IMG/VR virus record: IMGVR_UViG_3300034356_001766
Coordinates: 712 to 64,711 of that record
From: a virus
Lineage: Duplodnaviria > Caudoviricetes
DNA length: 64,000 nucleotides
Strand: one strand, 5' to 3'
Shown here: positions 1 through 64,000 of the stretch, one piece after another
Position numbering within the stretch: position 1 is the first letter of the stretch
Layout: each line of letters starts with the position of its first letter
Program-made: the position numbers and the translations under genes
Notes under the pieces: model-generated
Databases searched by the model: none
What the model saw: the letters and a program-made list of their open reading frames with translations, nothing else
What the model was told of the DNA's origin: nothing

Positions 1-2
1 AT

Positions 3-677
3 TCTTTCCTACAAGCAAAGGGCTTGCCTTTTAACTCTATCAGCTCTACAGCATGGACTAATAAGATCTTCTCTCAGATTAAAACCCAGGCCGAAGCAGC
101 TTCTCGCAAGCTAGCCGAAGAGTACGGAGAGCCGGAATGGTGCAAGGGTACCGGGATGAGAAATACCCACCTCATCGCAATTGCCCCTACTGTCTCTAAC
201 AGCACTATCTCCGGAGGAGTATCAGCAGGCATTGAGCCGATACCGGCTAACATTTATACTTTTAACTCCGGCAAAGGAACGTTCATTAGAAAGAATCCTG
301 TCCTTGAGGAGTACCTAGAGAAGAAAGGCCATAACACCGAAGAGGTATGGGATCAGATCATGAAGGATAGAGGTTCGGTGACCGGGCTACCTGAAGACAT
401 TATGCCGGCTTATGATAAAGAGGTTTTTTATACCTTTACTGAGATTAACCAGCTAGCGTTAGTAGAGCAGGCCGCGGTCCGGCAGAAGTACATCGACCAG
501 ACTCAGTCATTGAATCTATCGTTTGATCCTACTGACTCTCCTAAGTTTATCAACCTGGTACACCAGACTGCCTGGAAGTTAGGAATTAAGACTCTTTACT
601 ATTTGCGGACTGACTCAGTGATCAACGGGGATATCGGTTCACGTACTTCAGAGGATTGTCTATCTTGTGACGGCTAG
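3..677 (+). CDS. nrdA: Ribonucleotide reductase class Ia large subunit, C-terminal part (5' end lies outside the window)
   Basis: Motifs MRNTHLIAIAPTVSNS, GIEP, QKYIDQTQSLN, GIKTLYYLR and a terminal CxxC (CLSCDG). Confidence 0.95.
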   Translation, partial: SFLQAKGLPFNSISSTAWTNKIFSQIKTQAEAASRKLAEEYGEPEWCKGTGMRNTHLIAIAPTVSNSTISGGVSAGIEPIPANIYTFNSGKGTFIRKNPVLEEYLEKKGHNTEEVWDQIMKDRGSVTGLPEDIMPAYDKEVFYTFTEINQLALVEQAAVRQKYIDQTQSLNLSFDPTDSPKFINLVHQTAWKLGIKTLYYLRTDSVINGDIGSRTSEDCLSCDG

Positions 678-701
678 ACTATTTATATTAAATCTTTGCA
701 T

Positions 702-1043
702 ATGAAATTAAGCGATATTATTCTCGAAAGTCTAACTAAGCAAGACAGAGTCGACGTCTCCAGGGAGATTTTAAAGCTAGCTAAAGAGATCGGACAATAC
801 GCCGGTCTAGACGACGGCATGGCAGCACGGGGTGTCGTCGCTATTGACGGAATACTAAGCAGCTACTTCTTAAGAGATTACGATGCCGCGGTTGAAAAAT
901 ACGGAGACGCAATCGAAAGCATTGAAGTAGAGACAACCAAGTACGGTCCTAAGGCAGCTGCTCTAAAGATCAACTTCAAACCAGGAATGGAACCAAAAGG
1001 TTTAACAGCAGCAGACGTTAGATCAGCAGGACGACTAGACTAA
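702..1043 (+). CDS. Hypothetical protein, possible internal head protein with MKLSDIILE leader
   Basis: ORF follows a TATTTATA motif at 680-687; no recognised domain. Confidence 0.6.
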   Translation: MKLSDIILESLTKQDRVDVSREILKLAKEIGQYAGLDDGMAARGVVAIDGILSSYFLRDYDAAVEKYGDAIESIEVETTKYGPKAAALKINFKPGMEPKGLTAADVRSAGRLD

Positions 1044-1368
1044 TTAGATGTTCTTAATTTTAACAGTTATACTGGCTGTACTAGTAGTCGTAGCTTTGCT
1101 ATACTATATCTTCAAGTTAAAACAAGAGATCTGCACTCTAAAAGAACAGCACATCCAAGACCTACAGTCTAAGATTTTACAGCAATGGAACCAAAAAGTC
1201 TAACGCTAGCAAACATTGGACCAAAACTAGATTAATTATATGGTATTAGTTTTAGCAGTTATACTAGTTGTACTAGTAGTCGCAGTTTCATTTTACTACA
1301 TCTCTAAGTTAAAACAGGAGATCTACGCTCTAAAAGAGCAGCACACCCTAGACCTACAATCTAAAATT
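982..1368 (+). repeat. Diverged tandem duplication of about 195 bp (copy 1 ~982-1177, copy 2 ~1180-1368)
   Basis: Shared blocks such as aatggaaccaaaa, cagttatact, tgtactagtagtcg, aagttaaaaca and agacctaca occur in both copies in the same order. Confidence 0.85.
1048..1203 (+). CDS. 51-aa membrane peptide, truncated paralog of the N-terminus of the downstream resolvase-like gene
   Basis: Translated by hand: MFLILTVILAVLVVVALLYYIFKLKQEICTLKEQHIQDLQSKILQQWNQKV; aligns with MVLVLAVILVVLVVAVSFYYISKLKQEIYALKEQHTLDLQSKI. Confidence 0.55.
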   Translation: MFLILTVILAVLVVVALLYYIFKLKQEICTLKEQHIQDLQSKILQQWNQKV

Positions 1369-1674
1369 AGTGCGGCACGTACTGACGCTAAAAAAAGAAG
1401 TACAGCCGTGCAGTGGGGAAAAAGCATTGAGCATTTTGTGCCTTTCACCAGTAAGTTTCCAATCCCGGCTGAAGACGTCTCCTTCCTAGGAATGCCCATT
1501 GACTACGTAGGATTTACAGACACAGGCAGTAAAACCAAGTGTGCAGTTCATTTTGTGGAAGTAAAAAGCGGAAATGCTTTCTTAATGGATAAGCAAAAAA
1601 ACATTAAGACAGCCATTCTAGAGAAGAGAGTGCATTGGCACGAAATCTCCATAGAAGGCAATACGGAAGATTAA
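1240..1674 (+). CDS. Membrane-anchored Holliday-junction-resolvase-like PD-(D/E)XK endonuclease (Endonuc_Holl-like)
   Basis: N-terminal TM helix, coiled coil, then GKSIEHFVPF...FLGMPIDYVGF...FVEVKSG. Confidence 0.8.
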   Translation: MVLVLAVILVVLVVAVSFYYISKLKQEIYALKEQHTLDLQSKISAARTDAKKRSTAVQWGKSIEHFVPFTSKFPIPAEDVSFLGMPIDYVGFTDTGSKTKCAVHFVEVKSGNAFLMDKQKNIKTAILEKRVHWHEISIEGNTED

Positions 1675-1675
1675 T

Positions 1676-1698
1676 AAAAGGCCTTTCGACCTTTTTTT
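1676..1698. terminator. Probable bidirectional intrinsic terminator between convergent genes
   Basis: AAAAGG-CCTTTCGA-CCTTTT followed by a T run. Confidence 0.55.
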
Positions 1699-1906
1699 AC
1701 TTATCTTTAGGTGTATTGGTCTGAGCTACTAATTGAGCATACTGATCTTTAGTGAATTCACTCTTAGTAACGATCACTACTTTATCATCATAGATATAAG
1801 CAACCCTACTGTAGTTAGGTTTTTTAGAAGATACAGCTACCGATTCAGGAACCGAGCATGAGGTTATTAAGATAAGACTTAAGAAAGTAATAAGTATTTT
1901 TTTCAT
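1697..1906 (-). CDS. Small predicted lipoprotein; the only convincing minus-strand gene
   Basis: MKK, hydrophobic stretch, lipobox ITSC; fills an otherwise empty gap. Confidence 0.75.
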   Translation of the reverse strand: MKKILITFLSLILITSCSVPESVAVSSKKPNYSRVAYIYDDKVVIVTKSEFTKDQYAQLVAQTNTPKDK

Positions 1907-1958
1907 AGGAGTTAATATTACGTTAATATATAGTTAAACTTCTCTTAAACTTGAAAGA

Positions 1959-1990
1959 GTTGTATATTAAGTTTTTCGTTCCTATCTTTA
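1959..1990 (+). promoter_or_regulatory. Bacteroidota sigma70-type promoter
   Basis: GTTG (1959-62), 20 nt, TATCTTTA (1983-90), 11 nt before the ATG. Confidence 0.75.
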
Positions 1991-2001
1991 TAGAAATATA
2001 A

Positions 2002-2202
2002 ATGGTTATGACACGAAAAGAACTTTTAGAATATACCCGAACCGAAAAGCTTGATAAGCTCTTCATACTGGCAAGTCAAATGGATACTCTCGCTTTTAAG
2101 AGTGTTCAACAGCTTGAGAGCCTGATAGCTCAAAAGACTGAACTAGAGCGTGACCTCGGTCTGCTTAATGAGCGTCTCTCTAGGTTGAACGAAGAAAAGT
2201 AG
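2002..2202 (+). CDS. Hypothetical coiled-coil protein
   Basis: ORF directly after a promoter motif. Confidence 0.6.
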   Translation: MVMTRKELLEYTRTEKLDKLFILASQMDTLAFKSVQQLESLIAQKTELERDLGLLNERLSRLNEEK

Positions 2203-2204
2203 TC

Positions 2205-2762
2205 ATGCTTTACACCTACGATAAGAAAGGGGTGCAGTATAAAAAATTACTGCAAACCAAGCTAGGCACTAGTCTAGGAATTGCAATAGGGTTATCGCTT
2301 GCTATCTCTTACGGGGTAGGGCGGTTTACTTGGATTAACAGTCTTTCGGAATACGAGAAGAATATACTGCTTATCAACATGAAGCAGACCCCTTTCAGCG
2401 AAGATGAACTAATCTTACTTATGAAAGACTTGGGAGTTAAGTTCCCTCACATAGTACTAGCTCAGTCAAAGCTTGAGACTAACAACTACCGGTCCGGGAT
2501 CTTCAAAGAGAATCATAATCTCTTTGGGATGAAAGAGGCCCGGTCTAGGATCAGTACCGCCAGAGGCACCAATCGCAACCACGCCTACTACGATACCTGG
2601 GAGAGCTCGGTCTACGACTATGCCTTCTACCAGTGCAGATACCTCAGCGCTATCAGAAACGAAACCCAGTACTATAGCTACCTCTCCGGCAGCTACGCCG
2701 AAGATCCTTTGTACGTTCAGAAGGTAAAAAAACTTGCTGGAGAGTTAAAAAATAAGTTCTAA
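2205..2762 (+). CDS. Membrane-anchored glucosaminidase (GH73-like peptidoglycan hydrolase)
   Basis: IVLAQSKLET, NHNLFGMK, YDTWESSV and YAEDPLY motifs. Confidence 0.85.
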   Translation: MLYTYDKKGVQYKKLLQTKLGTSLGIAIGLSLAISYGVGRFTWINSLSEYEKNILLINMKQTPFSEDELILLMKDLGVKFPHIVLAQSKLETNNYRSGIFKENHNLFGMKEARSRISTARGTNRNHAYYDTWESSVYDYAFYQCRYLSAIRNETQYYSYLSGSYAEDPLYVQKVKKLAGELKNKF

Positions 2763-3283
2763 TGAAAAAGTATCTGCTTTTACTACTGCCGCTGCTAGTA
2801 AGCTGCGAACCAGAGCCTCAACCTGTAGCTAAGTATGGAACTGCTTTCCGACTTAATAACAACACATTCGGCGTCAACGACTTCAGGATTGCAGATTCAG
2901 GTTATTTTGCTATCTCACATGGATCGCTAGACTTTGGACGCAACTTCTACCGCTCTCACGAAACCTACCCTGACTTTCAAGATTCAATTGGGTACATTTA
3001 CTTTAACGGCCAAGGTTGTGGAGAAATTAAATACGTAAATCAAGATACTATACAGCAAGTTATTTCTTTTAACTATACTTGGAGCGACAAAGACTACAAC
3101 TATCAGTACTTAACTGTTGAGTTTGCTGACGTACCGGTCCGGACTTGGTCCCGAACTGAGCCTTTATATGTTTTCGGGTATGAAAAAGTTGGGAAATACT
3201 GGTGCTACAGAACTACGATGGCAAGGTATTCTGGTGACTGGAGCTGGGCAGGAAACTTTCTTAAGAGTAATGTTGTTCAATAG
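2762..3283 (+). CDS. Predicted lipoprotein
   Basis: MKKYLLLLLPLLVSC lipobox. Confidence 0.7.
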   Translation: MKKYLLLLLPLLVSCEPEPQPVAKYGTAFRLNNNTFGVNDFRIADSGYFAISHGSLDFGRNFYRSHETYPDFQDSIGYIYFNGQGCGEIKYVNQDTIQQVISFNYTWSDKDYNYQYLTVEFADVPVRTWSRTEPLYVFGYEKVGKYWCYRTTMARYSGDWSWAGNFLKSNVVQ

Positions 3284-3307
3284 AAAAATACTTCATATCT
3301 TTAAGTA

Positions 3308-3739
3308 ATGAAAATCAAGTCTATGACCCACAAACTTAAGCGTCTGACCCAGAAGCTAGGCATTCAAATCCACCGGATGATAGAACCTACTAAATACCAA
3401 GCCCCTAAAGGTGAGTATGAGATCGAGGCTCTAGCAATATGCAGGAAGCTGGCTAGCCGAAAGTCTAGTACCCTGCTTATGTCTCCGATCTCCGGCAAGC
3501 GTTACATCCGGAGTAAGGACAATCAGATCCATGTTATTATTGACGGGCACCTTATTACCATCGTAAATCACTCCTACAGCTATGTAATCCCGGTAGAGGG
3601 CCGCTCCCATGAACGCCTTATCCGGATGTTTGATATGGAGGTCGAGCTACGAAGAGGTGTGATGGAGTCTGAGATCCGAGCTAATATCAAGCACTCTCTA
3701 TCTAATATTTATCAAAATCTGCTCAATGAACAAGTTTAA
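3308..3739 (+). CDS. Hypothetical protein
   Basis: ORF after promoter GTTG(3272)-N20-TATCTTTA(3296). Confidence 0.65.
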   Translation: MKIKSMTHKLKRLTQKLGIQIHRMIEPTKYQAPKGEYEIEALAICRKLASRKSSTLLMSPISGKRYIRSKDNQIHVIIDGHLITIVNHSYSYVIPVEGRSHERLIRMFDMEVELRRGVMESEIRANIKHSLSNIYQNLLNEQV

Positions 3740-4022
3740 ATACCTCCAGCTAGTAGGAACGCTCACTATCCTAATACCTATAGCAGTTATAGCAGGGATG
3801 GGGGTAGTCTACAGTCTCCCCAAAGCCCCTCAAGCAATCGACACTACTACAGTTCCTGAGGTTCTTGAACTTCCTAAGACCGACACTGTAGTAATAGTAA
3901 AGGAAATTCAGAAGGTAGCTCTACCTCCTGCGATCGTACAGAAACCTCTACCAACTACTATCCCAGTATCAATCAAAGATACGGCAGAAAAAATTGCTGT
4001 AAAGTTGGACACCGCTCAATAG
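3726..4022 (+). CDS. Hypothetical membrane protein
   Basis: N-terminal TM segment and Pro/Thr/Val-rich tail. Confidence 0.55.
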   Translation: MNKFKYLQLVGTLTILIPIAVIAGMGVVYSLPKAPQAIDTTTVPEVLELPKTDTVVIVKEIQKVALPPAIVQKPLPTTIPVSIKDTAEKIAVKLDTAQ

Positions 4023-4127
4023 TTTCATATCTTTAAGAACTAATAAAACAAAATATGTTTGCACTAGGAATAATTGTAATTGTACTTCTACTAGCCATTT
4101 TAGGTAAACTAGAAAAGAATAAATAAA

Positions 4128-4814
4128 ATGAAAATCACATTCATCAGCGACACTCACACTAAACACGAGGAAATCAGTAAAGATCTTCCTGGTGGTGATT
4201 TGATCATTCATGCTGGTGATTTGATGAACTCAGGTTACGAGCCAATTGATATTACTCGATTTGTTAACTGGTACAGTTCATTGCTTACAATGGATTATAA
4301 ACACCGAGTGTTTATTGCTGGTAATCACGATCGAATGTTTGAAGATAATCCTGAATTAACTAAGGAGTTAATCAATGCCTATAGTGGTGGATTGATTTAC
4401 TTACAAGATCAAACTCACGTTATTGATGGTGTAAAAATTTATGGTTCACCTTGGCAACCAGCATTTTACGATTGGGCGTTTAACCTACCAAGATGTGGTC
4501 AAGATTTAATGCGAGTATGGAATGCAATTCCAAACAATACTGATATCTTAATTACACACGGACCACCATTTGGTCATTGTGATGTCACCCCTTCCGGTAA
4601 CCTAAATGTAGGTTGTGAGCTACTTAGGGTTCGAGTGGATGAAATCAAACCTAAAATTCATGTTTTTGGACACGTTCATTCAGGTTATGGTTACAAGTTC
4701 TATGAAGGTACTCATTTTATTAATGCTGCTGTATTAAACGAAAGATACAAATACGCAAACAAACCACTTACTGTTGAGTGGGATCCTGAAACCAACGAAT
4801 TAGAATTTATTTAG
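4128..4814 (+). CDS. Metallophosphoesterase (calcineurin-like, MPPED/239FB type)
   Basis: ISDTH, HAGD, AGNHD, ITHGPP and FGHVH motifs. Confidence 0.93.
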   Translation: MKITFISDTHTKHEEISKDLPGGDLIIHAGDLMNSGYEPIDITRFVNWYSSLLTMDYKHRVFIAGNHDRMFEDNPELTKELINAYSGGLIYLQDQTHVIDGVKIYGSPWQPAFYDWAFNLPRCGQDLMRVWNAIPNNTDILITHGPPFGHCDVTPSGNLNVGCELLRVRVDEIKPKIHVFGHVHSGYGYKFYEGTHFINAAVLNERYKYANKPLTVEWDPETNELEFI

Positions 4815-4816
4815 TT

Positions 4817-5401
4817 ATGAGAAACTTTGAATTTCTAAAAATACTTAACTCCCCGTTTAAGATACCTCGGGTTAAGTTTTATATCGGTAAGGTGGCTATT
4901 GGTACACCATATTTTCATCCACGCAATTGGGTTAAACCAACCCCTAAAATGGCTATGGATGAAGCTAAAAAGGAGTTAGCACGTAGGGAGAAGTGGAATA
5001 ACGCAAATCCCGATGTTCAATTTAAACAAACTATTATACCACTTGATGAGATGTATAAAGAAAAACTACGTTACCGATTCCCAGTTCCTAAAAAGATTGG
5101 ATTTGATTTCGTAGGACTAGGTTATAAAACTAAATGGAGTGAAACCGATTACAGGCATGAATGGAATCCTATCTGGTCTTTTGTATTTTTTAAATGGCAG
5201 ATTGCTTTAATATTTACTTCTCCAGAACGTGAGTGTAACTCTCAATACTGGGAGGCTTGGTTGTATTATCAGTACCACACTAAAGGAAGTAAACAAGAAC
5301 GTATTGAACAATGTAAGAAAGATTACCCTCAGAAATATACTATTAACAGTGTTAATGGTGATATGAAAAAGGTTAATTACTATGATATTATTTTAAAATG
5401 A
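4817..5401 (+). CDS. Hypothetical protein
   Basis: 194-aa ORF in a tight gene array. Confidence 0.65.
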   Translation: MRNFEFLKILNSPFKIPRVKFYIGKVAIGTPYFHPRNWVKPTPKMAMDEAKKELARREKWNNANPDVQFKQTIIPLDEMYKEKLRYRFPVPKKIGFDFVGLGYKTKWSETDYRHEWNPIWSFVFFKWQIALIFTSPERECNSQYWEAWLYYQYHTKGSKQERIEQCKKDYPQKYTINSVNGDMKKVNYYDIILK

Positions 5402-5646
5402 AACCAATGACTGAACAAACCTTTATTGATTTAGGATTTAAACGTAATGACGTTACAGTAGATGGTCAGGACTTCTACTACTATACTCTCGATATTGGAA
5501 ATACTTTTTTAACTACAAATGCGAGTGATGAAGCAGAACGGATTGGGTGGGAATGTTGGAAAGCTACCCTACCTGATAATCCACTAGCAAGTGAAGTTAA
5601 AGATTTAAGTGAGCTAGAAAATCTAGTTCGTACTCTTCAAAATTAA
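5398..5646 (+). CDS. Hypothetical protein, paralog of 6746..6997
   Basis: Shared MTE..F..LGF, DFYYYTLDIG, TN..DEA and DLE.LVR segments. Confidence 0.7.
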   Translation: MKPMTEQTFIDLGFKRNDVTVDGQDFYYYTLDIGNTFLTTNASDEAERIGWECWKATLPDNPLASEVKDLSELENLVRTLQN

Positions 5647-5652
5647 AGTAAT

Positions 5653-5889
5653 ATGAAAAAAGAACAATTTTTAGAACAAATGAATCAATGGTATGATAAT
5701 TCAGATGCACATTATGATAGTTTTGTAGAGCAATTCAGTAAAGATAAAGAGGGGTTAATTGAACTACTAGCCTTAGTAGGTCAATCAACCTCAACAACTT
5801 CAGTGAACGCTGCTAAATTATTTGAACCTAAAAGTAAAGAAGAGTGGTTATTGGATATCTTAAAACCATTTAACACCAAAGAGAAATGA
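5653..5889 (+). CDS. Hypothetical protein
   Basis: ORF in array. Confidence 0.55.
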   Translation: MKKEQFLEQMNQWYDNSDAHYDSFVEQFSKDKEGLIELLALVGQSTSTTSVNAAKLFEPKSKEEWLLDILKPFNTKEK

Positions 5890-6100
5890 GAACTCCGCCC
5901 GCTTATAGCGCATTAGGATTCAGCAAGCGGAAAGCTACCGCCCTGATTAACGGAGTCTTTTTCTTTAACACCAATAAAAATGCCTAAATATCTTAAAACC
6001 GCATTTGTAAGAGAACTAGAACAACAGGTTAGAAGAGGTGAACTTTCACACACCCGAATGCTTGACTTAATCCAAGATGAGGTAATTAAAAATTACAACG

Positions 6101-6457
6101 ATGAGCAAACTCAAGCAAACTAAAATTCCAATGACATTAGAAGATAATGTTATGAAGGTTGCTCTTGAACAAGGAGTAATTGAAAACGAATTCAATTGGA
6201 AATTAGTTCGTGAGCGAGACGGACTAACTAACCAATCTAAGGAAGTAATGTGGGTTGAATGGAATCAAGAAAATAAGTTTAAAGCCCGTCACGATAAACC
6301 AGCAATTGGCTATTCTTTGATTATGTCTCCACTTAATCAGTTCTTTACTTGGCAAACAACTCCTATTACAGAGGTGTTGGAAAAACGAGAAAATTTTCTT
6401 AAATTTAAGACTAAGAACTCAGTATACGAATTATGGAAGCTAAACGCAAACGATTAA
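6101..6457 (+). CDS. Hypothetical phage protein
   Basis: ORF with WQTTPITEV...FKTKNSVYEL segment. Confidence 0.65.
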   Translation: MSKLKQTKIPMTLEDNVMKVALEQGVIENEFNWKLVRERDGLTNQSKEVMWVEWNQENKFKARHDKPAIGYSLIMSPLNQFFTWQTTPITEVLEKRENFLKFKTKNSVYELWKLNAND

Positions 6458-6744
6458 CTCGAGACCAAAAAAAAGACAAAGCAATTGTTGATTTAATCAA
6501 TCAAATGTTTATTATTGCCGGTCACGATGTTACCTATGATGATATTGTAGGTGTAAAGGATTGGTTTAGAGAATACACAATGACTGTTGAACAGGGTGAG
6601 GAATTCAAAAAATGGGGTAAAAAATATCTTATGAAGGAATTACGCGAATCAGCTAAATCAGCAGAACGTGAAATGTCGTGGTTTAATCTACAGTGGGGTT
6701 TGACTTACAGTAACTGGGAAGATTATCATAAAATAAAGAAATAA
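6433..6744 (+). CDS. Hypothetical protein
   Basis: ORF overlapping its upstream neighbour. Confidence 0.65.
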   Translation: MEAKRKRLTRDQKKDKAIVDLINQMFIIAGHDVTYDDIVGVKDWFREYTMTVEQGEEFKKWGKKYLMKELRESAKSAEREMSWFNLQWGLTYSNWEDYHKIKK

Positions 6745-6745
6745 T

Positions 6746-6997
6746 ATGACTGAGGAGATTTTTGAAAAATTAGGCTTTGTAAAAGAAGTAGTAACACCTG
6801 AAGATTCAGGCCTTAATAGGGACTTCTACTACTACACCCTTGATATTGGCGATATTTGTATTATTACAAATTGCGATGATGAAGCAGCTAAGGAAGGTTG
6901 GGAAGCCTATATCTTTGATTCTCTATCTATGAGGGTTAAAGGTGAGGGTGATCTAGAGGACCTAGTTCGTATTATTAGAAATAATACCAATGGTTAA
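6746..6997 (+). CDS. Hypothetical protein, paralog of 5398..5646
   Basis: Shared DFYYYTLDIG motif. Confidence 0.7.
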   Translation: MTEEIFEKLGFVKEVVTPEDSGLNRDFYYYTLDIGDICIITNCDDEAAKEGWEAYIFDSLSMRVKGEGDLEDLVRIIRNNTNG

Positions 6998-7156
6998 GAA
7001 AAAGCAGGTATCTGAAAAGTGGGTTGTGATTGATTCAGACGATCACATCTACTACTACCCTACTTTCCTGGCTGCCTTGAAACATCCAGGCAGTAGGGTA
7101 AGCATAATGACAGAAGAATATTATACAACAGCTTATAAAGAAATTACAGCTAAGAC

Positions 7157-8233
7157 ATGAACAATCTAGATAAAACATACCAGGCACTACTTCAGGACAT
7201 CCTAGATAATGGAGTAGAGAAAACAGACAGAACAGGTACTGGAACAATCTCAGTATTCGGTCGTCAAATTAGACATAAAATGTCTGAAGGTTATCCTTTG
7301 CTTACTACCAAGAAAATGGCATTCAAAACTATGGTAACTGAGTTACTATGGTTTCTAAGAGGAGATACCAACATCAAGTATTTGGTTGATAATGGTTGTC
7401 ATATTTGGGATGGTGATGCTTACAAAAATTACCTTGATAATGTTAAGTCCGTTGAAGAAGGGAAACAGGTTGAAGAAAATGGAAAAATTTATACCTATAG
7501 AAAATATACTAAAGAAGAATTCGTTGATTATATTAAAAATGGAAAGGATATTGAATATAGAATATGGGCTGATTTAGGACCAATTTATGGTAAGCAATGG
7601 AGAAATTGGAATGGGGATAATTTTATTTATGGTGACCTTAAAAATGGTATAGACCAAATCGCAAACCTAATCAACGACCTTAAAACAAATCCAGACTCAA
7701 GACGATTGATGGTTAATGCTTGGAATGTGGGGGAGTTGGATAAAATGACTTTACCTCCTTGTCATTATGGATTTCAAGTTTATACAAGAGAGTTAAGTAG
7801 GGAAGAACGAATGAGAATTCTTTCAAAAACTCAACCAGTTCAGAGCTGGGAAGGTTATATGAAAAAAGATTTAGATGCGATTGGTGTTCCTAAACGAGCA
7901 ATCTCTTTAATGTGGAATCAACGCTCAGTAGATACATTCTTGGGTTTACCATTCAACATTGCTTCATACGGACTATTACTTGAAATGATTGCTAAGGAAG
8001 TAAATATGATCCCAGATGAATTGATTAGTAATCTAGGAGATGTTCATTTGTATAAGAATCATATCGAACAGGCAAAAGAACAAATCACTAGAGAGCCGTT
8101 TGAATTACCTAAATTAGGAATGAATTATAGAGAGGGAGAATATAATAAAAATTTAACAGATTTTATTCCTGATGATTTTTATCTTATAGATTATCAATCA
8201 CACCCAACAATTAAAGCACCTTTATCAAATTGA
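7157..8233 (+). CDS. thyA: Thymidylate synthase
   Basis: DRTGTGT, ELLWFLRGDTN, LGPIYGKQWR, LPPCH, QRSVD.FLGLPFNIASY and GDVHLY motifs. Confidence 0.98.
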   Translation: MNNLDKTYQALLQDILDNGVEKTDRTGTGTISVFGRQIRHKMSEGYPLLTTKKMAFKTMVTELLWFLRGDTNIKYLVDNGCHIWDGDAYKNYLDNVKSVEEGKQVEENGKIYTYRKYTKEEFVDYIKNGKDIEYRIWADLGPIYGKQWRNWNGDNFIYGDLKNGIDQIANLINDLKTNPDSRRLMVNAWNVGELDKMTLPPCHYGFQVYTRELSREERMRILSKTQPVQSWEGYMKKDLDAIGVPKRAISLMWNQRSVDTFLGLPFNIASYGLLLEMIAKEVNMIPDELISNLGDVHLYKNHIEQAKEQITREPFELPKLGMNYREGEYNKNLTDFIPDDFYLIDYQSHPTIKAPLSN

Positions 8234-8260
8234 TCGATATTTACTAATAAAAACATAACC

Positions 8261-8695
8261 ATGAAAAAATCAGAATTCAGTCAAATAATTAAGGAAATAC
8301 TTACCGAAGTGTTAAATGAAGCAACTACTGAATTTGAATTTAATCCTACTATATATGCAAAAGGCAATATTAAAGTTAAGGAAGGTGATGATTACTTAAA
8401 TGGTAAGGTAGTTGGTAAAAATTATACGTTTTTTAACACAGAAGTATCTCCGAATCCTACACTCAAGGTATCTAGATGGAAAGAAGGTAAAGAACCGAAC
8501 AACTATACAGTATATTTTTCAGTGCCTAGCGAGTTTGCTGAATCGTATAAGCCTTTAAGCTTAAAATTAAAATCAAGCGGTAAAATTGTTAGTAGCAATA
8601 ATACATCATCTGAACAGTATAGTCGATTTAATTTATCTAAAAACGAATTGATGTCTTTATTAGAACTATTTGCATCAATCACACCCAACAGTTAA
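8261..8695 (+). CDS. Hypothetical protein, possible internal head protein (IIKEILTEVLNE leader)
   Basis: Follows a TATTTACT motif at 8238. Confidence 0.6.
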   Translation: MKKSEFSQIIKEILTEVLNEATTEFEFNPTIYAKGNIKVKEGDDYLNGKVVGKNYTFFNTEVSPNPTLKVSRWKEGKEPNNYTVYFSVPSEFAESYKPLSLKLKSSGKIVSSNNTSSEQYSRFNLSKNELMSLLELFASITPNS

Positions 8696-8807
8696 AACAC
8701 CTTTATCTAACTAAAATTATGGAATGGTTAAAAGCAGGATTTCTCATTTTATTTGCACTATTTTTTTTAGCAAATGTTTTTCATCACTTTAGTTGGGATT
8801 TAGGATA

Positions 8808-9053
8808 ATGGACGAGAATAAATGGCATCACCGAATTATGCACCTAACTTCTTTTAGTTTAGGTATAATAGTATCAGCCTTAGTAATCTCAAAAGGACTG
8901 TTTAACCTAATGCTATATACGATAATTGGAAGTATAGCTATTCTACTATTTTCCTTTCTGTACAATTACGTACGCGGGATAGATTATATGGTTAAAAATC
9001 ATCCTGATTACGAAGGTGAAGACCTTTTCAATGAAGAAGAAACTAAATCCTAA
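8808..9053 (+). CDS. Hypothetical two-TM membrane protein
   Basis: Two hydrophobic segments; HPDYEGEDLF tail. Confidence 0.55.
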   Translation: MDENKWHHRIMHLTSFSLGIIVSALVISKGLFNLMLYTIIGSIAILLFSFLYNYVRGIDYMVKNHPDYEGEDLFNEEETKS

Positions 9054-9255
9054 CTTCAAGTTTAGGTCCGGTAAATACACGGACTGGACAGTGCAGGAGG
9101 TATTCGCTTCTGATCCCGGATACCTTAACTGGGTATATGACAATAAACCCCAGATGCTAAAAGGAGCCGAAGTCACCCCTGCTCAAGCTCCGGCACCCCT
9201 GCCTGTTGCAAGCTCAAAGTACATCCGACCTTCAAACTACGATGAAGCATTCTGA
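9031..9255 (+). CDS. Small protein with an exodeoxyribonuclease-X C-terminal/DUF3820-like domain
   Basis: FKFRSGKY...V.EV...DPGYLNWV pattern. Confidence 0.55.
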   Translation: MKKKLNPNFKFRSGKYTDWTVQEVFASDPGYLNWVYDNKPQMLKGAEVTPAQAPAPLPVASSKYIRPSNYDEAF

Positions 9256-9481
9256 GTGTTTTGATTAATTTTAGGTACGTTAAATACTGGAATGAAATTG
9301 CTGCTACCTATTTACTAATACGGGTGTAGGAGTTGGACCCTAGCAAATTTTTTCGTATATTAAATATTATCTATAATGGAAGTACTAGTTTCTATATTGC
9401 AAGGTTTCGGAGCAGTCTGTGGACTACTTTTACTATTTTATGTAAGTAAATCTATCGTACAAGCTATTCAGGGTAAATATA

Positions 9482-9514
9482 AGGATTAAGCTACTATCCT
9501 AATCATACTGTAGC
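9482..9514 (+). promoter_or_regulatory. Candidate H-type pseudoknot upstream of queC
   Basis: AGGAT(9482-86)/ATCCT(9496-9500) and GCTAC(9490-94)/GTAGC(9510-14). Confidence 0.45.
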
Positions 9515-9532
9515 AGTTTTAATTAAAGTTAT

Positions 9533-10465
9533 ATGGAAATAGAAAATAAAGTAGGATGTCACTGCGTAGTGAGTCTATCCGGAGGAATGGATTCCTCTAC
9601 GTTGCTGCTTAAGGCATTAACTGAATTTGATACTGTCACGGCAGTTTCATTTGACTACGGTCAAAAGCACAGAGTAGAGCTTGATCGAGCTCAAGATTTG
9701 GTAAACTATCTAAATGGCAGAGCTGATGAGACTAAGTATAAAAGTGATTTAGCAGAAGTTATTATGCATCACTTCCCTAAAGTCAACTACCAGGTAATTA
9801 AGCTTGATGGCCTGAGCCAGCTCCTAAACTCGGCCCTAGTAACAGGAGGTGCCGAAGTTCCGGAAGGTCACTACGCATCCGAGAATATGAAAGCGACAGT
9901 AGTACCTAACAGAAACAAAATTTTTAGCTCAATCACCCAAGCCATCGCTTTATCTATAGCAAATGAAAAACAAGAAGACTGCTCCATCGCCCTTGGAATC
10001 CACGCCGGAGACCATGCCATCTACCCTGACTGCAGACAAGAGTTCAGAGACGCTGACGACCACGCATTTCGTATGGGTAACTGGGATAGCGATCGGGTAT
10101 CTTATTGGACTCCTTACCTGGATGGTGATAAGTTCACTATCCTAGAAGACGGAGAGAAGTTGTGTAAGGAGCTAGGGCTTGACTTTGATGAAGTATATTC
10201 ACGCACTAATACTTCCTACAAGCCAATCCTTCTAGAGGTAGAATCAGACACCCCAGGAAAAAAAGTAATGAATGTAGGTATGTGGAATCAAGGCTACTAC
10301 AAATGGTACTCAGATTATAAATCAGCTTCATCAGTAGAACGAGTTGAAGCATTTATCAAGCTAGGGCGTCCCGATCCTGCACCTTATGCTGATGAGACCG
10401 GCCCTGTGACTTGGGAGCACGTAGTAGGGGAAGTCTCAAAGGTTCTTGCAGCTGTAGAGAAATAA
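9533..10465 (+). CDS. queC: 7-cyano-7-deazaguanine synthase
   Basis: SGGMDS, FDYGQKH, TVVPNRN and YPDCR motifs; the C-terminal Zn cysteines are absent (TNTSYKP...SDYKSASSVER). Confidence 0.95.
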   Translation: MEIENKVGCHCVVSLSGGMDSSTLLLKALTEFDTVTAVSFDYGQKHRVELDRAQDLVNYLNGRADETKYKSDLAEVIMHHFPKVNYQVIKLDGLSQLLNSALVTGGAEVPEGHYASENMKATVVPNRNKIFSSITQAIALSIANEKQEDCSIALGIHAGDHAIYPDCRQEFRDADDHAFRMGNWDSDRVSYWTPYLDGDKFTILEDGEKLCKELGLDFDEVYSRTNTSYKPILLEVESDTPGKKVMNVGMWNQGYYKWYSDYKSASSVERVEAFIKLGRPDPAPYADETGPVTWEHVVGEVSKVLAAVEK

Positions 10466-10509
10466 TTTAAAGAGAGCTTGTCTCTCCCACTATTTATAAC
10501 TATATTTAG

Positions 10510-10538
10510 AGTGTCGGAGCACCACTATAAAAACACCC
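10510..10538 (+). ncRNA. preQ1-I-riboswitch-like aptamer, copy 1
   Basis: AGTG-TCGGAGCAC-CACT-ATAAAAACA-CCC; starts just after promoter TATATTTA (10501-08) and ends 1 nt before ATG 10540. Confidence 0.55.
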
Positions 10539-10539
10539 A

Positions 10540-11133
10540 ATGAAAAAGTTACTTCTATTTTTGCCCTTAATCTGGGCTTGTGAAACGATCGAGCCAGCTG
10601 CTCCTGAGCCATGCCAGGAATGCATCACCTCCCATCGCGTGGACACAGTCCAGCATCCCGGCACCTACCTCCAGGACGGATACTGGCATTTAAAGTACTC
10701 CGGCCTTATCTACTTCCAGGTCATAGGTCAGCTAGATTCCATACATCCTAGATATGTTATAAATGGAGTACCCTTATTAGAAGTAACATATGATAGCGAT
10801 ACCTGGTATGTGTTTGATACCATTGCTATGCAAATACCTCTATACTCTCCTTTTACCTCACAGTACACCTCCCCGAACTTTAACTACCCCATCTCGGTAG
10901 GAGATACTACGATCTATATCACCAATCCTAACTACATTGTAAATGCGGTAGGGTACTCGTTCGGGAGTACAAATTTTGTAAATGCTATGCATACATACCA
11001 GCCCCGGTGCGAGGTCCTAGTATTCGAAGAAATGATTGGAGATACGATCTCAGTTTTCATCCGCACACGGTACAACTACGATACCGGTAAACAAAAAATA
11101 GTAGGAGACACACTTAAAGTTATAATAGAATGA
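10540..11133 (+). CDS. Predicted lipoprotein of unknown function
   Basis: MKKLLLFLPLIWAC lipobox. Confidence 0.7.
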   Translation: MKKLLLFLPLIWACETIEPAAPEPCQECITSHRVDTVQHPGTYLQDGYWHLKYSGLIYFQVIGQLDSIHPRYVINGVPLLEVTYDSDTWYVFDTIAMQIPLYSPFTSQYTSPNFNYPISVGDTTIYITNPNYIVNAVGYSFGSTNFVNAMHTYQPRCEVLVFEEMIGDTISVFIRTRYNYDTGKQKIVGDTLKVIIE

Positions 11134-11387
11134 GCAAAAAACAGCTGCTGACCGAACCGGTCCTCCCTAAGGAGAGAATCCTTACTTCCAGGTTCCTGAA
11201 CCCTGAATTTGTACACACCACAAAGAGTCTAGAGAAGATGCCTGACCAGAAGTGGCACCAGATCATCTCCTTCATCAAGTCCGGAGTGAGGATTGTAGGT
11301 TACGGAATCATTCCTTTCGATTTGGTAGCTGCGGCGATCGTTCTTATATTTAGTGAAGTGATCGGCATTATCGAAGAACTGGTTTAA
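11130..11387 (+). CDS. Small membrane protein
   Basis: H..ISFIKSGVRI...EVIGIIEELV hydrophobic C-terminus. Confidence 0.65.
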   Translation: MSKKQLLTEPVLPKERILTSRFLNPEFVHTTKSLEKMPDQKWHQIISFIKSGVRIVGYGIIPFDLVAAAIVLIFSEVIGIIEELV

Positions 11388-11397
11388 AATTATTAAA

Positions 11398-11859
11398 ATG
11401 AGTTATCAAGCAACTAAAGTATTTGACGGCTACTCGACGGTGTTCCGTCAATGGAAAGCTGAAGGGACTCACTGCCGATTCCTACACGGGTACGGAGTAA
11501 GTCTCAAGGTATGGTTCGAAGGCGAACTAGACGAAAGGAACTGGGTATGGGATTTCGGAGGTATGAAACGTGCTGTAGGTAATATAGACGGAATGAATCC
11601 TAAGACATGGATGGATTATATGCTCGATCATACCACCATTATAGCCGAAGATGATCCTGAGCTTGAAAACTTTAAAGCAATGCACGAGAGAGGACTTATT
11701 CAGTTGAGAGTCATCCCTGCTACGGGAGCAGAACGCTTTGCAGAATACTTCTACGGGAAGTTAAACGATTTCGTCCAGGCTGAGACCCAGCACCGGGTGA
11801 GAGTAGTCCAGGTAGAGTTCCGGGAGCATGAGAAGAATACAGCAATTTATAAATCATAA
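11398..11859 (+). CDS. queD: 6-carboxy-5,6,7,8-tetrahydropterin synthase
   Basis: HCRFLHGY, WDFG, LDHT and E..KNTA motifs. Confidence 0.92.
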   Translation: MSYQATKVFDGYSTVFRQWKAEGTHCRFLHGYGVSLKVWFEGELDERNWVWDFGGMKRAVGNIDGMNPKTWMDYMLDHTTIIAEDDPELENFKAMHERGLIQLRVIPATGAERFAEYFYGKLNDFVQAETQHRVRVVQVEFREHEKNTAIYKS

Positions 11860-11861
11860 CC

Positions 11862-12644
11862 ATGGCATTAAAGAGAGTTGAAGATTATAGTAAGATTCTA
11901 CCTATTGTAGAGCTTTATACCTGTATACAGTCGGAAGGTTCAAGAGCAGGTAGACCGACTGTCGCCGTTAGGACTACCGGCTGTACTCACCGCTGCTACT
12001 TCGGTGAAGGGGGCTGGTGCGATTCTTGGTATACTAGTATCCATCCTGAGAAAGGTAAATATAGTTTTCAAGATATTATTAATATTTACGATGCTAATCC
12101 TGAAATTAAGGAGATGATGCTTACGGGAGGTTCTCCTACTATGCACCCCGCAATCGTGAACGAACTAACTCACTTTGCAAATGAAAGGCAAATCATCATT
12201 ACTATTGAGACTGAAGGCTCTGCTTTCCTCGAAACTGATTACCCTATTGGCCTTATTAGCTTCAGCCCTAAATTTAGTAATAGCGTACCTGTTTTGGGAG
12301 CTACTACACCCTTAGGAAGTACTGTAGATCAAAAGTTTATCGATACTCATAATCGCTTTAGACTCAATAAAGATTCTATTAAGCAGTCAATGGCTTACCA
12401 TTCTGACTATCATATGAAGGTAGTTGTTAATCCAGTTGAACATCCAGATGTTTGGACTGAGATTAGATCATTTATGGATGAGCTAGAGGTACCAAAAGAC
12501 AAGATATGGATTATGCCCCCGGGTGATAATCGTGAAGAACTAATCCGTGTTTACCCTATGGTGATTAATTGGTGTACTGCTAATATGTACAACTTCACAG
12601 GCCGGGAACATATCATTGCTTTTGATACTAAAAGAGAAGTCTAA
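11862..12644 (+). CDS. queE: 7-carboxy-7-deazaguanine synthase (radical SAM)
   Basis: IQSEG, RTTGC-x3-C-x7-CDS (expanded cluster motif), TGGSP, IETEG and SPK. Confidence 0.93.
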   Translation: MALKRVEDYSKILPIVELYTCIQSEGSRAGRPTVAVRTTGCTHRCYFGEGGWCDSWYTSIHPEKGKYSFQDIINIYDANPEIKEMMLTGGSPTMHPAIVNELTHFANERQIIITIETEGSAFLETDYPIGLISFSPKFSNSVPVLGATTPLGSTVDQKFIDTHNRFRLNKDSIKQSMAYHSDYHMKVVVNPVEHPDVWTEIRSFMDELEVPKDKIWIMPPGDNREELIRVYPMVINWCTANMYNFTGREHIIAFDTKREV

Positions 12645-12823
12645 TGCCTTACATAATTCTTAAACACACCACCATCAACGGTAGTCCCAGGACTATCCTT
12701 GTAAACGATAGTGAAGGAATTTGTATGGAGTTTACCACTTTTGAAAGTGCTGCTAAGCTAGCAGAGCTTTTCCAGGCCAACTCTACCTCCGGGAATATCT
12801 ACGAAATAAAAGAGCTAAAATAA
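12644..12823 (+). CDS. Small hypothetical protein (59 aa)
   Basis: Hand translation MPYIILKHTTING...IYEIKELK; start overlaps the queE stop. Confidence 0.5.
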   Translation: MPYIILKHTTINGSPRTILVNDSEGICMEFTTFESAAKLAELFQANSTSGNIYEIKELK

Positions 12824-13002
12824 TGCCGCACAACTACCTTCAGGTACTTCATCAGCTATGGGCTCTTAAGATCCTAGAACCTTCCGGCATCATAGCCGCT
12901 ATACATCCTTACGGATACAGACTAAACTACATCACCCTTGACGGTTTAGGGGTAGAGAGTGAGAATGAAAAGTTTCAATTCAAGCACGGAGTCCGGTAAA
13001 GC

Positions 13003-13191
13003 ATGAAACTCGGAGAGACAATAAACGTAGGAGATGATTGGTACAAAATTTTTAGAACAGTTAGAGAAGATCGCCAATGGGATGCTGAACTTCTTAAACA
13101 GTACTGGTTTTGTACACATACCTTCCGTAAGGATGGTGTGCTCTATTTTTGTAGAGAGATACCGAAAGTTGAATTTGAAGAAATAATTTAG
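13003..13191 (+). CDS. Small hypothetical protein
   Basis: ORF in array. Confidence 0.55.
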   Translation: MKLGETINVGDDWYKIFRTVREDRQWDAELLKQYWFCTHTFRKDGVLYFCREIPKVEFEEII

Positions 13192-13275
13192 TGTTTTTAG
13201 AAACTAACTTAATATGAAACGTTTTATCAACAAACTTATAAGAGCATTTTTTAAATTTATTCAATACCACTAGCA

Positions 13276-13869
13276 ATGAAAAAATTACTACTCCTACTTT
13301 TACTTCCTATCTCTCTTTTTGCACAGCTACGAGATAGCGTCTATTTCAACAATACCCATTTCGTTATAAACTACTCCGAAACTCTGGAAGGACCAAGATC
13401 TATTCGATATACGGTACTGTGTCCAACCGGGACAGCCTCAAGATCGGGTATGGAATTCTATAAGGAGAAAAAGATTCATACTTCAGACCACAAAGATTAT
13501 GAAGCAAATGTATGGGATAAAGGACATATGGTTCCTGCTGCATCATTCAACTGCAACCGAGATATGCTATTCTCTACCTTTACTTATATAAACTCTAGCT
13601 TGCAGCACCAAAGCCTTAACAGAGGAGTTTGGAAGAAGCTCGAGGTCCGGGAAAGAGAATTAGCTACAAAAGGAAGTTTAAGGGTCTTTATTAGAATAGA
13701 GTACCCGACTGAACCCGTCAGAGTTACTACCGGTGCTGCTATACCTTTAGGGTACTACAAAGAAATAAAAGTTGGAAATAACAGAGAATGTTACTATTTT
13801 AAGAACGTGCAACCGAACACATCAGATCTTCAGACTTATAAATGCCCATGCAGAAATGTTATTAAATAA
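13276..13869 (+). CDS. Secreted DNA/RNA non-specific endonuclease
   Basis: Signal peptide, WDKGHMVPA and LNRGVWKKLE motifs. Confidence 0.9.
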   Translation: MKKLLLLLLLPISLFAQLRDSVYFNNTHFVINYSETLEGPRSIRYTVLCPTGTASRSGMEFYKEKKIHTSDHKDYEANVWDKGHMVPAASFNCNRDMLFSTFTYINSSLQHQSLNRGVWKKLEVRERELATKGSLRVFIRIEYPTEPVRVTTGAAIPLGYYKEIKVGNNRECYYFKNVQPNTSDLQTYKCPCRNVIK

Positions 13870-14375
13870 TGCGTAACCTTTTTACACCTCAGGAAATAGA
13901 TCTTAAGATTAAGATAATAGCTAAAAAGATTTCTGCCGAACACCAGGGAGATAAAACTCCCGTAGTCATGGTAGGGCTTCTCAATGGAGCGTTTATGTTC
14001 TACTCAGACTTAGTACGTAATCTATCAATTGACGTAGAGTGTGATTTTATAAGAGTCAAAAGCTATACAGCCCAGTTTAAGCAAGGTGATATCAAGATAC
14101 TTAAGGACTTAGAGACTCCTATCAAAGGTAAGCACGTATACTTGGTAGATGATATATATGATACCGGCACTACTATGAAAGCACTAATTGAGTACCTAGA
14201 GGTTAAGAAGCCTGCCTCTATCTCGATTGTAACTCTACTTCGTAGAGAAACTTCTCCGACTCCGGAACAAACCTCCTACCATGCCTTGTCTATCAAAGAT
14301 GAATGGGTGGTGGGTTACGGGATGGATGATGAAAACGGTTATTCAAGAAATTTAGATGGAGTGTTTGCACTCTGA
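13869..14375 (+). CDS. hpt: Hypoxanthine/guanine phosphoribosyltransferase-like protein
   Basis: GLLNGAFMFYSDL, YLVDDIYDTGTT and WVVGYGMD motifs. Confidence 0.92.
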   Translation: MRNLFTPQEIDLKIKIIAKKISAEHQGDKTPVVMVGLLNGAFMFYSDLVRNLSIDVECDFIRVKSYTAQFKQGDIKILKDLETPIKGKHVYLVDDIYDTGTTMKALIEYLEVKKPASISIVTLLRRETSPTPEQTSYHALSIKDEWVVGYGMDDENGYSRNLDGVFAL

Positions 14376-14399
14376 GATAAGTTTCGTATATTGTACAAC

Positions 14400-14428
14400 G
14401 GTGTCGTAGCACCACCTTAAAAACACTA
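14400..14428 (+). ncRNA. preQ1-I-riboswitch-like aptamer, copy 2, upstream of folE
   Basis: GGTG-TCGTAGCAC-CACC-TTAAAAACA-CTA; loop TAG can pair with tail CTA; lies between promoter TATATTGT (14387) and ATG 14435. Confidence 0.65.
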
Positions 14429-14434
14429 ATTAAT

Positions 14435-15145
14435 ATGGCAGATAAAAAGCACTATGATGTTGAACTAGCTAAAGCCGGGTTCGCTAACGGCATCTCTACC
14501 CAGCTCGCTGATAAGTTCAAGAAGCATAAGATGATCGATATTCATCTTTCCGAGCAGGAGAAACACGCCATCATCCAAGACGCTGCACAGGCGTTTGGAA
14601 AGTTCCTAGATGCGCTAGGTGTTGACTGGAAGAACGATCCTAACTCCTCCGACACCCCTAACCGAGTTGCTAAGGCTTACGTAAACGATTTATGGGCTGG
14701 ACGATTCAATCCTATGCCCGCTATCACGGCATTCCCTGCCGACGACTACGACGGGATAGTCTTTGAAGGTAATATTCCTTTGACCTCTATGTGCTCCCAC
14801 CACCACCAAGCCATTCAAGGCCGGGTTCATATCGCTTATATCCCAGGTCCAGGCGGTAAAGTGATCGGGCTATCTAAACTAAACCGGGTAGTAGAGCATT
14901 TCGGCCGCCGAGGAGCAATCCAGGAACAGCTTACAGTCGCCATCCATAACGCAGTCAATACCGTTTGCGAAGATAACATCGGTGTAGCTGTTATGATTGA
15001 AGCTACTCACAACTGTGTTTCCTGCAGAGGAACAAAACACGCAGGAGCCTCTATGAAAACTTCTAAGTTATCAGGAAGCTTCTTAAACGAAGACTCAGCC
15101 CGTGCTGAATTTTATGAATTTGTAAAAGGATACTCATGCAAGTAA
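14435..15145 (+). CDS. folE: GTP cyclohydrolase I
   Basis: DTPNRVAK, SMCSHH, GLSKLNR, IQEQLT and HNCVSCRG motifs. Confidence 0.97.
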   Translation: MADKKHYDVELAKAGFANGISTQLADKFKKHKMIDIHLSEQEKHAIIQDAAQAFGKFLDALGVDWKNDPNSSDTPNRVAKAYVNDLWAGRFNPMPAITAFPADDYDGIVFEGNIPLTSMCSHHHQAIQGRVHIAYIPGPGGKVIGLSKLNRVVEHFGRRGAIQEQLTVAIHNAVNTVCEDNIGVAVMIEATHNCVSCRGTKHAGASMKTSKLSGSFLNEDSARAEFYEFVKGYSCK

Positions 15146-15639
15146 AAAGAGTAAAATTTGTTGATGAAGTAGAAGTATTCAACAAAACGTTCGGTAAGCC
15201 TAACAACTACACCCCTACCGTCCCTAATGATAAAAAGCTTACTGACTTTGTAGTTAGCTTTATTAGAGAGGAGACTGATGAACTTGAGCAGGCCATCAAG
15301 GATAAAGATATCGTTGAGGTACTGGACGCGATATGTGATCTTCTGTATGTCGCAGTCGGTAATGCTACTATGGTCTTCGGACTCAAGGATAAGCTAGTCC
15401 CGGCCTACGCCGAGGTACAAGCCTCGAATATGTCTAAGAGCTGTGCTACTGTTGAAGAAGCTGTAGCTACCATCAATGAGAGATCTAAAGAGCATGGGGA
15501 GTGTTACTTCCGAAAGGTTGGTAGCCGATATGTTGTCTATCGGAAGTCTGACGATAAGGTTATGAAGTCCATAAACTACTTCGCCCCTAACCTCGAGCAA
15601 TTCTTTACCGAAGAAGAAATTAAAAAAGCCAAGCAATGA
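15136..15639 (+). CDS. MazG-like all-alpha NTP pyrophosphohydrolase (PRA-PH/DR2231-like)
   Basis: IREETDEL, EVLDAICDLLYV, EVQASNMSK and KVMKS motifs. Confidence 0.85.
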   Translation: MQVKRVKFVDEVEVFNKTFGKPNNYTPTVPNDKKLTDFVVSFIREETDELEQAIKDKDIVEVLDAICDLLYVAVGNATMVFGLKDKLVPAYAEVQASNMSKSCATVEEAVATINERSKEHGECYFRKVGSRYVVYRKSDDKVMKSINYFAPNLEQFFTEEEIKKAKQ

Positions 15640-15824
15640 CACCCCAGGAATTAATCGATCAAAATAAAACTTTCTCAGAAGAGTTGCAGCAATGGATTGT
15701 ACCTCTTATCTTTGTAGACGAAGCTCTTAGGATGAAAACTGCTCAGGAGGTCGACCAGAGTATTAAACAGCTTGAAGAAGTAATGCAAGAATTAAATTCA
15801 GTAATTAATAAGATAAATGATTAA
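15636..15824 (+). CDS. Small hypothetical protein
   Basis: Overlaps both neighbours. Confidence 0.55.
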   Translation: MTPQELIDQNKTFSEELQQWIVPLIFVDEALRMKTAQEVDQSIKQLEEVMQELNSVINKIND

Positions 15825-16647
15825 GATAGCTCATGAAGCTCCAAAAGCCATCTTCGGTAAGATGCAAGAACTTACTGATTACGATTATGCTTTAGTGCAT
15901 CTCTTTGAAGAAGATCCTGAATACCTTCAGCAGTTCAAAGACGCTTTAGCAGCAGGCAGGGAGGTTATCTTAGATAATTCTATCTTTGAACTTGAAGAAG
16001 CTTTTGATGCCGAACGTTTTACTTACTGGATCAACGAACTTAAGCCAACCTGGTATATTGTTCCTGATGCATTAGAGAACGTAAAGAAGACTATGTCTAA
16101 TATGGCAGAGTGGAATGTTAGGTATGCTCACAAAGTACCCGTTGAATGTAAGAAGATTGGGGTTGTGCAGGGTAAGACTTATACCGAGCTCGCTAACTGC
16201 TACGATCACATGATCAATTCAGCTCAAGTTGATATGGTTGCTATCTCTTTTGACTACAGTTACTACGAGGAGAAGTTTCCTCACCCTAATAAGTACGTCA
16301 GCTGGATGCTGGGTAGGGTTCAGCTACTAGGTCGGATGCTTAAAGACGGAGTAATTAATACTGATATGCCTCATCACCTTCTAGGTTGCGGACTACCTCA
16401 AGAGTTTCAATTTTACCGCGAAGCTAATTATGATTGGATTTACTCCTTGGATACTTCCAACCCAGTAGTCCACGGCCTGAAAGAGGTCTACTACAAGGAT
16501 CAGGGGCTATGGAATAAAGAATCTCAGAAACTCTTTACCATGATTAACTCTGAAGTAACTTCTACTCAGATGGAGGTCATTCGTCATAATGTCTCACGCT
16601 TTAGATGGTTTGCAAATGGAAACGCGCAAGTGGGTAGCATTCTTTAG
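15817..16647 (+). CDS. TGT-fold TIM-barrel protein, DpdA3-like 7-deazaguanine insertion enzyme
   Basis: ILDNS, IVPD, GVVQG, HLLG and SLDTSNP motifs typical of TGT/DpdA relatives; lies inside the que cluster. Confidence 0.75.
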   Translation: MIKIAHEAPKAIFGKMQELTDYDYALVHLFEEDPEYLQQFKDALAAGREVILDNSIFELEEAFDAERFTYWINELKPTWYIVPDALENVKKTMSNMAEWNVRYAHKVPVECKKIGVVQGKTYTELANCYDHMINSAQVDMVAISFDYSYYEEKFPHPNKYVSWMLGRVQLLGRMLKDGVINTDMPHHLLGCGLPQEFQFYREANYDWIYSLDTSNPVVHGLKEVYYKDQGLWNKESQKLFTMINSEVTSTQMEVIRHNVSRFRWFANGNAQVGSIL

Positions 16648-17152
16648 TCAGACTGGTTCCGAGATCGTTCAGATCTCAGAAGCACTGGGCCGATGGCCGG
16701 ATATGATTATTACCAATCGCCGGCCTGAGTCTGCTAGGATTATTAATTCCGGGATACCTGAAGATAAGATTTATTATACCTCCAATAGTCCTGAGGGGTA
16801 TGAGTATTTTCATTACCTCTGTCAGGTACAAGATCCGATAGTTACTCTTCACGGATGGCTGAGAGTAGTACCAGAGGAAATTTGTACTAATTACGAGATG
16901 TATAACGGACATCCAGGACTTATAACCAAGTACCCTGAACTCAAAGGTAAAGATCCTCAGATCCGAGCCTTCCAAGGAAATTATAACACAGGAGGTTGCG
17001 TTATTCATAAAGTAACTCCCGGGGTAGACGAAGGAGAGATCCTTATGGAAAGAGAAGTAGGAATCAGGCTGTTGGATCATGAGGGTTTATTTCGTATCTT
17101 GCATAAGACTTCGGTAGATATGTGGGTAGAATTCCTTAAAGAAAGGTTATGA
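16616..17152 (+). CDS. PurN-like formyltransferase (DpdN-like preQ1 formyltransferase)
   Basis: FFSQTGS, GWLRVV, YNGHPGL and GCVIHKVTPGVDEGEI motifs. Confidence 0.85.
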   Translation: METRKWVAFFSQTGSEIVQISEALGRWPDMIITNRRPESARIINSGIPEDKIYYTSNSPEGYEYFHYLCQVQDPIVTLHGWLRVVPEEICTNYEMYNGHPGLITKYPELKGKDPQIRAFQGNYNTGGCVIHKVTPGVDEGEILMEREVGIRLLDHEGLFRILHKTSVDMWVEFLKERL

Positions 17153-17667
17153 TTAAGAGATTGGCATTAGTAGGGGCTAGCAGTACCGGTAAAACGACTG
17201 TGTATGAGCTGCTTAAGAATCAGCTCCCTAAGTGGGAGTTTGTAAATGAAAGTACCCGGAGGGTAGCTCGGTATGGCTTCCCTATCAATGAACTCGGCAC
17301 TACCGAAACTCAGTTAGCTATCTCAAGCTTTCATCTAGAGGCATTACTCAAACCTTACAACCTGATCTTAGACCGCTGCTACTTAGACTTAGTAGTTTAC
17401 TCCCGTCATATGCCCGGACTCTCCCAGTCCGGTCTAGAGTACATAGAAGATACTTGGAAGAGAGTCCAGGATGAATATACCCACTATATTTATTTCCCTA
17501 TCGAGTTCCAGGCGATCGATGACGGAGAAAGAAGTGTTGACGAAGATTGGAGAAAGATCATCGATCAAGAATTTAAATACCAGTTGGATCAGACTGACAG
17601 GCATTACCTGGCTGTGACCGGCTCACCTATGCAGAGAATAAATCAAATCCTTAAATACATTAAATAA
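17149..17667 (+). CDS. P-loop nucleotide kinase-like protein (AAA_28/NadR type)
   Basis: GASSTGKTT, LDRCYLD and DDGER motifs. Confidence 0.8.
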   Translation: MIKRLALVGASSTGKTTVYELLKNQLPKWEFVNESTRRVARYGFPINELGTTETQLAISSFHLEALLKPYNLILDRCYLDLVVYSRHMPGLSQSGLEYIEDTWKRVQDEYTHYIYFPIEFQAIDDGERSVDEDWRKIIDQEFKYQLDQTDRHYLAVTGSPMQRINQILKYIK

Positions 17668-18581
17668 TGGACCATAATAAGAACCAAAGTGCAGTTGTAG
17701 AGATTGCAAGCAAACACCTCGGCCAGGTAGGAGGTGCCGGGTACTCCGATCAGTACGATCCTTCGCTGCTGGTTGCGATCCCACGTTACCTAAACCGAGA
17801 GGCTTACGGCATCAAAGAAGAGAGCCTACCTTTTATAGGAGTGGATGTCTGGAATGCTTACGAAGTCTCGGCGATCACTAAGAAAGGATTACCGGTAGCA
17901 GGGATGCTTAAGATTGTATGTCCTGCCGACTCACCTTTCCACGTAGAGTCAAAGTCAATCAAGCTTTACCTAAACTCTTTTAACATGACTGCTTTCGGTG
18001 AGACTGCTAGAGAGTGTATCGAGTTTATCGAAAGTCAGGTCTCTAAAGATCTTACCGACCTCCTGCAAGGAGAGGTGACTTGTAAGTTTTTTACCAGTAA
18101 CGATATTCACGAGTATCAGTTTGTAGAGTTTACTCCCCTCGGTGCTTTGGTTGATCTGGATGCAGTAGAGTTTACTTCCTTCCATTCTGATGCTACCCAG
18201 CTTAAGATCTGGCATACAAAAGAGGATGTAGTAGTTAAGAAGATTGAATCTGATCTACTTAGATCTAATTGCCGGGTGACCAATCAGCCGGATTGGGGTG
18301 ATGTTTATATTCATATGATTGGTAAGAACGTTCCTGATGAGGCATCACTGGCCCAGTACATAGTCTCTCACCGCCAGGTATCTCACTTCCACGAAGAGAT
18401 TTGTGAGATGATCTTTACCCACCTTACTGAGGCTTATCAGCCTGAAGGTCTGATGGTAGCATGTCTTTACACCCGAAGAGGAGGATTGGATATTAACCCT
18501 ATCCGATCAACGCACGCTAATCTGATCCCGGGCTGGTACAAAGATCCTACCAAGCGGATGAAGAAAACTTTACGACAATAA
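17667..18581 (+). CDS. queF: NADPH-dependent preQ0 reductase, two-domain type
   Basis: VESKSIKLYLNSF, RSNCRVTNQPDWG, FHEEICE and YTRRGGLDINP motifs. Confidence 0.96.
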   Translation: MDHNKNQSAVVEIASKHLGQVGGAGYSDQYDPSLLVAIPRYLNREAYGIKEESLPFIGVDVWNAYEVSAITKKGLPVAGMLKIVCPADSPFHVESKSIKLYLNSFNMTAFGETARECIEFIESQVSKDLTDLLQGEVTCKFFTSNDIHEYQFVEFTPLGALVDLDAVEFTSFHSDATQLKIWHTKEDVVVKKIESDLLRSNCRVTNQPDWGDVYIHMIGKNVPDEASLAQYIVSHRQVSHFHEEICEMIFTHLTEAYQPEGLMVACLYTRRGGLDINPIRSTHANLIPGWYKDPTKRMKKTLRQ

Positions 18582-18586
18582 GAGTT

Positions 18587-18608
18587 GGCTCCTTCGGGAG
18601 CCTTTCTT
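18587..18608 (+). terminator. Intrinsic terminator overlapping the polA promoter
   Basis: GGCTCC-TTCG-GGAGCC-TTTCTT; also GTTG(18584)-N20-TATATTTA(18608). Confidence 0.8.
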
Positions 18609-18620
18609 ATATTTAGCTAT

Positions 18621-20954
18621 ATGTCAATAGAAAAAAAGTACTACCTCGTCACCGATAAAGAGACTGTAAACCTCTTAATCCAGCACATCCAGGAATCAAA
18701 AGTAATCGCTTATGATACCGAGACTGACTCCCTCAATATGAGGAAAGGTCAGATTATAGGATTCTCCGTATCAGGGGATATCGGGATGGGGTTTTACCTA
18801 CCTACTATGGCCTGGAACCACCAGACCGGTACCCTAGATGAACTTAACATTGAAGGGGTACCTTGCCACTCTATAGCAAAAAAAATCTTACCTATGTTAA
18901 TCGGCAAGAAGCTTGTAATGCACAACGCATCGTTTGACTGCCGGTTTACTAAAAACTTTTACAAGGTTGACCTCCTGGAAAGTTTATGGGTAGATACTGC
19001 CTTACTAGTCCACACCGTCCAAGAGGAGGGAGCAGGGATGGGGGTATTCGGTCTTAAATCTCTAGCAATATCAGTACAGAATGAAATCGGACTCGACGTC
19101 GAAAAAGCTGCCAACGAAGAGCAGGTCCTACTCAAGGAATCTATTAAAGCCAATGGAGGTTCAGCTACTAAGGAAAACTACGAGATTTACAAAGCCGACA
19201 TGGAGCTTTTGGGTAAGTACGCTGCTGCTGATACCGACCTTACTCTTCGTCTGTGTAGTCATTTTATGGACGTTCTTCAACGAGAGGGTCTTGAAAAATT
19301 CTTCTTCGAAGACGAAGTAATGCCCCTCTACAAGGAGGTTACTATCCCGATGGAGGAGATGGGTGTTGACTTGAATATAGATTTGCTGCTTGAGACTAGG
19401 GATGAGATCTTAAAAGACTTAGCTGAGAATAAGCAGATCGTTCTCAAATCTCTGATAGGTACTAAGGCCGGCCAGGAATGGGTCGTAGACACTGCTCTAA
19501 ATGAGTTCCCACCCTCTAACAAAGGTACATGGGCACAGACACTAGCCGAGCGCTACTCCCTCTCTCTGCCTAAATCTGATAAGACTGGTAAGTTCTCTAT
19601 AACCAAAAAGACTTTAGAGGAGCTAGAAGATTCTCCTGCTAAGGAATACTTACTAACCGGGGATCTAAACCTCTTAGATACTATGGAGGCTATGAAGATA
19701 TCGATGTCTCTATGGAAGCAAAAGAACGACGGCGACTATGTTAACATTCAGTCTAAAAAGCACCTAGGAGAGATAGCATTTAAGTATATGAATATCCGGG
19801 CTAGGTCTCAGACCGCTAAAGGTCAGGACCAGTTCGATATGGATATGTTGGAGGATTTGTCTAAGACTCACTCCTGGGCCGAGAATCTCCGGGTGTATAA
19901 CAAGCTTCTTAAGATTAAGTCTACTTACATCGATCGATTTGTTGATAACGCCGAAGATGGGAAGTACTTCTTTTACTTCAAGCAGCACGGTACTGTCTCC
20001 GGCCGATACGGCTCCGACGCCCAGCAGCTACCCAAACCCAAGGAAGAGGGTGAGGACGTTCCAATTATCGTTAAGTACAATAACGCTGTTAGAGCTTTCT
20101 TGATAGCTGGAGAAGGAAGGAAGATAATCGATGCTGACTACGAGTCACTAGAACCTCACTGCTTTGCTTCAGTATCCGGGGATAGAGGTCTGCAAGATAT
20201 CTTTAATAATGGATGGGACTTCTACTCTACAGTCGCTATCAAAGCCGAGAAGCTAGAACTAGATAAAGTCAACTACCCTAATGGAGTTAGTCCGGATAAA
20301 AAATCTCCAGTCTACCTTAAGAAGATCGATCCCGTTAAAAGAAATAAAGCCAAGGCCTACTCGCTAGGAATCGCTTACGGTATGGAGGCTTACGCGTTAG
20401 GAAAGTCTTTGGATATAGATCAGAAAGCAGCCCAGATACTAGTTGACGGATACTTGGATGGGTTCCCTGAGCTTAAAGCCTGGAGGATCAACTCCCGGCA
20501 GCACGTCAAAGAACATGGCTCTATTAAGAATAAAGTAGGTCGGGTGAGGCACCTACCTAAAGTCCAGAGACTCTACCTTAAGTACGGAGATCAGATCATG
20601 GACTGGAGATATAGGAATGAGCTCGCCAATACTTACGGTAAGGAACAGGTCATGAGTATGTATAGGGATTATCGCAACGGACTTAATAACTGCCTGAACT
20701 ATCAGCTGCAGTCTCTAGCAGCGGCTGTTGTCAACCGAGCTGCTATCCAGATCAATCGGAAGTTAAAAGAGATGGGAATTGACGGACGAGTTCAGGCTCA
20801 AGTCCATGACCAGCTTATAATCAACGTTCCGGAACATCAGGCTGAGTTAGTAGCCCCTATCATAAAAGAGATCATGGAAAACACCACCCAGCTAGAAGGA
20901 GTAACTCTAAAAGCCCCTCCTGAGATTACCAATAATTGGAGGGATGGGCACTAA
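18621..20954 (+). CDS. polA: Family A DNA polymerase with 3'-5' exonuclease domain
   Basis: Exonuclease motifs DTET, HNASFD and YAAAD; polymerase motifs TVSGR, DYESLE, KAYSLGIAYG and VHDQ. Confidence 0.95.
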   Translation: MSIEKKYYLVTDKETVNLLIQHIQESKVIAYDTETDSLNMRKGQIIGFSVSGDIGMGFYLPTMAWNHQTGTLDELNIEGVPCHSIAKKILPMLIGKKLVMHNASFDCRFTKNFYKVDLLESLWVDTALLVHTVQEEGAGMGVFGLKSLAISVQNEIGLDVEKAANEEQVLLKESIKANGGSATKENYEIYKADMELLGKYAAADTDLTLRLCSHFMDVLQREGLEKFFFEDEVMPLYKEVTIPMEEMGVDLNIDLLLETRDEILKDLAENKQIVLKSLIGTKAGQEWVVDTALNEFPPSNKGTWAQTLAERYSLSLPKSDKTGKFSITKKTLEELEDSPAKEYLLTGDLNLLDTMEAMKISMSLWKQKNDGDYVNIQSKKHLGEIAFKYMNIRARSQTAKGQDQFDMDMLEDLSKTHSWAENLRVYNKLLKIKSTYIDRFVDNAEDGKYFFYFKQHGTVSGRYGSDAQQLPKPKEEGEDVPIIVKYNNAVRAFLIAGEGRKIIDADYESLEPHCFASVSGDRGLQDIFNNGWDFYSTVAIKAEKLELDKVNYPNGVSPDKKSPVYLKKIDPVKRNKAKAYSLGIAYGMEAYALGKSLDIDQKAAQILVDGYLDGFPELKAWRINSRQHVKEHGSIKNKVGRVRHLPKVQRLYLKYGDQIMDWRYRNELANTYGKEQVMSMYRDYRNGLNNCLNYQLQSLAAAVVNRAAIQINRKLKEMGIDGRVQAQVHDQLIINVPEHQAELVAPIIKEIMENTTQLEGVTLKAPPEITNNWRDGH

Positions 20955-21063
20955 AATAAAAAGTTTATATATTTATATAAAAGAGCAGGGGACCGCTCTA
21001 AACGACTCACCGATTGGGAGTCAGGTTATGTTAAATTATTAATTAAAAATAGATCTTAGGACT

Positions 21064-21501
21064 ATGACACACATCAAGTACACCCCGTGGACTGTAGATT
21101 ATACATCCACATTCGATATCCTTTTTAAGGATTTCTTTAACACAAACTCAACGTTTGTATCCCCGATCGATCAAAAGATCGGACATCCAGTAGATATTTA
21201 TGAAAATGAAAAAGGGTTATTCTTCGAGATCGCCGCTACCGGCCTCTCGAAACAAGATACCAAAATCTCCATTGAAGGTGACGTCCTTCGAATTATTCAC
21301 GATAAAGTGGAAGAGCAGATCGATAAGACTAAAGTTCGTTATTACAACAAAGGACTTAGTAAGCGATCGTTCAATCTAGGTTATAAAATCGCCCGTCGAT
21401 TTGATTTGAGCACCATTGATGCCCAGATGAAAGACGGATTACTAACTATTTCAATCTCTCATGCTGAAGGCAATAAGCCTCACGAAGTAAAGATTAAATA
21501 G
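21064..21501 (+). CDS. Small heat-shock protein (Hsp20/alpha-crystallin)
   Basis: PVDIYE, GLSKRSF and AQMKDGLLTI motifs. Confidence 0.92.
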   Translation: MTHIKYTPWTVDYTSTFDILFKDFFNTNSTFVSPIDQKIGHPVDIYENEKGLFFEIAATGLSKQDTKISIEGDVLRIIHDKVEEQIDKTKVRYYNKGLSKRSFNLGYKIARRFDLSTIDAQMKDGLLTISISHAEGNKPHEVKIK

Positions 21502-21559
21502 AGTTGCATTTGGTCCCCTGCAATTTTTTTCGTATCTTTAAGTATTAATCAATATAGTT

Positions 21560-21841
21560 ATGACAAGAGGAAAAAAAGTTGGGCATATTAAGCCGCAAAT
21601 TACCATTAAGGATGAGATGATCAATCCTTACTACGTTAGTGTAGATGAGAATCAATTCACCGTTCAGATCGAAGGTTCTACTCTCCCGTTAGGGTACTAC
21701 AGTACTCTGGAAGTAGCTATCAAACGTATCGCAAAATATAAGCTTGTAGAGAATCTTAATCAGTCTACTGTTGACTTGAACAGCTTCCTTAAGGCTTACG
21801 ATTCCATTCTAAGTCAAATCAATAACAGAATCCCAGTATGA
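21560..21841 (+). CDS. Hypothetical protein
   Basis: ORF after promoter TTTG(21509)-N20-TATCTTTA(21533). Confidence 0.65.
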   Translation: MTRGKKVGHIKPQITIKDEMINPYYVSVDENQFTVQIEGSTLPLGYYSTLEVAIKRIAKYKLVENLNQSTVDLNSFLKAYDSILSQINNRIPV

Positions 21842-22134
21842 AAAAATTAATTCCGCTCAATGATCGGATAGTTGTAAAACCTATCGAGCAGTCCGAGCAG
21901 ATGTACGGCAATATTATTATTGCTGATATGGGCAGAGAGCGCCCGGAGATGGGTGAAGTCATCGCAGTAGGCCCTGGCCGGATGTCCGAATACGGCAAAT
22001 TCATTCCCGTCAACGTTAATGTTGGGGATGTGGTGCTGCTGCCTAAGATCGGAACTATCCGAGTAGAGTTCGACGGTGAGGAATACTACATCGGTCAATC
22101 AAGAGAAATCCTTTGTAAAGTAACAGAAAAATGA
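21838..22134 (+). CDS. groES: Co-chaperonin GroES
   Basis: PLNDRIVV, GEVIAVGPG and VGDVVL motifs. Confidence 0.95.
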   Translation: MKKLIPLNDRIVVKPIEQSEQMYGNIIIADMGRERPEMGEVIAVGPGRMSEYGKFIPVNVNVGDVVLLPKIGTIRVEFDGEEYYIGQSREILCKVTEK

Positions 22135-23765
22135 GTAAGAGAGTAGAATTTTCAAATCAAGCACGCCTGAGGCTCCTAGCAGGAGTTGAGCAGCTTGCCA
22201 ACGCAGTAACTTCGACATTAGGTCCTAACGGCCGGAATGTCATCATCGAACAATCAGCCGGTAACCCGACCTCAACCAAGGACGGTGTGACGGTTGCTAA
22301 GGCGATGGAGCTAGAAGATACTATCGAGAATATGGGCGCCCAGCTGGTAAAGCAAGCATCCATTAAGACCGCTGACGGAGCCGGGGACGGTACTACTACC
22401 TCAACCCTTCTAGCGTATGAGATCTATAGAGAGGGTTTAGAGTATCTGGACTTACATAACGCCGTTGATATCAGCCGAGGAGTGGCCAAGGCTACTAAAG
22501 GAGTGGTGGAGTATCTGGAGAAGCAGGCCCGCGAAATCACTGACGAGAATCAGCTAAGACAGGTAGCTACTATCTCAGCCAACAACGACCCAGAGGTCGG
22601 AGAGCTGATTGCTGCTGCAATGGATAAGGTAGGCCGGGATGGAGTCGTTACTATTGAAGAGTCAAGGACGGGTGAGACCTATCTAGAGACTGTTGAGGGT
22701 ATGCAATTCAATAGAGGTTACAAGTCGATATACTTTGTTACCGATAACAATAGCATGACTGCAGCTCTGACTAATCCACTGGTGCTGATAACGGATAAAA
22801 AGGTTACCGCTGCTAAAGAGCTGCTACCTATACTAGAGGCTTGCTCGGCACAGAACAAGGCTCTGCTTATTATCGCCGATGACATCGACGGAGAGGCTTT
22901 ATCAACGCTGGTGGTTAACAAGATGAGAGGTATCTTGCAGGTAGTGGCTGTGAAGGCTCCTGAGTTCGGAGATCGTAAAAAAGCTATCCTTGAGGATATC
23001 GCTACACTGACCGGCGGTCAAGTAGTATCAGCCGAGAAAGGAATGAGACTTGAGAAGTTCAACACCGACTGGCTAGGTTCAGCCCGGAAAGTTACCATCG
23101 GAAAAGAAGAGACTACAATCGTTGACGGTAAAGGTACTTCAGAAGCTATCCAGGAACGGGTTGAAGAGATCAAAGCTATGATCGATAACTCAAAGTCACC
23201 TTTCGAGAAAGAGTCTTTGCAGGACCGGTTAGGTAGGCTGATAGGCGGGGTAGCGATCGTTTACGTAGGAGGTCAATCTGAACTAGAGATGAAAGAGAAA
23301 AAAGATAGGGTAGAGGATGCACTGCATGCCACTAAGGCAGCCCTACAGGAAGGCATTTTGCCAGGTGGAGGTATCGCACTGCTTAACGCCGGACGCTTCC
23401 TGGAGTCAAATAAAGGTGATATGCATTTCGCTAACACCTCTACTGAGGTCGGATACAATATCCTTCTGCAGGCCATCAATAAGCCCTTCTTTAAGATCCT
23501 GACCAATGCCGGGTATAGCGCCGAGTACTGTGACGGCATCAAGGCTAAGGTTCTTGACACGGGTAATCCCTGGCAAGGTTTTAATCTACGGACTGAAGAG
23601 TACGTTGATATGTTTGAGGAAGGTATTATCGATCCTGCCAAGGTAACACGCCTGGCATTAGAAAATGCAGCTTCAATTGCAGGTACTATGCTTACAACCG
23701 AATGCGTTATAAGCAACCTAAAAGAGAAGAGCAACGACCCTATGGATTTTAATTCAATGATGTAA
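22131..23765 (+). CDS. groEL: Chaperonin GroEL
   Basis: TLGPNGRN, TKDGVTVA, GDGTTT, GMQFNRGY and IIDPAKV motifs. Confidence 0.98.
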   Translation: MSKRVEFSNQARLRLLAGVEQLANAVTSTLGPNGRNVIIEQSAGNPTSTKDGVTVAKAMELEDTIENMGAQLVKQASIKTADGAGDGTTTSTLLAYEIYREGLEYLDLHNAVDISRGVAKATKGVVEYLEKQAREITDENQLRQVATISANNDPEVGELIAAAMDKVGRDGVVTIEESRTGETYLETVEGMQFNRGYKSIYFVTDNNSMTAALTNPLVLITDKKVTAAKELLPILEACSAQNKALLIIADDIDGEALSTLVVNKMRGILQVVAVKAPEFGDRKKAILEDIATLTGGQVVSAEKGMRLEKFNTDWLGSARKVTIGKEETTIVDGKGTSEAIQERVEEIKAMIDNSKSPFEKESLQDRLGRLIGGVAIVYVGGQSELEMKEKKDRVEDALHATKAALQEGILPGGGIALLNAGRFLESNKGDMHFANTSTEVGYNILLQAINKPFFKILTNAGYSAEYCDGIKAKVLDTGNPWQGFNLRTEEYVDMFEEGIIDPAKVTRLALENAASIAGTMLTTECVISNLKEKSNDPMDFNSMM

Positions 23766-24361
23766 TGAGCAAAGTTTCAAGCAAAGCCCGGTACGAGGCA
23801 TTCCAGGAATGGTATAAGTGGGCGTCCAATCGCTACGCTTCTTTAAGAAAGAAAAGACGCCCTGACTCCCAGGACGGTAACTCCAACACTCCTCAGCGAT
23901 GAAGTTCAAGCCCGGTGATACAGTCAAGGTTCTAGATCCTAGAATCAGCCTCACACTATGTAAGGTAGTTGAGATAAAAGGAGAGGTAATAATGATTGAA
24001 GATACTTCAGGAGCAATCCACGAAGTATTTGCCGACCAGCTTCACAAGCAGTTACTATTTGGGTAGAACTCTTCTTAGCAGCTTTAGATCTCCGGGGCTA
24101 TTTATCTTAGTACTATCTCTAGTTTAATTTTGTCTTACTAAAAATGGATCTTAATCGGATTGAAGAACTAGGGTTCTTAGCTCATAAGGAAGGTTTTTTC
24201 ACTCAATGGCAGGACACTGCCTCGCGTTATCTAAAGCGAGAGAACTACCAAGATTCTACTGAAGCCTACGAACAAGCCTACGCTAAGTATTCTCAGACAG
24301 TTGGGTCTGATTGAAGGAGTTACTTTATAGAAAAATTATCAGTTTTAATAAAAATAGCAGT

Positions 24362-24694
24362 ATGGAACAAAATACAGGATTTCAAAAACTTTTAATTTCT
24401 ATGATGACAAGAAGGTGGTTAATCACCCTGATTGTCTTGGTTACTTTTATGTTTACTACCTTCGGAATACTAATCTCTATTCATGTAGAAACGGTTGTAG
24501 GTCAGGAGTGGAAAGAACTTTTACTTTTGCTCCTGGGAGCCTTCATCGGTTCCTATGGGAAAATTATCGATTACTGGTTCTCGGATACTGATAAAGATAA
24601 GATGTTAGTACAGAAGATGGACGAAGAAGACGGTGTAACTCTTTCCAATACAGGAGGCTCAGCCGAACCTTTAAATAGCAGCGAGGAAGAATAA
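24362..24694 (+). CDS. Two-TM membrane protein with acidic tail
   Basis: Two hydrophobic helices, KIIDYWF motif. Confidence 0.7.
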   Translation: MEQNTGFQKLLISMMTRRWLITLIVLVTFMFTTFGILISIHVETVVGQEWKELLLLLLGAFIGSYGKIIDYWFSDTDKDKMLVQKMDEEDGVTLSNTGGSAEPLNSSEEE

Positions 24695-24900
24695 TGTCTT
24701 CAATGCCATGCCCTGCCTGTAAGCACCCATTAGGGTTGACTTTAGAGTTTATATCCAAGCACCCAATGTCAATGTGTCCTAATTGCCAGACTATGTTTAA
24801 TTTTGAAGTCGGTGATGAAATTAAAGAATCACTAGCTAGCGCACTATCTGATATAAATAAAATTAAAAAACAGTATAAAGGGACGGTTAAGTTTAAGTAG
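24694..24900 (+). CDS. Small zinc-ribbon protein
   Basis: CPAC...CPNC. Confidence 0.7.
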   Translation: MSSMPCPACKHPLGLTLEFISKHPMSMCPNCQTMFNFEVGDEIKESLASALSDINKIKKQYKGTVKFK

Positions 24901-24987
24901 ATTTAACAACCTTACTATTGCTTGATACTAGTTATATACATAAAACGGTTATACTAAAACTAAATAACAATATAAAAAAATAAAAAT

Positions 24988-25593
24988 ATGGCTTCAGATA
25001 TCTCAGCCCAATTTACCGGTTTACCAATAGAGGATTTAATTGTATCTCCTATCATTGGTATGGCAAAGGGGCAAGCAAAATTAAACGATGTAACATGGCA
25101 GTACATCAACCAAGTCGCATTCGTAACTGACGAAAAAACAAAAGCTGTAACAGCTCGTTCTTTAGATGTACAGATGCAAAGAGTAATGACTGACCCCGAC
25201 ACCGGTGCGCAGGAATTAAAGACACTATACTCTAAAGTACCAATGTTACCATTAGTACCTCTTCCAGCTCTAGCTATCACATCAGCTGACATTGAGTTCA
25301 CTATGGAAGTAAAAACTTCTGAAGTAAACAAAGACTCAGTAGATGCTAAGTCTAGCTTTGAAGCAACAGTTGGTGGTGGGTTCTGGGGTATGAAATACTC
25401 TGCTACAATGGCAGGTAGTGTTGCAACTCACAAAGAAAACACTCGCTCAAGCGACAACTCAGCTAAGTACAATGTAAAGGTTCACGCCGAGCAGTTGCCA
25501 CCAACTGAAGGTATGTTGAAGCTATCTGACTACCTAACTCAGATGCTAGAGCCATCTTTGATCCCATTCGGAGAAGGTACTGCAGCTAAGTAA
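24988..25593 (+). CDS. DUF2589-family protein
   Basis: FTGLPIEDLIVSPI..AKGQ, VPMLPLVPLP.L.I...IEFTMEV and SAKYNVKVHAEQ...EGM patterns. Confidence 0.8.
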   Translation: MASDISAQFTGLPIEDLIVSPIIGMAKGQAKLNDVTWQYINQVAFVTDEKTKAVTARSLDVQMQRVMTDPDTGAQELKTLYSKVPMLPLVPLPALAITSADIEFTMEVKTSEVNKDSVDAKSSFEATVGGGFWGMKYSATMAGSVATHKENTRSSDNSAKYNVKVHAEQLPPTEGMLKLSDYLTQMLEPSLIPFGEGTAAK

Positions 25594-25618
25594 TAAATAA
25601 AATAAAAGAGGTTATAAA

Positions 25619-26083
25619 ATGTCAAGATTAAATGTAGAGGAACTAGTTGGCGGTCTGTTAGAGGCCGCCATGGTTTCTCAAGGTATAAGTGAAAGGCAGC
25701 ATATCAATGCTCTCCGGAACTATTTCAATGAAGACGGTACACCCAAAACCACCACCTTTACTATAGGTGAGAAGGAATTGGTTGTACCTCTTTATATTTT
25801 AGCAGATCACTCATCCATTGGATTAGAAGAATTAGATATCGAGTTCTCCTGTAGACTTATATTTGGTGATGAGGAAAGAGAGGTTTCCAATCTTAAGAAG
25901 TCTCTGCTAGGGTTATTCAAGAAAAAAGGTTATGAGCACAATATCAAAGGTATTGAAGTTGATTCTGGATTTAATCCAAATGAAACAGGTATAGCTAAGA
26001 TAAAGGTTAAGTTTAAGGCCGATGAAAAACCTGAAGCGGTTAGTAGGTTGGTTGACGAGTATATAAAATTGCTAGCTAGCTAA
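25619..26083 (+). CDS. Second DUF2589-like protein
   Basis: VPLYILADHSSIGLEELDIEF and KVKFK...PEAVSRL resemble the upstream gene. Confidence 0.7.
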   Translation: MSRLNVEELVGGLLEAAMVSQGISERQHINALRNYFNEDGTPKTTTFTIGEKELVVPLYILADHSSIGLEELDIEFSCRLIFGDEEREVSNLKKSLLGLFKKKGYEHNIKGIEVDSGFNPNETGIAKIKVKFKADEKPEAVSRLVDEYIKLLAS

Positions 26084-26338
26084 GAAATAACTATTTGGAT
26101 TTAAGTAAATAGTTTCGTATCTTTAGATATATGAAACGTTATAAGGTTATATGATTAGGGTAAGGATTGAGAGACGAGGCAGGAGACTACTCGCCGTCAT
26201 AGGTACTGCTCTTTTACTTGGCGCAACATTTTTCACTCACAGTCTTCTATCGTACTTCCTAGGTAGCGTTTGCTTTGGTCTAATCTTCAGACAAATGATT
26301 GAAGATAAATTAACAAAGAAATGATTTAACATTAGCAT

Positions 26339-26412
26339 GGTCCGGTAGCTCAGCTGGATAGAGCATCGCACTTCTAATGCGACGGTCGAAGGTTCGAATC
26401 CTTTCCGGATCA
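26339..26412 (+). tRNA. tRNA-Arg (TCT)
   Basis: Acceptor GGTCCGG/CCGGATC, anticodon arm TCGCA-CTTCTAA-TGCGA, T-loop GGTTCGAATCC; no encoded CCA. Confidence 0.95.
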
Positions 26413-26433
26413 CTACATCCCCAATTTTAACAC

Positions 26434-26507
26434 GCGCCTTTAGCTCAGTCGGTTAGAGCAAGAGACTCATAATTTCTTGGCCGGGGGTTCGAGCCCCTCA
26501 AGGCGCA
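26434..26507 (+). tRNA. tRNA with CAT anticodon (elongator Met or Ile2)
   Basis: Acceptor GCGCCTT/AAGGCGC, anticodon loop CTCATAA, T-loop GGTTCGAGCCC. Confidence 0.9.
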
Positions 26508-26784
26508 CTAATTTTAAATCCGTTTTTTATGACTAAGTTCGAAAAAAGCTTCTACATCCTTCTGTTTGTGCTCTTTGGGGCAGCACTTGGATTCAATATC
26601 GTTGAAAAAGATTACTCGGAAGGGGTCTGGGTGATGATTGCTATCATCTGGATGTACAACTCCTACAACCTTGCCAACAAGTTAATGAAATAAAAGTTGG
26701 TTTATAGGATATAAGTTCCTATATTTATAACTTGAAGAGACCCAGACGTGTGCTTTATTTTTGTTTAATTTAATTCTTTTTTTT

Positions 26785-26952
26785 ATGAAGAAGTTTTTTG
26801 CAGCGATTGCTCTTGTTACTTTGGTAGCAGCTTGCAACACCGCCACCGAAGAAGCTGTCGTAGTAGAGGGCGCAACTGACACTACAGTTGCTACCGACAC
26901 TCTTGCAGTAGAAGAGGTATCAGCAGAAGGTGTCGAGGCAGCAGCTGAATAA
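26785..26952 (+). CDS. Small acidic Ala/Thr/Glu-rich lipoprotein
   Basis: MKKFFAAIALVTLVAAC lipobox; promoter GTTG(26696)-N20-TATATTTA(26720). Confidence 0.75.
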   Translation: MKKFFAAIALVTLVAACNTATEEAVVVEGATDTTVATDTLAVEEVSAEGVEAAAE

Positions 26953-26972
26953 GCTAGCCCTGATCCGATAAT

Positions 26973-27051
26973 AGGAGGGCACAGCAGCATCTGCAACCCA
27001 GAAGTGGAGTCAAAAGCCAAGCCGGTGGAAGCCCGGGCCACTTGCCCTCCT
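26973..27051 (+). ncRNA. Candidate structured ncRNA before tRNA-Thr
   Basis: Closing stem AGGAGGGCA/TGCCCTCCT, inner stem AAGTGG/CCACTT, hairpin CCGG-TGGAAGC-CCGG. Confidence 0.45.
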
Positions 27052-27063
27052 TCCGTTATATTA

Positions 27064-27136
27064 GCCTCCTTAGCTCAGTTGGTAGAGCCACTGATTTGTA
27101 ATCAGTAGGTCGTTGGTTCGAGTCCGACAGGAGGCT
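27064..27136 (+). tRNA. tRNA-Thr (TGT)
   Basis: Acceptor GCCTCCT/AGGAGGC, anticodon arm ACTGA-TTTGTAA-TCAGT, T-loop GGTTCGAGTCC. Confidence 0.95.
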
Positions 27137-27166
27137 CTAAAATTATTAACTTACGTTGATCATAGC

Positions 27167-27865
27167 ATGAAGTTATTTATACCTCTTATATGTTACAATC
27201 ATACCGCTAATACTGAGTGGATGATGTCGACTATGAAGCTCCTAAACTTTGTAAAGGAGCAGCAACTAGCAGTTACCTTCTACCCTATTTTTTTTGATAG
27301 CTTAATCTCAAGAGCTCGTAATGCAGCCGCTGCTCACTTCCTTCAAGATAGTGACGCTACCCATCTCCTGTTTATTGACTCCGATATCATATACGAACCT
27401 GAGGATGTTGTAAAACTTATCCAAGCTGATAAGGAAGTAATAGGGGGGATGTATCCTAAAAAGTATATTAAGTGGGATCATATTAGGAAGAATCCAACAG
27501 CAGAGAAAGTAGACTTCCCAGTAGGTACTAGTCAAATTAACCCTGAAGGCTTTATCGAAACGATATATGCCCCTACTGGCTTTCTACTCATTGCCAGGAC
27601 AGCTATTGAAAAGCTTATAGAAAAAAATCCTGACTTGGGTTATAAGAACGATATAGACGGCTACGGACCAGGAGACAATTTCTACAACTTATTCAACGTA
27701 GGTGTTAGGAACGGTATTTATGAAAGCGAGGATTGGGGGTTTAGCTCTCTCTGGAGAGAGGCCGGAGGTACAGTCTACATCCACCCTGATATAAATGTCA
27801 AGCATGTTGGGTGGCATGAGTACGAAGGAGATTTAAAAAAATACTTATTAGAAAATAAAAGATGA
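27167..27865 (+). CDS. GT-A-fold glycosyltransferase-like protein
   Basis: SLISRARN, THLLFIDSD, TGFLLI and SEDWGF motifs; start moved downstream of the tRNA. Confidence 0.8.
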   Translation: MKLFIPLICYNHTANTEWMMSTMKLLNFVKEQQLAVTFYPIFFDSLISRARNAAAAHFLQDSDATHLLFIDSDIIYEPEDVVKLIQADKEVIGGMYPKKYIKWDHIRKNPTAEKVDFPVGTSQINPEGFIETIYAPTGFLLIARTAIEKLIEKNPDLGYKNDIDGYGPGDNFYNLFNVGVRNGIYESEDWGFSSLWREAGGTVYIHPDINVKHVGWHEYEGDLKKYLLENKR

Positions 27866-28527
27866 AAAAAGTTATATTCGCTCTCCCAGGCCGAGAATTC
27901 TCAGGCCGATTCCTTCAATGCTGGACTGAATTAGTTTACGCATGTTTGCAGAACGGCATCCAGCCAGTTATGTCCCAGCACTACTCCCCCCTGCTGTACT
28001 ACGTCCGGAATATGTGTTTAGGAGGAGACAATCTAAGAGGTATAGATCAGAAGCCGTTCGGTGGTCAGCTTGATTATGACTACATTATGTGGATTGATTC
28101 CGATGTAGTGTTTACTCCCGATCACTTCTTCAAGCTACTTCAGGATGATAAAGACATTACATCAGGACTTTACATGATGGCTGACAACACCCACTACGCT
28201 ACAGTTGAGGATTGGGATGATGAGTTCTTCCTAAAGCATGGACACTTTCAGTTCCTGAACAGAGAGATGGTCCAGGCCAAGCAAGGCAAGCTCTTCACCG
28301 CCGACTACACAGGCTTTGGATGGGTGTTAATTAAAAAAGGAGTATTTGAATCCTTACAGTATCCTTGGTTCCAGCCCGTCTGGACGGAATATAACATCAA
28401 TGGAAAGATTGTTAGAGACTTTACAATGGAGGATGTTGCTTTCTGTAAAATGATTAAAGAGAAAGGTTACGATGTTTGGATTGACCCTTCAGTGATTGTG
28501 GGTCACGAAAAGATGGTGGTTTTATAA
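27862..28527 (+). CDS. GT-A-fold glycosyltransferase-like protein
   Basis: YIMWIDSD, GFGWVLIK, EDVAFC and VGHEK motifs. Confidence 0.82.
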   Translation: MKKVIFALPGREFSGRFLQCWTELVYACLQNGIQPVMSQHYSPLLYYVRNMCLGGDNLRGIDQKPFGGQLDYDYIMWIDSDVVFTPDHFFKLLQDDKDITSGLYMMADNTHYATVEDWDDEFFLKHGHFQFLNREMVQAKQGKLFTADYTGFGWVLIKKGVFESLQYPWFQPVWTEYNINGKIVRDFTMEDVAFCKMIKEKGYDVWIDPSVIVGHEKMVVL

Positions 28528-28568
28528 ACTAGACATAAACTTTACTTAAACTTGGTAGCCTATCTTAA
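28525..28568 (+). promoter_or_regulatory. Three TAAACT direct repeats at 11-bp period (OmpR/PhoB-type box) plus a -7 element
   Basis: TAAACT at 28525, 28536 and 28547; TATCTTAA at 28561. Confidence 0.55.
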
Positions 28569-28602
28569 ATGTAATTATTAATAAACAATTACGTTTACAT
28601 TT

Positions 28603-30111
28603 ATGAAACATTTATTTACCCTTGTAGCTCTTTCAGCAGCTACGTTATTCGGCCAGACCTCTTTCTGGACTTCAACAACTTATAGAGGAGCATTCGAACC
28701 AGCTCCTACCACCCAATGGACTGATAGCTGGACCAATTGGGATCCTCAAAGTACTACCTACCCGATCCACACCCAGACAGTTTCAGGAGAAATACTTAGT
28801 AATCTAACTTGGACAAGCAGCAATGTTTACCTAGTTCAAGGTCCGGTATACTTGAAGAGCTCGCTTACTATCCAACCTGGTACAGTAATTCTTTTTGATA
28901 AGAACACTGCAGGATCGGCTCTGATTGTAACTAAAGCAGGCACACTCTATGCAGAGGGTACTGCCACTCAACCTATTGTATTTACTTCTAATGCTGCAGC
29001 CGGTCAAAGGAATATAGGTGACTGGGGCGGTATAGTACTTTTAGGTGAGGCAGCTAACAACCTACCTGCTAACGCAACAGCAGGTACTCCTGCCGGGATC
29101 GGTAACATAGAAGGCCTACCTACTTCAGCTAATACTGAATACGGCGGTACTAACGATCAAGATAGTTCAGGTATTCTTAAGTACGTTAGAATCGAGTTCA
29201 GCGGATATGCCTACCAGCCTGATAAAGAGATCAACGGTTTAACATTTGGTTCAGTAGGAAGCAAGACAGTAGTTGAATACGTTCAAGTTTCGTTTGCTAA
29301 TGACGATGCCTTTGAATGGTTTGGAGGTACTGTAAATTGCAAGCACTTGGTTTCATACCGCAACCTGGACGACGACATGGATTGCGATTTTGGCTACAGA
29401 GGTAAAGTTCAATTTGCTTTAATTGTTAGAGATCCTTTTATTGCTGATCAGTCATCAGGTTCAACCTCAGAAGGATTTGAATGTGATAATGACGGCTCCG
29501 GCTCTAACAACGGACCTAAGACAGCTGCTACATTCTCTAACGTAACTGCTATCGGTCCACTAAGAGGTGACCTACAAGCTACAGTCGATCCTAAGTTTAG
29601 AAGAGCTTTAAGACTCCGCCGGAACAGTGAAATGAAAATCTTCAACTCAGTCTTTACAGACTTTAAAGATGGTATTCATATTGACGGAACTTCCACAGAA
29701 ACAAATGCACTACAGAGTAGGTTAATATTCCAAAATAATCTGATTGCTGGCTGCAGCGGTAAATTCATCCTCAGAGGCACTAATCCTTCTTTTGATGCCG
29801 GTGCCTGGTATTTTACTTCTAATGATACTCTAGCAGTTTCTACTGGATTGTTTACCACTCCCTACAACTACCTACAGCCTGACTATCGCCCATCAGCTAC
29901 TAGCGGACTAGACACAGGAGCAAGCTTCACCGACACAAACTTGATCGGTAATACTATCTCAGTTAACGAAGAGCAGTTAGATGTTACTTATGAGATTTAT
30001 GATTGGTACGGTAACTTAGTTTATATTGGGAAACATATACCCTACGACAGACTTAAAGGATTATATGTAATCAAATATAGTGCCAAGCTAGAAAAAGTAT
30101 TTGTATACTAA
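28603..30111 (+). CDS. Secreted beta-helix-like protein of a conserved Bacteroidota family with a degenerate T9SS-type C-terminus
   Basis: Signal peptide; PIVFTS, WGGIVLLG, SGILKYVRIEF, EINGLT and DDAFEWFGG segments; C-terminus IYD..GNLV...GLYVIK. Confidence 0.7.
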   Translation: MKHLFTLVALSAATLFGQTSFWTSTTYRGAFEPAPTTQWTDSWTNWDPQSTTYPIHTQTVSGEILSNLTWTSSNVYLVQGPVYLKSSLTIQPGTVILFDKNTAGSALIVTKAGTLYAEGTATQPIVFTSNAAAGQRNIGDWGGIVLLGEAANNLPANATAGTPAGIGNIEGLPTSANTEYGGTNDQDSSGILKYVRIEFSGYAYQPDKEINGLTFGSVGSKTVVEYVQVSFANDDAFEWFGGTVNCKHLVSYRNLDDDMDCDFGYRGKVQFALIVRDPFIADQSSGSTSEGFECDNDGSGSNNGPKTAATFSNVTAIGPLRGDLQATVDPKFRRALRLRRNSEMKIFNSVFTDFKDGIHIDGTSTETNALQSRLIFQNNLIAGCSGKFILRGTNPSFDAGAWYFTSNDTLAVSTGLFTTPYNYLQPDYRPSATSGLDTGASFTDTNLIGNTISVNEEQLDVTYEIYDWYGNLVYIGKHIPYDRLKGLYVIKYSAKLEKVFVY

Positions 30112-30146
30112 GTTGGGGAACTAAAAGGCTCTTCGTATCTTTAGGT

Positions 30147-30650
30147 ATGGAAGATATGTGCCCGTTTAAGCCCGTTCACTCGGTGGAGTGGCTGGAGAAC
30201 TACTTTGCCGAGAACTGCTTTAAGAAGCCCTACGACCGCTTTATGTGGTGGAGGGGATACGTTACTAAGAAGAAGCCTTTGTTCGCTCATGCTCACCTCA
30301 AGGATAAAGTAATGAACGGGGACTACGACTTACCTCATTACGGGTACGAAGCCGAGCTTGTAGAGCATAAGCTACGTCATGCCTACTTAACTAGGAATGA
30401 TATTACCGGGTTTAACGAAGCTCAGGGTCTGAATATGTCCCGTCGCAAGCGACTGCTCGAAGATCAGATCAAAGAAGATACCAAGCGCCTGGAAGGACTT
30501 TACAAGGACTGTAAAAAGAACTACGGCCTGACTAAGGAGCAGGTCCAGGATGAGATAATGAATCTTGATGGTGATAGCGTTAAGGATCTTTATTTGATGC
30601 TAGAAAAAAAATACGGAAAAAAAACTGTTGCCGTTCCTAAATTTAAATAG
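30147..30650 (+). CDS. Hypothetical protein
   Basis: ORF right after promoter GTTG(30112)-N20-TATCTTTA(30136). Confidence 0.65.
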   Translation: MEDMCPFKPVHSVEWLENYFAENCFKKPYDRFMWWRGYVTKKKPLFAHAHLKDKVMNGDYDLPHYGYEAELVEHKLRHAYLTRNDITGFNEAQGLNMSRRKRLLEDQIKEDTKRLEGLYKDCKKNYGLTKEQVQDEIMNLDGDSVKDLYLMLEKKYGKKTVAVPKFK

Positions 30651-30700
30651 AGGAAAAGTAAATCCGTATATATTTATATAAAATAAAAAAAGTAAAAATT

Positions 30701-31003
30701 ATGTTAAAGCGTTTTTGGAATTGGTTATTAGGTAAGACTACTGTTGATGAAAAGATTGTTGAGAAAGTTCAGCAGATCAAAGTAAGAGCAGAAAGGATTG
30801 AAAAAGAGATTGAAGATGTAGTTGTTGCTGTAAAAGAAGTAGGTAAGCAAGCCTCCGATGTCGCTAAAGCTGTGAAGGGTTCACCGAGCCGCACTCGCAA
30901 GCCAGCAGCAAAAAAAAATGCTCCTGCACCGACTGCAACTGCAGTTGAAGCTACTCCTGCTGCCAAGAGAACAGCCTCCAACGGTCGCAAATCTAGCAAG
31001 TAG
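30701..31003 (+). CDS. Small basic protein with Lys/Ala/Pro-rich histone-H1-like tail
   Basis: RKPAAKKNAPAP...AAKR; follows TATTTATA at 30671. Confidence 0.65.
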   Translation: MLKRFWNWLLGKTTVDEKIVEKVQQIKVRAERIEKEIEDVVVAVKEVGKQASDVAKAVKGSPSRTRKPAAKKNAPAPTATAVEATPAAKRTASNGRKSSK

Positions 31004-31245
31004 TGAATCCTAACTTGAACGTAAGCCTGGATCAGACCCTCCCTGTTGAGTGTGAGGAGTGCGGTGGGCTTTACTTTGAACAGGCTCTTCACATCCGAAA
31101 GGTATCTGGCTTGTTAACAGGGACTGGACAGACCTCATACCTTCCGATCCCGGTCTTTGCATGTAAGGCTTGCGGACACGTTAACACGGAATTTTTACCT
31201 AAAGAGTTAAAAGATTTGCCGGGTGATCAAGACAGTACAAATTAG
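31003..31245 (+). CDS. Zinc-ribbon protein
   Basis: CEEC...CKAC. Confidence 0.75.
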   Translation: MNPNLNVSLDQTLPVECEECGGLYFEQALHIRKVSGLLTGTGQTSYLPIPVFACKACGHVNTEFLPKELKDLPGDQDSTN

Positions 31246-31348
31246 AGTTCAGTTCAACGAACCGATCTGGATGTATGATGGACTTCAAGAGTCTATCTAC
31301 GATGATTTTACGGACGAAGAAGAGTAACTAAAAAGTTAACTTTTCTTT

Positions 31349-31375
31349 AGGGAGGGACTTCAGGTCCCTTTTCCT
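31349..31375 (+). terminator. Probable intrinsic terminator
   Basis: AGGGAC-TTCAG-GTCCCT-TTT. Confidence 0.6.
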
Positions 31376-31445
31376 GTTTCTATTTATTAAGGAATTGTTA
31401 TTAGTAATTGTTGTTTAAAAGACAAAATATAATTAATAACTTTCT

Positions 31446-33380
31446 ATGAAAAGAATTTTTGTAGCCCTCGCTATACTAATAGGAGCAACAGCCCAGGCCC
31501 AGAACGGTGCCAACGAAATACTGCCAGCCCCTAACTCCGCCACCCCTTTTATACTTGTTGACACTCTGTTTACTCTGAGTAACTATCCAGCCACTTACAC
31601 TGACGTGTACATCCACTTTGCCAACCCGACTGCAAGTCCGGTTAAAGCTGTTCAGTTTAGATTGTACTACGACAATACTAAATTCTCTGGAGCGACGATG
31701 TTCTGGGGTCCAACAGCACAGCCCATCGCCGATAAGTACGGATCTTACTTCGATGTAAATGCTAGCGGGTATCTCAACATAGTAGCGACCTACACCGGTA
31801 CCAACACCACCTATGACTGGAATGACGGTGCGATGTTTAAATTAAGACTTACTCACGGTGCAAACTACAAAGGAGTTGTTACTCCTGTAGTTACTACCGG
31901 AGCCGGATCCTATACCAGTCTAGCGACAGTAGGCAACGGAACGGACGTAGCTCTTACCCTATTTAACTACGGAGGAGCATTCCAAATGACACCTCTCACC
32001 TTCCCTATCAGGGTTAAAAACCCAGATCTATCTCCTGCACAGGGTGTCTGGTTTTCAGCAGCAAAGAGACTTAAGTCAACTCCTCAAGCTACTTGGCAGT
32101 CCATCGCTTCTGATTCTACCAACGGAAGCGGTCTAGTACAGTTCACCCATCCTGTTGATACCAACTACTGGCATCTTAAGATTTCTTCCCGTATTGATAC
32201 GATGTCAGACGGAGGCGCTATCTCCATAACCGATGCTTACAAATTAGCCAACCACGTCACCGGTCAGGACACTCTTGCAGGTACCGAATGGTATGCTGGT
32301 GATATCAATGAATCAGGAACAGTAACTATCTCTGATGGCTTCTCAGTATTCAGTAGACTAGCTCTACAAAGCACTACCTGGAGCGGATTGTTTACAGGAG
32401 TCAACAACGTTGCAATGCAATGGCCTAATAGTTTTGCAACAGCTCAATCAGCAGTAGCAGCTCCCAACTGGGGTACCAATCCTAGAATGTATAGCATCGA
32501 TACAATCGTTAACAGACTAGACTCAATCAACCCTTACATCTATGTGATCGGTGATGCTACTACAACCGGGTACAACAACCCCGCTACTATCCTTGCCAAG
32601 AAAGATCCAACCGGGAACGGAACTACCCAATACATCTTAGACCCAGGAGTCTATCTTTCAAACAAGTTAGACACAGTTCAGTTTAGGTTCCCTAAGTTAG
32701 TACTATCGGTTGACAACTTCGTTGACGTACCGGTTACCATGTACACCTTCGGCAATAAGATCGGAGCAGCTCAGATGGGCTTTGAATACGACACCAACAT
32801 CTTTGAATTTACTTCCATAGAAGCAGGACCAGTAGCTGCTAAATGGACTAGCCTGATCAGTGTTGAGAAGGGAAGAGTGTTCTGGGCCGGTCACGAAGAC
32901 AAGCTGAACCCAGGAGTGCTAGAGGCGATGAGTAATGCTTTCACTTTCAGATTCAGAGTTAAATCAATCCTAGGATGGACTTCTACTCCGATCAGAATCT
33001 TTGATAAGGCAGCCGGTAACGAAAAAGCAGTTGACCTATCGGTTAAGCCTTCTCCTAACGATGGATCGATCATCAACGGAAGAGCTGCTCTAGACCCTGC
33101 CACATTAGAGAAGATGTACGGCTTTTATGTCTACCCTAACCCGATTACAGAACTTACCAACGGATGGGCTATAGCTGAATTCTATACCGAAGACAAGCAG
33201 CCCCTCACCATAGTAGTTGCTAACATGCAGGGACAGATTCTGAAAGCTGAAAAAATAGAAGAGACTGATTTAGGTTTCCAAGTTAAAGGAATCTATATGG
33301 GTGACCTGCCCAGAGGAACTTACTTCGTAAGAATGGTTATGAACGATAGAGATAAAGTTTACAAAATAATTAAATACTAA
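31446..33380 (+). CDS. Secreted protein with cohesin-like and dockerin-like domains and a T9SS type-A C-terminal domain
   Basis: Signal peptide; AVQFRLYYD and AQMGFEYD cohesin-like strands; GDINESGTVTISDG dockerin/EF-like repeat; YPNP...GTYFVRM...KIIK C-terminus. Confidence 0.75.
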   Translation: MKRIFVALAILIGATAQAQNGANEILPAPNSATPFILVDTLFTLSNYPATYTDVYIHFANPTASPVKAVQFRLYYDNTKFSGATMFWGPTAQPIADKYGSYFDVNASGYLNIVATYTGTNTTYDWNDGAMFKLRLTHGANYKGVVTPVVTTGAGSYTSLATVGNGTDVALTLFNYGGAFQMTPLTFPIRVKNPDLSPAQGVWFSAAKRLKSTPQATWQSIASDSTNGSGLVQFTHPVDTNYWHLKISSRIDTMSDGGAISITDAYKLANHVTGQDTLAGTEWYAGDINESGTVTISDGFSVFSRLALQSTTWSGLFTGVNNVAMQWPNSFATAQSAVAAPNWGTNPRMYSIDTIVNRLDSINPYIYVIGDATTTGYNNPATILAKKDPTGNGTTQYILDPGVYLSNKLDTVQFRFPKLVLSVDNFVDVPVTMYTFGNKIGAAQMGFEYDTNIFEFTSIEAGPVAAKWTSLISVEKGRVFWAGHEDKLNPGVLEAMSNAFTFRFRVKSILGWTSTPIRIFDKAAGNEKAVDLSVKPSPNDGSIINGRAALDPATLEKMYGFYVYPNPITELTNGWAIAEFYTEDKQPLTIVVANMQGQILKAEKIEETDLGFQVKGIYMGDLPRGTYFVRMVMNDRDKVYKIIKY

Positions 33381-33386
33381 AATGTC

Positions 33387-33776
33387 ATGAGTGAAGAGCA
33401 AGAAGGCGGAATGTCCGGAGTAAAGAAAACAATCTTAGGAGTCCTAGGAACAGCCGTTACCGGGATAGGTATCTGGGCTTCTACCCAGATCAATACCATC
33501 CTAGGTATAGAAGAAGAAGGAGCAGCTACTGAACAGGTAGCTCCTGTAGAGCAGTCTAACAATCAGAGCGTTAACGTCTCCGGTCCTGCTATTACTATTA
33601 ATGTACCTGATCAGCAGCCTGCCAGAACCAATACTGTCATCAGAGAGACTGTCAGAGAGGTACCCGCTGCCCAGCCAGCTCCAGCTGCAGCTCCTACAGA
33701 AGAGAAGAAAGAAACTCCTCAAGAGAGGATGGCTCGTCTCAAGAAGCAAAAAGAAGATCAAAACGCCGGAAAGTAA
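33387..33776 (+). CDS. Single-TM protein with low-complexity tail
   Basis: Hydrophobic segment followed by a Pro/Ala/Gln-rich region. Confidence 0.7.
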   Translation: MSEEQEGGMSGVKKTILGVLGTAVTGIGIWASTQINTILGIEEEGAATEQVAPVEQSNNQSVNVSGPAITINVPDQQPARTNTVIRETVREVPAAQPAPAAAPTEEKKETPQERMARLKKQKEDQNAGK

Positions 33777-34516
33777 TGAGAACTAGAATGGATGCTATCC
33801 TGGAGATCATTTTCGCTCCTCTAGGAATATTAGTAGTAATAGGCGGTATGGTACTTGTAGGTACACTAGCTACGTCTTGCAAATCCTCGATTGGGGTGCA
33901 GCAGTACCAGGCCGAGTTTGAGAAAGCAGAACCTTTAAACTCTCTACCAGCTTTTGCAGGTGAGAGACAGATCGTTCAACTATCTAAGCTTAATGTCAAT
34001 AAGGAGTTATGGGATATGTTCCCTGAGCTTAGAGACAAAAGAGTCGGGATGGGAGTATCAAATAGAATAATTGAGAACTTCGAACAGACAGGTCGCTTTA
34101 GCTACGCTGAAGAGAAGGAAGCAATACAGACTCAGATGCTAGATGCGTGGGAGACTGAATTAAATGGACTTAGCAATGGTAAAACTAAGCTCTCAATGGA
34201 GGGTATAGCTTTGCCAAAATACATCGTCTATGCTGAAATTTATGACTTCTCTGTATCTTATACTGAAACCTACGATAAGGGAAAGACCAATAAGACTAAC
34301 ACCACCATCGTTGGCATTCAGATCAGGATGGTGAACGTTGATAACTCCCAGTACATAGTTGCTTCCGGTCAAGGGACTTCAACTCAGGTAGGAGAAGGCT
34401 TCTTTAAGAACCCTCAAATGGGCTTTGACGGCTCAACAGTAGGTGTTGCTACACAACGTGCGCTAGAGGTTGCGACAGTAAACCTTGTCAAGCGGATGGA
34501 AACTTATGGATGGTAG
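33776..34516 (+). CDS. CsgG/HfaB-family lipoprotein
   Basis: Lipobox ATSC; GMGVSNRIIENFEQTGRF, YIVYAEIYDF and IRMVNVDN..Y..ASGQG segments. Confidence 0.75.
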   Translation: MRTRMDAILEIIFAPLGILVVIGGMVLVGTLATSCKSSIGVQQYQAEFEKAEPLNSLPAFAGERQIVQLSKLNVNKELWDMFPELRDKRVGMGVSNRIIENFEQTGRFSYAEEKEAIQTQMLDAWETELNGLSNGKTKLSMEGIALPKYIVYAEIYDFSVSYTETYDKGKTNKTNTTIVGIQIRMVNVDNSQYIVASGQGTSTQVGEGFFKNPQMGFDGSTVGVATQRALEVATVNLVKRMETYGW

Positions 34517-36053
34517 ATGGAGAATAGTCTTAATTTTTCTTCTTACAGGGTTTAAAGGGTTTAGTCAGTATATTTACAACTACACCGACCCGTGTACGGG
34601 GACGTTAAACTCTATTACTATCTCACAGCCCTCCGGGTCTGTAACTCTTTTTTATGCCGGGCAATATCAGACCTTCACAGCTACCCAGTTACAGTCTGGA
34701 GCCTTCGAGTTATGGGTACAGGGCATTAATGCAGCTGCTCCTGCTGGAAGCAACCCCTGCGCTGGAAATGGGGGTTCTATCGCCACTGGATCAAATGCTG
34801 CTATTGGAACTAATACGGTCAATAACGTATCAGGCATAGTCGGTATTGCAGCCAACATTGGCGGGAGCATAGGATCTTCCTCTATCCCGGGTGGAGGCAT
34901 GGCCGGAAGCGGTAACTCTAATTCTAATTCAAATGACAATGGTACGAATTCTTCTGGTAGCGGTTCTAGTGGTTCTGGGAATGGTGGTGGTGGTGCTGGG
35001 ACTGGCTCCGGTGGTTCCGGATCAGGCTCTACAGGTAGCGGAGGGAGCACTGGGGGGAGTGGCGGTAGCGGTAGTACTGGCGGCGGCGGCTCTGGCTCGG
35101 GTTCTGGGGGAGGTTCCGGAGGAGGTTCAGGAACTGGAGGCTCTGGTTCTTCAGGCGGCTCAGGCTCAGGCGGTTCAGGATCGGGTGGTTCGGGATCAGG
35201 TCAACCTTCCTCCGGTCAGGGTGAAGGCGGCGGAGGATCTATTCCATCTTCGGGCGGTGGCGGCTCAACAGAAGGCGGTGGTGCAGATGCAGGAGCAGTC
35301 GGGGGACAAGAAAATACAACCTCAGCATCAGGTGGTGAATCCGAAAGTTCATCCAGTGGTGGTGGAGGCGGTAAAGGAGGTGGCGGTGGCCAAAAACAAA
35401 AAAGCAGGCAAGAAAAAGTAGGTAGAGGAGCTCTCATAGGCTCCGGTGACTTTGTCGCTATTAGGAACTCCGGCAACATCAGGGACACGGGTCAGGATAA
35501 TTTTAGGTTCAACTCCTCCATTACTCACGTCAATACCAAGCAAAACTTTATCAAAGGAGTTAATCTGAATTACACTACCGGTGAGAATGTTCTGAATACT
35601 ACTCTATACGGTTCCTACAAACATAAAGGGTTTATGGGGGTATTCTCTAATTCGGTGATGAGTAACTTTAAGACCGATTGGTTCAATACAGTCACTGCTC
35701 TAACAGCTCAAAAAGCAGGTCCTGTAACGATGATGGCAGGGACTAACTTTACGGCCGGGCAGCTGGGGAAGAGCTGGTTCCAGAACTGGTCTCTGATTGG
35801 AGGAGGGTTCACGAACTTTAAAGGAGGCAGGACGGTAAGCGGTAACTTAATGATGCTGGGGGTCTACTCTCCTTACATTTTCTACTACCAAGGTCAGTGG
35901 TATAGTTCAGGAGTGCTGCTGGTACCTCTCGCTAATCTTGACTTTAAACTAACAGATAAATTTAAATGGAGTATATCTTTCTCAGGAGCTTACCAGTGGA
36001 ATGCAGAAATACTTAACTACCAGATATCAACAGGAACAAAAATGTTATTATGA
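34506..36053 (+). CDS. Secreted protein with long Gly/Ser linker and predicted C-terminal beta-barrel
   Basis: Signal peptide, two N-terminal Cys, a Gly/Ser-rich tract (~34890-35390), amphipathic beta-strands. Confidence 0.7.
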   Translation: MDGRWRIVLIFLLTGFKGFSQYIYNYTDPCTGTLNSITISQPSGSVTLFYAGQYQTFTATQLQSGAFELWVQGINAAAPAGSNPCAGNGGSIATGSNAAIGTNTVNNVSGIVGIAANIGGSIGSSSIPGGGMAGSGNSNSNSNDNGTNSSGSGSSGSGNGGGGAGTGSGGSGSGSTGSGGSTGGSGGSGSTGGGGSGSGSGGGSGGGSGTGGSGSSGGSGSGGSGSGGSGSGQPSSGQGEGGGGSIPSSGGGGSTEGGGADAGAVGGQENTTSASGGESESSSSGGGGGKGGGGGQKQKSRQEKVGRGALIGSGDFVAIRNSGNIRDTGQDNFRFNSSITHVNTKQNFIKGVNLNYTTGENVLNTTLYGSYKHKGFMGVFSNSVMSNFKTDWFNTVTALTAQKAGPVTMMAGTNFTAGQLGKSWFQNWSLIGGGFTNFKGGRTVSGNLMMLGVYSPYIFYYQGQWYSSGVLLVPLANLDFKLTDKFKWSISFSGAYQWNAEILNYQISTGTKMLL

Positions 36054-36862
36054 AAAACTTAGTACTACTAGCTCTACTACCTTTAAACATATTAGCTCAG
36101 ACTTCCGAGAATACTCAGACTATATCCGATGTTACTTCAATACAGTATATTGATTTTGACAACGATGTTATGAGTAGCTCCAACGTATCGGTTGGGTACC
36201 TGGGTGATATGAGAATATTGAGTTACAACCTAACCTATGAATGGGGCAAAGAGAATGTAACAAATGGAATATTTGCATCCAATACTCCTTTCTTTAAGTA
36301 CACCAAAGTAGGGTACAGTCATAGTAGGTCTAAAACTCTTAAGAATATAGATAGAACAACCTCATACGGAGTGACGGTATCAGCATTTGCCGATCATTCG
36401 GCTATAGCAATAAGCCCTTATTTTAATCAGATTTACGAGTTTAAGAATAATACCAAACTTGGATATACGTTGTTTATTAGAGATAATACCCATGATGATT
36501 TTTATTTGTTTGAAGAATTTTATCCGGCCGCATCCTATACAAAGTACAGTGGGATGTTTATAGCAATGAAAGAATTTGAATATAAAAGATTTGTATTGGG
36601 ACCTGAATTATTTTTACTATCTTCTATAAGGACTCACTATTTTAATTTAGATGACTTTGAAGGCGCATTAGATATTTGGTATTGGAATGATTTTAACCTT
36701 AATGCATACTACGGCTCTTCGATAAAATATAAACTGACTGACAAATTTATGTTCGGTGCTAAACTCAGAAGCTGTTACGCCCACACTCCTTCAGACAAAA
36801 CTCTTGGATTTCGTAAGGCAACTCCCTATATACTTTCAATAGGATGTAACTATGATTTCTAA
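36050..36862 (+). CDS. Predicted outer-membrane beta-barrel protein
   Basis: Signal peptide, aromatic-rich alternating strands, terminal ...IGCNYDF beta-signal. Confidence 0.65.
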   Translation: MKNLVLLALLPLNILAQTSENTQTISDVTSIQYIDFDNDVMSSSNVSVGYLGDMRILSYNLTYEWGKENVTNGIFASNTPFFKYTKVGYSHSRSKTLKNIDRTTSYGVTVSAFADHSAIAISPYFNQIYEFKNNTKLGYTLFIRDNTHDDFYLFEEFYPAASYTKYSGMFIAMKEFEYKRFVLGPELFLLSSIRTHYFNLDDFEGALDIWYWNDFNLNAYYGSSIKYKLTDKFMFGAKLRSCYAHTPSDKTLGFRKATPYILSIGCNYDF

Positions 36863-38033
36863 ATTAAACATAATACTCCTGTTAATTCTACCTCTATCTC
36901 TGATAGGGCAGACAATCACCCTGACTCCAATTGGAACTCAGGACGTTAGTGGTATACCGGTTACGGTTGAGCACTACACTGCTGGAGGCTTAAGCGGTAC
37001 CGTTCAATCCCAGACAGCTTATATACCAGCTAACAGAGGAACCGGAAGTACTACAATTTTTAGTAGTGCTAATGCGGATGAAGCTTCTGCTGCTATAACA
37101 TTCCCATCTGGCTTCACCCCTACTATAGGTACAACAACCTACACCCAGGGACACGTTAATGCTAACTCTTGGTTTGGATTTGGGACTACAAGCAGTTCAG
37201 GCTACCAAGGTAGTGCAACCAACCCGAACGTTCCTACTATCCACATAACTTCAGTTGATAACGGATCCTCAGACAATAACATGTCTAAGGTTTCAACTGA
37301 AACTTACACTGATGGAACTTGGGGGGATGTGTTTAGGGTTAGGTATGAGGGGAACTGCCAGTACAGTCAATCAGGAGTAAATGTGATATGGGACTTATAC
37401 TTTGTAAAAACTCAACCTACAGTCTTTTACGTAGTGATGCGCGCATTCACTGCTGACGGTTCCAACCAAGAACAGATGGGCATTTCAAGCGGTGCTGCAT
37501 GGCTGGGTGTGAATTATATCACGACTACAAGTTATGCAGCCGGTACTGCTTTTAGCTTTACATCTTCTTCAAACCAAGGAAGCTGGTCTACAATATCAAC
37601 TCAGAATACAAACGCAACTGGACAGGTAGTAGTTTCTAATCCCACCAATAAGCAGTACAAGGTTACAATCAACACCTCTCAGAAGTTTCACCCTATTACT
37701 GACTTCAGTCTTATCTACATGATGTTTATAAAAGGTAATTTAGGTCCGTTACAGGACTGGGACTTTTACACTTGTGACTGTAATAACTCAGCTACCTTTG
37801 ACTGGGAGGATATAAATTTCTGCTATGCCTTATTAAAGTCAAACTCCCTCCATAACAAGTATATCTTTACTCAGGCAGAAAAAACTACCATTGAGGCTAA
37901 TCCTAACACTAATTATTATAACACATACTCCCCTACCCAGGTACGTACTATTGAGAATCAAAATCAATTCTACATAATGGGCACAGGAATACATAACGCC
38001 ACACAACCAACTAACGCAGGTAAACTCCAATGA
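36852..38033 (+). CDS. Secreted Thr/Ser-rich beta protein with a dockerin-like motif
   Basis: Signal peptide; DCNNSATFDWED EF/dockerin-like repeat. Confidence 0.6.
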   Translation: MISKLNIILLLILPLSLIGQTITLTPIGTQDVSGIPVTVEHYTAGGLSGTVQSQTAYIPANRGTGSTTIFSSANADEASAAITFPSGFTPTIGTTTYTQGHVNANSWFGFGTTSSSGYQGSATNPNVPTIHITSVDNGSSDNNMSKVSTETYTDGTWGDVFRVRYEGNCQYSQSGVNVIWDLYFVKTQPTVFYVVMRAFTADGSNQEQMGISSGAAWLGVNYITTTSYAAGTAFSFTSSSNQGSWSTISTQNTNATGQVVVSNPTNKQYKVTINTSQKFHPITDFSLIYMMFIKGNLGPLQDWDFYTCDCNNSATFDWEDINFCYALLKSNSLHNKYIFTQAEKTTIEANPNTNYYNTYSPTQVRTIENQNQFYIMGTGIHNATQPTNAGKLQ

Positions 38034-38452
38034 TCAATCCAATCCTTGCCATGTGCTTCTACGTAGCTAGCGTAACTTCGAATGCTAACCTAGCCGGTAT
38101 CGACAATCAGAAATTTACTTTCGGGCTAAGGCAGATCACCGAGGACGTTCTCAATGAAAGAGGCAATCCTTTGTGCGACCAAAGCGATCAAAATGCTAGT
38201 CCGGTTTACGTTACGGTGACTGAAATTAAAGCACCTACTCAAGGTATCAGAGTAGGACCTTTTGAGTTTAAGCAAAAGAAAACAATCGTTGAAGTAGACA
38301 TCGCAATAGGTTCATCGGTATACCACGGAGTAGGTAGAGCCAATACAAACGTTGCTGCTACGCTAATGCAGCTCCAGGATGAGACTCTAGCATTCGAAAG
38401 AACAGAATTTTCAGTAGCTGTTAAAAAAGCTATCGTTGACGCCCTAAAGTAG
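38030..38452 (+). CDS. Small CsgG-like alpha/beta envelope protein
   Basis: FGLRQITEDVL...VTVTEI...GVGRA...FSVAVKKAI parallels the 33776 protein. Confidence 0.45.
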   Translation: MINPILAMCFYVASVTSNANLAGIDNQKFTFGLRQITEDVLNERGNPLCDQSDQNASPVYVTVTEIKAPTQGIRVGPFEFKQKKTIVEVDIAIGSSVYHGVGRANTNVAATLMQLQDETLAFERTEFSVAVKKAIVDALK

Positions 38453-38529
38453 GTCTATTTATATCAAAGGGTTGCCGTAAATTGTTTTCTTAATTAGTTC
38501 TACAAGTTTAACTTTTTAAATAAAAATTT

Positions 38530-38772
38530 ATGGGATTTTTTGATATGTTCAAAGATAAAAACGACCTAAACGAAAAGACAATCGTTGGGTTTTTATCATT
38601 CACAGTAATGGCTATCTTTGCAGGAGCCGACATAGTAACAGGTATTTTAGGCAATCACCTAATAATCAGCGATACAATCTTCAATTCATTTGTAATGATT
38701 ACGCTAGGTGCATTTGGTATTGCAGAGGCAGGAAAGATTTTCGGAGGAAAGAAAGAAGAGAATAACGATTAA
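38530..38772 (+). CDS. Two-TM protein, holin/antiholin candidate
   Basis: Two TM helices directly upstream of the endolysin; TATTTATA at 38456. Confidence 0.6.
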   Translation: MGFFDMFKDKNDLNEKTIVGFLSFTVMAIFAGADIVTGILGNHLIISDTIFNSFVMITLGAFGIAEAGKIFGGKKEENND

Positions 38773-38782
38773 AAATTAGATT

Positions 38783-39394
38783 ATGAGCTTAAAAAGTTTA
38801 CAAGAGAAGATGGGTATAGCTGCTGACGGCGCTTTTGGTCCCGGAACAATGAAGAAGGCAATGGAGTTTTATAAGTTGACTCCAGTGAGAGCAGCTCACT
38901 TCTTCGCTCAAACAGCCCACGAAACAGGAGGCTTCAAAGCATTCTCAGAGAACCTAAACTACTCCGCCCAAGGCCTGCAAGGTATCTTTGGCAAGTACTT
39001 CCCCGGTAACCTCGAAGAGTCTTACGCCCGCCAGCCTGAAAAGATTGCAAACCGAGTCTACGCCGACAGGATGGGCAACGGAGCTGAAGCATCAGGAGAC
39101 GGATACAAGTTCAGAGGCAGAGGAGCTCTGCAGTTGACTGGTAAAGCCAACTATGAAGCATTTGCAAAGTACTTAGGCAATGACGAGGTCTTGACTAACC
39201 CTGATACGGTTGCAACTAAGTATGCTTTCGAATCAGCTATGTTTTTCTTTGAAAGAAATAAACTATGGACTATCTGTGATAAGGGCATCAACGATGCAGC
39301 TATCCTAGAGCTCACCAAGCGCATCAACGGCGGTACTCACGGACTTGAAGACAGAAATGCCAAGACTAAGAAGTACTTCGAGTACGTAAAGTAA
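38783..39394 (+). CDS. GH19 endolysin with short peptidoglycan-binding N-terminus
   Basis: ADGAFGPGT; FFAQTAHETG, ENLNYS, RGRGALQLTG..NY and TKRINGG motifs. Confidence 0.93.
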   Translation: MSLKSLQEKMGIAADGAFGPGTMKKAMEFYKLTPVRAAHFFAQTAHETGGFKAFSENLNYSAQGLQGIFGKYFPGNLEESYARQPEKIANRVYADRMGNGAEASGDGYKFRGRGALQLTGKANYEAFAKYLGNDEVLTNPDTVATKYAFESAMFFFERNKLWTICDKGINDAAILELTKRINGGTHGLEDRNAKTKKYFEYVK

Positions 39395-39810
39395 TGAAAC
39401 AAACTGCCATCTTTCTTTCCATCACCACTTCTCTTTCATTCGGCTGCTCTTATTTTCTAGAGCTGACAATGGGTAATTTTGAGCAGTATCTTGCTCTGAT
39501 TGCTGTAGTGTTTGTGGATGGGTTCTTCGGTATTATAGCCGGGATCAAGAGAGAGGGCTTCAAGACCTTTAAGGCTGTGAAGGTGCTGCAAAGAGCAATA
39601 ACCTGGGTGGTGCTGCTGACTGTGATACTGATGGTAGAGAAAGGATTTGCAGGTACCAGTTGGTTATCTGAAACCATTATCGTACCTTTCATACTTCTAC
39701 AGCTTATAAGTGCTCTTAAGAATGCTTCGATGTCAGGCTACATTCACATAGGAGATCTAAATAAGATCTTAGATCGAATAGATCCTCACAAAGGAGAAAG
39801 AAAAGAATAA
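39394..39810 (+). CDS. Phage holin family protein (Phage_holin_4_1-like)
   Basis: Multi-TM; VDGFFG and ISALKNA segments; adjacent to the endolysin. Confidence 0.7.
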   Translation: MKQTAIFLSITTSLSFGCSYFLELTMGNFEQYLALIAVVFVDGFFGIIAGIKREGFKTFKAVKVLQRAITWVVLLTVILMVEKGFAGTSWLSETIIVPFILLQLISALKNASMSGYIHIGDLNKILDRIDPHKGERKE

Positions 39811-39821
39811 AAAGTTTAAAG

Positions 39822-39847
39822 AGCCCTTGTATCCCAAGGGTTTTTTT
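39822..39847 (+). terminator. Intrinsic terminator overlapping the next promoter
   Basis: CCCTTG-TATCC-CAAGGG-T7. Confidence 0.85.
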
Positions 39848-39861
39848 CTTATATTAAGGTT

Positions 39862-40221
39862 ATGAATGATAAGAAAGTTACTGCTCAAGTGAGCGCAGTT
39901 GAGATTCTAAAGAAAGAATACCCGACTATCTACAATGGCTATACTCAGGTCCAGCAAGAGCAACTAGAGCTCTTCGCTAAGAAGCACCTTGACTACGGGA
40001 TGCATAACATTACTGCAGGTACCCAGCTCGCTACTGAAGATGAGATTGGCTTTGCTCTGACCGGGCTCTGGTATCGGATCTCTGATAAAGTAAGCCGATG
40101 GAAGAACCTGCTTATTAATCGACGAAGCGTTCAGAACGAATCCTTGATGGATACTTACCAGGACCTGGCTAACTACGGCATCATAGCTCAGCTAGTGGCA
40201 AGGGGGATGTGGAAGAAGTAA
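39862..40221 (+). CDS. Nucleotide modification associated domain 1 (DUF1599-like)
   Basis: KKHLDYG, RISDKVSR and ESLMDTYQDLANYGII motifs. Confidence 0.85.
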   Translation: MNDKKVTAQVSAVEILKKEYPTIYNGYTQVQQEQLELFAKKHLDYGMHNITAGTQLATEDEIGFALTGLWYRISDKVSRWKNLLINRRSVQNESLMDTYQDLANYGIIAQLVARGMWKK

Positions 40222-40222
40222 G

Positions 40223-41161
40223 ATGGCAAAAAAGAAACTTCCTAAGGAGGTAAGCCTGGTTCGTGAATATGAAGTAGAGAAGTACGACACAAAGGAGAAT
40301 AAAAACATCTCCTACAGTCAATACTCAATCTACAGTACGTGTCCACATCAGTGGTACCTTTCGTATCCGAAAAAGCTAGCACCTTACACTCCTAGCATCC
40401 ATACTGTCTTCGGGACTGCACTCCATGAGACAGTCCAGAACTGGCTTGATGTCCTCTTTAATGAGTCCGTCAAAGCTTCTAATGAGATCGATCTACCGGC
40501 CTACCTTATGGACCGGTTAAAGAAGACTTACAAGAAAGAGAGGTTTAGTAACGGAAATAAAGACTTCACCACTCCGGCCCAGCTCCAGGAATTCCATAAT
40601 GACGGAATAGCGATCCTGGACTACCTAAAAAAGAAACGAGCTATCTACTTTAGCACCAAGGGCACATACTTAGTAGGGGTAGAGGTTCCGCTTATTCAGA
40701 AGCTTAAGCCCGGACTATACTTTAAAGCCTACCTGGACTTAGTCTTCTTTAACGAAGTTACAGGAAAGTATTTGATATTGGATATCAAGACTTCGACCAA
40801 GGGATGGAGTGACTATGAGAAGAAAAGCGATACTAAGATCTCTCAGATTCTATTCTATAAAGAATTCTTCGCCCAGCAGTTCGGTACTGATGTAGATAGC
40901 ATCAACGTAGAATTTTTTATCGTTAGAAGAAAAATATTTGAAGGAGGGGAGTTCGTACCTAAGAGGGTGCAGCAATTCCGACCTGCTTCAGGAAAGATCA
41001 AAAGAGGACAGGTGATGTCTGGTTTGAATAGGTTTGTGGAGGAAGCCTTTAATAACTCCGGTCAATATATAGAAAAAGATTTTACTAAGAACGCATCAAA
41101 GAACAACTGTAGATTCTGTCCATTTAACAAAAGCCCTCTCTGCAATGCAGCTATTCTGTAG
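40223..41161 (+). CDS. PD-(D/E)XK RecB/Cas4-like exonuclease with Fe-S cysteines
   Basis: CP..W, FGTALHE, D...LDIKTS, Q...Y and CRFCPF....LC motifs. Confidence 0.85.
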   Translation: MAKKKLPKEVSLVREYEVEKYDTKENKNISYSQYSIYSTCPHQWYLSYPKKLAPYTPSIHTVFGTALHETVQNWLDVLFNESVKASNEIDLPAYLMDRLKKTYKKERFSNGNKDFTTPAQLQEFHNDGIAILDYLKKKRAIYFSTKGTYLVGVEVPLIQKLKPGLYFKAYLDLVFFNEVTGKYLILDIKTSTKGWSDYEKKSDTKISQILFYKEFFAQQFGTDVDSINVEFFIVRRKIFEGGEFVPKRVQQFRPASGKIKRGQVMSGLNRFVEEAFNNSGQYIEKDFTKNASKNNCRFCPFNKSPLCNAAIL

Positions 41162-41200
41162 TCACAGCCTATTTATATATGTATATATAAAACAAAGGCT

Positions 41201-41383
41201 ATGGACAACAAAAAGCTGACAAGCGTCAAAGTAGAGCAGCAGTTATTCGATGAGTTTAAAGTTCAATGCGTACGCTATAAATTTTCATTCCAAAAGTTGG
41301 CAGATAGAGCGATCTTTTTCTATCTTACGGATGATACGTTTAGAAACAAAGTACATAATCAGAACGATTTAAACATAAAATAA
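41201..41383 (+). CDS. Small ribbon-helix-helix-like protein
   Basis: LTSVKV..LFDEFK..C...FSFQKLADRAI pattern; follows TATTTATA at 41170. Confidence 0.6.
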   Translation: MDNKKLTSVKVEQQLFDEFKVQCVRYKFSFQKLADRAIFFYLTDDTFRNKVHNQNDLNIK

Positions 41384-42828
41384 TGCAAGACAAATTTGGT
41401 TATATTGAGCAGAAAGATCGAAAGAAGATTCTTCTGCTATGTGATGATATAAGGCTGCACTCCGGAGTCGCTACTATGGCGAGAGAGATTGTAGTAGGTA
41501 CCTCCCACCACTTTAACTGGGTGAATCTAGGAGGTGCGATGAAGCACCCTGACGAGAAGAAAGCTTTCGACCTCTCTGACGACGTTAACAAGCAGAATGG
41601 AATCCAAGATTCTAGTGTTAAGCTTTATGCAACATCCGGTTACGGGACAGCTGACATAGTCAGGGAACTTATCAGGACTGAGAAGCCAGATGCAATACTG
41701 CACTTCACCGATCCTAGGTACTGGACTTGGTTGTATGATATCGAAAGAGAGATCAGGCAGCAAATTCCTTTGCTGTACTTGAATATCTGGGACGATTATC
41801 CGGCTCCGTTATACAATAAGGCTTACTACGAGTGCTGTGACTTGCTGATGGGAATCTCTAAGCAGACTACCAACATCAATAAGCTTGTATTAGAAGAAGC
41901 TGCCGGTAAGAAAATTATTGAATATGTTCCTCACGGCATCAATCAAAAGCATTTCTTCCCTATTACTTCCGAGTATAAGAACTTTGATAAGTATCAGGAG
42001 TTCAAAAAGACTATCTTTGAAGGCAAAGAGATCGACTATGTAGTGTTCTGGAACTCCAGGAACATTAGACGAAAGTCACCCGGTGATGTTATACTAGCCT
42101 ATAGAAACTTTTGTGATAAGATCGGTGTTGAGAAAGCAAAGAGATGTGCTCTTATAATGCATACCCAGCCCGTGGACGAAAATGGAACTGATCTATATGC
42201 CGTAAGAGAGGCTGTATGCGACTCATCATACGTGAATGTATTCTTCTCTCAGGAAAGACTTGGTACCGAATCAATGAACTGGCTTTATAACCTAGCCGAC
42301 GTCACTGTGTTAATCTCTTCTAACGAAGGTTGGGGTTTAAGTCTGACTGAATCTATGATGGCCGGGACTATGATCATCGGTAATGTTACCGGTGGGATGC
42401 AAGATCAGATGAGGTTTGTTGATGACAAAGGTGAATGGTATACTCCTTCATTTGAAGTACCTTCCAATCATATGGGAACTTATAAGGAGCATGGTGAGTG
42501 GGTAATACCGGTCTTCCCTTCTAACATCTCTCTAGTAGGTTCAGTTCCGACTCCCTACATCTTCGATGATAGATGCGACTTTAGAGACGTTACGGATGCT
42601 ATCTTAAAAACCTACCAGATGTCAAGTCAGGAGAGGCAGAGCAGAGGAGCAGCCGGCCGGGAGTGGGTCCTATCAGAAGAATCAATGATGTCAGCTGATA
42701 ACATGGGTAGAAATATTATCAAGTACATTGATAAGACCTTCCAGGAGTTTACACCCCGGACCAGCTACGATATCATTAAGGTAAAGGATGTAGAAAAAAA
42801 ATATGTTAAACACCCAATAGTCTACTAA
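41383..42828 (+). CDS. GT-B glycosyltransferase (GT4-like)
   Basis: SGVATM, YVPHG, RNIRRK and EGWGLSLTE motifs. Confidence 0.88.
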   Translation: MQDKFGYIEQKDRKKILLLCDDIRLHSGVATMAREIVVGTSHHFNWVNLGGAMKHPDEKKAFDLSDDVNKQNGIQDSSVKLYATSGYGTADIVRELIRTEKPDAILHFTDPRYWTWLYDIEREIRQQIPLLYLNIWDDYPAPLYNKAYYECCDLLMGISKQTTNINKLVLEEAAGKKIIEYVPHGINQKHFFPITSEYKNFDKYQEFKKTIFEGKEIDYVVFWNSRNIRRKSPGDVILAYRNFCDKIGVEKAKRCALIMHTQPVDENGTDLYAVREAVCDSSYVNVFFSQERLGTESMNWLYNLADVTVLISSNEGWGLSLTESMMAGTMIIGNVTGGMQDQMRFVDDKGEWYTPSFEVPSNHMGTYKEHGEWVIPVFPSNISLVGSVPTPYIFDDRCDFRDVTDAILKTYQMSSQERQSRGAAGREWVLSEESMMSADNMGRNIIKYIDKTFQEFTPRTSYDIIKVKDVEKKYVKHPIVY

Positions 42829-44096
42829 TGGATAAAATTTCAGTTATAGTTAGCTGCCCGATCGATACTTACAGCGGTTACGGTGGACGGTCAAGAGATC
42901 TTGTTAAGGCTCTTCTTAAATCAGGCAAGTACGACGTTAAGATTTTAAGCCAGCGCTGGGGCAGTACTCGGTTTGGATATCTCAAAGAGCATTCCGAGCA
43001 TGAGCTTGCTTCCCTTATTATACCTTCGATCACAAGTCGACCTAACCTCTGGATTCAAATTACAGTACCTAACGAATTCCAGGCAGTAGGAGAGTACAAC
43101 ATCGGCATTACGGCCGGTATTGAAACCACTGTTTGTGATCCTAGCTGGATTGAAGGTTTGAATAGGATGAACCTTAACCTAGTATCATCCCAGCATTCGA
43201 AAGAAACCTTCTTACGCTCTCAGTTTAACGTTGAAGAGAACGGCAAGGTCAAAAGGCAGATTAAACTTGAAAAACCTATGGAGGTATTATTTGAAGGAGC
43301 TGATCTTACAAAGTATCTTCCGGGCACTTCAAAGTTTAACCTCGAAGGTATTGAGGAGGAATTCGCTTACCTATTTGTTGGACACTGGCTGCAAGGTAAC
43401 GTAGGTCAAGACAGAAAGAATGTAGGGTATATGGTTAAAATTTTCTTAGAAGTATTTAAGAATAAGAAGAAGCAACCTGCTCTAATTCTAAAGACTCAGT
43501 CAGCTAATGCTTCTATCCTTGATAGGGATCAGCTGCTGAAGAAGATCGATGCTATAAGAAAGACCGTTAAAGGTTCACTACCCAACATCTATATAATTCA
43601 TGGGGAGATGTCTGATCAGGAGATTAACCATCTCTACAATCACCCTAAAGTAAAAGCTATGATTAGCTTCACCAAAGGAGAAGGCTTTGGAAGGCCTCTG
43701 CTAGAGTTTAGTTTAGTAAACAAACCTATCATTGCCTGCAACTGGTCCGGTCATATTGACTTCCTGGATAAGGAATTCTGCTACCTAGTCAACGGAACCT
43801 TAACTAATGTTGATAAGAGTGCTGCAGTAGATAAAATGCTTTTAAAAGAATCTCAATGGTTTACCCCTAACGATTCCGAAGCAGCTACCGCTCTTCGCCT
43901 TGTCTTTGAAGACTATAAAAAGTATGCAGAGCTAGCAAAGAGACAGGGATATAAGTCTCGTACAAACTTTAGCTGGGAGAAGATGGCAGAGCAATTAGAT
44001 ACAATTCTAACAGCTAATCTCCCCACCTTCACCAAGCAGATAGAGCTCAAACTTCCTACCTTAAATCTTCCTAAATTACAAAAAATAAATGGATAA
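42828..44096 (+). CDS. GT-B glycosyltransferase (GT4-like)
   Basis: SGYG, DRKN and GEGFGRPLLE motifs. Confidence 0.88.
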   Translation: MDKISVIVSCPIDTYSGYGGRSRDLVKALLKSGKYDVKILSQRWGSTRFGYLKEHSEHELASLIIPSITSRPNLWIQITVPNEFQAVGEYNIGITAGIETTVCDPSWIEGLNRMNLNLVSSQHSKETFLRSQFNVEENGKVKRQIKLEKPMEVLFEGADLTKYLPGTSKFNLEGIEEEFAYLFVGHWLQGNVGQDRKNVGYMVKIFLEVFKNKKKQPALILKTQSANASILDRDQLLKKIDAIRKTVKGSLPNIYIIHGEMSDQEINHLYNHPKVKAMISFTKGEGFGRPLLEFSLVNKPIIACNWSGHIDFLDKEFCYLVNGTLTNVDKSAAVDKMLLKESQWFTPNDSEAATALRLVFEDYKKYAELAKRQGYKSRTNFSWEKMAEQLDTILTANLPTFTKQIELKLPTLNLPKLQKING

Positions 44097-44526
44097 GTTA
44101 ACCGATTGCAAGAGATGCGGCTCCAATGCCTGCTACGAACAGCACGTCACCGACAAGCTAACGACGTGGCTATGTATGGGGTGCGGGTTTACAACCTCAA
44201 CAGTTATGACTGAAGGCAGTCAAGCTACTACGAATGCTTTAGAATCTTCTCCAGAGCTCTACAAAGACCTCCTTCATAAGGACCAGGACGGGAATATCTG
44301 GATGCCTGCTACGGTGACGTTGCCGGGCAGAGGGATGGTTTTCATAGACGGAACTACTAAGGAGAACTGGGTATGGACTGCTGTTAAGGCTGTTGAGATC
44401 CTAAAAGAGGAGCAGCACAAGTACCCTGAAGGTCAGACCCACAAAATGGATATGAAAGGAGCCCGGAACTTCAAGCAAAGAGACTTCATGGATGCTCTAG
44501 AGGTAATTGAGTTTTACGCAATGTAA
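44089..44526 (+). CDS. Zinc-finger-containing hypothetical protein
   Basis: CKRC...CMGC. Confidence 0.7.
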   Translation: MDKLTDCKRCGSNACYEQHVTDKLTTWLCMGCGFTTSTVMTEGSQATTNALESSPELYKDLLHKDQDGNIWMPATVTLPGRGMVFIDGTTKENWVWTAVKAVEILKEEQHKYPEGQTHKMDMKGARNFKQRDFMDALEVIEFYAM

Positions 44527-45155
44527 TGAAAATTAGTTATGCTGTAACGGTTTGTAATGAGCTTGTAGAGATACAGCGGCTACTACCTTACCTGATTGAA
44601 AATAAAAGGAAAGAAGATGAGATAGTTATCTTCTACGATTCCAATAATGGAAGTAAGTCAGTTGATGAGTACTTAAGAAGCTTATCTTCTAATACCTTTG
44701 CTCCATTTCGATTTATTCATTACCACTTCGATGGGCATTTTGCCAATATGAAGAATGCTTTAACGGAAGCCTGTCTAGGAGATTACATATTTCAGATCGA
44801 TGCTGACGAAGTACCCAACATACACTTACTTCAGTACCTACCTACCCTGCTAGAGGCTAACCAGATAGAGGTACTGAGGGTACCTAGAGTCAATACAGTT
44901 CATGGACTAACTTCGGAACATACCCGGAAGTGGGGATGGACTGTTGACAATCACGGAAGGGTTAACTGGCCCGACCTCCAATGGAGGATCTATGCCAACA
45001 ATGGAAAGATTAAATGGAAAAATAAAGTCCATGAAGTGTTGGAAGGATACCAAACTTATGCTATATTGCCTCTAGAGATGGAGTATAGCCTGAGTCACCA
45101 TAAGTATATTGACCGGCAGGAAAGACAAAATGACTACTATGAAACCTTAGCATGA
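44526..45155 (+). CDS. GT2 glycosyltransferase
   Basis: YIFQIDADE, WPD.Q.R and VHE motifs. Confidence 0.88.
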   Translation: MKISYAVTVCNELVEIQRLLPYLIENKRKEDEIVIFYDSNNGSKSVDEYLRSLSSNTFAPFRFIHYHFDGHFANMKNALTEACLGDYIFQIDADEVPNIHLLQYLPTLLEANQIEVLRVPRVNTVHGLTSEHTRKWGWTVDNHGRVNWPDLQWRIYANNGKIKWKNKVHEVLEGYQTYAILPLEMEYSLSHHKYIDRQERQNDYYETLA

Positions 45156-46168
45156 TAAGAATAAAGCTACGCAATTGGAATAAGGGGAGGAATATACAAA
45201 CATTTCGTCCGTTTGTTTTGCATACCTCTCTATTTTATCAAGCTGGAATTCAATTCGTAGAAGAAGGCGACTGCGATTTTGAATTTATTGGGATGGAAGA
45301 TTTTATAAATAAGAAACTTCCTTTAGGTGAGAGTATTAGCAAGGGCTTAGAATTGCTCGCAACAATAGAGAAACCTTATTTTCTATTTGATGGATCTGAT
45401 TCAACCTCGTTAATGGGGGCTTACGAGGTCTTTACTCAATCCCAAGCTATACATCTGTATAAGAACCAGCTCTTGTCGAGAGAAGAGTACAAAAATAAGA
45501 CAGCTTTCAATAAATGGTTTTTTGGAACTGGAACTTCTTTAGACCTGAGCTACGACATTTCAGAAAAAGAATACGAAAAAATTAAACTATCAGGATGGAA
45601 TTTAGGGTATCATCACCCTCAATACTTAAATTTTACACCAAACAATCTCAGTAAGGATATAGATGTCTGTGCGATCTATCAAGGGCTCCATGTTGAAAAT
45701 TCTGACCACCATGTTCGTAATGATCTTCTGTATACCTCCCATAGGGTAAGTGCCTGGGAGACATTGAGTAAGTCTAGTAGGAATGTCGTTACAGATAAAA
45801 AACCCTACAGTGAGTATGTAGATATCCTAAGCAGATCTAAAGTTGCTATATCTCCTTTTGGAATGGGTGAAATCTGTTTTAGAGATTTTGAAATAGTACA
45901 TTACGGAACAGTTATGATAAAACCTGATATGTCCAGAATTATAACAGAACCTAATTTGTACGTACCGTATGAAACATACATTCCATGTAAACCTGATTGG
46001 AGCGACTTATTAGATGTCGTTGAGGAAGTTCTTACGAATTGGGATAAATATGAACCTATTGCTAAGAAAGCACAACAGAGATTATTAGAAAATTTTTCTC
46101 CTAGCAGGCTAGTAGAGTATTGGAAAGACCGTCTTCTATCATACCCAGGAGTAATACGCTTTACATGA
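45152..46168 (+). CDS. GT-B-like glycosyltransferase
   Basis: SKVAISPFGMGEICFRDFE motif. Confidence 0.75.
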   Translation: MIRIKLRNWNKGRNIQTFRPFVLHTSLFYQAGIQFVEEGDCDFEFIGMEDFINKKLPLGESISKGLELLATIEKPYFLFDGSDSTSLMGAYEVFTQSQAIHLYKNQLLSREEYKNKTAFNKWFFGTGTSLDLSYDISEKEYEKIKLSGWNLGYHHPQYLNFTPNNLSKDIDVCAIYQGLHVENSDHHVRNDLLYTSHRVSAWETLSKSSRNVVTDKKPYSEYVDILSRSKVAISPFGMGEICFRDFEIVHYGTVMIKPDMSRIITEPNLYVPYETYIPCKPDWSDLLDVVEEVLTNWDKYEPIAKKAQQRLLENFSPSRLVEYWKDRLLSYPGVIRFT

Positions 46169-46977
46169 AAGTTAATAGACTAGGAGAAGTTATAAACAGA
46201 GCTATGATACCTGCAGGAGTAGCAGCAGATAACATTAATGGCCCTGTAGTATTTAGACGTCCAAATTTTTTTACACCTGGTCCGGATTGGATTATGTACT
46301 TTGCTCACCATAGAGGCAGCAGTATTCGACAAGCTACAGCTGATAATATAGAAGGTCCGTGGCAAGTACTGCCCTCCACTATCTTAGAATTGAATAAAAT
46401 CCCAGGATACGATCACATAGCTTCCCCAGAAGTTGTAGTTCATGATACTTTTTTAGAGCTGTACTACCACTGTCCATACGGAGATTTTCAGTATACATTT
46501 GTGGCAACTACTAAAAATGGAGTAGACTGGGAATACGGTACTGAAGTACAGGGAATGTTTTATATGAGAATTATAGAAGATAACTATGCTGTAGCAAAAT
46601 ATAAGAACGATGGAGGAATAGCCTATAAACGGAAAGGATCGAGTTTTGAAGAAGTAAGAAAAATTCTTCCAAATATGAGACATTGTGCATATCATAACCA
46701 TAAACTGTATTGGAGCTGTATAGGAGACTCACCGGAAAGTATATTTAGAGGTACCTTAATTTTACCTGAGTTTGATATAAGAGATGTTGAAGAAGTTATC
46801 AAGCCGACTTATAACTTTGAAACAGGAGGACATACTCCTAACCCTTCCCGCCCGGGCCCAGCTGTTAGAGTGAATGAGGTAAGAGATCCTTACATTATAG
46901 AAGTAGGAGGTATAGTTTATATCTTCTATACAGTTAAAGGAGAAGAAGCAATTGCATTAGCTACTATAGAGGAATGA
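46165..46977 (+). CDS. Five-bladed beta-propeller glycoside-hydrolase-like protein
   Basis: MYFAHH, HIASPEV and EVRDPYI motifs. Confidence 0.6.
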   Translation: MKVNRLGEVINRAMIPAGVAADNINGPVVFRRPNFFTPGPDWIMYFAHHRGSSIRQATADNIEGPWQVLPSTILELNKIPGYDHIASPEVVVHDTFLELYYHCPYGDFQYTFVATTKNGVDWEYGTEVQGMFYMRIIEDNYAVAKYKNDGGIAYKRKGSSFEEVRKILPNMRHCAYHNHKLYWSCIGDSPESIFRGTLILPEFDIRDVEEVIKPTYNFETGGHTPNPSRPGPAVRVNEVRDPYIIEVGGIVYIFYTVKGEEAIALATIEE

Positions 46978-47648
46978 AACATTTTAGTATATTTGGACTC
47001 CGTCGGACAGGTAATCATACGATTATAGAATGGTTATCTAAACATTTTACACACACCACTCATTATAATGATTGTTGGGGATGGCCTGAACCTAATAACC
47101 ACTGGTCTAAAAAAGAGTATGGAGATTTGCTGTCTCCAACTGATCTTACAATTTTCTCGTACGAAGATTTTGAACCATCTAAAGAAGAAATTGAACATTC
47201 TGAGACTATTATACTTTTTAGAGATTGGTATAATATTGCTGCATCTCGTCATGTAAGCGGTAGAGGGTACAAAGACACAGCCAGGCATCGTCATAAATCT
47301 GGGTATAATAGAAGTGTAGTAGAAGTCTGGTTGAAATATGCTGAACTGTATGAAAATCACCCAGACAGGTTTATACTGTTTAATAAATGGACTACCAGTG
47401 AGGATTATAGGAATGAAGTAGCCAGTAGATTAGGACTACAGGGGCATGTACCCTACACACAGCAGCTACCGGAAAGTAAAATCGGCAATGGAAGTAGCTT
47501 TGGAGAAGATACTATAAACCCTTGGGGTGTAAACCTAAGATACACTAAGCTAGCCACAGAACATCCAGCAGCTTACTTCGACATCACTAGTAACTTAACA
47601 GTTAATGATTTTTGTAGAAAAATTTTTAATATTAATTTAGATAAATAA
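46974..47648 (+). CDS. Sulfotransferase-like protein
   Basis: GLRRTGNH 5'-PSB-like loop and RDWYNIAAS 3'-PB-like motif. Confidence 0.6.
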   Translation: MKHFSIFGLRRTGNHTIIEWLSKHFTHTTHYNDCWGWPEPNNHWSKKEYGDLLSPTDLTIFSYEDFEPSKEEIEHSETIILFRDWYNIAASRHVSGRGYKDTARHRHKSGYNRSVVEVWLKYAELYENHPDRFILFNKWTTSEDYRNEVASRLGLQGHVPYTQQLPESKIGNGSSFGEDTINPWGVNLRYTKLATEHPAAYFDITSNLTVNDFCRKIFNINLDK

Positions 47649-48157
47649 TGGGAATAGGAAGCGTTTCAATTTCAAGTACAGTGGTGGATTTTATTAAAGA
47701 AATACTTCCACAAGGAAGTACTATCTTAGAATTTGGCTCTGGGGAAGGTACAGTACGGCTAAGCAAGTACTTTAAAATGTATTCTGTAGAAAATCAACCC
47801 GAATGGATGGGACATTACCCTAATGCAACTACCTATATAAACTGTTCGACTAAGTGGTACGATGAACAATTCACTGCTCCAGAAATGAAAAGCGTTCAAC
47901 GAGCATGGTTTAACCCAGAACAGCTTTTTATAAATCTTCCACAACAGTACGACTTGATACTAATTGATGGACCAGGCGGTCAATTTGGAAGAGGAGGTTT
48001 CCTAAAATTTTTAGATGAATTTAATACAGACGTGCCTCTAATTTTTGATGATGTTAATCGAGCTGCAGAACTAGAACTAATACAGAAAGTTTCAGAAAGA
48101 GTTAATCGTTCGTACTTTATACACAAAGAAGACCCCGCATTAGGCTATATACTATGA
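47648..48157 (+). CDS. Class I SAM methyltransferase-like protein
   Basis: ILEFGSGEGT, LILIDGP and IFDD motifs. Confidence 0.75.
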   Translation: MGIGSVSISSTVVDFIKEILPQGSTILEFGSGEGTVRLSKYFKMYSVENQPEWMGHYPNATTYINCSTKWYDEQFTAPEMKSVQRAWFNPEQLFINLPQQYDLILIDGPGGQFGRGGFLKFLDEFNTDVPLIFDDVNRAAELELIQKVSERVNRSYFIHKEDPALGYIL

Positions 48158-49113
48158 AAACAACTTTTGCAATAGGCTGCTTAGTACAGTGGTACGAGAT
48201 AGAAATACTTCCTGAGTACATCGACTCTCTATTAGGTGCTGTAAACGCTTATGATAAGGATAAGGTACTTATTGATTTAAAATTAGTTATCAATCAAGAC
48301 CTTGAGCGATTAGACAATCCAGACAAGCTTGATTACATTTTATCTCAATTTAATCAACAGTTAGAGAGATTAGAAGGCTACCACAGTGATGGCTTTATTG
48401 ACAAAAGTCTTACCACTGTTGCGGATTATAGAAGGGAGTTCAATACAAGATACTGTGAACTGGCCGATGTACTGATTTGGGGTGAGACCGATATGCTAGT
48501 ACCTAAACAGGCCTTCACCGCTCTTAATAACCTACACCAGAATGTAAACACTCCTAAGTACCTGGCAACGTTTGCTATCTGTAAGATGTGGGATGATAGC
48601 TGGAAGCCTTTAGAGCACGTAGAGTTTACAGACAAGCCCTTTATTGATATGGATACTGAGAACTGGTGGTCTCTTAGGTACACAATGACTAAAGAAGAGA
48701 TGAATACCTTCAACGATAAGGTAGAAGAGCTAGACCTATCTGTTATACACCCTCACAAATACAACGGATGTGGACTAATAATAAGCTCAGAAGTTATTAA
48801 AGCAGGAGTAAACATTCCTCAATCAGTATTCTTTATCCACGAAGATACAGCCTTTATGTTAATGACTCAGAAGATATTAGGAAATATTCCTCAATATCAT
48901 TTTAAAAATATTCTAGTAGTACATAACAGAAAGCATCCTAACAAGAGAAATTATATTGCTGGGGAGGAAGGAATAAGTAAGACCGATACAGGAGCACAGA
49001 GAAGAGCTCATTCCTGGTACCAGTCTGCAAATAAGCTTTGCGAGCAAAACTGCTATAATTTGTTTAATCCTACGTATAAGGCATATACTTGGAAAGATGT
49101 ATTTGGAAAATAA
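48154..49113 (+). CDS. GT-A-like glycosyltransferase
   Basis: WGETD and HED motifs; gene context. Confidence 0.55.
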   Translation: MKTTFAIGCLVQWYEIEILPEYIDSLLGAVNAYDKDKVLIDLKLVINQDLERLDNPDKLDYILSQFNQQLERLEGYHSDGFIDKSLTTVADYRREFNTRYCELADVLIWGETDMLVPKQAFTALNNLHQNVNTPKYLATFAICKMWDDSWKPLEHVEFTDKPFIDMDTENWWSLRYTMTKEEMNTFNDKVEELDLSVIHPHKYNGCGLIISSEVIKAGVNIPQSVFFIHEDTAFMLMTQKILGNIPQYHFKNILVVHNRKHPNKRNYIAGEEGISKTDTGAQRRAHSWYQSANKLCEQNCYNLFNPTYKAYTWKDVFGK

Positions 49114-49140
49114 AAAAGAAGTTCATATATTAAATAATTG

Positions 49141-49866
49141 ATGAAAAGGTTAATATTTACCACCGCTGTTAATACAGAAGGTAGAACAGTTAAAGACAGT
49201 GATATCTTTAATATTGCTAGAAAGACCTGGGAGCAATACTGCCAGCGCTACGGTATAGACTTTTATGTTATTGACACCCCTCAGCACCCTGATACACCTC
49301 CACACTGGTTTAGGTATTGGATCTTTGATCATAAACCTGACTATGATCAGTATTTGTATATCGATACAGATATTTTTGCTAGATGGGATGCACCTAATAT
49401 CTTTGATGAATTTAAACTTGGGAGTATATATGCTGTAAAAGATAATGGTGGGTTAAGTTGGATCTGGGAAGGTATTAACGCCTATCAGAGTATGTTTCCC
49501 GGGGTAGAGCTAGATTGGGATAAGTACTTTAACTCAGGTATGATTCTGTTTGACAGTAGTCACAAAGAGCTCTTTACTGCATTTAAACAATTCTATATAG
49601 ATAACCAAGCAGCTATCCAGCAGTATAGAGACAGGTACCGGAAAGGACATGATCAGACTATTTTTAACTACTTTCTAGCGTATGCAGGAGCAGATGTTAA
49701 ACTTATTTCAGAGAAATGGAATCTCTTTCATATGATTCGTAGAGAGATCTTATATAACGGATACTTTATAGACATGGGGTACTTCTGGCATTTTAATAAC
49801 GTAGAGAGGAATGTACAGGTAGAGCTACTTAATAATGTATGGATGCAAATTAAAAATAACTATTAA
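49141..49866 (+). CDS. GT8/GT34-like glycosyltransferase
   Basis: LYIDTD, YFNSG, DQTIFN, WN and WHF motifs. Confidence 0.8.
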   Translation: MKRLIFTTAVNTEGRTVKDSDIFNIARKTWEQYCQRYGIDFYVIDTPQHPDTPPHWFRYWIFDHKPDYDQYLYIDTDIFARWDAPNIFDEFKLGSIYAVKDNGGLSWIWEGINAYQSMFPGVELDWDKYFNSGMILFDSSHKELFTAFKQFYIDNQAAIQQYRDRYRKGHDQTIFNYFLAYAGADVKLISEKWNLFHMIRREILYNGYFIDMGYFWHFNNVERNVQVELLNNVWMQIKNNY

Positions 49867-49876
49867 ATTACGGACT

Positions 49877-50740
49877 ATGACACGTTATGATTTTAAAGAT
49901 AAACTTTACCTTGTAACAGGAGGTAGTGGCTTTCTAGGAGTTCCCCTAGTGGCAAGACTCTTAAGAGATGGAGCTAGAGTTAGAGTACTTTCTAGGGACG
50001 AAGGCAAGCTCATACTTCTTAAACAGTCCTACCCAGAAGTAGAAATACTAACAGGAGATGTTGCGGACTGGTTTGAAGTAAAACAGGCTATGGAAGGAGT
50101 AGACGGGGTCTTCCATTTAGCAGCATCTAAGCACGTAGGTATTGCAGAGTATCAAGTTCGGGAATGTATTAAGTCGAATACTATTGGCTCTATGAATATC
50201 TTAGAACATTCTTTAGATAAAGAATTAGACTTTGTGATAGGTATTAGCACTGATAAAGCAGCACAGGTCGCCGGCGTTTACGGTGCATCAAAGCTACTAA
50301 TGGAAAGACTATTTACTCAGTTTGAAAAACTTAATACTAAATGTGACTACCGTATCGTTAGGTACGGAAACGTTCTATACTCTACTGGATCTGTGCTCTG
50401 CAAGTGGAAAGATCTCTTACAAGAAGGTAAAGAAGTTATTGTTACAGCCCCTGAAGCTACTCGTTTCTTCTGGACAGTTGATCAAGCTTTAGATCTAATT
50501 TATGATTGCTTAGAGAATGCAGAAGATAGTAAGCCTTATGTACCTGGTATGAAGGCTATGAGTATTGAAAGCCTTTTGGAAGCTATGGCACAGAAATACT
50601 TACCTGAAGGTAAGGAGAAGTCTATTAAGGTAATTGGACTACAGCCAGGAGAGAATTTGCATGAGAAGATCCTTGAACAGGGACCTGCTTCTAATGAAGT
50701 TGAACAGTATACTATTGAAGAGATTAAAGAGCTCATCTAG
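49877..50740 (+). CDS. UDP-GlcNAc 4,6-dehydratase-like protein (PseB/CapD family)
   Basis: TGGSGFLG, HLAASKHV, STDKA, YGASK, RYGNV, TRFF and GENLHE motifs. Confidence 0.88.
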   Translation: MTRYDFKDKLYLVTGGSGFLGVPLVARLLRDGARVRVLSRDEGKLILLKQSYPEVEILTGDVADWFEVKQAMEGVDGVFHLAASKHVGIAEYQVRECIKSNTIGSMNILEHSLDKELDFVIGISTDKAAQVAGVYGASKLLMERLFTQFEKLNTKCDYRIVRYGNVLYSTGSVLCKWKDLLQEGKEVIVTAPEATRFFWTVDQALDLIYDCLENAEDSKPYVPGMKAMSIESLLEAMAQKYLPEGKEKSIKVIGLQPGENLHEKILEQGPASNEVEQYTIEEIKELI

Positions 50741-51582
50741 TGAATATACTTATACTAGGAGGTAATAGATTCGTAGGTAGACATCTAGCTTCGGAGCTAG
50801 GTAATAACCATTTGGTAACTGTGTTTAATAGATCAGGTACCGGACCTAGTAATGTTAGTATTATTCAAGGAGATAGAAATAGTAGTAAAGATCTAGATAA
50901 GATAGATTTTAGTACGTACAATGTAGTAGTAGACTTTTGCCTATTTAAGCCTGAGCAATTTAATTTAATTAAAGACCGGTTAGTATGTAGGTATATTTTT
51001 ATAAGTAGTGCTGCTGCCTATGCCGATTCACACCGATTTATGTTTAATGCTAATGCACCTATAGGAGGCTTGTCGGCTTTTGAACCTTACGGCAGAGAGA
51101 AAGCCGAGTGCGAAACCCTCATCCAGCAGAGCAATTTAGACTACGTTATTGTTAGGCCTCCTTATGTAGATGGAGCAAATAGTCATCGTCCTCGTTTAGC
51201 TTACTTTATTAATAAGTTAAAGAATAGAGAAGCTATCGAAATCGACAAAGACGGTTTGGGTGTTATGTCCTTTGTATGGGTTGAAGATTTAGTTGAAGCT
51301 CTCTGCATACTTACTATCGGGACATACCCTTCTAGAACAGCAGTTAATGCTGTGGGTTATGAACACTACACTGTGCTAGAGCTTATCGAAGAGCTAGCTA
51401 AATTACTGGGCGTTACTGCTATCTACGAGTATAGTAGCAATCAAGCTATCTACCAGAATACAGATTTAGTCTTAACACCTGGAAGCCTGTTAGAGTTCTT
51501 TAAAGAACCTTTTATAGACAGGTTACCAGAATACCTAAAGTGGTATAATATAAATGCAAAAGATAAATACGGATATGAATAA
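50740..51582 (+). CDS. NAD-dependent epimerase/dehydratase
   Basis: GGNRFVG, YIFISS and YGREK motifs. Confidence 0.85.
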   Translation: MNILILGGNRFVGRHLASELGNNHLVTVFNRSGTGPSNVSIIQGDRNSSKDLDKIDFSTYNVVVDFCLFKPEQFNLIKDRLVCRYIFISSAAAYADSHRFMFNANAPIGGLSAFEPYGREKAECETLIQQSNLDYVIVRPPYVDGANSHRPRLAYFINKLKNREAIEIDKDGLGVMSFVWVEDLVEALCILTIGTYPSRTAVNAVGYEHYTVLELIEELAKLLGVTAIYEYSSNQAIYQNTDLVLTPGSLLEFFKEPFIDRLPEYLKWYNINAKDKYGYE

Positions 51583-52720
51583 TTTATATAGAGCAAAGCC
51601 TTTCTTTCCTGAACAGGACCATGGCTACATTATGGATGCCTGGAAGCAGATTTTAGAATCAGGAATGTTCATACAGGGCAAATATGTATCGGAATTTGAA
51701 AAACTTTTTGCTGAGTATTGTGGTACAGAGTTTGCTATTGCAACAAACTCAGGTGCTACAGCGCTAGAGGTTGCACTACGTGCTACAGGTATAGAGGGTA
51801 AAAAGTTCTTAGTCCCTACTCAGACCTTTGTAGCTAGTGTCAGCGCTATTGTTAGATCAAACAACATACCAATCATCACAGATATCAATCCAGATACTCA
51901 GTGCCTGGATCTAGACATTATTAAAGCTAATGTTGATAAAGATACAGCCGGTATCATGTGGGTACATATGGCTGGAACAATAGCTCCAGACTATCACGAG
52001 ATTAAAGAATATTGTGATCAAAACAATTTGATACTGCTTGAAGATGCTTCACACGCAGTTGGTGCCTCTATCGACGGAATCAAAGCAGGTAACTTAGGAC
52101 TAGCAGGCTGCTTCTCTCTATTTGCCACAAAGATTATAACATCAGGAGAAGGAGGAATGATTACAACCAACGATGTAGAGTTTGCTGAAAGATGTAGAAT
52201 ACTTCGCAATCACGGTTCGGTTAGAAACGACTCCCCAGTAGTAGGATTAGATTATGGAGTAACTTGCAGTGTGGCTTCTTCTAATTATAGAATGCCAGAA
52301 ATGGCAGCTGTAGTAGGTATAACTCAAATAAAAAGAGTAGATGAGTTTGTTATTAAACGTAACGAGATAGCTCAACGTTATGCAGAGAAGCTAGACAGTA
52401 CTAAGGTTAACATCTTTAAGGTACCTTTAAATCAGACTATGACCTGGTGGCAGTATATAGTAGTGTTAAAAGCAGGTACAGCTCTTTTAGATAGAACAGA
52501 AGTATGTACAAGACTGCTTCAAGAGTATAATGTTCCTACAGCTAATGCGTACTGGCCTGCTTGTCACGAACAACCTGCATTTAAGGAATATGTAGAGGGA
52601 TATAGTTACCCTGTTGCAGATGATTTACTTCATCGTCATATTGCTTTACCAATGTACTACGAAATGTCTTTAGAGCAAGTTGATTATGTTGCCAATGCTG
52701 TAAACAGTATTATTAAATGA
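51575..52720 (+). CDS. DegT/DnrJ/EryC1/StrS sugar aminotransferase
   Basis: NSGATAL, EDASHAVG, SLFATKIITSGEGG and NYRM motifs. Confidence 0.93.
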   Translation: MNNLYRAKPFFPEQDHGYIMDAWKQILESGMFIQGKYVSEFEKLFAEYCGTEFAIATNSGATALEVALRATGIEGKKFLVPTQTFVASVSAIVRSNNIPIITDINPDTQCLDLDIIKANVDKDTAGIMWVHMAGTIAPDYHEIKEYCDQNNLILLEDASHAVGASIDGIKAGNLGLAGCFSLFATKIITSGEGGMITTNDVEFAERCRILRNHGSVRNDSPVVGLDYGVTCSVASSNYRMPEMAAVVGITQIKRVDEFVIKRNEIAQRYAEKLDSTKVNIFKVPLNQTMTWWQYIVVLKAGTALLDRTEVCTRLLQEYNVPTANAYWPACHEQPAFKEYVEGYSYPVADDLLHRHIALPMYYEMSLEQVDYVANAVNSIIK

Positions 52721-53397
52721 TTGTAAGTATACACCAGCCTAATTACTTACCCTGGTTAGGGTACTTTGACAAAATAAAAAAAAGCGACTGCTTTGTTATT
52801 TTTGATGACGTACAGTTTCCTAGAGGTAAAAATCATTTTGGACATAGAAATTATATTAAGACTAACACAGATAAAAAATGGTTAACAGTCTCAGTTAGAG
52901 ACAAAAGTAGTTTAAAGCCGTTTAATGTAATAGAAATATCTGATAACTGGCAGGATGAACACGTAAGGTTAATAGAAGCTTTCTACAGTAAAGCACCGTA
53001 CTTTACTCAATATTTTCCAAAACTAAAAGAGCTTATCTGCAGAGAGTACTGCTGCCTATCTGATCTTAATGTAGAGCTGCTTAAATACTTTCTGGAAGTG
53101 TTAAACATAAAAACTAAACTGATTAAAAGTTCAGAGATATGTCCTCCGGATATAGCAGGTTTTGATCGTATATTGTACATATTAGAAAAACTTAACACAA
53201 CGAAATACATTTCCGGAACCGGACCAGGATCAATGAGGTATATTGACGAAGAAGTATTTAACGCAAAAGGGATAGAACTAATATGGCAACACTACGACCA
53301 TCCTACCTACTCTCAGCAGTATGGAGAGTTTATACCCTATATGTCTATCGTAGATTTACTTTTTAACGAAGGACCTAACAGTACAGATATTATATGA
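52717..53397 (+). CDS. WbqC-like protein (putative glycyltransferase)
   Basis: HQPNYLPWLGYF, DDVQF, RNYI and SIVDLLFN motifs. Confidence 0.92.
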   Translation: MIVSIHQPNYLPWLGYFDKIKKSDCFVIFDDVQFPRGKNHFGHRNYIKTNTDKKWLTVSVRDKSSLKPFNVIEISDNWQDEHVRLIEAFYSKAPYFTQYFPKLKELICREYCCLSDLNVELLKYFLEVLNIKTKLIKSSEICPPDIAGFDRILYILEKLNTTKYISGTGPGSMRYIDEEVFNAKGIELIWQHYDHPTYSQQYGEFIPYMSIVDLLFNEGPNSTDII

Positions 53398-54050
53398 AGA
53401 GAATCCTAGCAATCGGAGCCCATCCAGATGATATTGAATTCGGATGTGGGGGTACTTTATTTAAACATAAACAGCGAGGAGACTTCGTAGTATACTTATG
53501 TATGACTAGTACAGAGTCTGTAGACGGAGTTACAGGTCAACTACTACGCTCTAAGGAGCAAAACTACCAAGAGGTTGAATGTGCTGCTAAAGTATTAGAC
53601 TGTGATACAATAGAGTTCCTACCTTTTACAGACCTAAAAGTACCTTTCTCTTTTGAATCAGTAAGCGGTGTGGAAGCAATTATACGCAAGTATAATATAG
53701 ATATAATTTACACCCACTGGACAGGAGATGCTAATCAGGACCATATTAACACGTTTAAAACAACGATGGCAGCTTCCAGATATGTTAAAAATGTTTACTG
53801 CTACGAACAGATACCAGTTCCTCGTATGTCTGAGAATCCTATGAATATAAATTACTATGTAGACATTACTGATAGCTTTGATAAAAAAATAGAAGCTGCT
53901 AACTGTCATAAGAGTCAGATGTTAAAGTATAAAGCTCACGGGTTTGACGTAGAGAATAACTTAAGAGTATTAGCAGAATTTAGAGGTATTCAAGCTCAAT
54001 GTAAGTACGCAGAAGCATTTCAGGTAATTAAAAAAGTACAGACATGGTAG
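53394..54050 (+). CDS. PIG-L/LmbE family deacetylase
   Basis: AHPDDIEFGCGG, QDH, HKSQ and AEAF motifs. Confidence 0.92.
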   Translation: MKRILAIGAHPDDIEFGCGGTLFKHKQRGDFVVYLCMTSTESVDGVTGQLLRSKEQNYQEVECAAKVLDCDTIEFLPFTDLKVPFSFESVSGVEAIIRKYNIDIIYTHWTGDANQDHINTFKTTMAASRYVKNVYCYEQIPVPRMSENPMNINYYVDITDSFDKKIEAANCHKSQMLKYKAHGFDVENNLRVLAEFRGIQAQCKYAEAFQVIKKVQTW

Positions 54051-54979
54051 TAAAGACGAACCCAGAGTTTGGAATAGAGCTAGCCTTAGTAGTTCCATAT
54101 GCCTACTGGTTACATCAAAATAGAGAACTAGAAGGTGTAGTTACAAGTAGAGGAATGTCTCCATATTACTACTTTTGTGATAATGTACGAGAAGAATTTC
54201 AAGAAAGAACAATCGATAATAAAGCTGCAGGATTAGATGATCTACCTAATAACTGGATACATGGTACTAATCCTTTAGAAAAACCAGGAGTACTAGACTA
54301 TTCTAAATGGACCGCTCCCTCTTATAGGGAGTATTATACTAACTCTGAATTTGTTTTCGACAAACCTACAGTCTTTATTACTAACAAGTATAATATGGAG
54401 CATGGAGAGGTACCCTACGGCTATTTCTCTATCGAGGCTTTATATCGGATATTTACTGTATTAAAAGAGAAAGGTTACAATATAGTATATAAGCGTGCTA
54501 CAAACACTGAAAAGGAATTTGCTGTTGATCAAAACGAAACTAATTCACTACACCTAGGTTATAAAGACATCCTAGCTGATGTAGAGGGGATTGGAACTGT
54601 AAATGACTTTCAATTCTGTAAATATTTTGATAATGTAATACTACTACAGGATATTGTGGACAACTCTAAGTACGATTACAATACAACACAGCTTATGGTT
54701 ATGGCCAATAGTGAAAAATTTATTACAGTATGTGGCGGTAATTCCATACTATCTGCTATGTTTGACAGAGATGTCATTAGCTATGTACACAAAGGTAAAG
54801 AACTGAGACCTAACTATTTTGGACCGGATAGTTACTTCCAAAAGCTATCTAAAGGTACAGTTTACCCTGCCTACGATGTTATGGGACACATAAATAAAGA
54901 AACTTACGGATATAAAGTAAATAACACAGGTACTAACGACTATAGTGGAGTATTTGAACTTATAGAAAAATTATTCTAA
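54044..54979 (+). CDS. Hypothetical protein, glycosyltransferase-like
   Basis: EFG.EL..VPYAY and CGGNSIL segments; glycan-cluster context. Confidence 0.5.
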   Translation: MVVKTNPEFGIELALVVPYAYWLHQNRELEGVVTSRGMSPYYYFCDNVREEFQERTIDNKAAGLDDLPNNWIHGTNPLEKPGVLDYSKWTAPSYREYYTNSEFVFDKPTVFITNKYNMEHGEVPYGYFSIEALYRIFTVLKEKGYNIVYKRATNTEKEFAVDQNETNSLHLGYKDILADVEGIGTVNDFQFCKYFDNVILLQDIVDNSKYDYNTTQLMVMANSEKFITVCGGNSILSAMFDRDVISYVHKGKELRPNYFGPDSYFQKLSKGTVYPAYDVMGHINKETYGYKVNNTGTNDYSGVFELIEKLF

Positions 54980-55647
54980 TGAAAGTAACGATTGCCATAG
55001 ATGACGTACACCCAGAACAAGGTTGGGGTGTAGAAGGAGATCAGTGCATGGAGTACTTAGATGAGCTTAATAAAGAGTTTGGTGCTAAGTTCACTTTATT
55101 TATACCCTCTAACTACCACAATAAAGCCCCACTATCCCAGAATAGAGAATGGGTTGAATGGTTGAAAAGTAAAGGTTACTTTGAGCTAGCAGCTCACGGA
55201 CATTACCATGCCTGTGAGAGGACAGATATAGGTGAGTGTGAGTTTTTTGAATTGGATACTCCCGCTAAAGCTTCTGATAGGTTGGATAACTTACTTGCAG
55301 AATGGAAAGCAGTAGGACATCTTCCTAAAGGATGGCGCAACCCGGGCTGGTTAGCACACCCGGCTGCTATTGAAGAGTTGGGTAAAAGATTTAAGTATGC
55401 TGCTATACATTACGAACATAACCACAACATACCCTGGTCATGTAAAACATTTTACGGACATGACGGTATACATACAACCGATGTAGGTCTTCATAATGGA
55501 GATATGATTATGTTCCAATCTCATATTGCTGGAGACTGGAATGATAATACTTGGAATGAGACAAACTACAAGCAAATGAGACTATCTTTGCAATTTTTGA
55601 CTGATACAACTAAAGTTACTTTTAAGACACTTGAAGAATGCTTATAA
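54979..55647 (+). CDS. Polysaccharide deacetylase-like protein (DUF2334/NodB fold)
   Basis: IDDVHP, ELAAHGHYH and RNPGW motifs. Confidence 0.8.
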   Translation: MKVTIAIDDVHPEQGWGVEGDQCMEYLDELNKEFGAKFTLFIPSNYHNKAPLSQNREWVEWLKSKGYFELAAHGHYHACERTDIGECEFFELDTPAKASDRLDNLLAEWKAVGHLPKGWRNPGWLAHPAAIEELGKRFKYAAIHYEHNHNIPWSCKTFYGHDGIHTTDVGLHNGDMIMFQSHIAGDWNDNTWNETNYKQMRLSLQFLTDTTKVTFKTLEECL

Positions 55648-56243
55648 ATGAATTAATACAGCGGGATAATATCCCAGACAAACCAGCATTCCACGCTACA
55701 ACTACGCATAAGTTTAAGCAAGATCTTTGGGACTTCTTTAACAAAGATGCTTATAAACAACTCACCTTCGTTGAGTTTGGAACATCTTCTGGATATACGT
55801 CCATGATAGCTAGCTACTTATTTAAAGAAGTGCATACTATAAATCTACAGCAAAGCGAAAACGTACAGAACTACCTGTCTTTTCGGCAAAATATATTTAC
55901 TCATGCCTTTGATCTATACAGCGGAAACCTTGCCCAGTGGAATAATATCCCAACCGGGGATATCTTTTTTATAGATGCTAGACATGACTATCCAGCAGTA
56001 TTGCAAGATATTAATAGCGTACTCACCTGTGTACAATCACAACAGAGCAAAAAAATTATAGTGTTTGACGACTATGGAATATTCCCAGGAGTAAAGAGAG
56101 CAGTTGATGAGTATATTGATAAAGGAATACTTGAAGTTGTTACAGGCATAGGGCAAAAAGAAGGTTACGTATATGGGGAACCTACCGAAGAAATTACAAG
56201 AACTTTGTTTGCAGTAGAAGGATTGATATGCAGAGAAGTATAG
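55638..56243 (+). CDS. Methyltransferase (Methyltransf_24-like)
   Basis: VEFGTSSG, FIDARHDY and VFDDY motifs. Confidence 0.82.
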   Translation: MLINELIQRDNIPDKPAFHATTTHKFKQDLWDFFNKDAYKQLTFVEFGTSSGYTSMIASYLFKEVHTINLQQSENVQNYLSFRQNIFTHAFDLYSGNLAQWNNIPTGDIFFIDARHDYPAVLQDINSVLTCVQSQQSKKIIVFDDYGIFPGVKRAVDEYIDKGILEVVTGIGQKEGYVYGEPTEEITRTLFAVEGLICREV

Positions 56244-57139
56244 CATTTTTTACAGAAATGGGGTTTACCGGAAAGGTACCTCGTACGCATACAAATATGC
56301 GTACAGAGTTCGCTTGGATGGTAGCTATGAATGCAGACCATTACCACTTAACACAGGTACCTGACCGACAGTATGACTTAGGAATTATAATTAATTCCAA
56401 AACCCACCCAGACTGGGTAGATACTTCTAAGTTAAAAGGAGTATGTAAACAGGTAGGTATCATGCAAGAAGGTCCTTTCTGGTACTTTCAAGATTACTCC
56501 CTTCCAGAGCAGGTACATTATTTTAATAACCTAATGTCTGCGGATATTATCTTTGTGCACAACGAACAAGATAGAAAATACTACAAAGGATTAACTGACC
56601 ATCCAGATGTAAGAGTATTACGTTCTCTTATGGTAGAAGATCCTATTACAGAAGTAGTGCCTTTAGAAAAAAGAACCGGAGTAATGATCGGAGGCAATTT
56701 CAAGAGCTGGTACGGAGGGTTTGATTCATTTATGTTAGCTAAGAGCATTACAGATGAAATTTACTCTCCTCAAATGGGCAGACGTCAAGAAGGAGAAGAA
56801 CAATTAGGAATCATACAACTACCATATCTAGAATGGAATCAGTGGATAACTGAATTAAGTAAAAGGAGAATTGGTATACATATGATGAGAACTCATGCAG
56901 CAGGTACTTTTGCTATGAATTGTGCATACCTAGGTATTCCTTGTGTAGGATATGAAGGGTTGGATACCCAACGTATACTTCATCCACACCTAGCTGTTAA
57001 GGATGGAGACTTAGAAACAGCAAGAAAGTTAGTACAGAAGTTGCATACTGACGAAGATTTTTATATATTATGCAGTAAACAAGCTAAAGAATTATACCAA
57101 GAACATTACCATGAAAATAAGTTTTATACAGCCATCTAG
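56228..57139 (+). CDS. GT-B-like glycosyltransferase
   Basis: AGTFAMNCAYLGIPCVG C-terminal GT-B-like motif. Confidence 0.6.
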   Translation: MQRSIAFFTEMGFTGKVPRTHTNMRTEFAWMVAMNADHYHLTQVPDRQYDLGIIINSKTHPDWVDTSKLKGVCKQVGIMQEGPFWYFQDYSLPEQVHYFNNLMSADIIFVHNEQDRKYYKGLTDHPDVRVLRSLMVEDPITEVVPLEKRTGVMIGGNFKSWYGGFDSFMLAKSITDEIYSPQMGRRQEGEEQLGIIQLPYLEWNQWITELSKRRIGIHMMRTHAAGTFAMNCAYLGIPCVGYEGLDTQRILHPHLAVKDGDLETARKLVQKLHTDEDFYILCSKQAKELYQEHYHENKFYTAI

Positions 57140-58298
57140 GAATAACCTTAAGTACCTTAAGTGGTCCTACGAAGCTATTAGAAAGAATCAAGGCGATCAT
57201 GAGGTAGAGATCTGTGTAGCAGATGACGCATCTACAGACGGCACCTGGGCCTGGTGTGTGGAAACTGAAAAGAAAGATTCTAACTTTAAATGGATTCGTA
57301 ACGAGGGACCTGAAAGGTTAGGTCACACAATTTTATACGACCGCTTAATCAACGATGTAGCAACAAAGGATATTGCTATGATCTACCATGCCGATATGTA
57401 CTTATGCCCAGGAGCACTGGATGCTATTGAACAGGAGATTAAACCCCGTACAATTGTCTCTCTTACTAGGATTGAACCTCCACTACACCCAGACGGTCCA
57501 GAGAAGATTTTAAGAGACTTTGGAGTAGAACCAGAAGAGTTTAAGGAAGAAGCTCTACTTGCTTTTATTAATTCCCGAGTACCCAATAACGATGTTACCG
57601 AAGGTGTGTTTGCACCCTGGGCTTTCTACCGAGAGGACTTCCAGAAGATCGGCGGCCATGACCCTCTCTACGCGCCTCAGTCAAAAGAAGATTCTGATAT
57701 CTTTAACCGATTCCTACTTGACGGAATAACATTTGTACAGACTTGGCACGGATGTGTTTACCACATGACCTGCAGAGGAAGTAGACGTAATACTGTTGAT
57801 AAAGCTAAGAACATCTACGAGGATAGTCCGGAGTGGCTAGCACAGAATCAAAGAAGTTCTCGAAACTTTATACGCAAATGGGGCCACTTTGTTAAACACG
57901 ATGCTTTAATGAAACCTATCGTATACCCTAAATATGATATTGGGATTAAAGTTACAGGATGTAACAGCGAGTTATTGGAGTTATTAGAGCCATGGTGCTC
58001 AACTATTCTAATCGATGATGAGATGCAAGTGCTAACCTCGCACTATTTGGATAAAGAACAGCCCAATACCAAAATAAATCTTAGTAACAAGATTAAGACT
58101 ACTTCTTTGGATAAACTAGAGAATGAAGTGATAATTGGGATAGACAGAGATACTTTTAAAGAAGGAGATTTTCAAATACTACAACAGCTACCCTTAATAC
58201 TTCAGATGAATGGAAGTCCAGGTAAGTTTATGCTAGGTACTATGACTTTAAAGATCAAAGCACTCACAGAATATCAAGACACTTTAATCAATCTATAA
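57111..58298 (+). CDS. GT2 glycosyltransferase
   Basis: DDASTDGT, HADM, GGHD and EDSD motifs. Confidence 0.88.
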   Translation: MKISFIQPSRNNLKYLKWSYEAIRKNQGDHEVEICVADDASTDGTWAWCVETEKKDSNFKWIRNEGPERLGHTILYDRLINDVATKDIAMIYHADMYLCPGALDAIEQEIKPRTIVSLTRIEPPLHPDGPEKILRDFGVEPEEFKEEALLAFINSRVPNNDVTEGVFAPWAFYREDFQKIGGHDPLYAPQSKEDSDIFNRFLLDGITFVQTWHGCVYHMTCRGSRRNTVDKAKNIYEDSPEWLAQNQRSSRNFIRKWGHFVKHDALMKPIVYPKYDIGIKVTGCNSELLELLEPWCSTILIDDEMQVLTSHYLDKEQPNTKINLSNKIKTTSLDKLENEVIIGIDRDTFKEGDFQILQQLPLILQMNGSPGKFMLGTMTLKIKALTEYQDTLINL

Positions 58299-58457
58299 AC
58301 TGATGGGTAAGATTCATTTACAGGACTTAGATCGGCTGGAGGAAGAATCTCGTCCTTACCAGCCTATCAAGACCAATAGGAAGAAAAAAGTAAGTCCTAT
58401 TTATAAAAAGGATAGCGACCAGTTGGATCGAAACTAAATTATTCTTATATTTAAGCT

Positions 58458-58799
58458 ATGAAAGAACTACTTTTAAAAGAAATCCAAAACGTAATTGCTG
58501 AAGCTACTAAGGTAAACTTCAAGGGTAAGCAGTTTGTACTTAAAGTAGACGTTAACGAAGATCCTAACAAAAAAGGAATTAAGGTGCAGTTTATCCCTGC
58601 CGATATGTCTCCTATCAACCCTACCGAGCAGAATGAGATTGCTATGGCACTGAGCGATAAACTCGACTCAGGCCTGAAGCAATTCGGTATGCAGGTAGAG
58701 CGGGACAGGCAGCTCAAGGACAAGTCAGTGATTGGCTTCTTTATTTACATCGAGTATGTAGACAAAATTATTCGGCAAGCATTAGGAACTCAAGCTTAA
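58458..58799 (+). CDS. Hypothetical protein, possible virion protein (LKEIQNVIAE leader)
   Basis: ORF after TATTTATA (58398) and TATATTTA (58446). Confidence 0.65.
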   Translation: MKELLLKEIQNVIAEATKVNFKGKQFVLKVDVNEDPNKKGIKVQFIPADMSPINPTEQNEIAMALSDKLDSGLKQFGMQVERDRQLKDKSVIGFFIYIEYVDKIIRQALGTQA

Positions 58800-58965
58800 C
58801 TTAGTTTACTTTTATGAAGAAATTCTCTTTCTACAGTCTTACAGATAGTAGCCAGGAGGTGATTGGGTCTACCCGAGCATTTACCCGGTTAGCAGCAGCA
58901 AAAAACTTTGCCGAAAAAAAGCAGTTATCGCTTAAAAATTTTCTAAGTATATTTAGCGTCACAAG

Positions 58966-59370
58966 ATGAAGCCTAAAGAAATGCTTAGACAGATACTCAA
59001 GGACGTTATACCTTTGAAGTACAGAATTAAAGAGGTACCCCGAAACAAAGAAGCTATGACTAAAGAATTATTTATCGAGATAGTCAAGCTTTTAAAAGAG
59101 ATTGACGATAGGACCAACTTCGTAGCATCGGAGATTGGAATGGACACAACCCAGTACGAGGATAAGTTCTTCAGGGTTATTGAGAATCTTATGCGGATTG
59201 CTTTCAACAGAGAGCAGGTATTTTTGATTGAGCTTTATCTTAATGAGATCGACTACAACGACAAAGAGGAGTGGGATGGTAACATCTCAGTAACTGTTGA
59301 GAAGAAAGAGCAAAAGATTGCCTTCCGTACTCCGGAAGATGTCTGGGAAGCTATCCAAAAGTTTAAGTAA
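58966..59370 (+). CDS. Hypothetical protein
   Basis: 134-aa ORF. Confidence 0.65.
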   Translation: MKPKEMLRQILKDVIPLKYRIKEVPRNKEAMTKELFIEIVKLLKEIDDRTNFVASEIGMDTTQYEDKFFRVIENLMRIAFNREQVFLIELYLNEIDYNDKEEWDGNISVTVEKKEQKIAFRTPEDVWEAIQKFK

Positions 59371-59423
59371 AAAGTTGGAGACTAGTTGACTAGTTCCTAT
59401 CTTTAGTTAAATAAAAATAGAAT

Positions 59424-59810
59424 ATGAATAAAAGGTTTTGTAGTGTGTGTGGGGATGAGATTAATCCCCTGCGTGTAAAAGCTCTCCCGGAGACTAAGAC
59501 TTGTATTAACCACTCTACTGTGGGTGCTAAGAGAGGTCGGATTTTGACTTTAGGAGAGGGTGATCATACCTATAATGAGATTGAAATTTTAGATGAAGAG
59601 GTATACCGCCGAGTAGTAGCTTTGGAGTTTGGTGTAGATCGCCTAGCCGAAGAGATGCCTGAGATCCAGAACTACGATGCGACTATGGTTTCTGACGATA
59701 CCCGAGCCCTGAGAGAGAAAGCTGAGAAGGTGCTTGAGGATGAGGAAGACTCCAAGCTCCTTGAAGATCCTGAAGAGGTGATCGAGGAATCAGAAGAAGA
59801 AGAGGAATAG
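59424..59810 (+). CDS. DksA/TraR-type zinc-finger protein with acidic tail
   Basis: CSVCGDEI...R.KALP.TKTC..H. Confidence 0.75.
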   Translation: MNKRFCSVCGDEINPLRVKALPETKTCINHSTVGAKRGRILTLGEGDHTYNEIEILDEEVYRRVVALEFGVDRLAEEMPEIQNYDATMVSDDTRALREKAEKVLEDEEDSKLLEDPEEVIEESEEEEE

Positions 59811-60457
59811 TGGAGGAGAAGAAGAAAGGGCGTCCTAGTAAGATTTTGCTAAGGGAGGATATCGAGCGAGCAGTTAAGATGACTAAGTCAAATAAAGCTG
59901 CAGCTCGTTACCTCCACTGCTCTTTCCCTCACTACAGAAAGTATGCTGTCCTGTATACCAATCAGGATGGTGTAACTCTCTTTGAAGCTCATAAGAATCA
60001 GGCTGGGGTAGGGATACCTAAATTTCTAACAGGTAGGGCTACTCAAGCCCCTCTAGAGCAGATCCTGGACGGAACCTTTCCTGTTGAGCATTTTAAGCCT
60101 GCGAAGATTAAAGCAGCTTTGATATCAGAAGGGTACTTAGCTGAGAGTTGCAAGAGGTGTGACTTCGGTGAGAGTAGGCTCTTGGATGGAAAGATTCCTT
60201 TGATTTTGACTTTCAAAGATAAGAATAAGCACAACTACCACCGGGATAACATCGAACTACTCTGCTACAACTGTTGCTTTCTCTATGCTGCTTCTCCTAT
60301 TTCTGACGATCAGGTAGAGCAGATGGAGGATTATATCGAGATTCAGGTTAAGAATTTTGACTGGGAGATAGATCAATCTCATATTGACCATCTGAAAGAG
60401 CTGGGGCTGTGGGAGGATAATAAGAAGCCCGGTGATGAGTTTATATCCCGGGCATGA
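59810..60457 (+). CDS. DNA-binding protein with a degenerate HNH-like zinc domain
   Basis: GRP and HTH-like N-terminus; CKRC...N...DNIELLCYNC. Confidence 0.65.
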   Translation: MEEKKKGRPSKILLREDIERAVKMTKSNKAAARYLHCSFPHYRKYAVLYTNQDGVTLFEAHKNQAGVGIPKFLTGRATQAPLEQILDGTFPVEHFKPAKIKAALISEGYLAESCKRCDFGESRLLDGKIPLILTFKDKNKHNYHRDNIELLCYNCCFLYAASPISDDQVEQMEDYIEIQVKNFDWEIDQSHIDHLKELGLWEDNKKPGDEFISRA

Positions 60458-60634
60458 AAGTACCTAAGAAGAGACAGCGACCCCAGCTCGATAGCGAGAA
60501 GAACAAGCAGTACCTTCTTAGCAAGCATGCTGATAAGCTCTTAGAGCAGGATCAGAAGAATAAAAAGTTGTCTCAAAAGTTGCTTAAAGGGGATATATTT
60601 ACTATCTTTATCGAAGAAGAAAAAAATAAAGGTT

Positions 60635-60919
60635 ATGAGCGAGAAGAGAGGACTGACGGAGAAGATAAAGTTTGAGTTTAATACTGCTGGGGTATTAGAG
60701 ATTCAGTATAATACCGGGACTTGGGGTAGAGTTACTGCGATTACTTTCCGAGCTTATGACGGACCTCGCCGGATTACCGAGCCTCAGTTTACTCAGAAGT
60801 CTAACCCTCATGTACCTATGAGGACCTATTTATACGAAGGACCTGTGTACTACTACGGCTCTAATAAGGAGGCAGTTAAGCAGAATAATCATACTGTTCG
60901 TAATTTGTATAACAGCTAA
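60635..60919 (+). CDS. Hypothetical protein
   Basis: ORF after promoter GTTG(60579)-N20-TATCTTTA(60603). Confidence 0.65.
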   Translation: MSEKRGLTEKIKFEFNTAGVLEIQYNTGTWGRVTAITFRAYDGPRRITEPQFTQKSNPHVPMRTYLYEGPVYYYGSNKEAVKQNNHTVRNLYNS

Positions 60920-60928
60920 TCAATTTAT

Positions 60929-61237
60929 ATGAGACAGTTTGTATTCGAAAACCCGCAAGAATTTAGTACTTTCTTTTCAGGAAAGAACGTAAAGATCACT
61001 AATGCTATCACCGCCGGCATCAGAGTAGCTGTTAAGGCTAGGAAGAAACACGCTGACTTATTTGAGGTTAGCTTTGAAGGAGGAGATACTGCATACGATA
61101 TTAGTCTGCCATCTACCGAATGGCCGCAGGCTTTGGCTAAATGTTTAGAGTTCTACGAGGAGTCTCAGCTCTACGATGATGCCATCGATACTTACCAGCT
61201 TATTAAGCAACTCTCAAATGAAAGAGATCTTATCTAA
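60929..61237 (+). CDS. Hypothetical protein
   Basis: ORF in array. Confidence 0.65.
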   Translation: MRQFVFENPQEFSTFFSGKNVKITNAITAGIRVAVKARKKHADLFEVSFEGGDTAYDISLPSTEWPQALAKCLEFYEESQLYDDAIDTYQLIKQLSNERDLI

Positions 61238-61505
61238 GACCCGGTTAGACGGCTCTACTATCACCTACTTCATGTCCGATGATAAGAGGACTGTTACATC
61301 AGAACTATCTTACCCCAGGTCATTCAGGAATACCTATGAGGAGTTAGAGCATAGGAATGAAGGACTGCCTAAGACCAAGCGCCAGTACATGACTGATGAA
61401 GGTAAGGTGGTAGGGTATCTTACTGCAAAAAAGTTAGGAATTATTACCTAGGTTAGTTGGATCTAATCAAGTTAGTTCCTATCTTTAAGTATAATTAAAA
61501 ACAAA

Positions 61506-62333
61506 ATGGTTATGATGATTTCAGATAGCAAGCAAGACCGCGTAATGTCAATAGAAGATCTAAAGAAGGTAGTACCTTTTGCCTTCATTGATAAACCTAC
61601 CCGAGAGGTATCAGATAAGTACGTTCACGTACCTACTAGCCGGGTGATAGAAGATTTAATGAGTATGGGTTGGGAGCCGGTCCAGGCAGCTCAGCGCCGA
61701 GGAAGGGCCGGGAAGGTTTCGATCTTCTCTAAGCATATGATTAAGTTCCAGAATCCTAACTTAGTTATTAAAGGTGCTCAAGGTGATGATGTATTTCCTC
61801 AGATCATCCTTACTAACTCTCATGATGGAACTCAGTCGTTTAAGTTCATGATGGGGCTATATCGCCTTGTTTGCAGCAATGGATTGGTAGTTGCTGATGA
61901 GCAGTTTGCTAACTTCAAGATCCGGCATATGGGATATAGTTTTGAAGACCTTCAAAAGCTTATCGAGACTGCAGTAGTAGCGCTACCTAAGAAGGTAGAG
62001 GTTATCAATATGATGAAGGAAGTGCAGATGACAGAGGTTCAGCAGAAAGACTTCGCTATGAAGGCTTACTTACTACGCCGTGGTATCGAGATGAGCGATG
62101 AAGTTCAGGTAGAGGATGAGGTGTTAGAGGGTATTCTTTCTAGCCGCCGGACCCAAGACCAGGGCGATGATCTGTGGCTGACCTTTAATCGCATCCAAGA
62201 AGCTATCACCCAAGGAGGATTCAAAGGAGCTTTGAACGGAGCTAAGGTACGTCAGGTGCGTAAGATTAGGTCGTTTGAGAAAGACCTTAAGATCAATCAA
62301 GACTTATTCCAGCTAGCGCTACAGTATGCGTAA
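61506..62333 (+). CDS. DUF932/DUF945 family protein
   Basis: SDKYVHVPT, LTNSHDG, RLVCSNG, IRH and LWLTFNRIQE motifs. Confidence 0.88.
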   Translation: MVMMISDSKQDRVMSIEDLKKVVPFAFIDKPTREVSDKYVHVPTSRVIEDLMSMGWEPVQAAQRRGRAGKVSIFSKHMIKFQNPNLVIKGAQGDDVFPQIILTNSHDGTQSFKFMMGLYRLVCSNGLVVADEQFANFKIRHMGYSFEDLQKLIETAVVALPKKVEVINMMKEVQMTEVQQKDFAMKAYLLRRGIEMSDEVQVEDEVLEGILSSRRTQDQGDDLWLTFNRIQEAITQGGFKGALNGAKVRQVRKIRSFEKDLKINQDLFQLALQYA

Positions 62334-62487
62334 GATAAGAGATAAGAAAGCCACCGCACCTGTCCGTTTCGAGAGAGACGGGCAGCTGTGGGAGGTAGTT
62401 CACAAGACAGACGATATGGCTTATGCCGTAAGGTTGAATAAGAAAGGCTCTCCGGTTGGTATCATTGAAAGGTTTTATGAGCAGGTC

Positions 62488-62581
62488 TAGGGCAGGGAGG
62501 CCGAGGGGCGAGCGGAGGGGCGTTTCCCTCTCTCGCACCGAAGGTGCCACGCGCATTCTCATCAAAAGCCCTACCGGGCTT
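62488..62581 (+). other. GC-rich multi-hairpin intergenic element
   Basis: GCGAG..GAGGG/CCCTC.CTCGC, GCACC-GAA-GGTGC and AAGCCC-TACC-GGGCTT. Confidence 0.55.
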
Positions 62582-62629
62582 GGTAAAAAGATTTAGATAA
62601 AAGGATTAATAAAAAAACAAATAAGAGTT

Positions 62630-62863
62630 ATGGAGTACGGAAGTATAAGATGGAGGCCGTGGGTGTGTCTGCTAAAAGACGATGAAGGTATCACGGATGT
62701 TAAGAGGTTTGATAACTTCCAGGACATGCTACAGTGGAGGTTAGAGAACATAAGGAAGGGTTTGAATGCCGTCTCTATGACAGAAGAATACTACCTCGGT
62801 CTTGAGACCGATGAGCATGCGGAGTGGTGGAAGAGTGTTAAACAGCTAATTGCATCTTTATGA
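62630..62863 (+). CDS. Hypothetical protein
   Basis: ORF with an A-rich leader. Confidence 0.55.
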   Translation: MEYGSIRWRPWVCLLKDDEGITDVKRFDNFQDMLQWRLENIRKGLNAVSMTEEYYLGLETDEHAEWWKSVKQLIASL

Positions 62864-63439
62864 GTAAGAGAATACCTTTAGACCAGGACCCGGCATTCCG
62901 GGACCTTAATTGGGACCTTCCTTTGAACAAGGATTGGGATGGCACGTTACAAGACGGATTAGAAAATGAAGAGTGGGATGATGAAGAAGAGTGAACAGGA
63001 GTGGGATCACTACTCGGGACTACCCTCACCGTTAGCCTACCAAAGAAGAGAGCTAGAAAAGAAGCTAGAGAGGGAGTACGATGATTATGATTCTCAGGAT
63101 GATGATAGAGAGTATAACCCCGGTAAGAGGACTTACAGTGATAGTCTCGAGGATGAAGAATAACTTTTTATACAAAGTACTTATGAAAGACGGCAAGAGT
63201 AAAGGACAATGGCAGGACTGGGATAAGGCATATGCAAAGACTAGGTCGGTGATATGGAGCTGTAACAAGGAAGAGCATCTGGAGGCAGGACTGAGGATGG
63301 TGATAAACTATGAGAGACTAATGCAAAACTTCGGCCCTACTTCGGTACAAGGCCGGAGGATTGGAGCCGGGACAGTTGATGATCTCCTTTCTCTCATTAA
63401 GCTAAAACGTAAGATGATTAGGAGAGGATGATGATTGTA

Positions 63440-63912
63440 GTAAACCGTAGCGTATATAAAGATATTTGTATAGAGTGATATAGAGATATTAAGATATAAA
63501 TTATGTATAAACTTAAAGCAAAGAGTGAAGTTAAAGCAAAGCTTTAATAGCTAGCACCTGCCTCCCTCCCTTGCAACTTTTCTTCTATAAGAAATTATTA
63601 TTTTTCAAACCTTAAAGTAAAGCTTTAAGTATTCAGTAAACCGTAGATAAAACCGTAGACCAGTAAACCGTATGCAGAAAACCGTCCATGCAATCATCAG
63701 TGCTTTAACCGGCAGAAAACCGTACCTACTAAGTAACCGTCCAGAGGAAACCGTCTCAGGTAACCGTAGGGAGAAAATCGTAGAGAGTACCGTACAGCCG
63801 TCTGTAAGGCTGGTTATAAACCTGGAGACTGGAACAGTTAAAGTAAAGCTTTAAGGTTTTAGAAAACCGTACGGAGGTAACCGTCTGGTAAACCGTAGGG
63901 AAAAAACCGTCG
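63440..63912. repeat. Iteron-like AACCGT array with three TTAAAGYAAAGCTTTAA palindromes and an AT-rich tract
   Basis: Exact AACCGT at 63443, 63639, 63651, 63666, 63680, 63718, 63735, 63749, 63762, 63865, 63879, 63891 and 63905; palindromes at 63531, 63612 and 63838. Confidence 0.85.
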
Positions 63913-63917
63913 AGAAA

Positions 63918-63949
63918 GTTGTCTCCTGCTCTAAGGATTCGTATCTTTA
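63918..63949 (+). promoter_or_regulatory. Bacteroidota-type promoter for the next gene (ATG at 63966, runs off the window)
   Basis: GTTG-N20-TATCTTTA. Confidence 0.7.
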
Positions 63950-64000
63950 GATGAAAGAAAAAGGTTATGACAAAGTTGGTAAAAGATTTGAGCGGGATAG

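Follow-up and report, generated by a model that had tools for sequence, protein, structure and literature searches.

The closest described counterpart of the system presented here is that of Flavobacterium phage immuto, whose DNA contained 345,000 fdPreQ1 per 10^6 nucleotides with no dG peak, a complete G-to-fdPreQ1 replacement that was published as a post-replicative exchange (PMC10516641). According to this model, DNA is replicated with ordinary dGTP, after which DpdA3 swaps every DNA guanine for preQ1 or formyl-preQ1. The substrate of DpdN would be the free base or DNA, the only task of the kinase, phosphoribosyltransferase (PRT) and MazG would be pool management, and guanine expelled from DNA would pass through GMP and GDP to GTP, feeding FolE. 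The words 'kinase' and 'phosphoribosyl' were not found in the main text of the immuto paper (PMC10516641). For Campylobacter phages, a modified-dGTP route had been proposed earlier (PMC6884629). Bacterial DpdA modifies less than 1% of G, at specific sites and together with the ParB-like ATPase DpdB, whose ATP hydrolysis it requires (PMC10164549), whereas DpdA3 accompanies complete replacement.

The window (the whole stretch of 64,000 nucleotides analysed here) belongs to an uncultivated phage that is related to the 'immuto' phages of Flavobacterium and carries an already known gene set for G replacement. Genes were called from ORFs with Pfam and PHROGs searches, and identities to immuto were obtained by protein comparison. 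Each gene that the original prediction had named from queC to polA was recovered in its place, on the + strand like all features below. Its mention of a nearby nrdA also proved right, since the gene for the large subunit of ribonucleotide reductase, cut by the window start so that its C-terminal end remains, occupies positions 24..677 (PF02867, E 1e-36); thymidylate synthase ThyA is encoded at 7157..8233 (PF00303, E 1.7e-97). The cluster itself (9533-20954) opens with QueC, the preQ0 synthase (9533..10465; PF06508, E 7.6e-37; 70% identity to immuto QueC). It continues with QueD, the CPH4 synthase (11398..11859; PF01242 (PTPS), E 5.4e-16; phrog_2389, E 2.3e-39; 70%), and the radical SAM CDG synthase QueE (11862..12644; phrog_2076 (QueE-like), E 4.1e-47; 67%). 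Further on are FolE, GTP cyclohydrolase I (14435..15145; PF01227, E 3.2e-44; 74%), and QueF, which reduces preQ0 to preQ1 (17667..18581; PF14819, E 2.7e-33; PF14489, E 3.5e-19).

All cluster proteins except the PRT matched immuto at 51-74% identity, and ten of them (QueC, QueD, QueE, FolE, MazG, DpdA3, DpdN, kinase, QueF and PolA) at 58-74%. Likewise, the order QueD, QueE, PRT, FolE, MazG-like, DpdA3, DpdN, kinase, QueF, PolA, GroES/EL was common to both. At the DNA level identity was almost nil, with a single 137-base match. A Serratia-type DNA/RNA non-specific endonuclease (13276..13869; PF01223, E 1.4e-21; 51% identity to immuto gp012) is encoded immediately 5' of the PRT gene, and its hydrophobic N-terminus resembles a signal peptide when judged by eye. 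This gene and queC lie inside the cluster in the window but 11-20 kb off in immuto. A small ORF of 62 aa between the MazG and DpdA3 genes (15636..15824) was restricted to the closest relatives (counterparts in 5/80 loci) and gave no family match in Pfam and PHROGs searches. From sequence comparison, the window is predicted to encode an immuto-type system in which guanine is fully replaced by formyl-preQ1.

The pairing of a DpdA3-type protein with a PurN-like formyltransferase, as originally predicted, was confirmed. DpdA3 (15817..16647) displayed 68% identity to immuto DpdA ('DNA guanine transglycosylase'), and DpdN (16589..17152; PF00551 (Formyl_trans_N), E 9.1e-10) 58% to its immuto homologue from residue 12. 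The dpdN gene overlaps the 3' end of dpdA3, its likely start being the ATG at 16616, and natural DpdA3-DpdN fusions were encountered (P0178, P0244 and L177). No Pfam family match was found for DpdA3. Yet its structural model (pLDDT 95.4) resembled TGT (Foldseek E 4e-8) and VIA (Z 18.0, rmsd 3.3 over 237 residues), as well as bacterial DpdA/DpdB (structure 7ui4, tenth in Foldseek, E 3.1e-7), which has the same fold. In the family alignment D53, D84, R167 and H187 were invariant and D212-T213-S214 90% conserved, while a conserved Cys was not found. The HHLLG...DTSNP region of DpdA3 aligned with the HLLG...S-I-D-S region of bacterial DpdA in a weak profile alignment (E 0.54). With 276 aa, DpdA3 is shorter than the putative DpdA of three other phages (311-458 aa) and than bacterial DpdA (about 410-436 residues, PMC10164549), and, as modelled, adopts a reduced version of the tRNA-guanine-transglycosylase fold. 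This fold, with conserved Asp-containing motifs as in polynucleotide-acting enzymes, favours exchange in finished DNA, as does the presence of DpdA in every modified phage, which was taken as its sign by the authors of the immuto study (PMC10516641). The same source provides two arguments to the contrary: DNA-acting DpdA subfamilies modify only 0.1-30% of G, and attempts to obtain DpdA3 activity in an E. coli DNA-modification model failed (PMC10516641).

The adjoining P-loop kinase (17149..17667; AAA_28 family, PF13521, E 1.6e-15) bears on where the exchange occurs. Its model (pLDDT 91.4) has a predicted nucleoside/nucleotide-kinase fold, the best Foldseek match being the NadR RNK (TMq 0.80), followed by dGK, dAK, dCK and TMPKs. 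The closest solved folds were nucleoside and NMP kinases, and the protein is not a ParB-like ATPase comparable to DpdB. Of 73 distinct viral loci whose downstream sequence extended for at least 2.5 kb, 68 contained the kinase (59/63 in another count of such loci). It immediately adjoins DpdA3 in CP220 (gp057, E 2e-44 with the kinase profile, next to DpdA3 gp056) and is fused to DpdN in P0272. The predicted co-occurrence of kinase and dpdA3 is therefore borne out. The kinase was retained even in loci devoid of DpdN (L040, L041 and L087). Phages VH7D, pf16 and Dp-1 have QueF clusters but no DpdA3 match, and the kinase profile scored no hit in these clusters. In phiST and MA9V-3, another small kinase (AAA_18) is encoded immediately upstream of DpdA3. 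On the other hand, the kinase was missing from five of the 73 viral loci and from the vicinity of DpdA3 in six of 12 more divergent, MAG-binned loci, both of which count against exchange on nucleotides, the latter also in favour of exchange in DNA. Nor is the family specific to the DpdA3 system: it matched 112 GenBank phage records, 89 from Streptomyces and one from Rhodococcus, two genera that were not found among the DpdA3 matches. The whole genome of Samisti12 gave no match to the DpdA3 profile. This occurrence in Streptomyces phages without DpdA3 again suits the published model. Yet a salvage role would leave unexplained both the formyltransferase-kinase fusion and the kinases, of the same or another family, that adjoin DpdA3 in four distant GenBank lineages. 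Moreover, hosts already possess a guanylate kinase.

The conserved small kinase hints that the swap precedes replication and uses free nucleotides. DpdA3 would exchange guanine for the deazaguanine on deoxyribose and DpdN would supply the formyl group, the substrate of both being free deoxyguanosine, as nucleoside or nucleotide, rather than finished DNA. The kinase would phosphorylate the product towards the triphosphate, and any replicative polymerase of the phage could then incorporate it, with no need for a dedicated enzyme. We tentatively favour this route, at somewhat less than an even chance, over exchange in finished DNA, which we regard as a serious possibility but not a probable one. 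Pre-replicative chemistry on free nucleotides thus remains plausible, in contradiction to the published post-replicative statement (PMC10516641). The detection of ADG nucleoside in CP220-infected cells (PMC10516641) counts in its favour. Against it, the experimental groups described base insertion as post-replicative (PMC10516641) or as occurring 'into an existing DNA strand' (PMC10877033), and, in the sources consulted, no TGT-superfamily action on a mononucleotide is known, the characterised substrates being tRNA, DNA and protein (Cap10).

The PRT (13869..14375; PF00156, E 1.2e-23) is HGPRT-like, its closest solved relatives being HGPRTs (3acb, E 2.3e-30). It is the one cluster protein of the window (168 aa) that has no match in immuto, where a short Gpt-like protein without tblastn match stands instead. 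It retains the PRPP loop VDDIYDTGTT, and Arg126 replaces a Lys of five solved HGPRTs in the alignment. The original prediction considered the HPRT as a possible maker of the modified nucleotide. In such a scheme, it would couple PRPP with either preQ1 or formyl-preQ1, the kinase would act together with the phage RNR to yield the deoxy-diphosphate, and a dedicated PolA would complete a Z-genome-like pathway. A precedent exists in tubercidin biosynthesis, where TubE, a purine PRT, couples the 7-deazaguanine CDG to PRPP, so that 7-deazaguanines can be handled at the nucleotide level (PMC6112128). TubE and ToyH (toyocamycin) stand, as in the window, beside FolE, QueD and QueE homologues, a comparison made from descriptions and at the shared-family level only; TubE, though, yields a ribonucleotide destined for a secondary metabolite, and 7-deazaguanine was not accepted by it (PMC6112128). 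The scheme also draws on the nrdA within the window, on the Arg shared by all six phage HGPRT-like copies examined, and on the queE/folE slot of the immuto-like clade, filled by either of two 6-oxopurine PRT subfamilies. Yet a purine PRT occurred in only 24 of the 61 DpdA3 loci, and a PF00156 search of the complete CP220 and MA9V-3 records detected none, even though full modification is reported for CP220 DNA (PMC10516641). DpdA3, the sole invariant gene, would be left jobless, and ribonucleotides would also bring the modified base into the RNA precursor pool. Together with the polymerase evidence below, this makes the scheme the least probable reading, with very little chance of being correct. 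The PRT is accessory to the DpdA3 system and probably not the maker of the modified nucleotide. As both PRT types look guanine-type, salvage explains them at least as well; this fits recycling of guanine released from DNA, and under exchange on free nucleotides the HGPRT-like enzyme would most likely turn released guanine into GMP, hence GTP for FolE.

The cluster also encodes a predicted MazG/PRA-PH-type all-alpha NTP pyrophosphohydrolase (15136..15639; PF01503, E 2.5e-12; phrog_671, E 3.6e-31; 59% identity to immuto gp208), which may cut dGTP, provide dGMP, or both. Its expected co-occurrence with dpdA3 held in 31 of 61 loci and failed in the rest. A MazG also adjoins the QueF cluster of pf16, a phage that gave no DpdA3 match, which speaks against exchange on nucleotides. 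In favour of such exchange, NTP hydrolases of differing families were found a few genes from DpdA3: phiST shares MazG with the window, CP220 has a second kinase that carries an HD domain as a fusion, and DCD-like proteins occur in MA9V-3 and several other loci.

The family A DNA polymerase gene polA (18585..20954; PF00476, E 2e-59; 3'-5' exonuclease domain PF01612, E 2.7e-13; 72% identity to immuto from residue 13) directly follows queF, as predicted. However, the gap that separates the stop of queF (18581) from the likely start codon of polA (ATG at 18621) contains a terminator-like hairpin (18587..18602, GGCTCC-TTCG-GGAGCC followed by a T-rich tail), the top-scoring + strand site of the scan, so polA is adjacent but probably not strictly co-transcribed. 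The adjacency is lineage-specific (29/61 loci), the module being found beside PolA, PolB or PolIII-alpha genes depending on lineage, and the notion of a dedicated polymerase was not upheld. Of the original pre-replicative reading, the kinase and half of the MazG argument stand, the HPRT looks accessory, and the dedicated polymerase found no support. The frequent proximity of DpdA3 to replication genes fits a DNA-acting enzyme equally well. DpdA3 could even work at the fork on single-stranded or nascent DNA, with the P-loop protein as an ATP-using DpdB counterpart, which would account for complete, sequence-independent replacement. The dependence of bacterial DpdA on DpdB agrees with this (PMC10164549), as does the position of DpdA3 immediately next to replicative polymerase or helicase genes in several unrelated lineages (L068, L174, L177, L179 and L185). 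The partner fold, however, is that of a small-molecule nucleoside/nucleotide kinase rather than of a ParB-like or motor ATPase, and a ParB-like partner is absent from the DpdA3 cluster of the window. Phage nucleotide-metabolism and replication genes commonly cluster, so polymerase adjacency is weak evidence, and co-replicative exchange appears improbable.

Among other known systems, Campylobacter phage CP220 (dADG) and Cellulophaga phage phiST (dDG) possess DpdA3 proteins with 38% and 24% identity, respectively, to that of the window. As in the window, a small kinase directly adjoins DpdA3, although that of phiST belongs to AAA_18 instead of AAA_28, and an NTP hydrolase is encoded nearby. Both lack DpdN, and QueF or QueC near DpdA3, so their end products differ from that of the window; CP220 further differs by its lack of a PF00156 PRT. 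Z-genome phages (PurZ, MazZ, DatZ, DpoZ) synthesise a novel nucleotide, clear away the canonical dNTP and incorporate the product at replication. The window resembles them in logic only, in that its cluster contains or adjoins genes for a PolA and a MazG-type enzyme. A PurZ-like synthetase is absent from the cluster, the polymerase does not travel together with the DpdA3 module, and MazG accompanies only half of the loci. The base of the window system, moreover, is made free and then needs attachment or exchange.

The gene set that the original prediction placed at 9533-20954 was recovered in full by ORF, Pfam and PHROGs analyses. On the + strand, which holds 85 of the 88 ORFs retained from the window, itself part of a 64.7-kb viral record, the order is queC, queD, queE, a Serratia-type nuclease gene, an HGPRT-like phosphoribosyltransferase gene (PRT, 13869-14375), folE, a gene for a MazG/PRA-PH-type pyrophosphohydrolase (MazG, 15136-15639), dpdA3 (15817-16647), dpdN (16589-17152), an AAA_28 P-loop kinase gene (17149-17667), queF and polA. 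All five components of the complete preQ1 pathway (FolE, QueD, QueE, QueC, QueF) were assigned by Pfam and PHROGs within 9533-18581, and neighbouring genes from dpdA3 through queF abut or overlap. The end of an RNR large-subunit gene (24-677) and thyA (7157-8233) are also found in the window. The queF stop (18581) lies directly 5' of the region's best-scoring terminator-like hairpin (18587-18602), which separates queF from polA and displays a 6-bp GC-rich stem, a TTCG loop and a T-rich tail. Since the listed TTG start of polA (18585) falls in this hairpin, polA probably begins at the ATG at 18621.

DNA-level matches to GenBank phages were almost nil, being limited to one 137-base stretch in Flavobacterium immuto phages. 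Ten cluster proteins of phage immuto (immuto_2-6A) are 58-74% identical to those of the window and occur in the same order. Among them are its 'DNA guanine transglycosylase' (68% identity to DpdA3 over 268 residues), its formyltransferase DpdN (YP_010114479.1 locus, 58%; the window DpdN matched PF00551 at 9.1e-10) and its 'thymidylate kinase' (66% to the window kinase). The nuclease (51%), ThyA, GroES and GroEL of immuto also match window proteins (range 51-67%), and Hsp20, GroES and GroEL genes occur 3' of polA in both phages (21064-23765 in the window). Four IMG/VR contigs encode DpdA3 proteins 88-100% identical to that of the window. The main text of Cui, Hutinet et al. (2023, PMC10516641), where the names DpdA3 (a transglycosylase subfamily) and DpdN (the formyltransferase) were coined, reports 345,000 formylated preQ1 deoxynucleosides (fdPreQ1) per 10^6 nucleotides and absence of dG in immuto DNA, the only phage for which it records fdPreQ1 replacing dG in virion DNA. 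Judged from the protein identities together with this published modification, the window represents an already known system in a new, uncultivated phage, and its assignment to the fdPreQ1 guanine-replacement system is secure. The words 'kinase' and 'phosphoribosyl' do not occur in that main text, the supplements of which may list neighbouring genes; our literature search, which covered the main text of PMC10516641, found no printed link of DpdA3 to a kinase or PRT.

Elsewhere in the window, a long run of sugar-modification genes (41383-58298) forms a glycan-synthesis block that is unusually large for a phage, with at least four glycosyltransferases, two epimerase/dehydratase genes, a DegT aminotransferase, WbqC, a PIG-L deacetylase and a methyltransferase. 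At 39862-41161, 19 kb from the deazaguanine cluster, a PD-(D/E)XK nuclease gene is directly preceded by one for a protein with DUF1599 ('nucleotide modification associated domain 1'). A 644-aa protein (31446-33380) has a cohesin domain and, at its C-terminus, Por_Secre_tail, a sorting domain for type IX secretion, which points to a Bacteroidota host.

After immuto, the next GenBank matches of the window DpdA3 (276 aa) were the DpdA3 phages CP220 and phiST. The family is large: clustering yields 3745 groups at 90% identity, and of its 1433 representatives at 50% identity, 278 have E up to 1e-30. No Pfam family, including the TGT model, matched the window protein at E up to 0.01, and CP220 DpdA3 displayed only a sub-threshold match to DUF6610. 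A structural model built from 36 diverse members (pLDDT 95.4) displays a predicted TGT-type barrel, as judged from its similarity to Z. mobilis TGT (Foldseek probability 1.00, E 4.1e-8, TMq 0.62; VIA Z 18.0, rmsd 3.3 over 237 residues); the bacterial DNA enzyme DpdA (7ui4) ranked tenth among the Foldseek matches. TGT-superfamily enzymes use catalytic aspartates. The 36 aligned DpdA3 sequences all keep D53, D84, R167 and H187, and conservation of D212-T213-S214 is at least 90%; in a weak profile alignment (E 0.54), HHLLG...DTSNP lands on HLLG...SIDS of 7ui4, so that D212 meets the SIDS motif. Enzymes of the TGT family have a zinc site built of Cys and His residues. It is absent from DpdA3, since neither the invariant nor the 90%-conserved columns of this alignment include a Cys, the window protein having three Cys in total. 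Compared with putative DpdA proteins from three other phages, DpdA3 is shorter by 35-180 residues; net charge and pI did not distinguish it from those of VH7D, pf16 and Dp-1, all being acidic. In some database proteins, DpdA3 is fused to additional parts: a weak GNAT-like tail (P0266, E 0.047), DUF3310 (P0239), a 95-aa tail (P0257) or a 317-aa N-terminal part (P0122), the last two without domain match. At one fetched locus (L041:3327-4853), a 508-aa GNAT protein and a glyoxalase-fold protein separate DpdA3 from the kinase. These arrangements may mark other preQ1 derivatives, e.g. acylated ones.

Gene neighbourhoods were compared in viral loci fetched with the DpdA3 alignment, of which the best 80 were kept (relatives were encoded in 579 of 599 pattern matches), and in a second set, mostly from the same contigs, obtained with a re-ordered alignment; the single remote representatives P0261 and P0269 returned no loci as queries. 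Locus ORFs were scanned by iterated searches seeded with window proteins. The 94 distinct DpdA3 sequences gave 73 loci with at least 2.5 kb downstream and 61 with both flanks. QueF was present in 72, DpdN in 69 and the kinase in 68 of the 73, whereas among the 61, folE occurred in 52, MazG in 31 and PRT in 24. The expected co-occurrence with dpdA3 thus held for the kinase, applied to about half of the loci for MazG and marks PRT as accessory. The kinase was even retained in three DpdN-less loci (L040, L041 and L087). Five loci were devoid of it (L074, L076, L078, L079 and L120), and it was not found elsewhere in their records, which are 5-49% complete. In CP220, DpdA3 (gp056) lies between an HD-plus-AAA_33 protein (gp055) and gp057, which the kinase profile matches at E 2e-44. 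In phiST and Chryseobacterium phage MA9V-3, an AAA_18 kinase is encoded immediately upstream of DpdA3 and, two genes further upstream, MazG in phiST and a DCD-like protein in MA9V-3. The kinase profile did not match VH7D, pf16 and Dp-1 (n=3), which count only as QueF clusters without DpdA3 profile match because their presumed DpdA proteins matched nothing in Pfam; the search for a wider control set returned two loci only.

At the structural level, the kinase model (pLDDT 91.4) displays a predicted nucleoside/NMP-kinase fold with P-loop and DR motif. Its top Foldseek match was NadR, in its ribosylnicotinamide kinase domain (6gyf, TMq 0.80); human deoxyguanosine kinase (2ocp), the deoxyadenosine kinase of Mycoplasma (2jat), dCK, SPbeta YorR and thymidylate kinases (TMPKs) came next, each match having probability 1.00. 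Invariant residues are G9, G14, K15, T17, D75, R76 and R128, and a DDGxRS stretch is conserved. The sequence itself gave one weak row against solved structures (4cvn, E 0.024). Bacterial DpdA depends on the ParB-like ATPase DpdB (PMC10164549); a DpdB-like motor function of the P-loop protein was considered and rejected, its predicted fold being that of a nucleoside/nucleotide kinase.

Natural fusions tie DpdA3, DpdN and the kinase together. DpdA3-DpdN fusions were found in P0178 and P0244 (447 aa each) and at locus L177 (463 aa), and a DpdN-kinase fusion in P0272 (373 aa). P0271 (505 aa) joins the kinase to DUF5591 (PF17884, E 1.7e-8), a domain described in Pfam from archaeosine-synthase-type proteins. 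P0271 and P0272 were found only by the kinase alignment query, the window kinase as sole query having revealed no fused kinases among longer proteins. Since the acceptor of a kinase has to be a hydroxyl or a phosphate, the DpdN-kinase fusion is easiest read as DpdN handling a nucleoside or nucleotide. The predicted DpdA3-kinase complex (scores 0.32, 0.02 and 0.02) has no bearing either way.

We tentatively favour a route on free nucleotides, to which we give slightly less than an even chance. DpdA3 would act on dG, or on a dG nucleotide, and swap its base, DpdN would formylate it, the kinase would phosphorylate the modified product and any polymerase could incorporate the resulting nucleotide; MazG, like the analogous enzymes of other lineages, would lower dGTP, and PRT would recycle guanine. 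This route fits the ADG nucleoside reported in CP220-infected cells and the failure of DpdA3 in an E. coli DNA test (both in the main text of PMC10516641), as well as a modified-dGTP route once proposed for Campylobacter phages (PMC6884629). Somewhat more tentatively still, DpdA3 could be the first TGT-superfamily base swapper acting on free dG nucleoside or nucleotide, forming with the fused or adjacent DpdN and kinase a short line to a fifth dNTP; these phages, which are widespread in aquatic and gut settings, would then replace G completely before replication, in line with other classic whole-base replacements.

The link between kinase and DpdA3 is weakened, however, by two sets of observations. 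Firstly, among 17 MAG-binned contigs with more divergent DpdA3 (34-66% identity), 12 had at least 2.5 kb downstream and the kinase was present in six of these (L170, L172, L173, L175, L176 and L177) and absent from the other six (L171, L174, L178, L179, L183 and L185); whole-bin searches recovered the kinase family elsewhere in 4 of 5 bins, which may mix phages. Secondly, kinase homologues occur outside deazaguanine phages: tblastn matched 112 GenBank phage records, 89 of them from Streptomyces phages and one from a Rhodococcus phage, and neither group appears among the 24 DpdA3 matches in GenBank phages. The complete Samisti12 genome displayed no DpdA3 profile match in a scan in which immuto and CP220 were positive. 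The Streptomyces-phage homologues (27-30% identity) are annotated as thymidylate kinases and lie in a replication/recombination module (e.g. NC_042012.1 68733-69302), where MazG is encoded 4.5 kb upstream of the kinase homologue without DpdA3. MazG also occurs by the QueF cluster of pf16, a phage without DpdA3 profile match. Kinase-less divergent loci, Streptomyces-phage kinases and the pf16 MazG all favour the published model, in which DpdA3 exchanges the base on DNA and insertion is a post-replication event (main text of PMC10516641), as does the precedent of the enzyme family; we regard it as a serious possibility, though well short of even. A fork-coupled variant of this exchange seems improbable.

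Two MAG-binned phage-like contigs carry a Vut_1 (YhhQ-type) transporter near DpdA3 (L171:1353-2078 and L177:6900-7826), and their fetched stretches contained no preQ1 synthesis genes. YhhQ transports queuosine precursors, and the arrangement suggests base uptake rather than synthesis.

PRT was assigned in the original prediction, as one option, to the making of the modified nucleotide. By sequence it is a regular 6-oxopurine enzyme (PF00156, 1.2e-23; matches with E up to 1e-3 to 58 sequences of solved 6-oxopurine PRTs, the best being 3acb at E 2.3e-30). Its PRPP loop VDDIYDTGTT aligns with VEDIVDTGLT, the Asp of the DTG motif being kept. In HGPRTs, a Lys contacts the 6-oxo group; this Lys, found in the five best solved HGPRTs out of five, is replaced by Arg126 in PRT, and Arg occupies the position in all six HGPRT-like phage copies (the window and five others, the latter read by eye). 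Comparison of the queE-folE slot in the immuto-like clade (window 13869-14375 and loci L020, L021, L023, L024, L026, L029 and L064) revealed either an HGPRT-like (168-178 aa) or a Gpt-like (138-149 aa) PRT, the latter exemplified by L023 (1vdm 6.5e-10, E. coli Gpt 4e-4). With two subfamilies in the same slot, selection there seems to favour PRT activity of the guanine type. No PF00156 match was found in the whole CP220 and MA9V-3 records. Guanine would be released one-for-one whether exchange occurs on DNA or on free nucleotides, so that salvage to GMP, then GTP for FolE, would explain PRT well. Direct synthesis of the modified nucleotide by PRT finds a precedent in TubE, a PRT that joins the 7-deazaguanine CDG to PRPP (PMC6112128), yet would leave DpdA3 without a task. 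Its combination with a dedicated polymerase is the most improbable of the readings considered, the polymerase being no part of the DpdA3 module.

The ways in which phages replace all of one base are known for analogues of thymine, cytosine and adenine, whereas the 7-deazaguanine route has so far been inferred from the presence of DpdA homologues. If the swap occurs on free nucleotides, the 'post-replication' statement would need revising as regards the DpdA3 subfamily, the reaction would define a new enzyme activity, and a three-enzyme route to 7-substituted 7-deaza-dGTPs for restriction-resistant DNA would become available; if it occurs on DNA, DpdA3 would exchange DNA bases with remarkable completeness and independently of sequence.

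As for the polymerase, polA occurred in 29 of the 61 loci with both flanks, in a lineage-specific manner: PolA is encoded next to DpdA3 in the immuto-like clade, L174 and L177, PolB in L068, L091, L179 and L185, and PolIII-alpha in L087. Together with the terminator-like hairpin preceding polA in the window, this does not support the dedicated polymerase that had been proposed. At L177 (874-4378), polA is interrupted by a GIY-YIG homing endonuclease gene, and at L185 (5876-10098), PolB displays intein-splicing-domain matches.

The original prediction drew an analogy with Z genomes. Systems of the Z-genome type include a hydrolase removing the canonical dNTP; in the window, the candidate would be the MazG/PRA-PH protein, the sequence of which gave only chance-level rows against solved structures and the profile of which weakly matched solved MazG-like proteins (DR2231 E 0.18, 3nl9 E 0.51). 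Hydrolases of other families occur in other DpdA3 lineages. A dCTP-deaminase-like (dUTPase-fold) gene lies within a few kb of DpdA3 in L064, L076, L077, L078, L082, L177, L185 and MA9V-3 (L009:9773-10330), lineages without the MazG of the immuto-like clade. Systems of the Z-genome type also display a polymerase co-inherited with the synthesis genes, in contrast to the DpdA3 module.

Follow-up and report, generated by a model that had tools for sequence, protein, structure and literature searches.

Two short RNA elements stand at the heads of the operons through which a phage makes a 7-deazaguanine base, and their sequence and placement suggest that they are probably preQ1- or preQ0-sensing translational riboswitches, a miniature variant of the class I type II aptamer. 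Each is a hairpin of 28–29 bases with an A-rich tail, lying just 5′ of an operon's start codon. The original prediction had read the two elements as preQ1-I-like aptamers; the conserved element, its placement, the covariation of its stem (P1) and its pocket bases all held up, but a match to the Rfam model RF00522 was not found and the pseudoknot (P2) as first drawn did not stand. Beyond P1 the fold is inferred, and so are the ligand, the way in which expression is shifted and the spread of control along the operons.

Two hairpins before the 7-deazaguanine operons

Direct reading of the window, the whole 64-kb stretch of phage DNA analyzed here, located both elements on the plus strand, with positions and sequences as predicted. 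Element 1, AGTG-TCGGAGCAC-CACT-ATAAAAACA-CCC (10510–10538), is followed by a single base and an ATG at 10540. Its P1 joins a 5′ strand at 10510–10513 (AGUG) to a 3′ strand at 10523–10526 (CACU) around the loop UCGGAGCAC (10514–10522), and the 3′ part comprises an A-rich L3 (10527–10533), an invariant C-A (10534–10535) and a tail (10536–10538). Element 2, GGTG-TCGTAGCAC-CACC-TTAAAAACA-CTA (14400–14428), is followed by six bases and the folE ATG at 14435; here P1 is formed by 14400–14403 (GGUG) and 14413–14416 (CACC) around the loop UCGUAGCAC, and the 3′ part consists of L3 (UUAAAAA), the C-A at 14424–14425 and the tail CUA. The elements end 1 nt and 6 nt before their ATG codons, as had been claimed, and the difference in P1 between the two copies (A-U versus G-C) is genuine. 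The 64 kb contain two exact matches to the 15-nt core GTGTCGNAGCACCAC; allowing up to three mismatches yields seven matches where 1.89 are expected, and the other five all lie at three mismatches. Elements 1 and 2, which score 45.4 and 49.3 bits, respectively, with model R1, are the sole copies in the window, and no third was found there. Contigs from RNA libraries, which give neither transcript starts nor levels, span both elements.

Gene calls and Pfam matches agree with the predicted placement of element 1 at the head of the run containing queD-queE and of element 2 directly 5′ of folE; all genes named here lie on the plus strand. Just 5′ of element 1, and behind neither element, is queC (9533–10465; PF06508, E 8e-37). 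The first cistron behind element 1 encodes a 197-aa protein of no assigned family with a signal-peptide- or lipoprotein-like N-terminus (10540–11133), homologues of which also stand behind the motif elsewhere (L027 and L030). The second ORF encodes an 85-aa small protein with a hydrophobic tail and the motif PDxKxHQxxSFIKSGxRIxGY (11130–11387); in most relatives no other gene stands between it and the motif. Next come queD (11398–11859; PF01242, E 5e-16) and the radical SAM gene queE (11862–12644), which at 28.2 bits falls just below the Pfam cut-off of 29.5; in phage immuto, the annotated QueE occupies the same syntenic position. A phosphoribosyltransferase gene (13869–14375; PF00156) is the last before element 2, an order also seen in immuto. 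Behind element 2, the first cistron is folE, encoding GTP cyclohydrolase I (14435–15145; PF01227, E 3e-44), and a tightly packed run of mostly overlapping ORFs (15136–18581) comes after it: a MazG-like pyrophosphohydrolase (15136–15639), a 62-aa ORF, DpdA (15817–16647), a DpdN-like formyltransferase (16589–17152), an AAA_28 kinase-like protein (17149–17667) and queF (17667–18581). The window thereby encodes the full 7-deazaguanine route, namely folE, queD, queE, queC, queF, dpdA and the dpdN-like gene. The source is a lake phage, and both operons make modified guanine destined for its DNA.

The immuto cluster matches that of the window in gene set and order, and the annotated immuto DpdA is 68% identical to the DpdA encoded here. 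By this route, immuto substitutes formyl-dPreQ1 for dG (preprint 10.1101/2023.04.13.536721). The genome of immuto carries one copy of the motif, of the GGAG/CUCC type, before folE (NC_055915, 32364–32392), and lacks the second copy before queD, whereas the window has both. The terms riboswitch, regulat- and promoter do not occur in the main text of the preprint (10.1101/2023.04.13.536721).

Promoter boxes had been placed a few nucleotides 5′ of each element. Such boxes are present on the plus strand, but they are consensus matches of a kind no commoner in this region than in shuffled sequence (14 versus 13.8). The site before element 1 reads TTGTCT-17-TATATT (10478–10506), with TATATTTA at 10501–10508, and its box ends just 1–3 nt 5′ of P1; a start from this site could fall inside P1, so that the transcript might lose the 5′ strand. 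The site before element 2, TTTGCA-17-TATATT (14364–14392) or, in a second form, TTTG-N19-TATATTGT (to 14394), ends 5 nt 5′ of P1 and has in common with sites before the ORFs at 21560 and 26151 a tttcgTAT(A/C)TT box.

A viral motif family with a covarying stem

Related copies of the motif were collected in two pattern scans. The first, in which P1 was left free, returned at least 113 loci; among the matches listed, 61 of 113 loci had a fully complementary 4-bp P1, every one of them with an ATG within 15 nt, and the other 52 listed loci had 0–3 complementary positions. The second, which constrained neither P1 strand, returned 56 loci, with all four pairs formed in 43, three of four in one and none in 12, giving 44 members. 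Family members from the pattern scans all lie just 5′ of an ATG, that of folE, queD, queE or an uncharacterized gene heading a queD-queE operon, and almost all are on viral contigs, the exception being one short contig of a metagenome-assembled genome. Counted over 56 distinct combinations of motif and N-terminus, the small protein is directly behind the motif in 35; queD is the next gene in 28 of these, is not seen within the flank in four, and the flank is too short in three. The gene behind the motif in the other combinations encodes FolE (14), QueD (2), the 197-aa protein (2) or QueE (1), or is an uncharacterized (1) or a truncated (1) gene.

An independent set of 80 viral FolE loci, picked by protein similarity and without reference to the motif, has the motif directly 5′ of folE in 24. 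In the FolE-ascertained set, mean pairwise identity is 0.891 in the core, compared with 0.476 in the 26 nt upstream and 0.539 in the first 60 nt of folE. Conservation before folE and que genes of related phages, which the original prediction had called for, is present; it is strand-specific and tied to 7-deazaguanine synthesis genes. For the FolE set, a search of 57 sources with model R1 showed no other copy inside ±2.5 kb. Four large phage genomes have two strong copies each, 2.3–3.6 kb apart and placed as in the window. A complete 176-kb genome has two strong copies, at the two pathway operons. Five related phage genomes (three of them at least 95% complete) have none, indicating that the element is dispensable.

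The 4-bp P1 covaries across the family, with 99.4% of cells paired in alignment A2 (41 distinct rows). The first pair is AU in 22 rows, GC in 13 and UA in 5, and the third is UA in 29 and AU in 11; both strands have changed in two of the four pairs, and the remaining two are constant. The covariation score of 0.476, against 0.116 in shuffles, was equaled by none of 500 shuffles. Five fully paired haplotypes require at least four double changes, and the variation stems from few independent events. By itself P1 is weak, folding energy being unremarkable (z-scores −2.35 to +0.96), and in the CAC subtype a competing 4–5-bp hairpin is predicted. A P1 register shifted by −3 was also tried and rejected (67.1% of A2 cells paired, covariation score 0.000).

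The outer pair of P2 had likewise been described as covarying, which is literally so in the two window copies but breaks down across the family. The register first proposed, NAG with CNN, was rejected, with 44.8% of cells paired and the middle pair formed in 4 of 29 sequences. In a register patterned on the aptamer of Thermoanaerobacter tengcongensis (Tte), G10-C25 and G7/A26 do not vary and so are uninformative as to covariation. The only variable pair of that register, N8 with the second base after the C-A, is pairable in 46 of 59 leaders, where about 67% is expected from base frequencies, and fails in the C8 variant L281.

Resemblance to preQ1-I aptamers and rival readings

The Rfam PreQ1 model, proposed as a check, found nothing: RF00522, with 45 positions and a cut-off of 39 bits, gave no match at the thresholds applied, whether in the window at gathering or, at E ≤ 10, in the whole 64.7-kb record and in stretches of 161 nt and 47 nt. 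In Tte preQ1-I, C15 forms a Watson-Crick pair with the ligand, A29 and U6 contact it and the 2′-OH of G11 is near it (PMC8222354), and P2 contains G8-A31 and A10-A32 pairs plus two Watson-Crick pairs (PMC3905878). In preQ1-I aptamers a conserved U opens L1 and a G sits in the P1 closing pair (PMC11625349, PMC8222354); this conserved G5 closing pair is accompanied in type II by an AC before the P1 3′ strand, and its G reads the 7-aminomethyl group of the ligand (PMC11625349). The specificity cytidine is the last base of L2 and is preceded by A in types II and III (PMC11625349, PMC3905878), and described class I aptamers have a P1 of 5 bp and an L2 of 4–6 nt (PMC3905878).

Threaded one position below Tte, the phage family presents G4, U5, G7, A9, G10, A12-C13, A24 and A26, all invariant in 59 distinct leaders. 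A12-C13 is also invariant in alignments A1 and A2, as are U5 and the G4-C14 closing pair across the family alignments, and L3 always has 5–7 adenines, also at the 24 motif-bearing FolE loci of the independent set. The pocket bases of preQ1-I are kept: P1 is closed by a G-C pair and followed by U, the loop contains AG, and AC directly precedes the 3′ strand of the stem. An A-tract and then C-A come after it, in line with the prediction. Like type II preQ1-I (translational in Tte, transcriptional before Bacillus subtilis queC; RF00522), the phage motif is a short hairpin with an A-rich tail before preQ1 synthesis genes, and common to both are the G-C closing pair, U as first loop base, the loop G-N-A-G, A-C directly before the P1 3′ strand, the A-tract and the C-A. 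The phage motif differs in its P1 (4 bp, not 5), its L2 (3 nt, not 4–6), its L3 of 5–7 adenines without the Tte C insertion and its total length (~28 nt, against 33–34); its 3′ strand has no Shine-Dalgarno sequence, and the product of its pathway goes to DNA rather than tRNA. Type III (Escherichia coli; PMC10622847) acts on translation, and no other class I type has so small or so stringent a consensus (PMC11625349). It too has AC before the P1 3′ strand, and the phage motif differs in its variable tail and in having UC at the place beside the P1 5′ strand where type III has UU. Type III also buries an AAGG Shine-Dalgarno by Watson-Crick pairing and is nearly confined to Pseudomonadota (PMC11625349). 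The preQ1-I literature examined reports no functional aptamer as small as the phage motif, and we found no description of this motif in the literature.

Protein-bound translational operators likewise place a stem and an invariant loop just before a start codon. The covarying stem and invariant loop of the phage motif fit that anatomy, P2 is putative and several uncharacterized small genes accompany the motif, yet we consider it unlikely that the RNA senses no small molecule and is instead the operator of a phage or host protein that represses translation of the pathway. The position-by-position match to the preQ1-I pocket, A-tract and C-A included, would then be coincidence; no candidate RNA-binding protein was identified, and the commonest neighbor has a hydrophobic tail and no known fold.

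A little lower still we rate the idea that the same fold binds free formyl-preQ1, 7-carboxy-7-deazaguanine or guanine rather than preQ1 or preQ0. Its appeal lies in an L2 that is shorter, and a P1 that is one pair shorter, than in described aptamers, in the DpdN-like formyltransferase that these phages encode, and in the point, made in a review, that altered bases at conserved positions of the pocket can change which ligand is preferred (PMC11625349). All bases named as preQ1 contacts in the sources consulted are nevertheless kept, among them the closing-pair G, and whether formylation acts on the free base or on DNA is left open by the immuto preprint (10.1101/2023.04.13.536721).

It is improbable that the leader senses nothing, its 5′ hairpin stabilizing the mRNA and its A-rich stretch acting as a Bacteroidota-type ribosome landing site. 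A stabilizing hairpin needs neither invariant bases in a 9-nt loop nor an exact A5-CA, and the motif is limited to the two pathway operons in both the complete 176-kb genome and the window, even if folE leaders without the motif are A-rich too and the energetics of P1 are as modest as described above. Most improbable of all is a DNA-level operator or promoter element bound by a transcription factor: the motif lies a few bases from promoter-like boxes and contains a short inverted repeat, but its orientation to the gene is fixed, family leaders hold the aptamer end 4–11 nt from the ATG while the distance to the TATATT box ranges from 3 to ~18 nt, and compensatory changes keep the arms complementary around an asymmetric 9-nt spacer that stays invariant.

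Proposed control and its implications

As a preQ1/preQ0 riboswitch, the motif would form an aptamer of ~28 nt with a preQ1-I type II-like fold, in which a 4-bp P1 closed by the invariant G-C would lead into a 2-nt L1 (UC), the four-base segment G-N-A-G and a 3-nt L2 ending in the invariant A-C, whose C would pair with the ligand. The 5–7 adenines of L3 would dock in the P1 groove, and the bases of the invariant C-A would reach back to the loop, C25 pairing with G10 and A26 with G7. As ligand we propose a free 7-deazaguanine base, preQ1 and/or preQ0, from the phage's own pathway. Because the aptamer ends so close to the start codon, leaving no room for a terminator, the bound fold would hide the A-rich leader. 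The host lineage would make little use of Shine-Dalgarno pairing, its ribosomes presumably needing the A-rich leader, and with the ligand bound, the compact fold would make translation of the first cistron less efficient; genes behind that cistron could be affected likewise, by way of overlapping stop and start codons. Element 2 would in this way throttle folE, and perhaps dpdA through queF, and element 1 would throttle the ORF-queD-queE run.

Only tentatively do we extend this proposal to a fuller picture, in which no known natural riboswitch would be smaller than the motif, with its ~28 nt and 4-bp P1, and in which it would represent a class confined to phages, either descended from preQ1-I or convergent with it. 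Such a class would need no Shine-Dalgarno sequence, acting instead by taking the A-rich leader into its fold, and its paired copies would let the virus adjust, by metabolite feedback, how much it makes of a base that takes the place of all G in its DNA. Its ligand preference may have shifted from preQ1, and the competing hairpin of the CAC subtype may be the ligand-free state.

For annotation, the motif brings to light a whole family that is missed by the standard Rfam model, and it marks two uncharacterized protein families, of which one comprises over 1000 sequence clusters, as probably belonging to the 7-deazaguanine pathway. Should the RNA prove to bind preQ1 or preQ0, this would be the first case found of a viral metabolite-sensing RNA governing the virus's own DNA hypermodification, would lower the minimum size for natural aptamers, and would offer a clean model for riboswitch control of translation started without Shine-Dalgarno pairing. 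The existence of related phages with two, one or zero copies provides a natural experiment through which the purpose of such control could be studied.

Two short elements in a phage 7-deazaguanine cluster

The original prediction placed two putative aptamers of the preQ1-I type within a 7-deazaguanine DNA-modification cluster, and both could be read in the sequence exactly as described, element 1 at 10510–10538 and element 2 at 14400–14428. Each was said to stop 1–6 nt short of an ATG, and the distances are one base for element 1 (ATG at 10540) and six for element 2 (ATG at 14435). Across the 64-kb window their 15-nt core has just two exact occurrences; allowing three mismatches adds five further unrelated sites, for a total of 7 against 1.89 expected. 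The window covers almost the whole of a 64.7-kb IMG/VR virus record that is 39% complete, and its closest cultured relatives are isolates of the Flavobacterium phage immuto, in which dG is replaced by formyl-dPreQ1 through the same gene set (preprint 10.1101/2023.04.13.536721).

Pfam assignments bear out the proposed cluster around both elements. Directly ahead of element 1 in gene order lies queC (9533–10465), and behind it follow a 197-aa ORF with a signal-peptide-like start (10540–11133, + strand), an 85-aa ORF (11130–11387, + strand), queD and then queE. Small ORFs, a nuclease and a phosphoribosyltransferase separate queE from element 2, which is followed by folE, a MazG-like gene, a gene for a 276-aa protein (68% identical to the annotated immuto DpdA), a formyltransferase-like gene, an AAA_28 protein, queF and DNA polymerase A, in that order. 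The genes of the cluster mostly abut or overlap. The window also carries three clustered tRNA genes at 26339–27136 (+ strand; 68.5–69.5 bits), and immuto too carries tRNAs, near its own que genes.

The two elements represent a genuine, strongly conserved feature. Covariation in the 4-bp stem P1, as originally predicted from the two elements, held in an alignment of 41 distinct rows (A2), in which 99.4% of cells are paired, this alignment having been fitted to the model with part of its rows picked for pairing; P1 pairing and gene context also coincide in the raw scans. In A2 the first pair is AU in 22 rows, GC in 13 and UA in 5, the third is UA in 29 and AU in 11, and the second and fourth are invariant G-C pairs. 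Five fully paired haplotypes occur (AGUG/CACU, GGUG/CACC, GGAG/CUCC, UGAG/CUCA and UGUG/CACA), requiring at least four double substitutions. Within a set ascertained through FolE, mean pairwise identity is 0.891 over the 24-nt core, compared with 0.476 over the 26 nt upstream and 0.539 over the first 60 nt of folE.

Distribution of the motif and the genes behind it

Conservation upstream of que and folE genes in related phages proved to extend to a large family, recovered through two scans and a FolE-based set. The first scan, of viral contigs with only loop and tail fixed, returned at least 113 loci; among the 113 matches listed, 61 have a perfect 4-bp P1, all 61 of them with an ATG within 15 nt, and the other 52 have 0–3 complementary P1 positions and mixed spacer lengths. 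The second scan, which left both P1 strands free, gave 56 loci, comprising 43 with a perfect P1, one with three of the four pairs and 12 with none. Among 80 FolE loci gathered by protein similarity alone, the motif stands directly ahead of folE in 24, and the remaining 56 show a short leader behind a plain TTTG...TTATATTA promoter. A covariance model made from 29 distinct copies (R1) detected no further copy within 2.5 kb on either side of folE in 57 sources. An additional scan targeting variants at loop position 8 gave 16 loci, seven of them family members: four (L267, L268, L271 and L277) are the known lipoprotein-type leader, L279 is a folE leader with G8, and L281 (positions 301–323 of a 170-kb viral contig) is a C8 variant ahead of a diverged folE, with the loop UCGCAGUAC and a P1 of UGUG/CACU whose first pair is U-U. 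This diverged copy hints that the family reaches beyond the patterns scanned. The seventh, L274 (301–323), has a fully paired P1 (UCCG/CGGA, 4/4) but is located inside an ORF, on an unrelated viral contig of 6.9 kb; no ATG follows it, and it may be a chance occurrence.

Four large phage genomes carry two strong copies each, at the two sites that the copies occupy in the window; immuto carries one, and five other relatives (three at least 95% complete) none. The motif is absent from the phages G005–G009 (loci L158, L170, L199, L190 and L165; genomes of 115–160 kb), whose FolE is ~70% identical and whose folE follows a plain TTTG...TTATATTA promoter and a leader of ~17 nt; two-copy, one-copy and zero-copy states thus all occur naturally. 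A strict 20-base pattern run over 185,579 prokaryote species genomes matched once, on L204 (NYWG01000135.1), a contig of 5.9 kb from a metagenome-assembled genome of the Verrucomicrobiales. This contig is probably phage DNA binned into that assembly, since a phage-type promoter box and the start of the small protein described below are present. BLAST of the commonest form of the motif (46 nt) against 50,697 phage records gave noise only, the top match falling within a structural module, on the other strand.

A census of 56 distinct combinations of motif and downstream N-terminus revealed no gene from outside the 7-deazaguanine neighbourhood. The commonest first gene encodes a small protein of 60–107 aa (35 of the 56), usually with queD next (seen in 28 of these 35); the first gene is folE in 14, queD in two, queE in one and the gene for the 197-aa protein in two, and in one combination each it is unidentified or truncated. 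The small protein (11130–11387, + strand, in the window; ORFs behind L003–L113) has a variable N-terminus, a hydrophobic tail and a conserved PDxKxHQxxSFIKSGxRIxGY; its family spans 1047 protein clusters (E ≤ 0.001) and corresponds to none in Pfam or PHROG, and its nearest Atlas clusters are all viral. The 197-aa protein (10540–11133, + strand; also behind L027 and L030), with a signal-peptide- or lipoprotein-like N-terminus and a CxxC near its start, likewise belongs to no Pfam or PHROG family; in this lineage it is an insertion that separates the small protein from the motif.

Comparison with the preQ1-I fold

A search with RF00522, the Rfam PreQ1 model that the original prediction had named as a check, gave no match at the gathering cut-off or, the whole record included, at E ≤ 10, probably because of deletions in P1, L2 and L3. 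Weak matches to Histone3, dfrA-dnaX, GP20-a, isrF and mir-4005 (8.6–18.3 bits) were discarded as noise. In the aptamer of Thermoanaerobacter tengcongensis (Tte), P1 has 5 bp, L1 has 2 nt and L2 has 4 nt, the last of them the specificity base C15; P2 comprises four steps, only two of them Watson-Crick pairs, the others being G8-A31 and A10-A32 (PMC3905878). C15, A29 and U6 contact the ligand, and the 2'-OH of G11 lies nearby (PMC8222354); the closing G5 is conserved, and type II has AC ahead of the 3' strand of P1 (PMC11625349). The phage family can be threaded onto Tte one position lower, with G4, U5, G7, A9, G10, A12-C13, A24 and A26 all invariant, a threading that accounts for the otherwise puzzling invariant C-A following the A-tract.

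The loop-tail pseudoknot P2 as first proposed, pairing the loop NAG with the tail CNN, fails across the family, with 44.8% of cells paired and the middle pair formed in 4 of 29 sequences. A G7-C27/U8-A26 pairing, drawn by eye, does not hold in leaders of the folE type, most of which have A at position 27. In the putative Tte-like P2 a single step is free to vary; 46 of 59 leaders could form it, against ~67% predicted from base frequencies, and the C8 variant L281 could not. In copies of the CAC type the ViennaRNA minimum-energy fold is a hairpin of positions 1–5 with 10–14 (4–5 bp, tetraloop CGUA or CGGA), which falls at 14400–14413 and 10511–10522 in the window. This hairpin is not the conserved structure, because AAC-type copies cannot form it and it shows no covariation (slide -3). 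It would occupy G10 and the specificity C, and in CAC-type copies it may therefore be a ligand-free conformer.

Transcription, mode of action and competing readings

Element 2 begins 5 nt past a TTTG-N19-TATATTGT box of a type also found ahead of other genes of the same phage, and a transcript from this box would start at about the first base of P1. At element 1 a promoter-like box ends 1–3 nt ahead of P1; here another start would be used, or the copy would act within a longer transcript. Contigs assembled from four lake-water RNA-library runs, possibly from DNA, cross both elements (for example 10435–10704 and 14247–14556). Over 9500–15200, such contigs match at 90–99% identity in all four runs (X19–X22), and in these relatives 15 nt are deleted at 11186, where the variable N-terminus of the small protein is encoded, and the sequence between queC and the 197-aa ORF differs.

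In keeping with the novelty originally claimed, our literature search yielded no riboswitch described in phage 7-deazaguanine clusters; the words phage and virus do not occur in passages of a 2024 preQ1 review (PMC11625349), nor does riboswitch in passages of the immuto preprint (10.1101/2023.04.13.536721).

The conserved leader might instead be an RNA operator bound by a protein, or a leader that senses nothing; it might also keep the same fold and bind a different ligand, or, last, act as an operator at the level of DNA and not as an RNA element. We nevertheless favor, with reasonable though far from full confidence, a miniature preQ1-I-like riboswitch that is used in pairs. Bacteroidota initiate translation on A-rich leaders and make little use of Shine-Dalgarno pairing. 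The predicted aptamer ends 4–11 nt before the ATG, too close for a terminator to fit in between, so that, judged from sequence, the riboswitch would likely act by controlling translation initiation.
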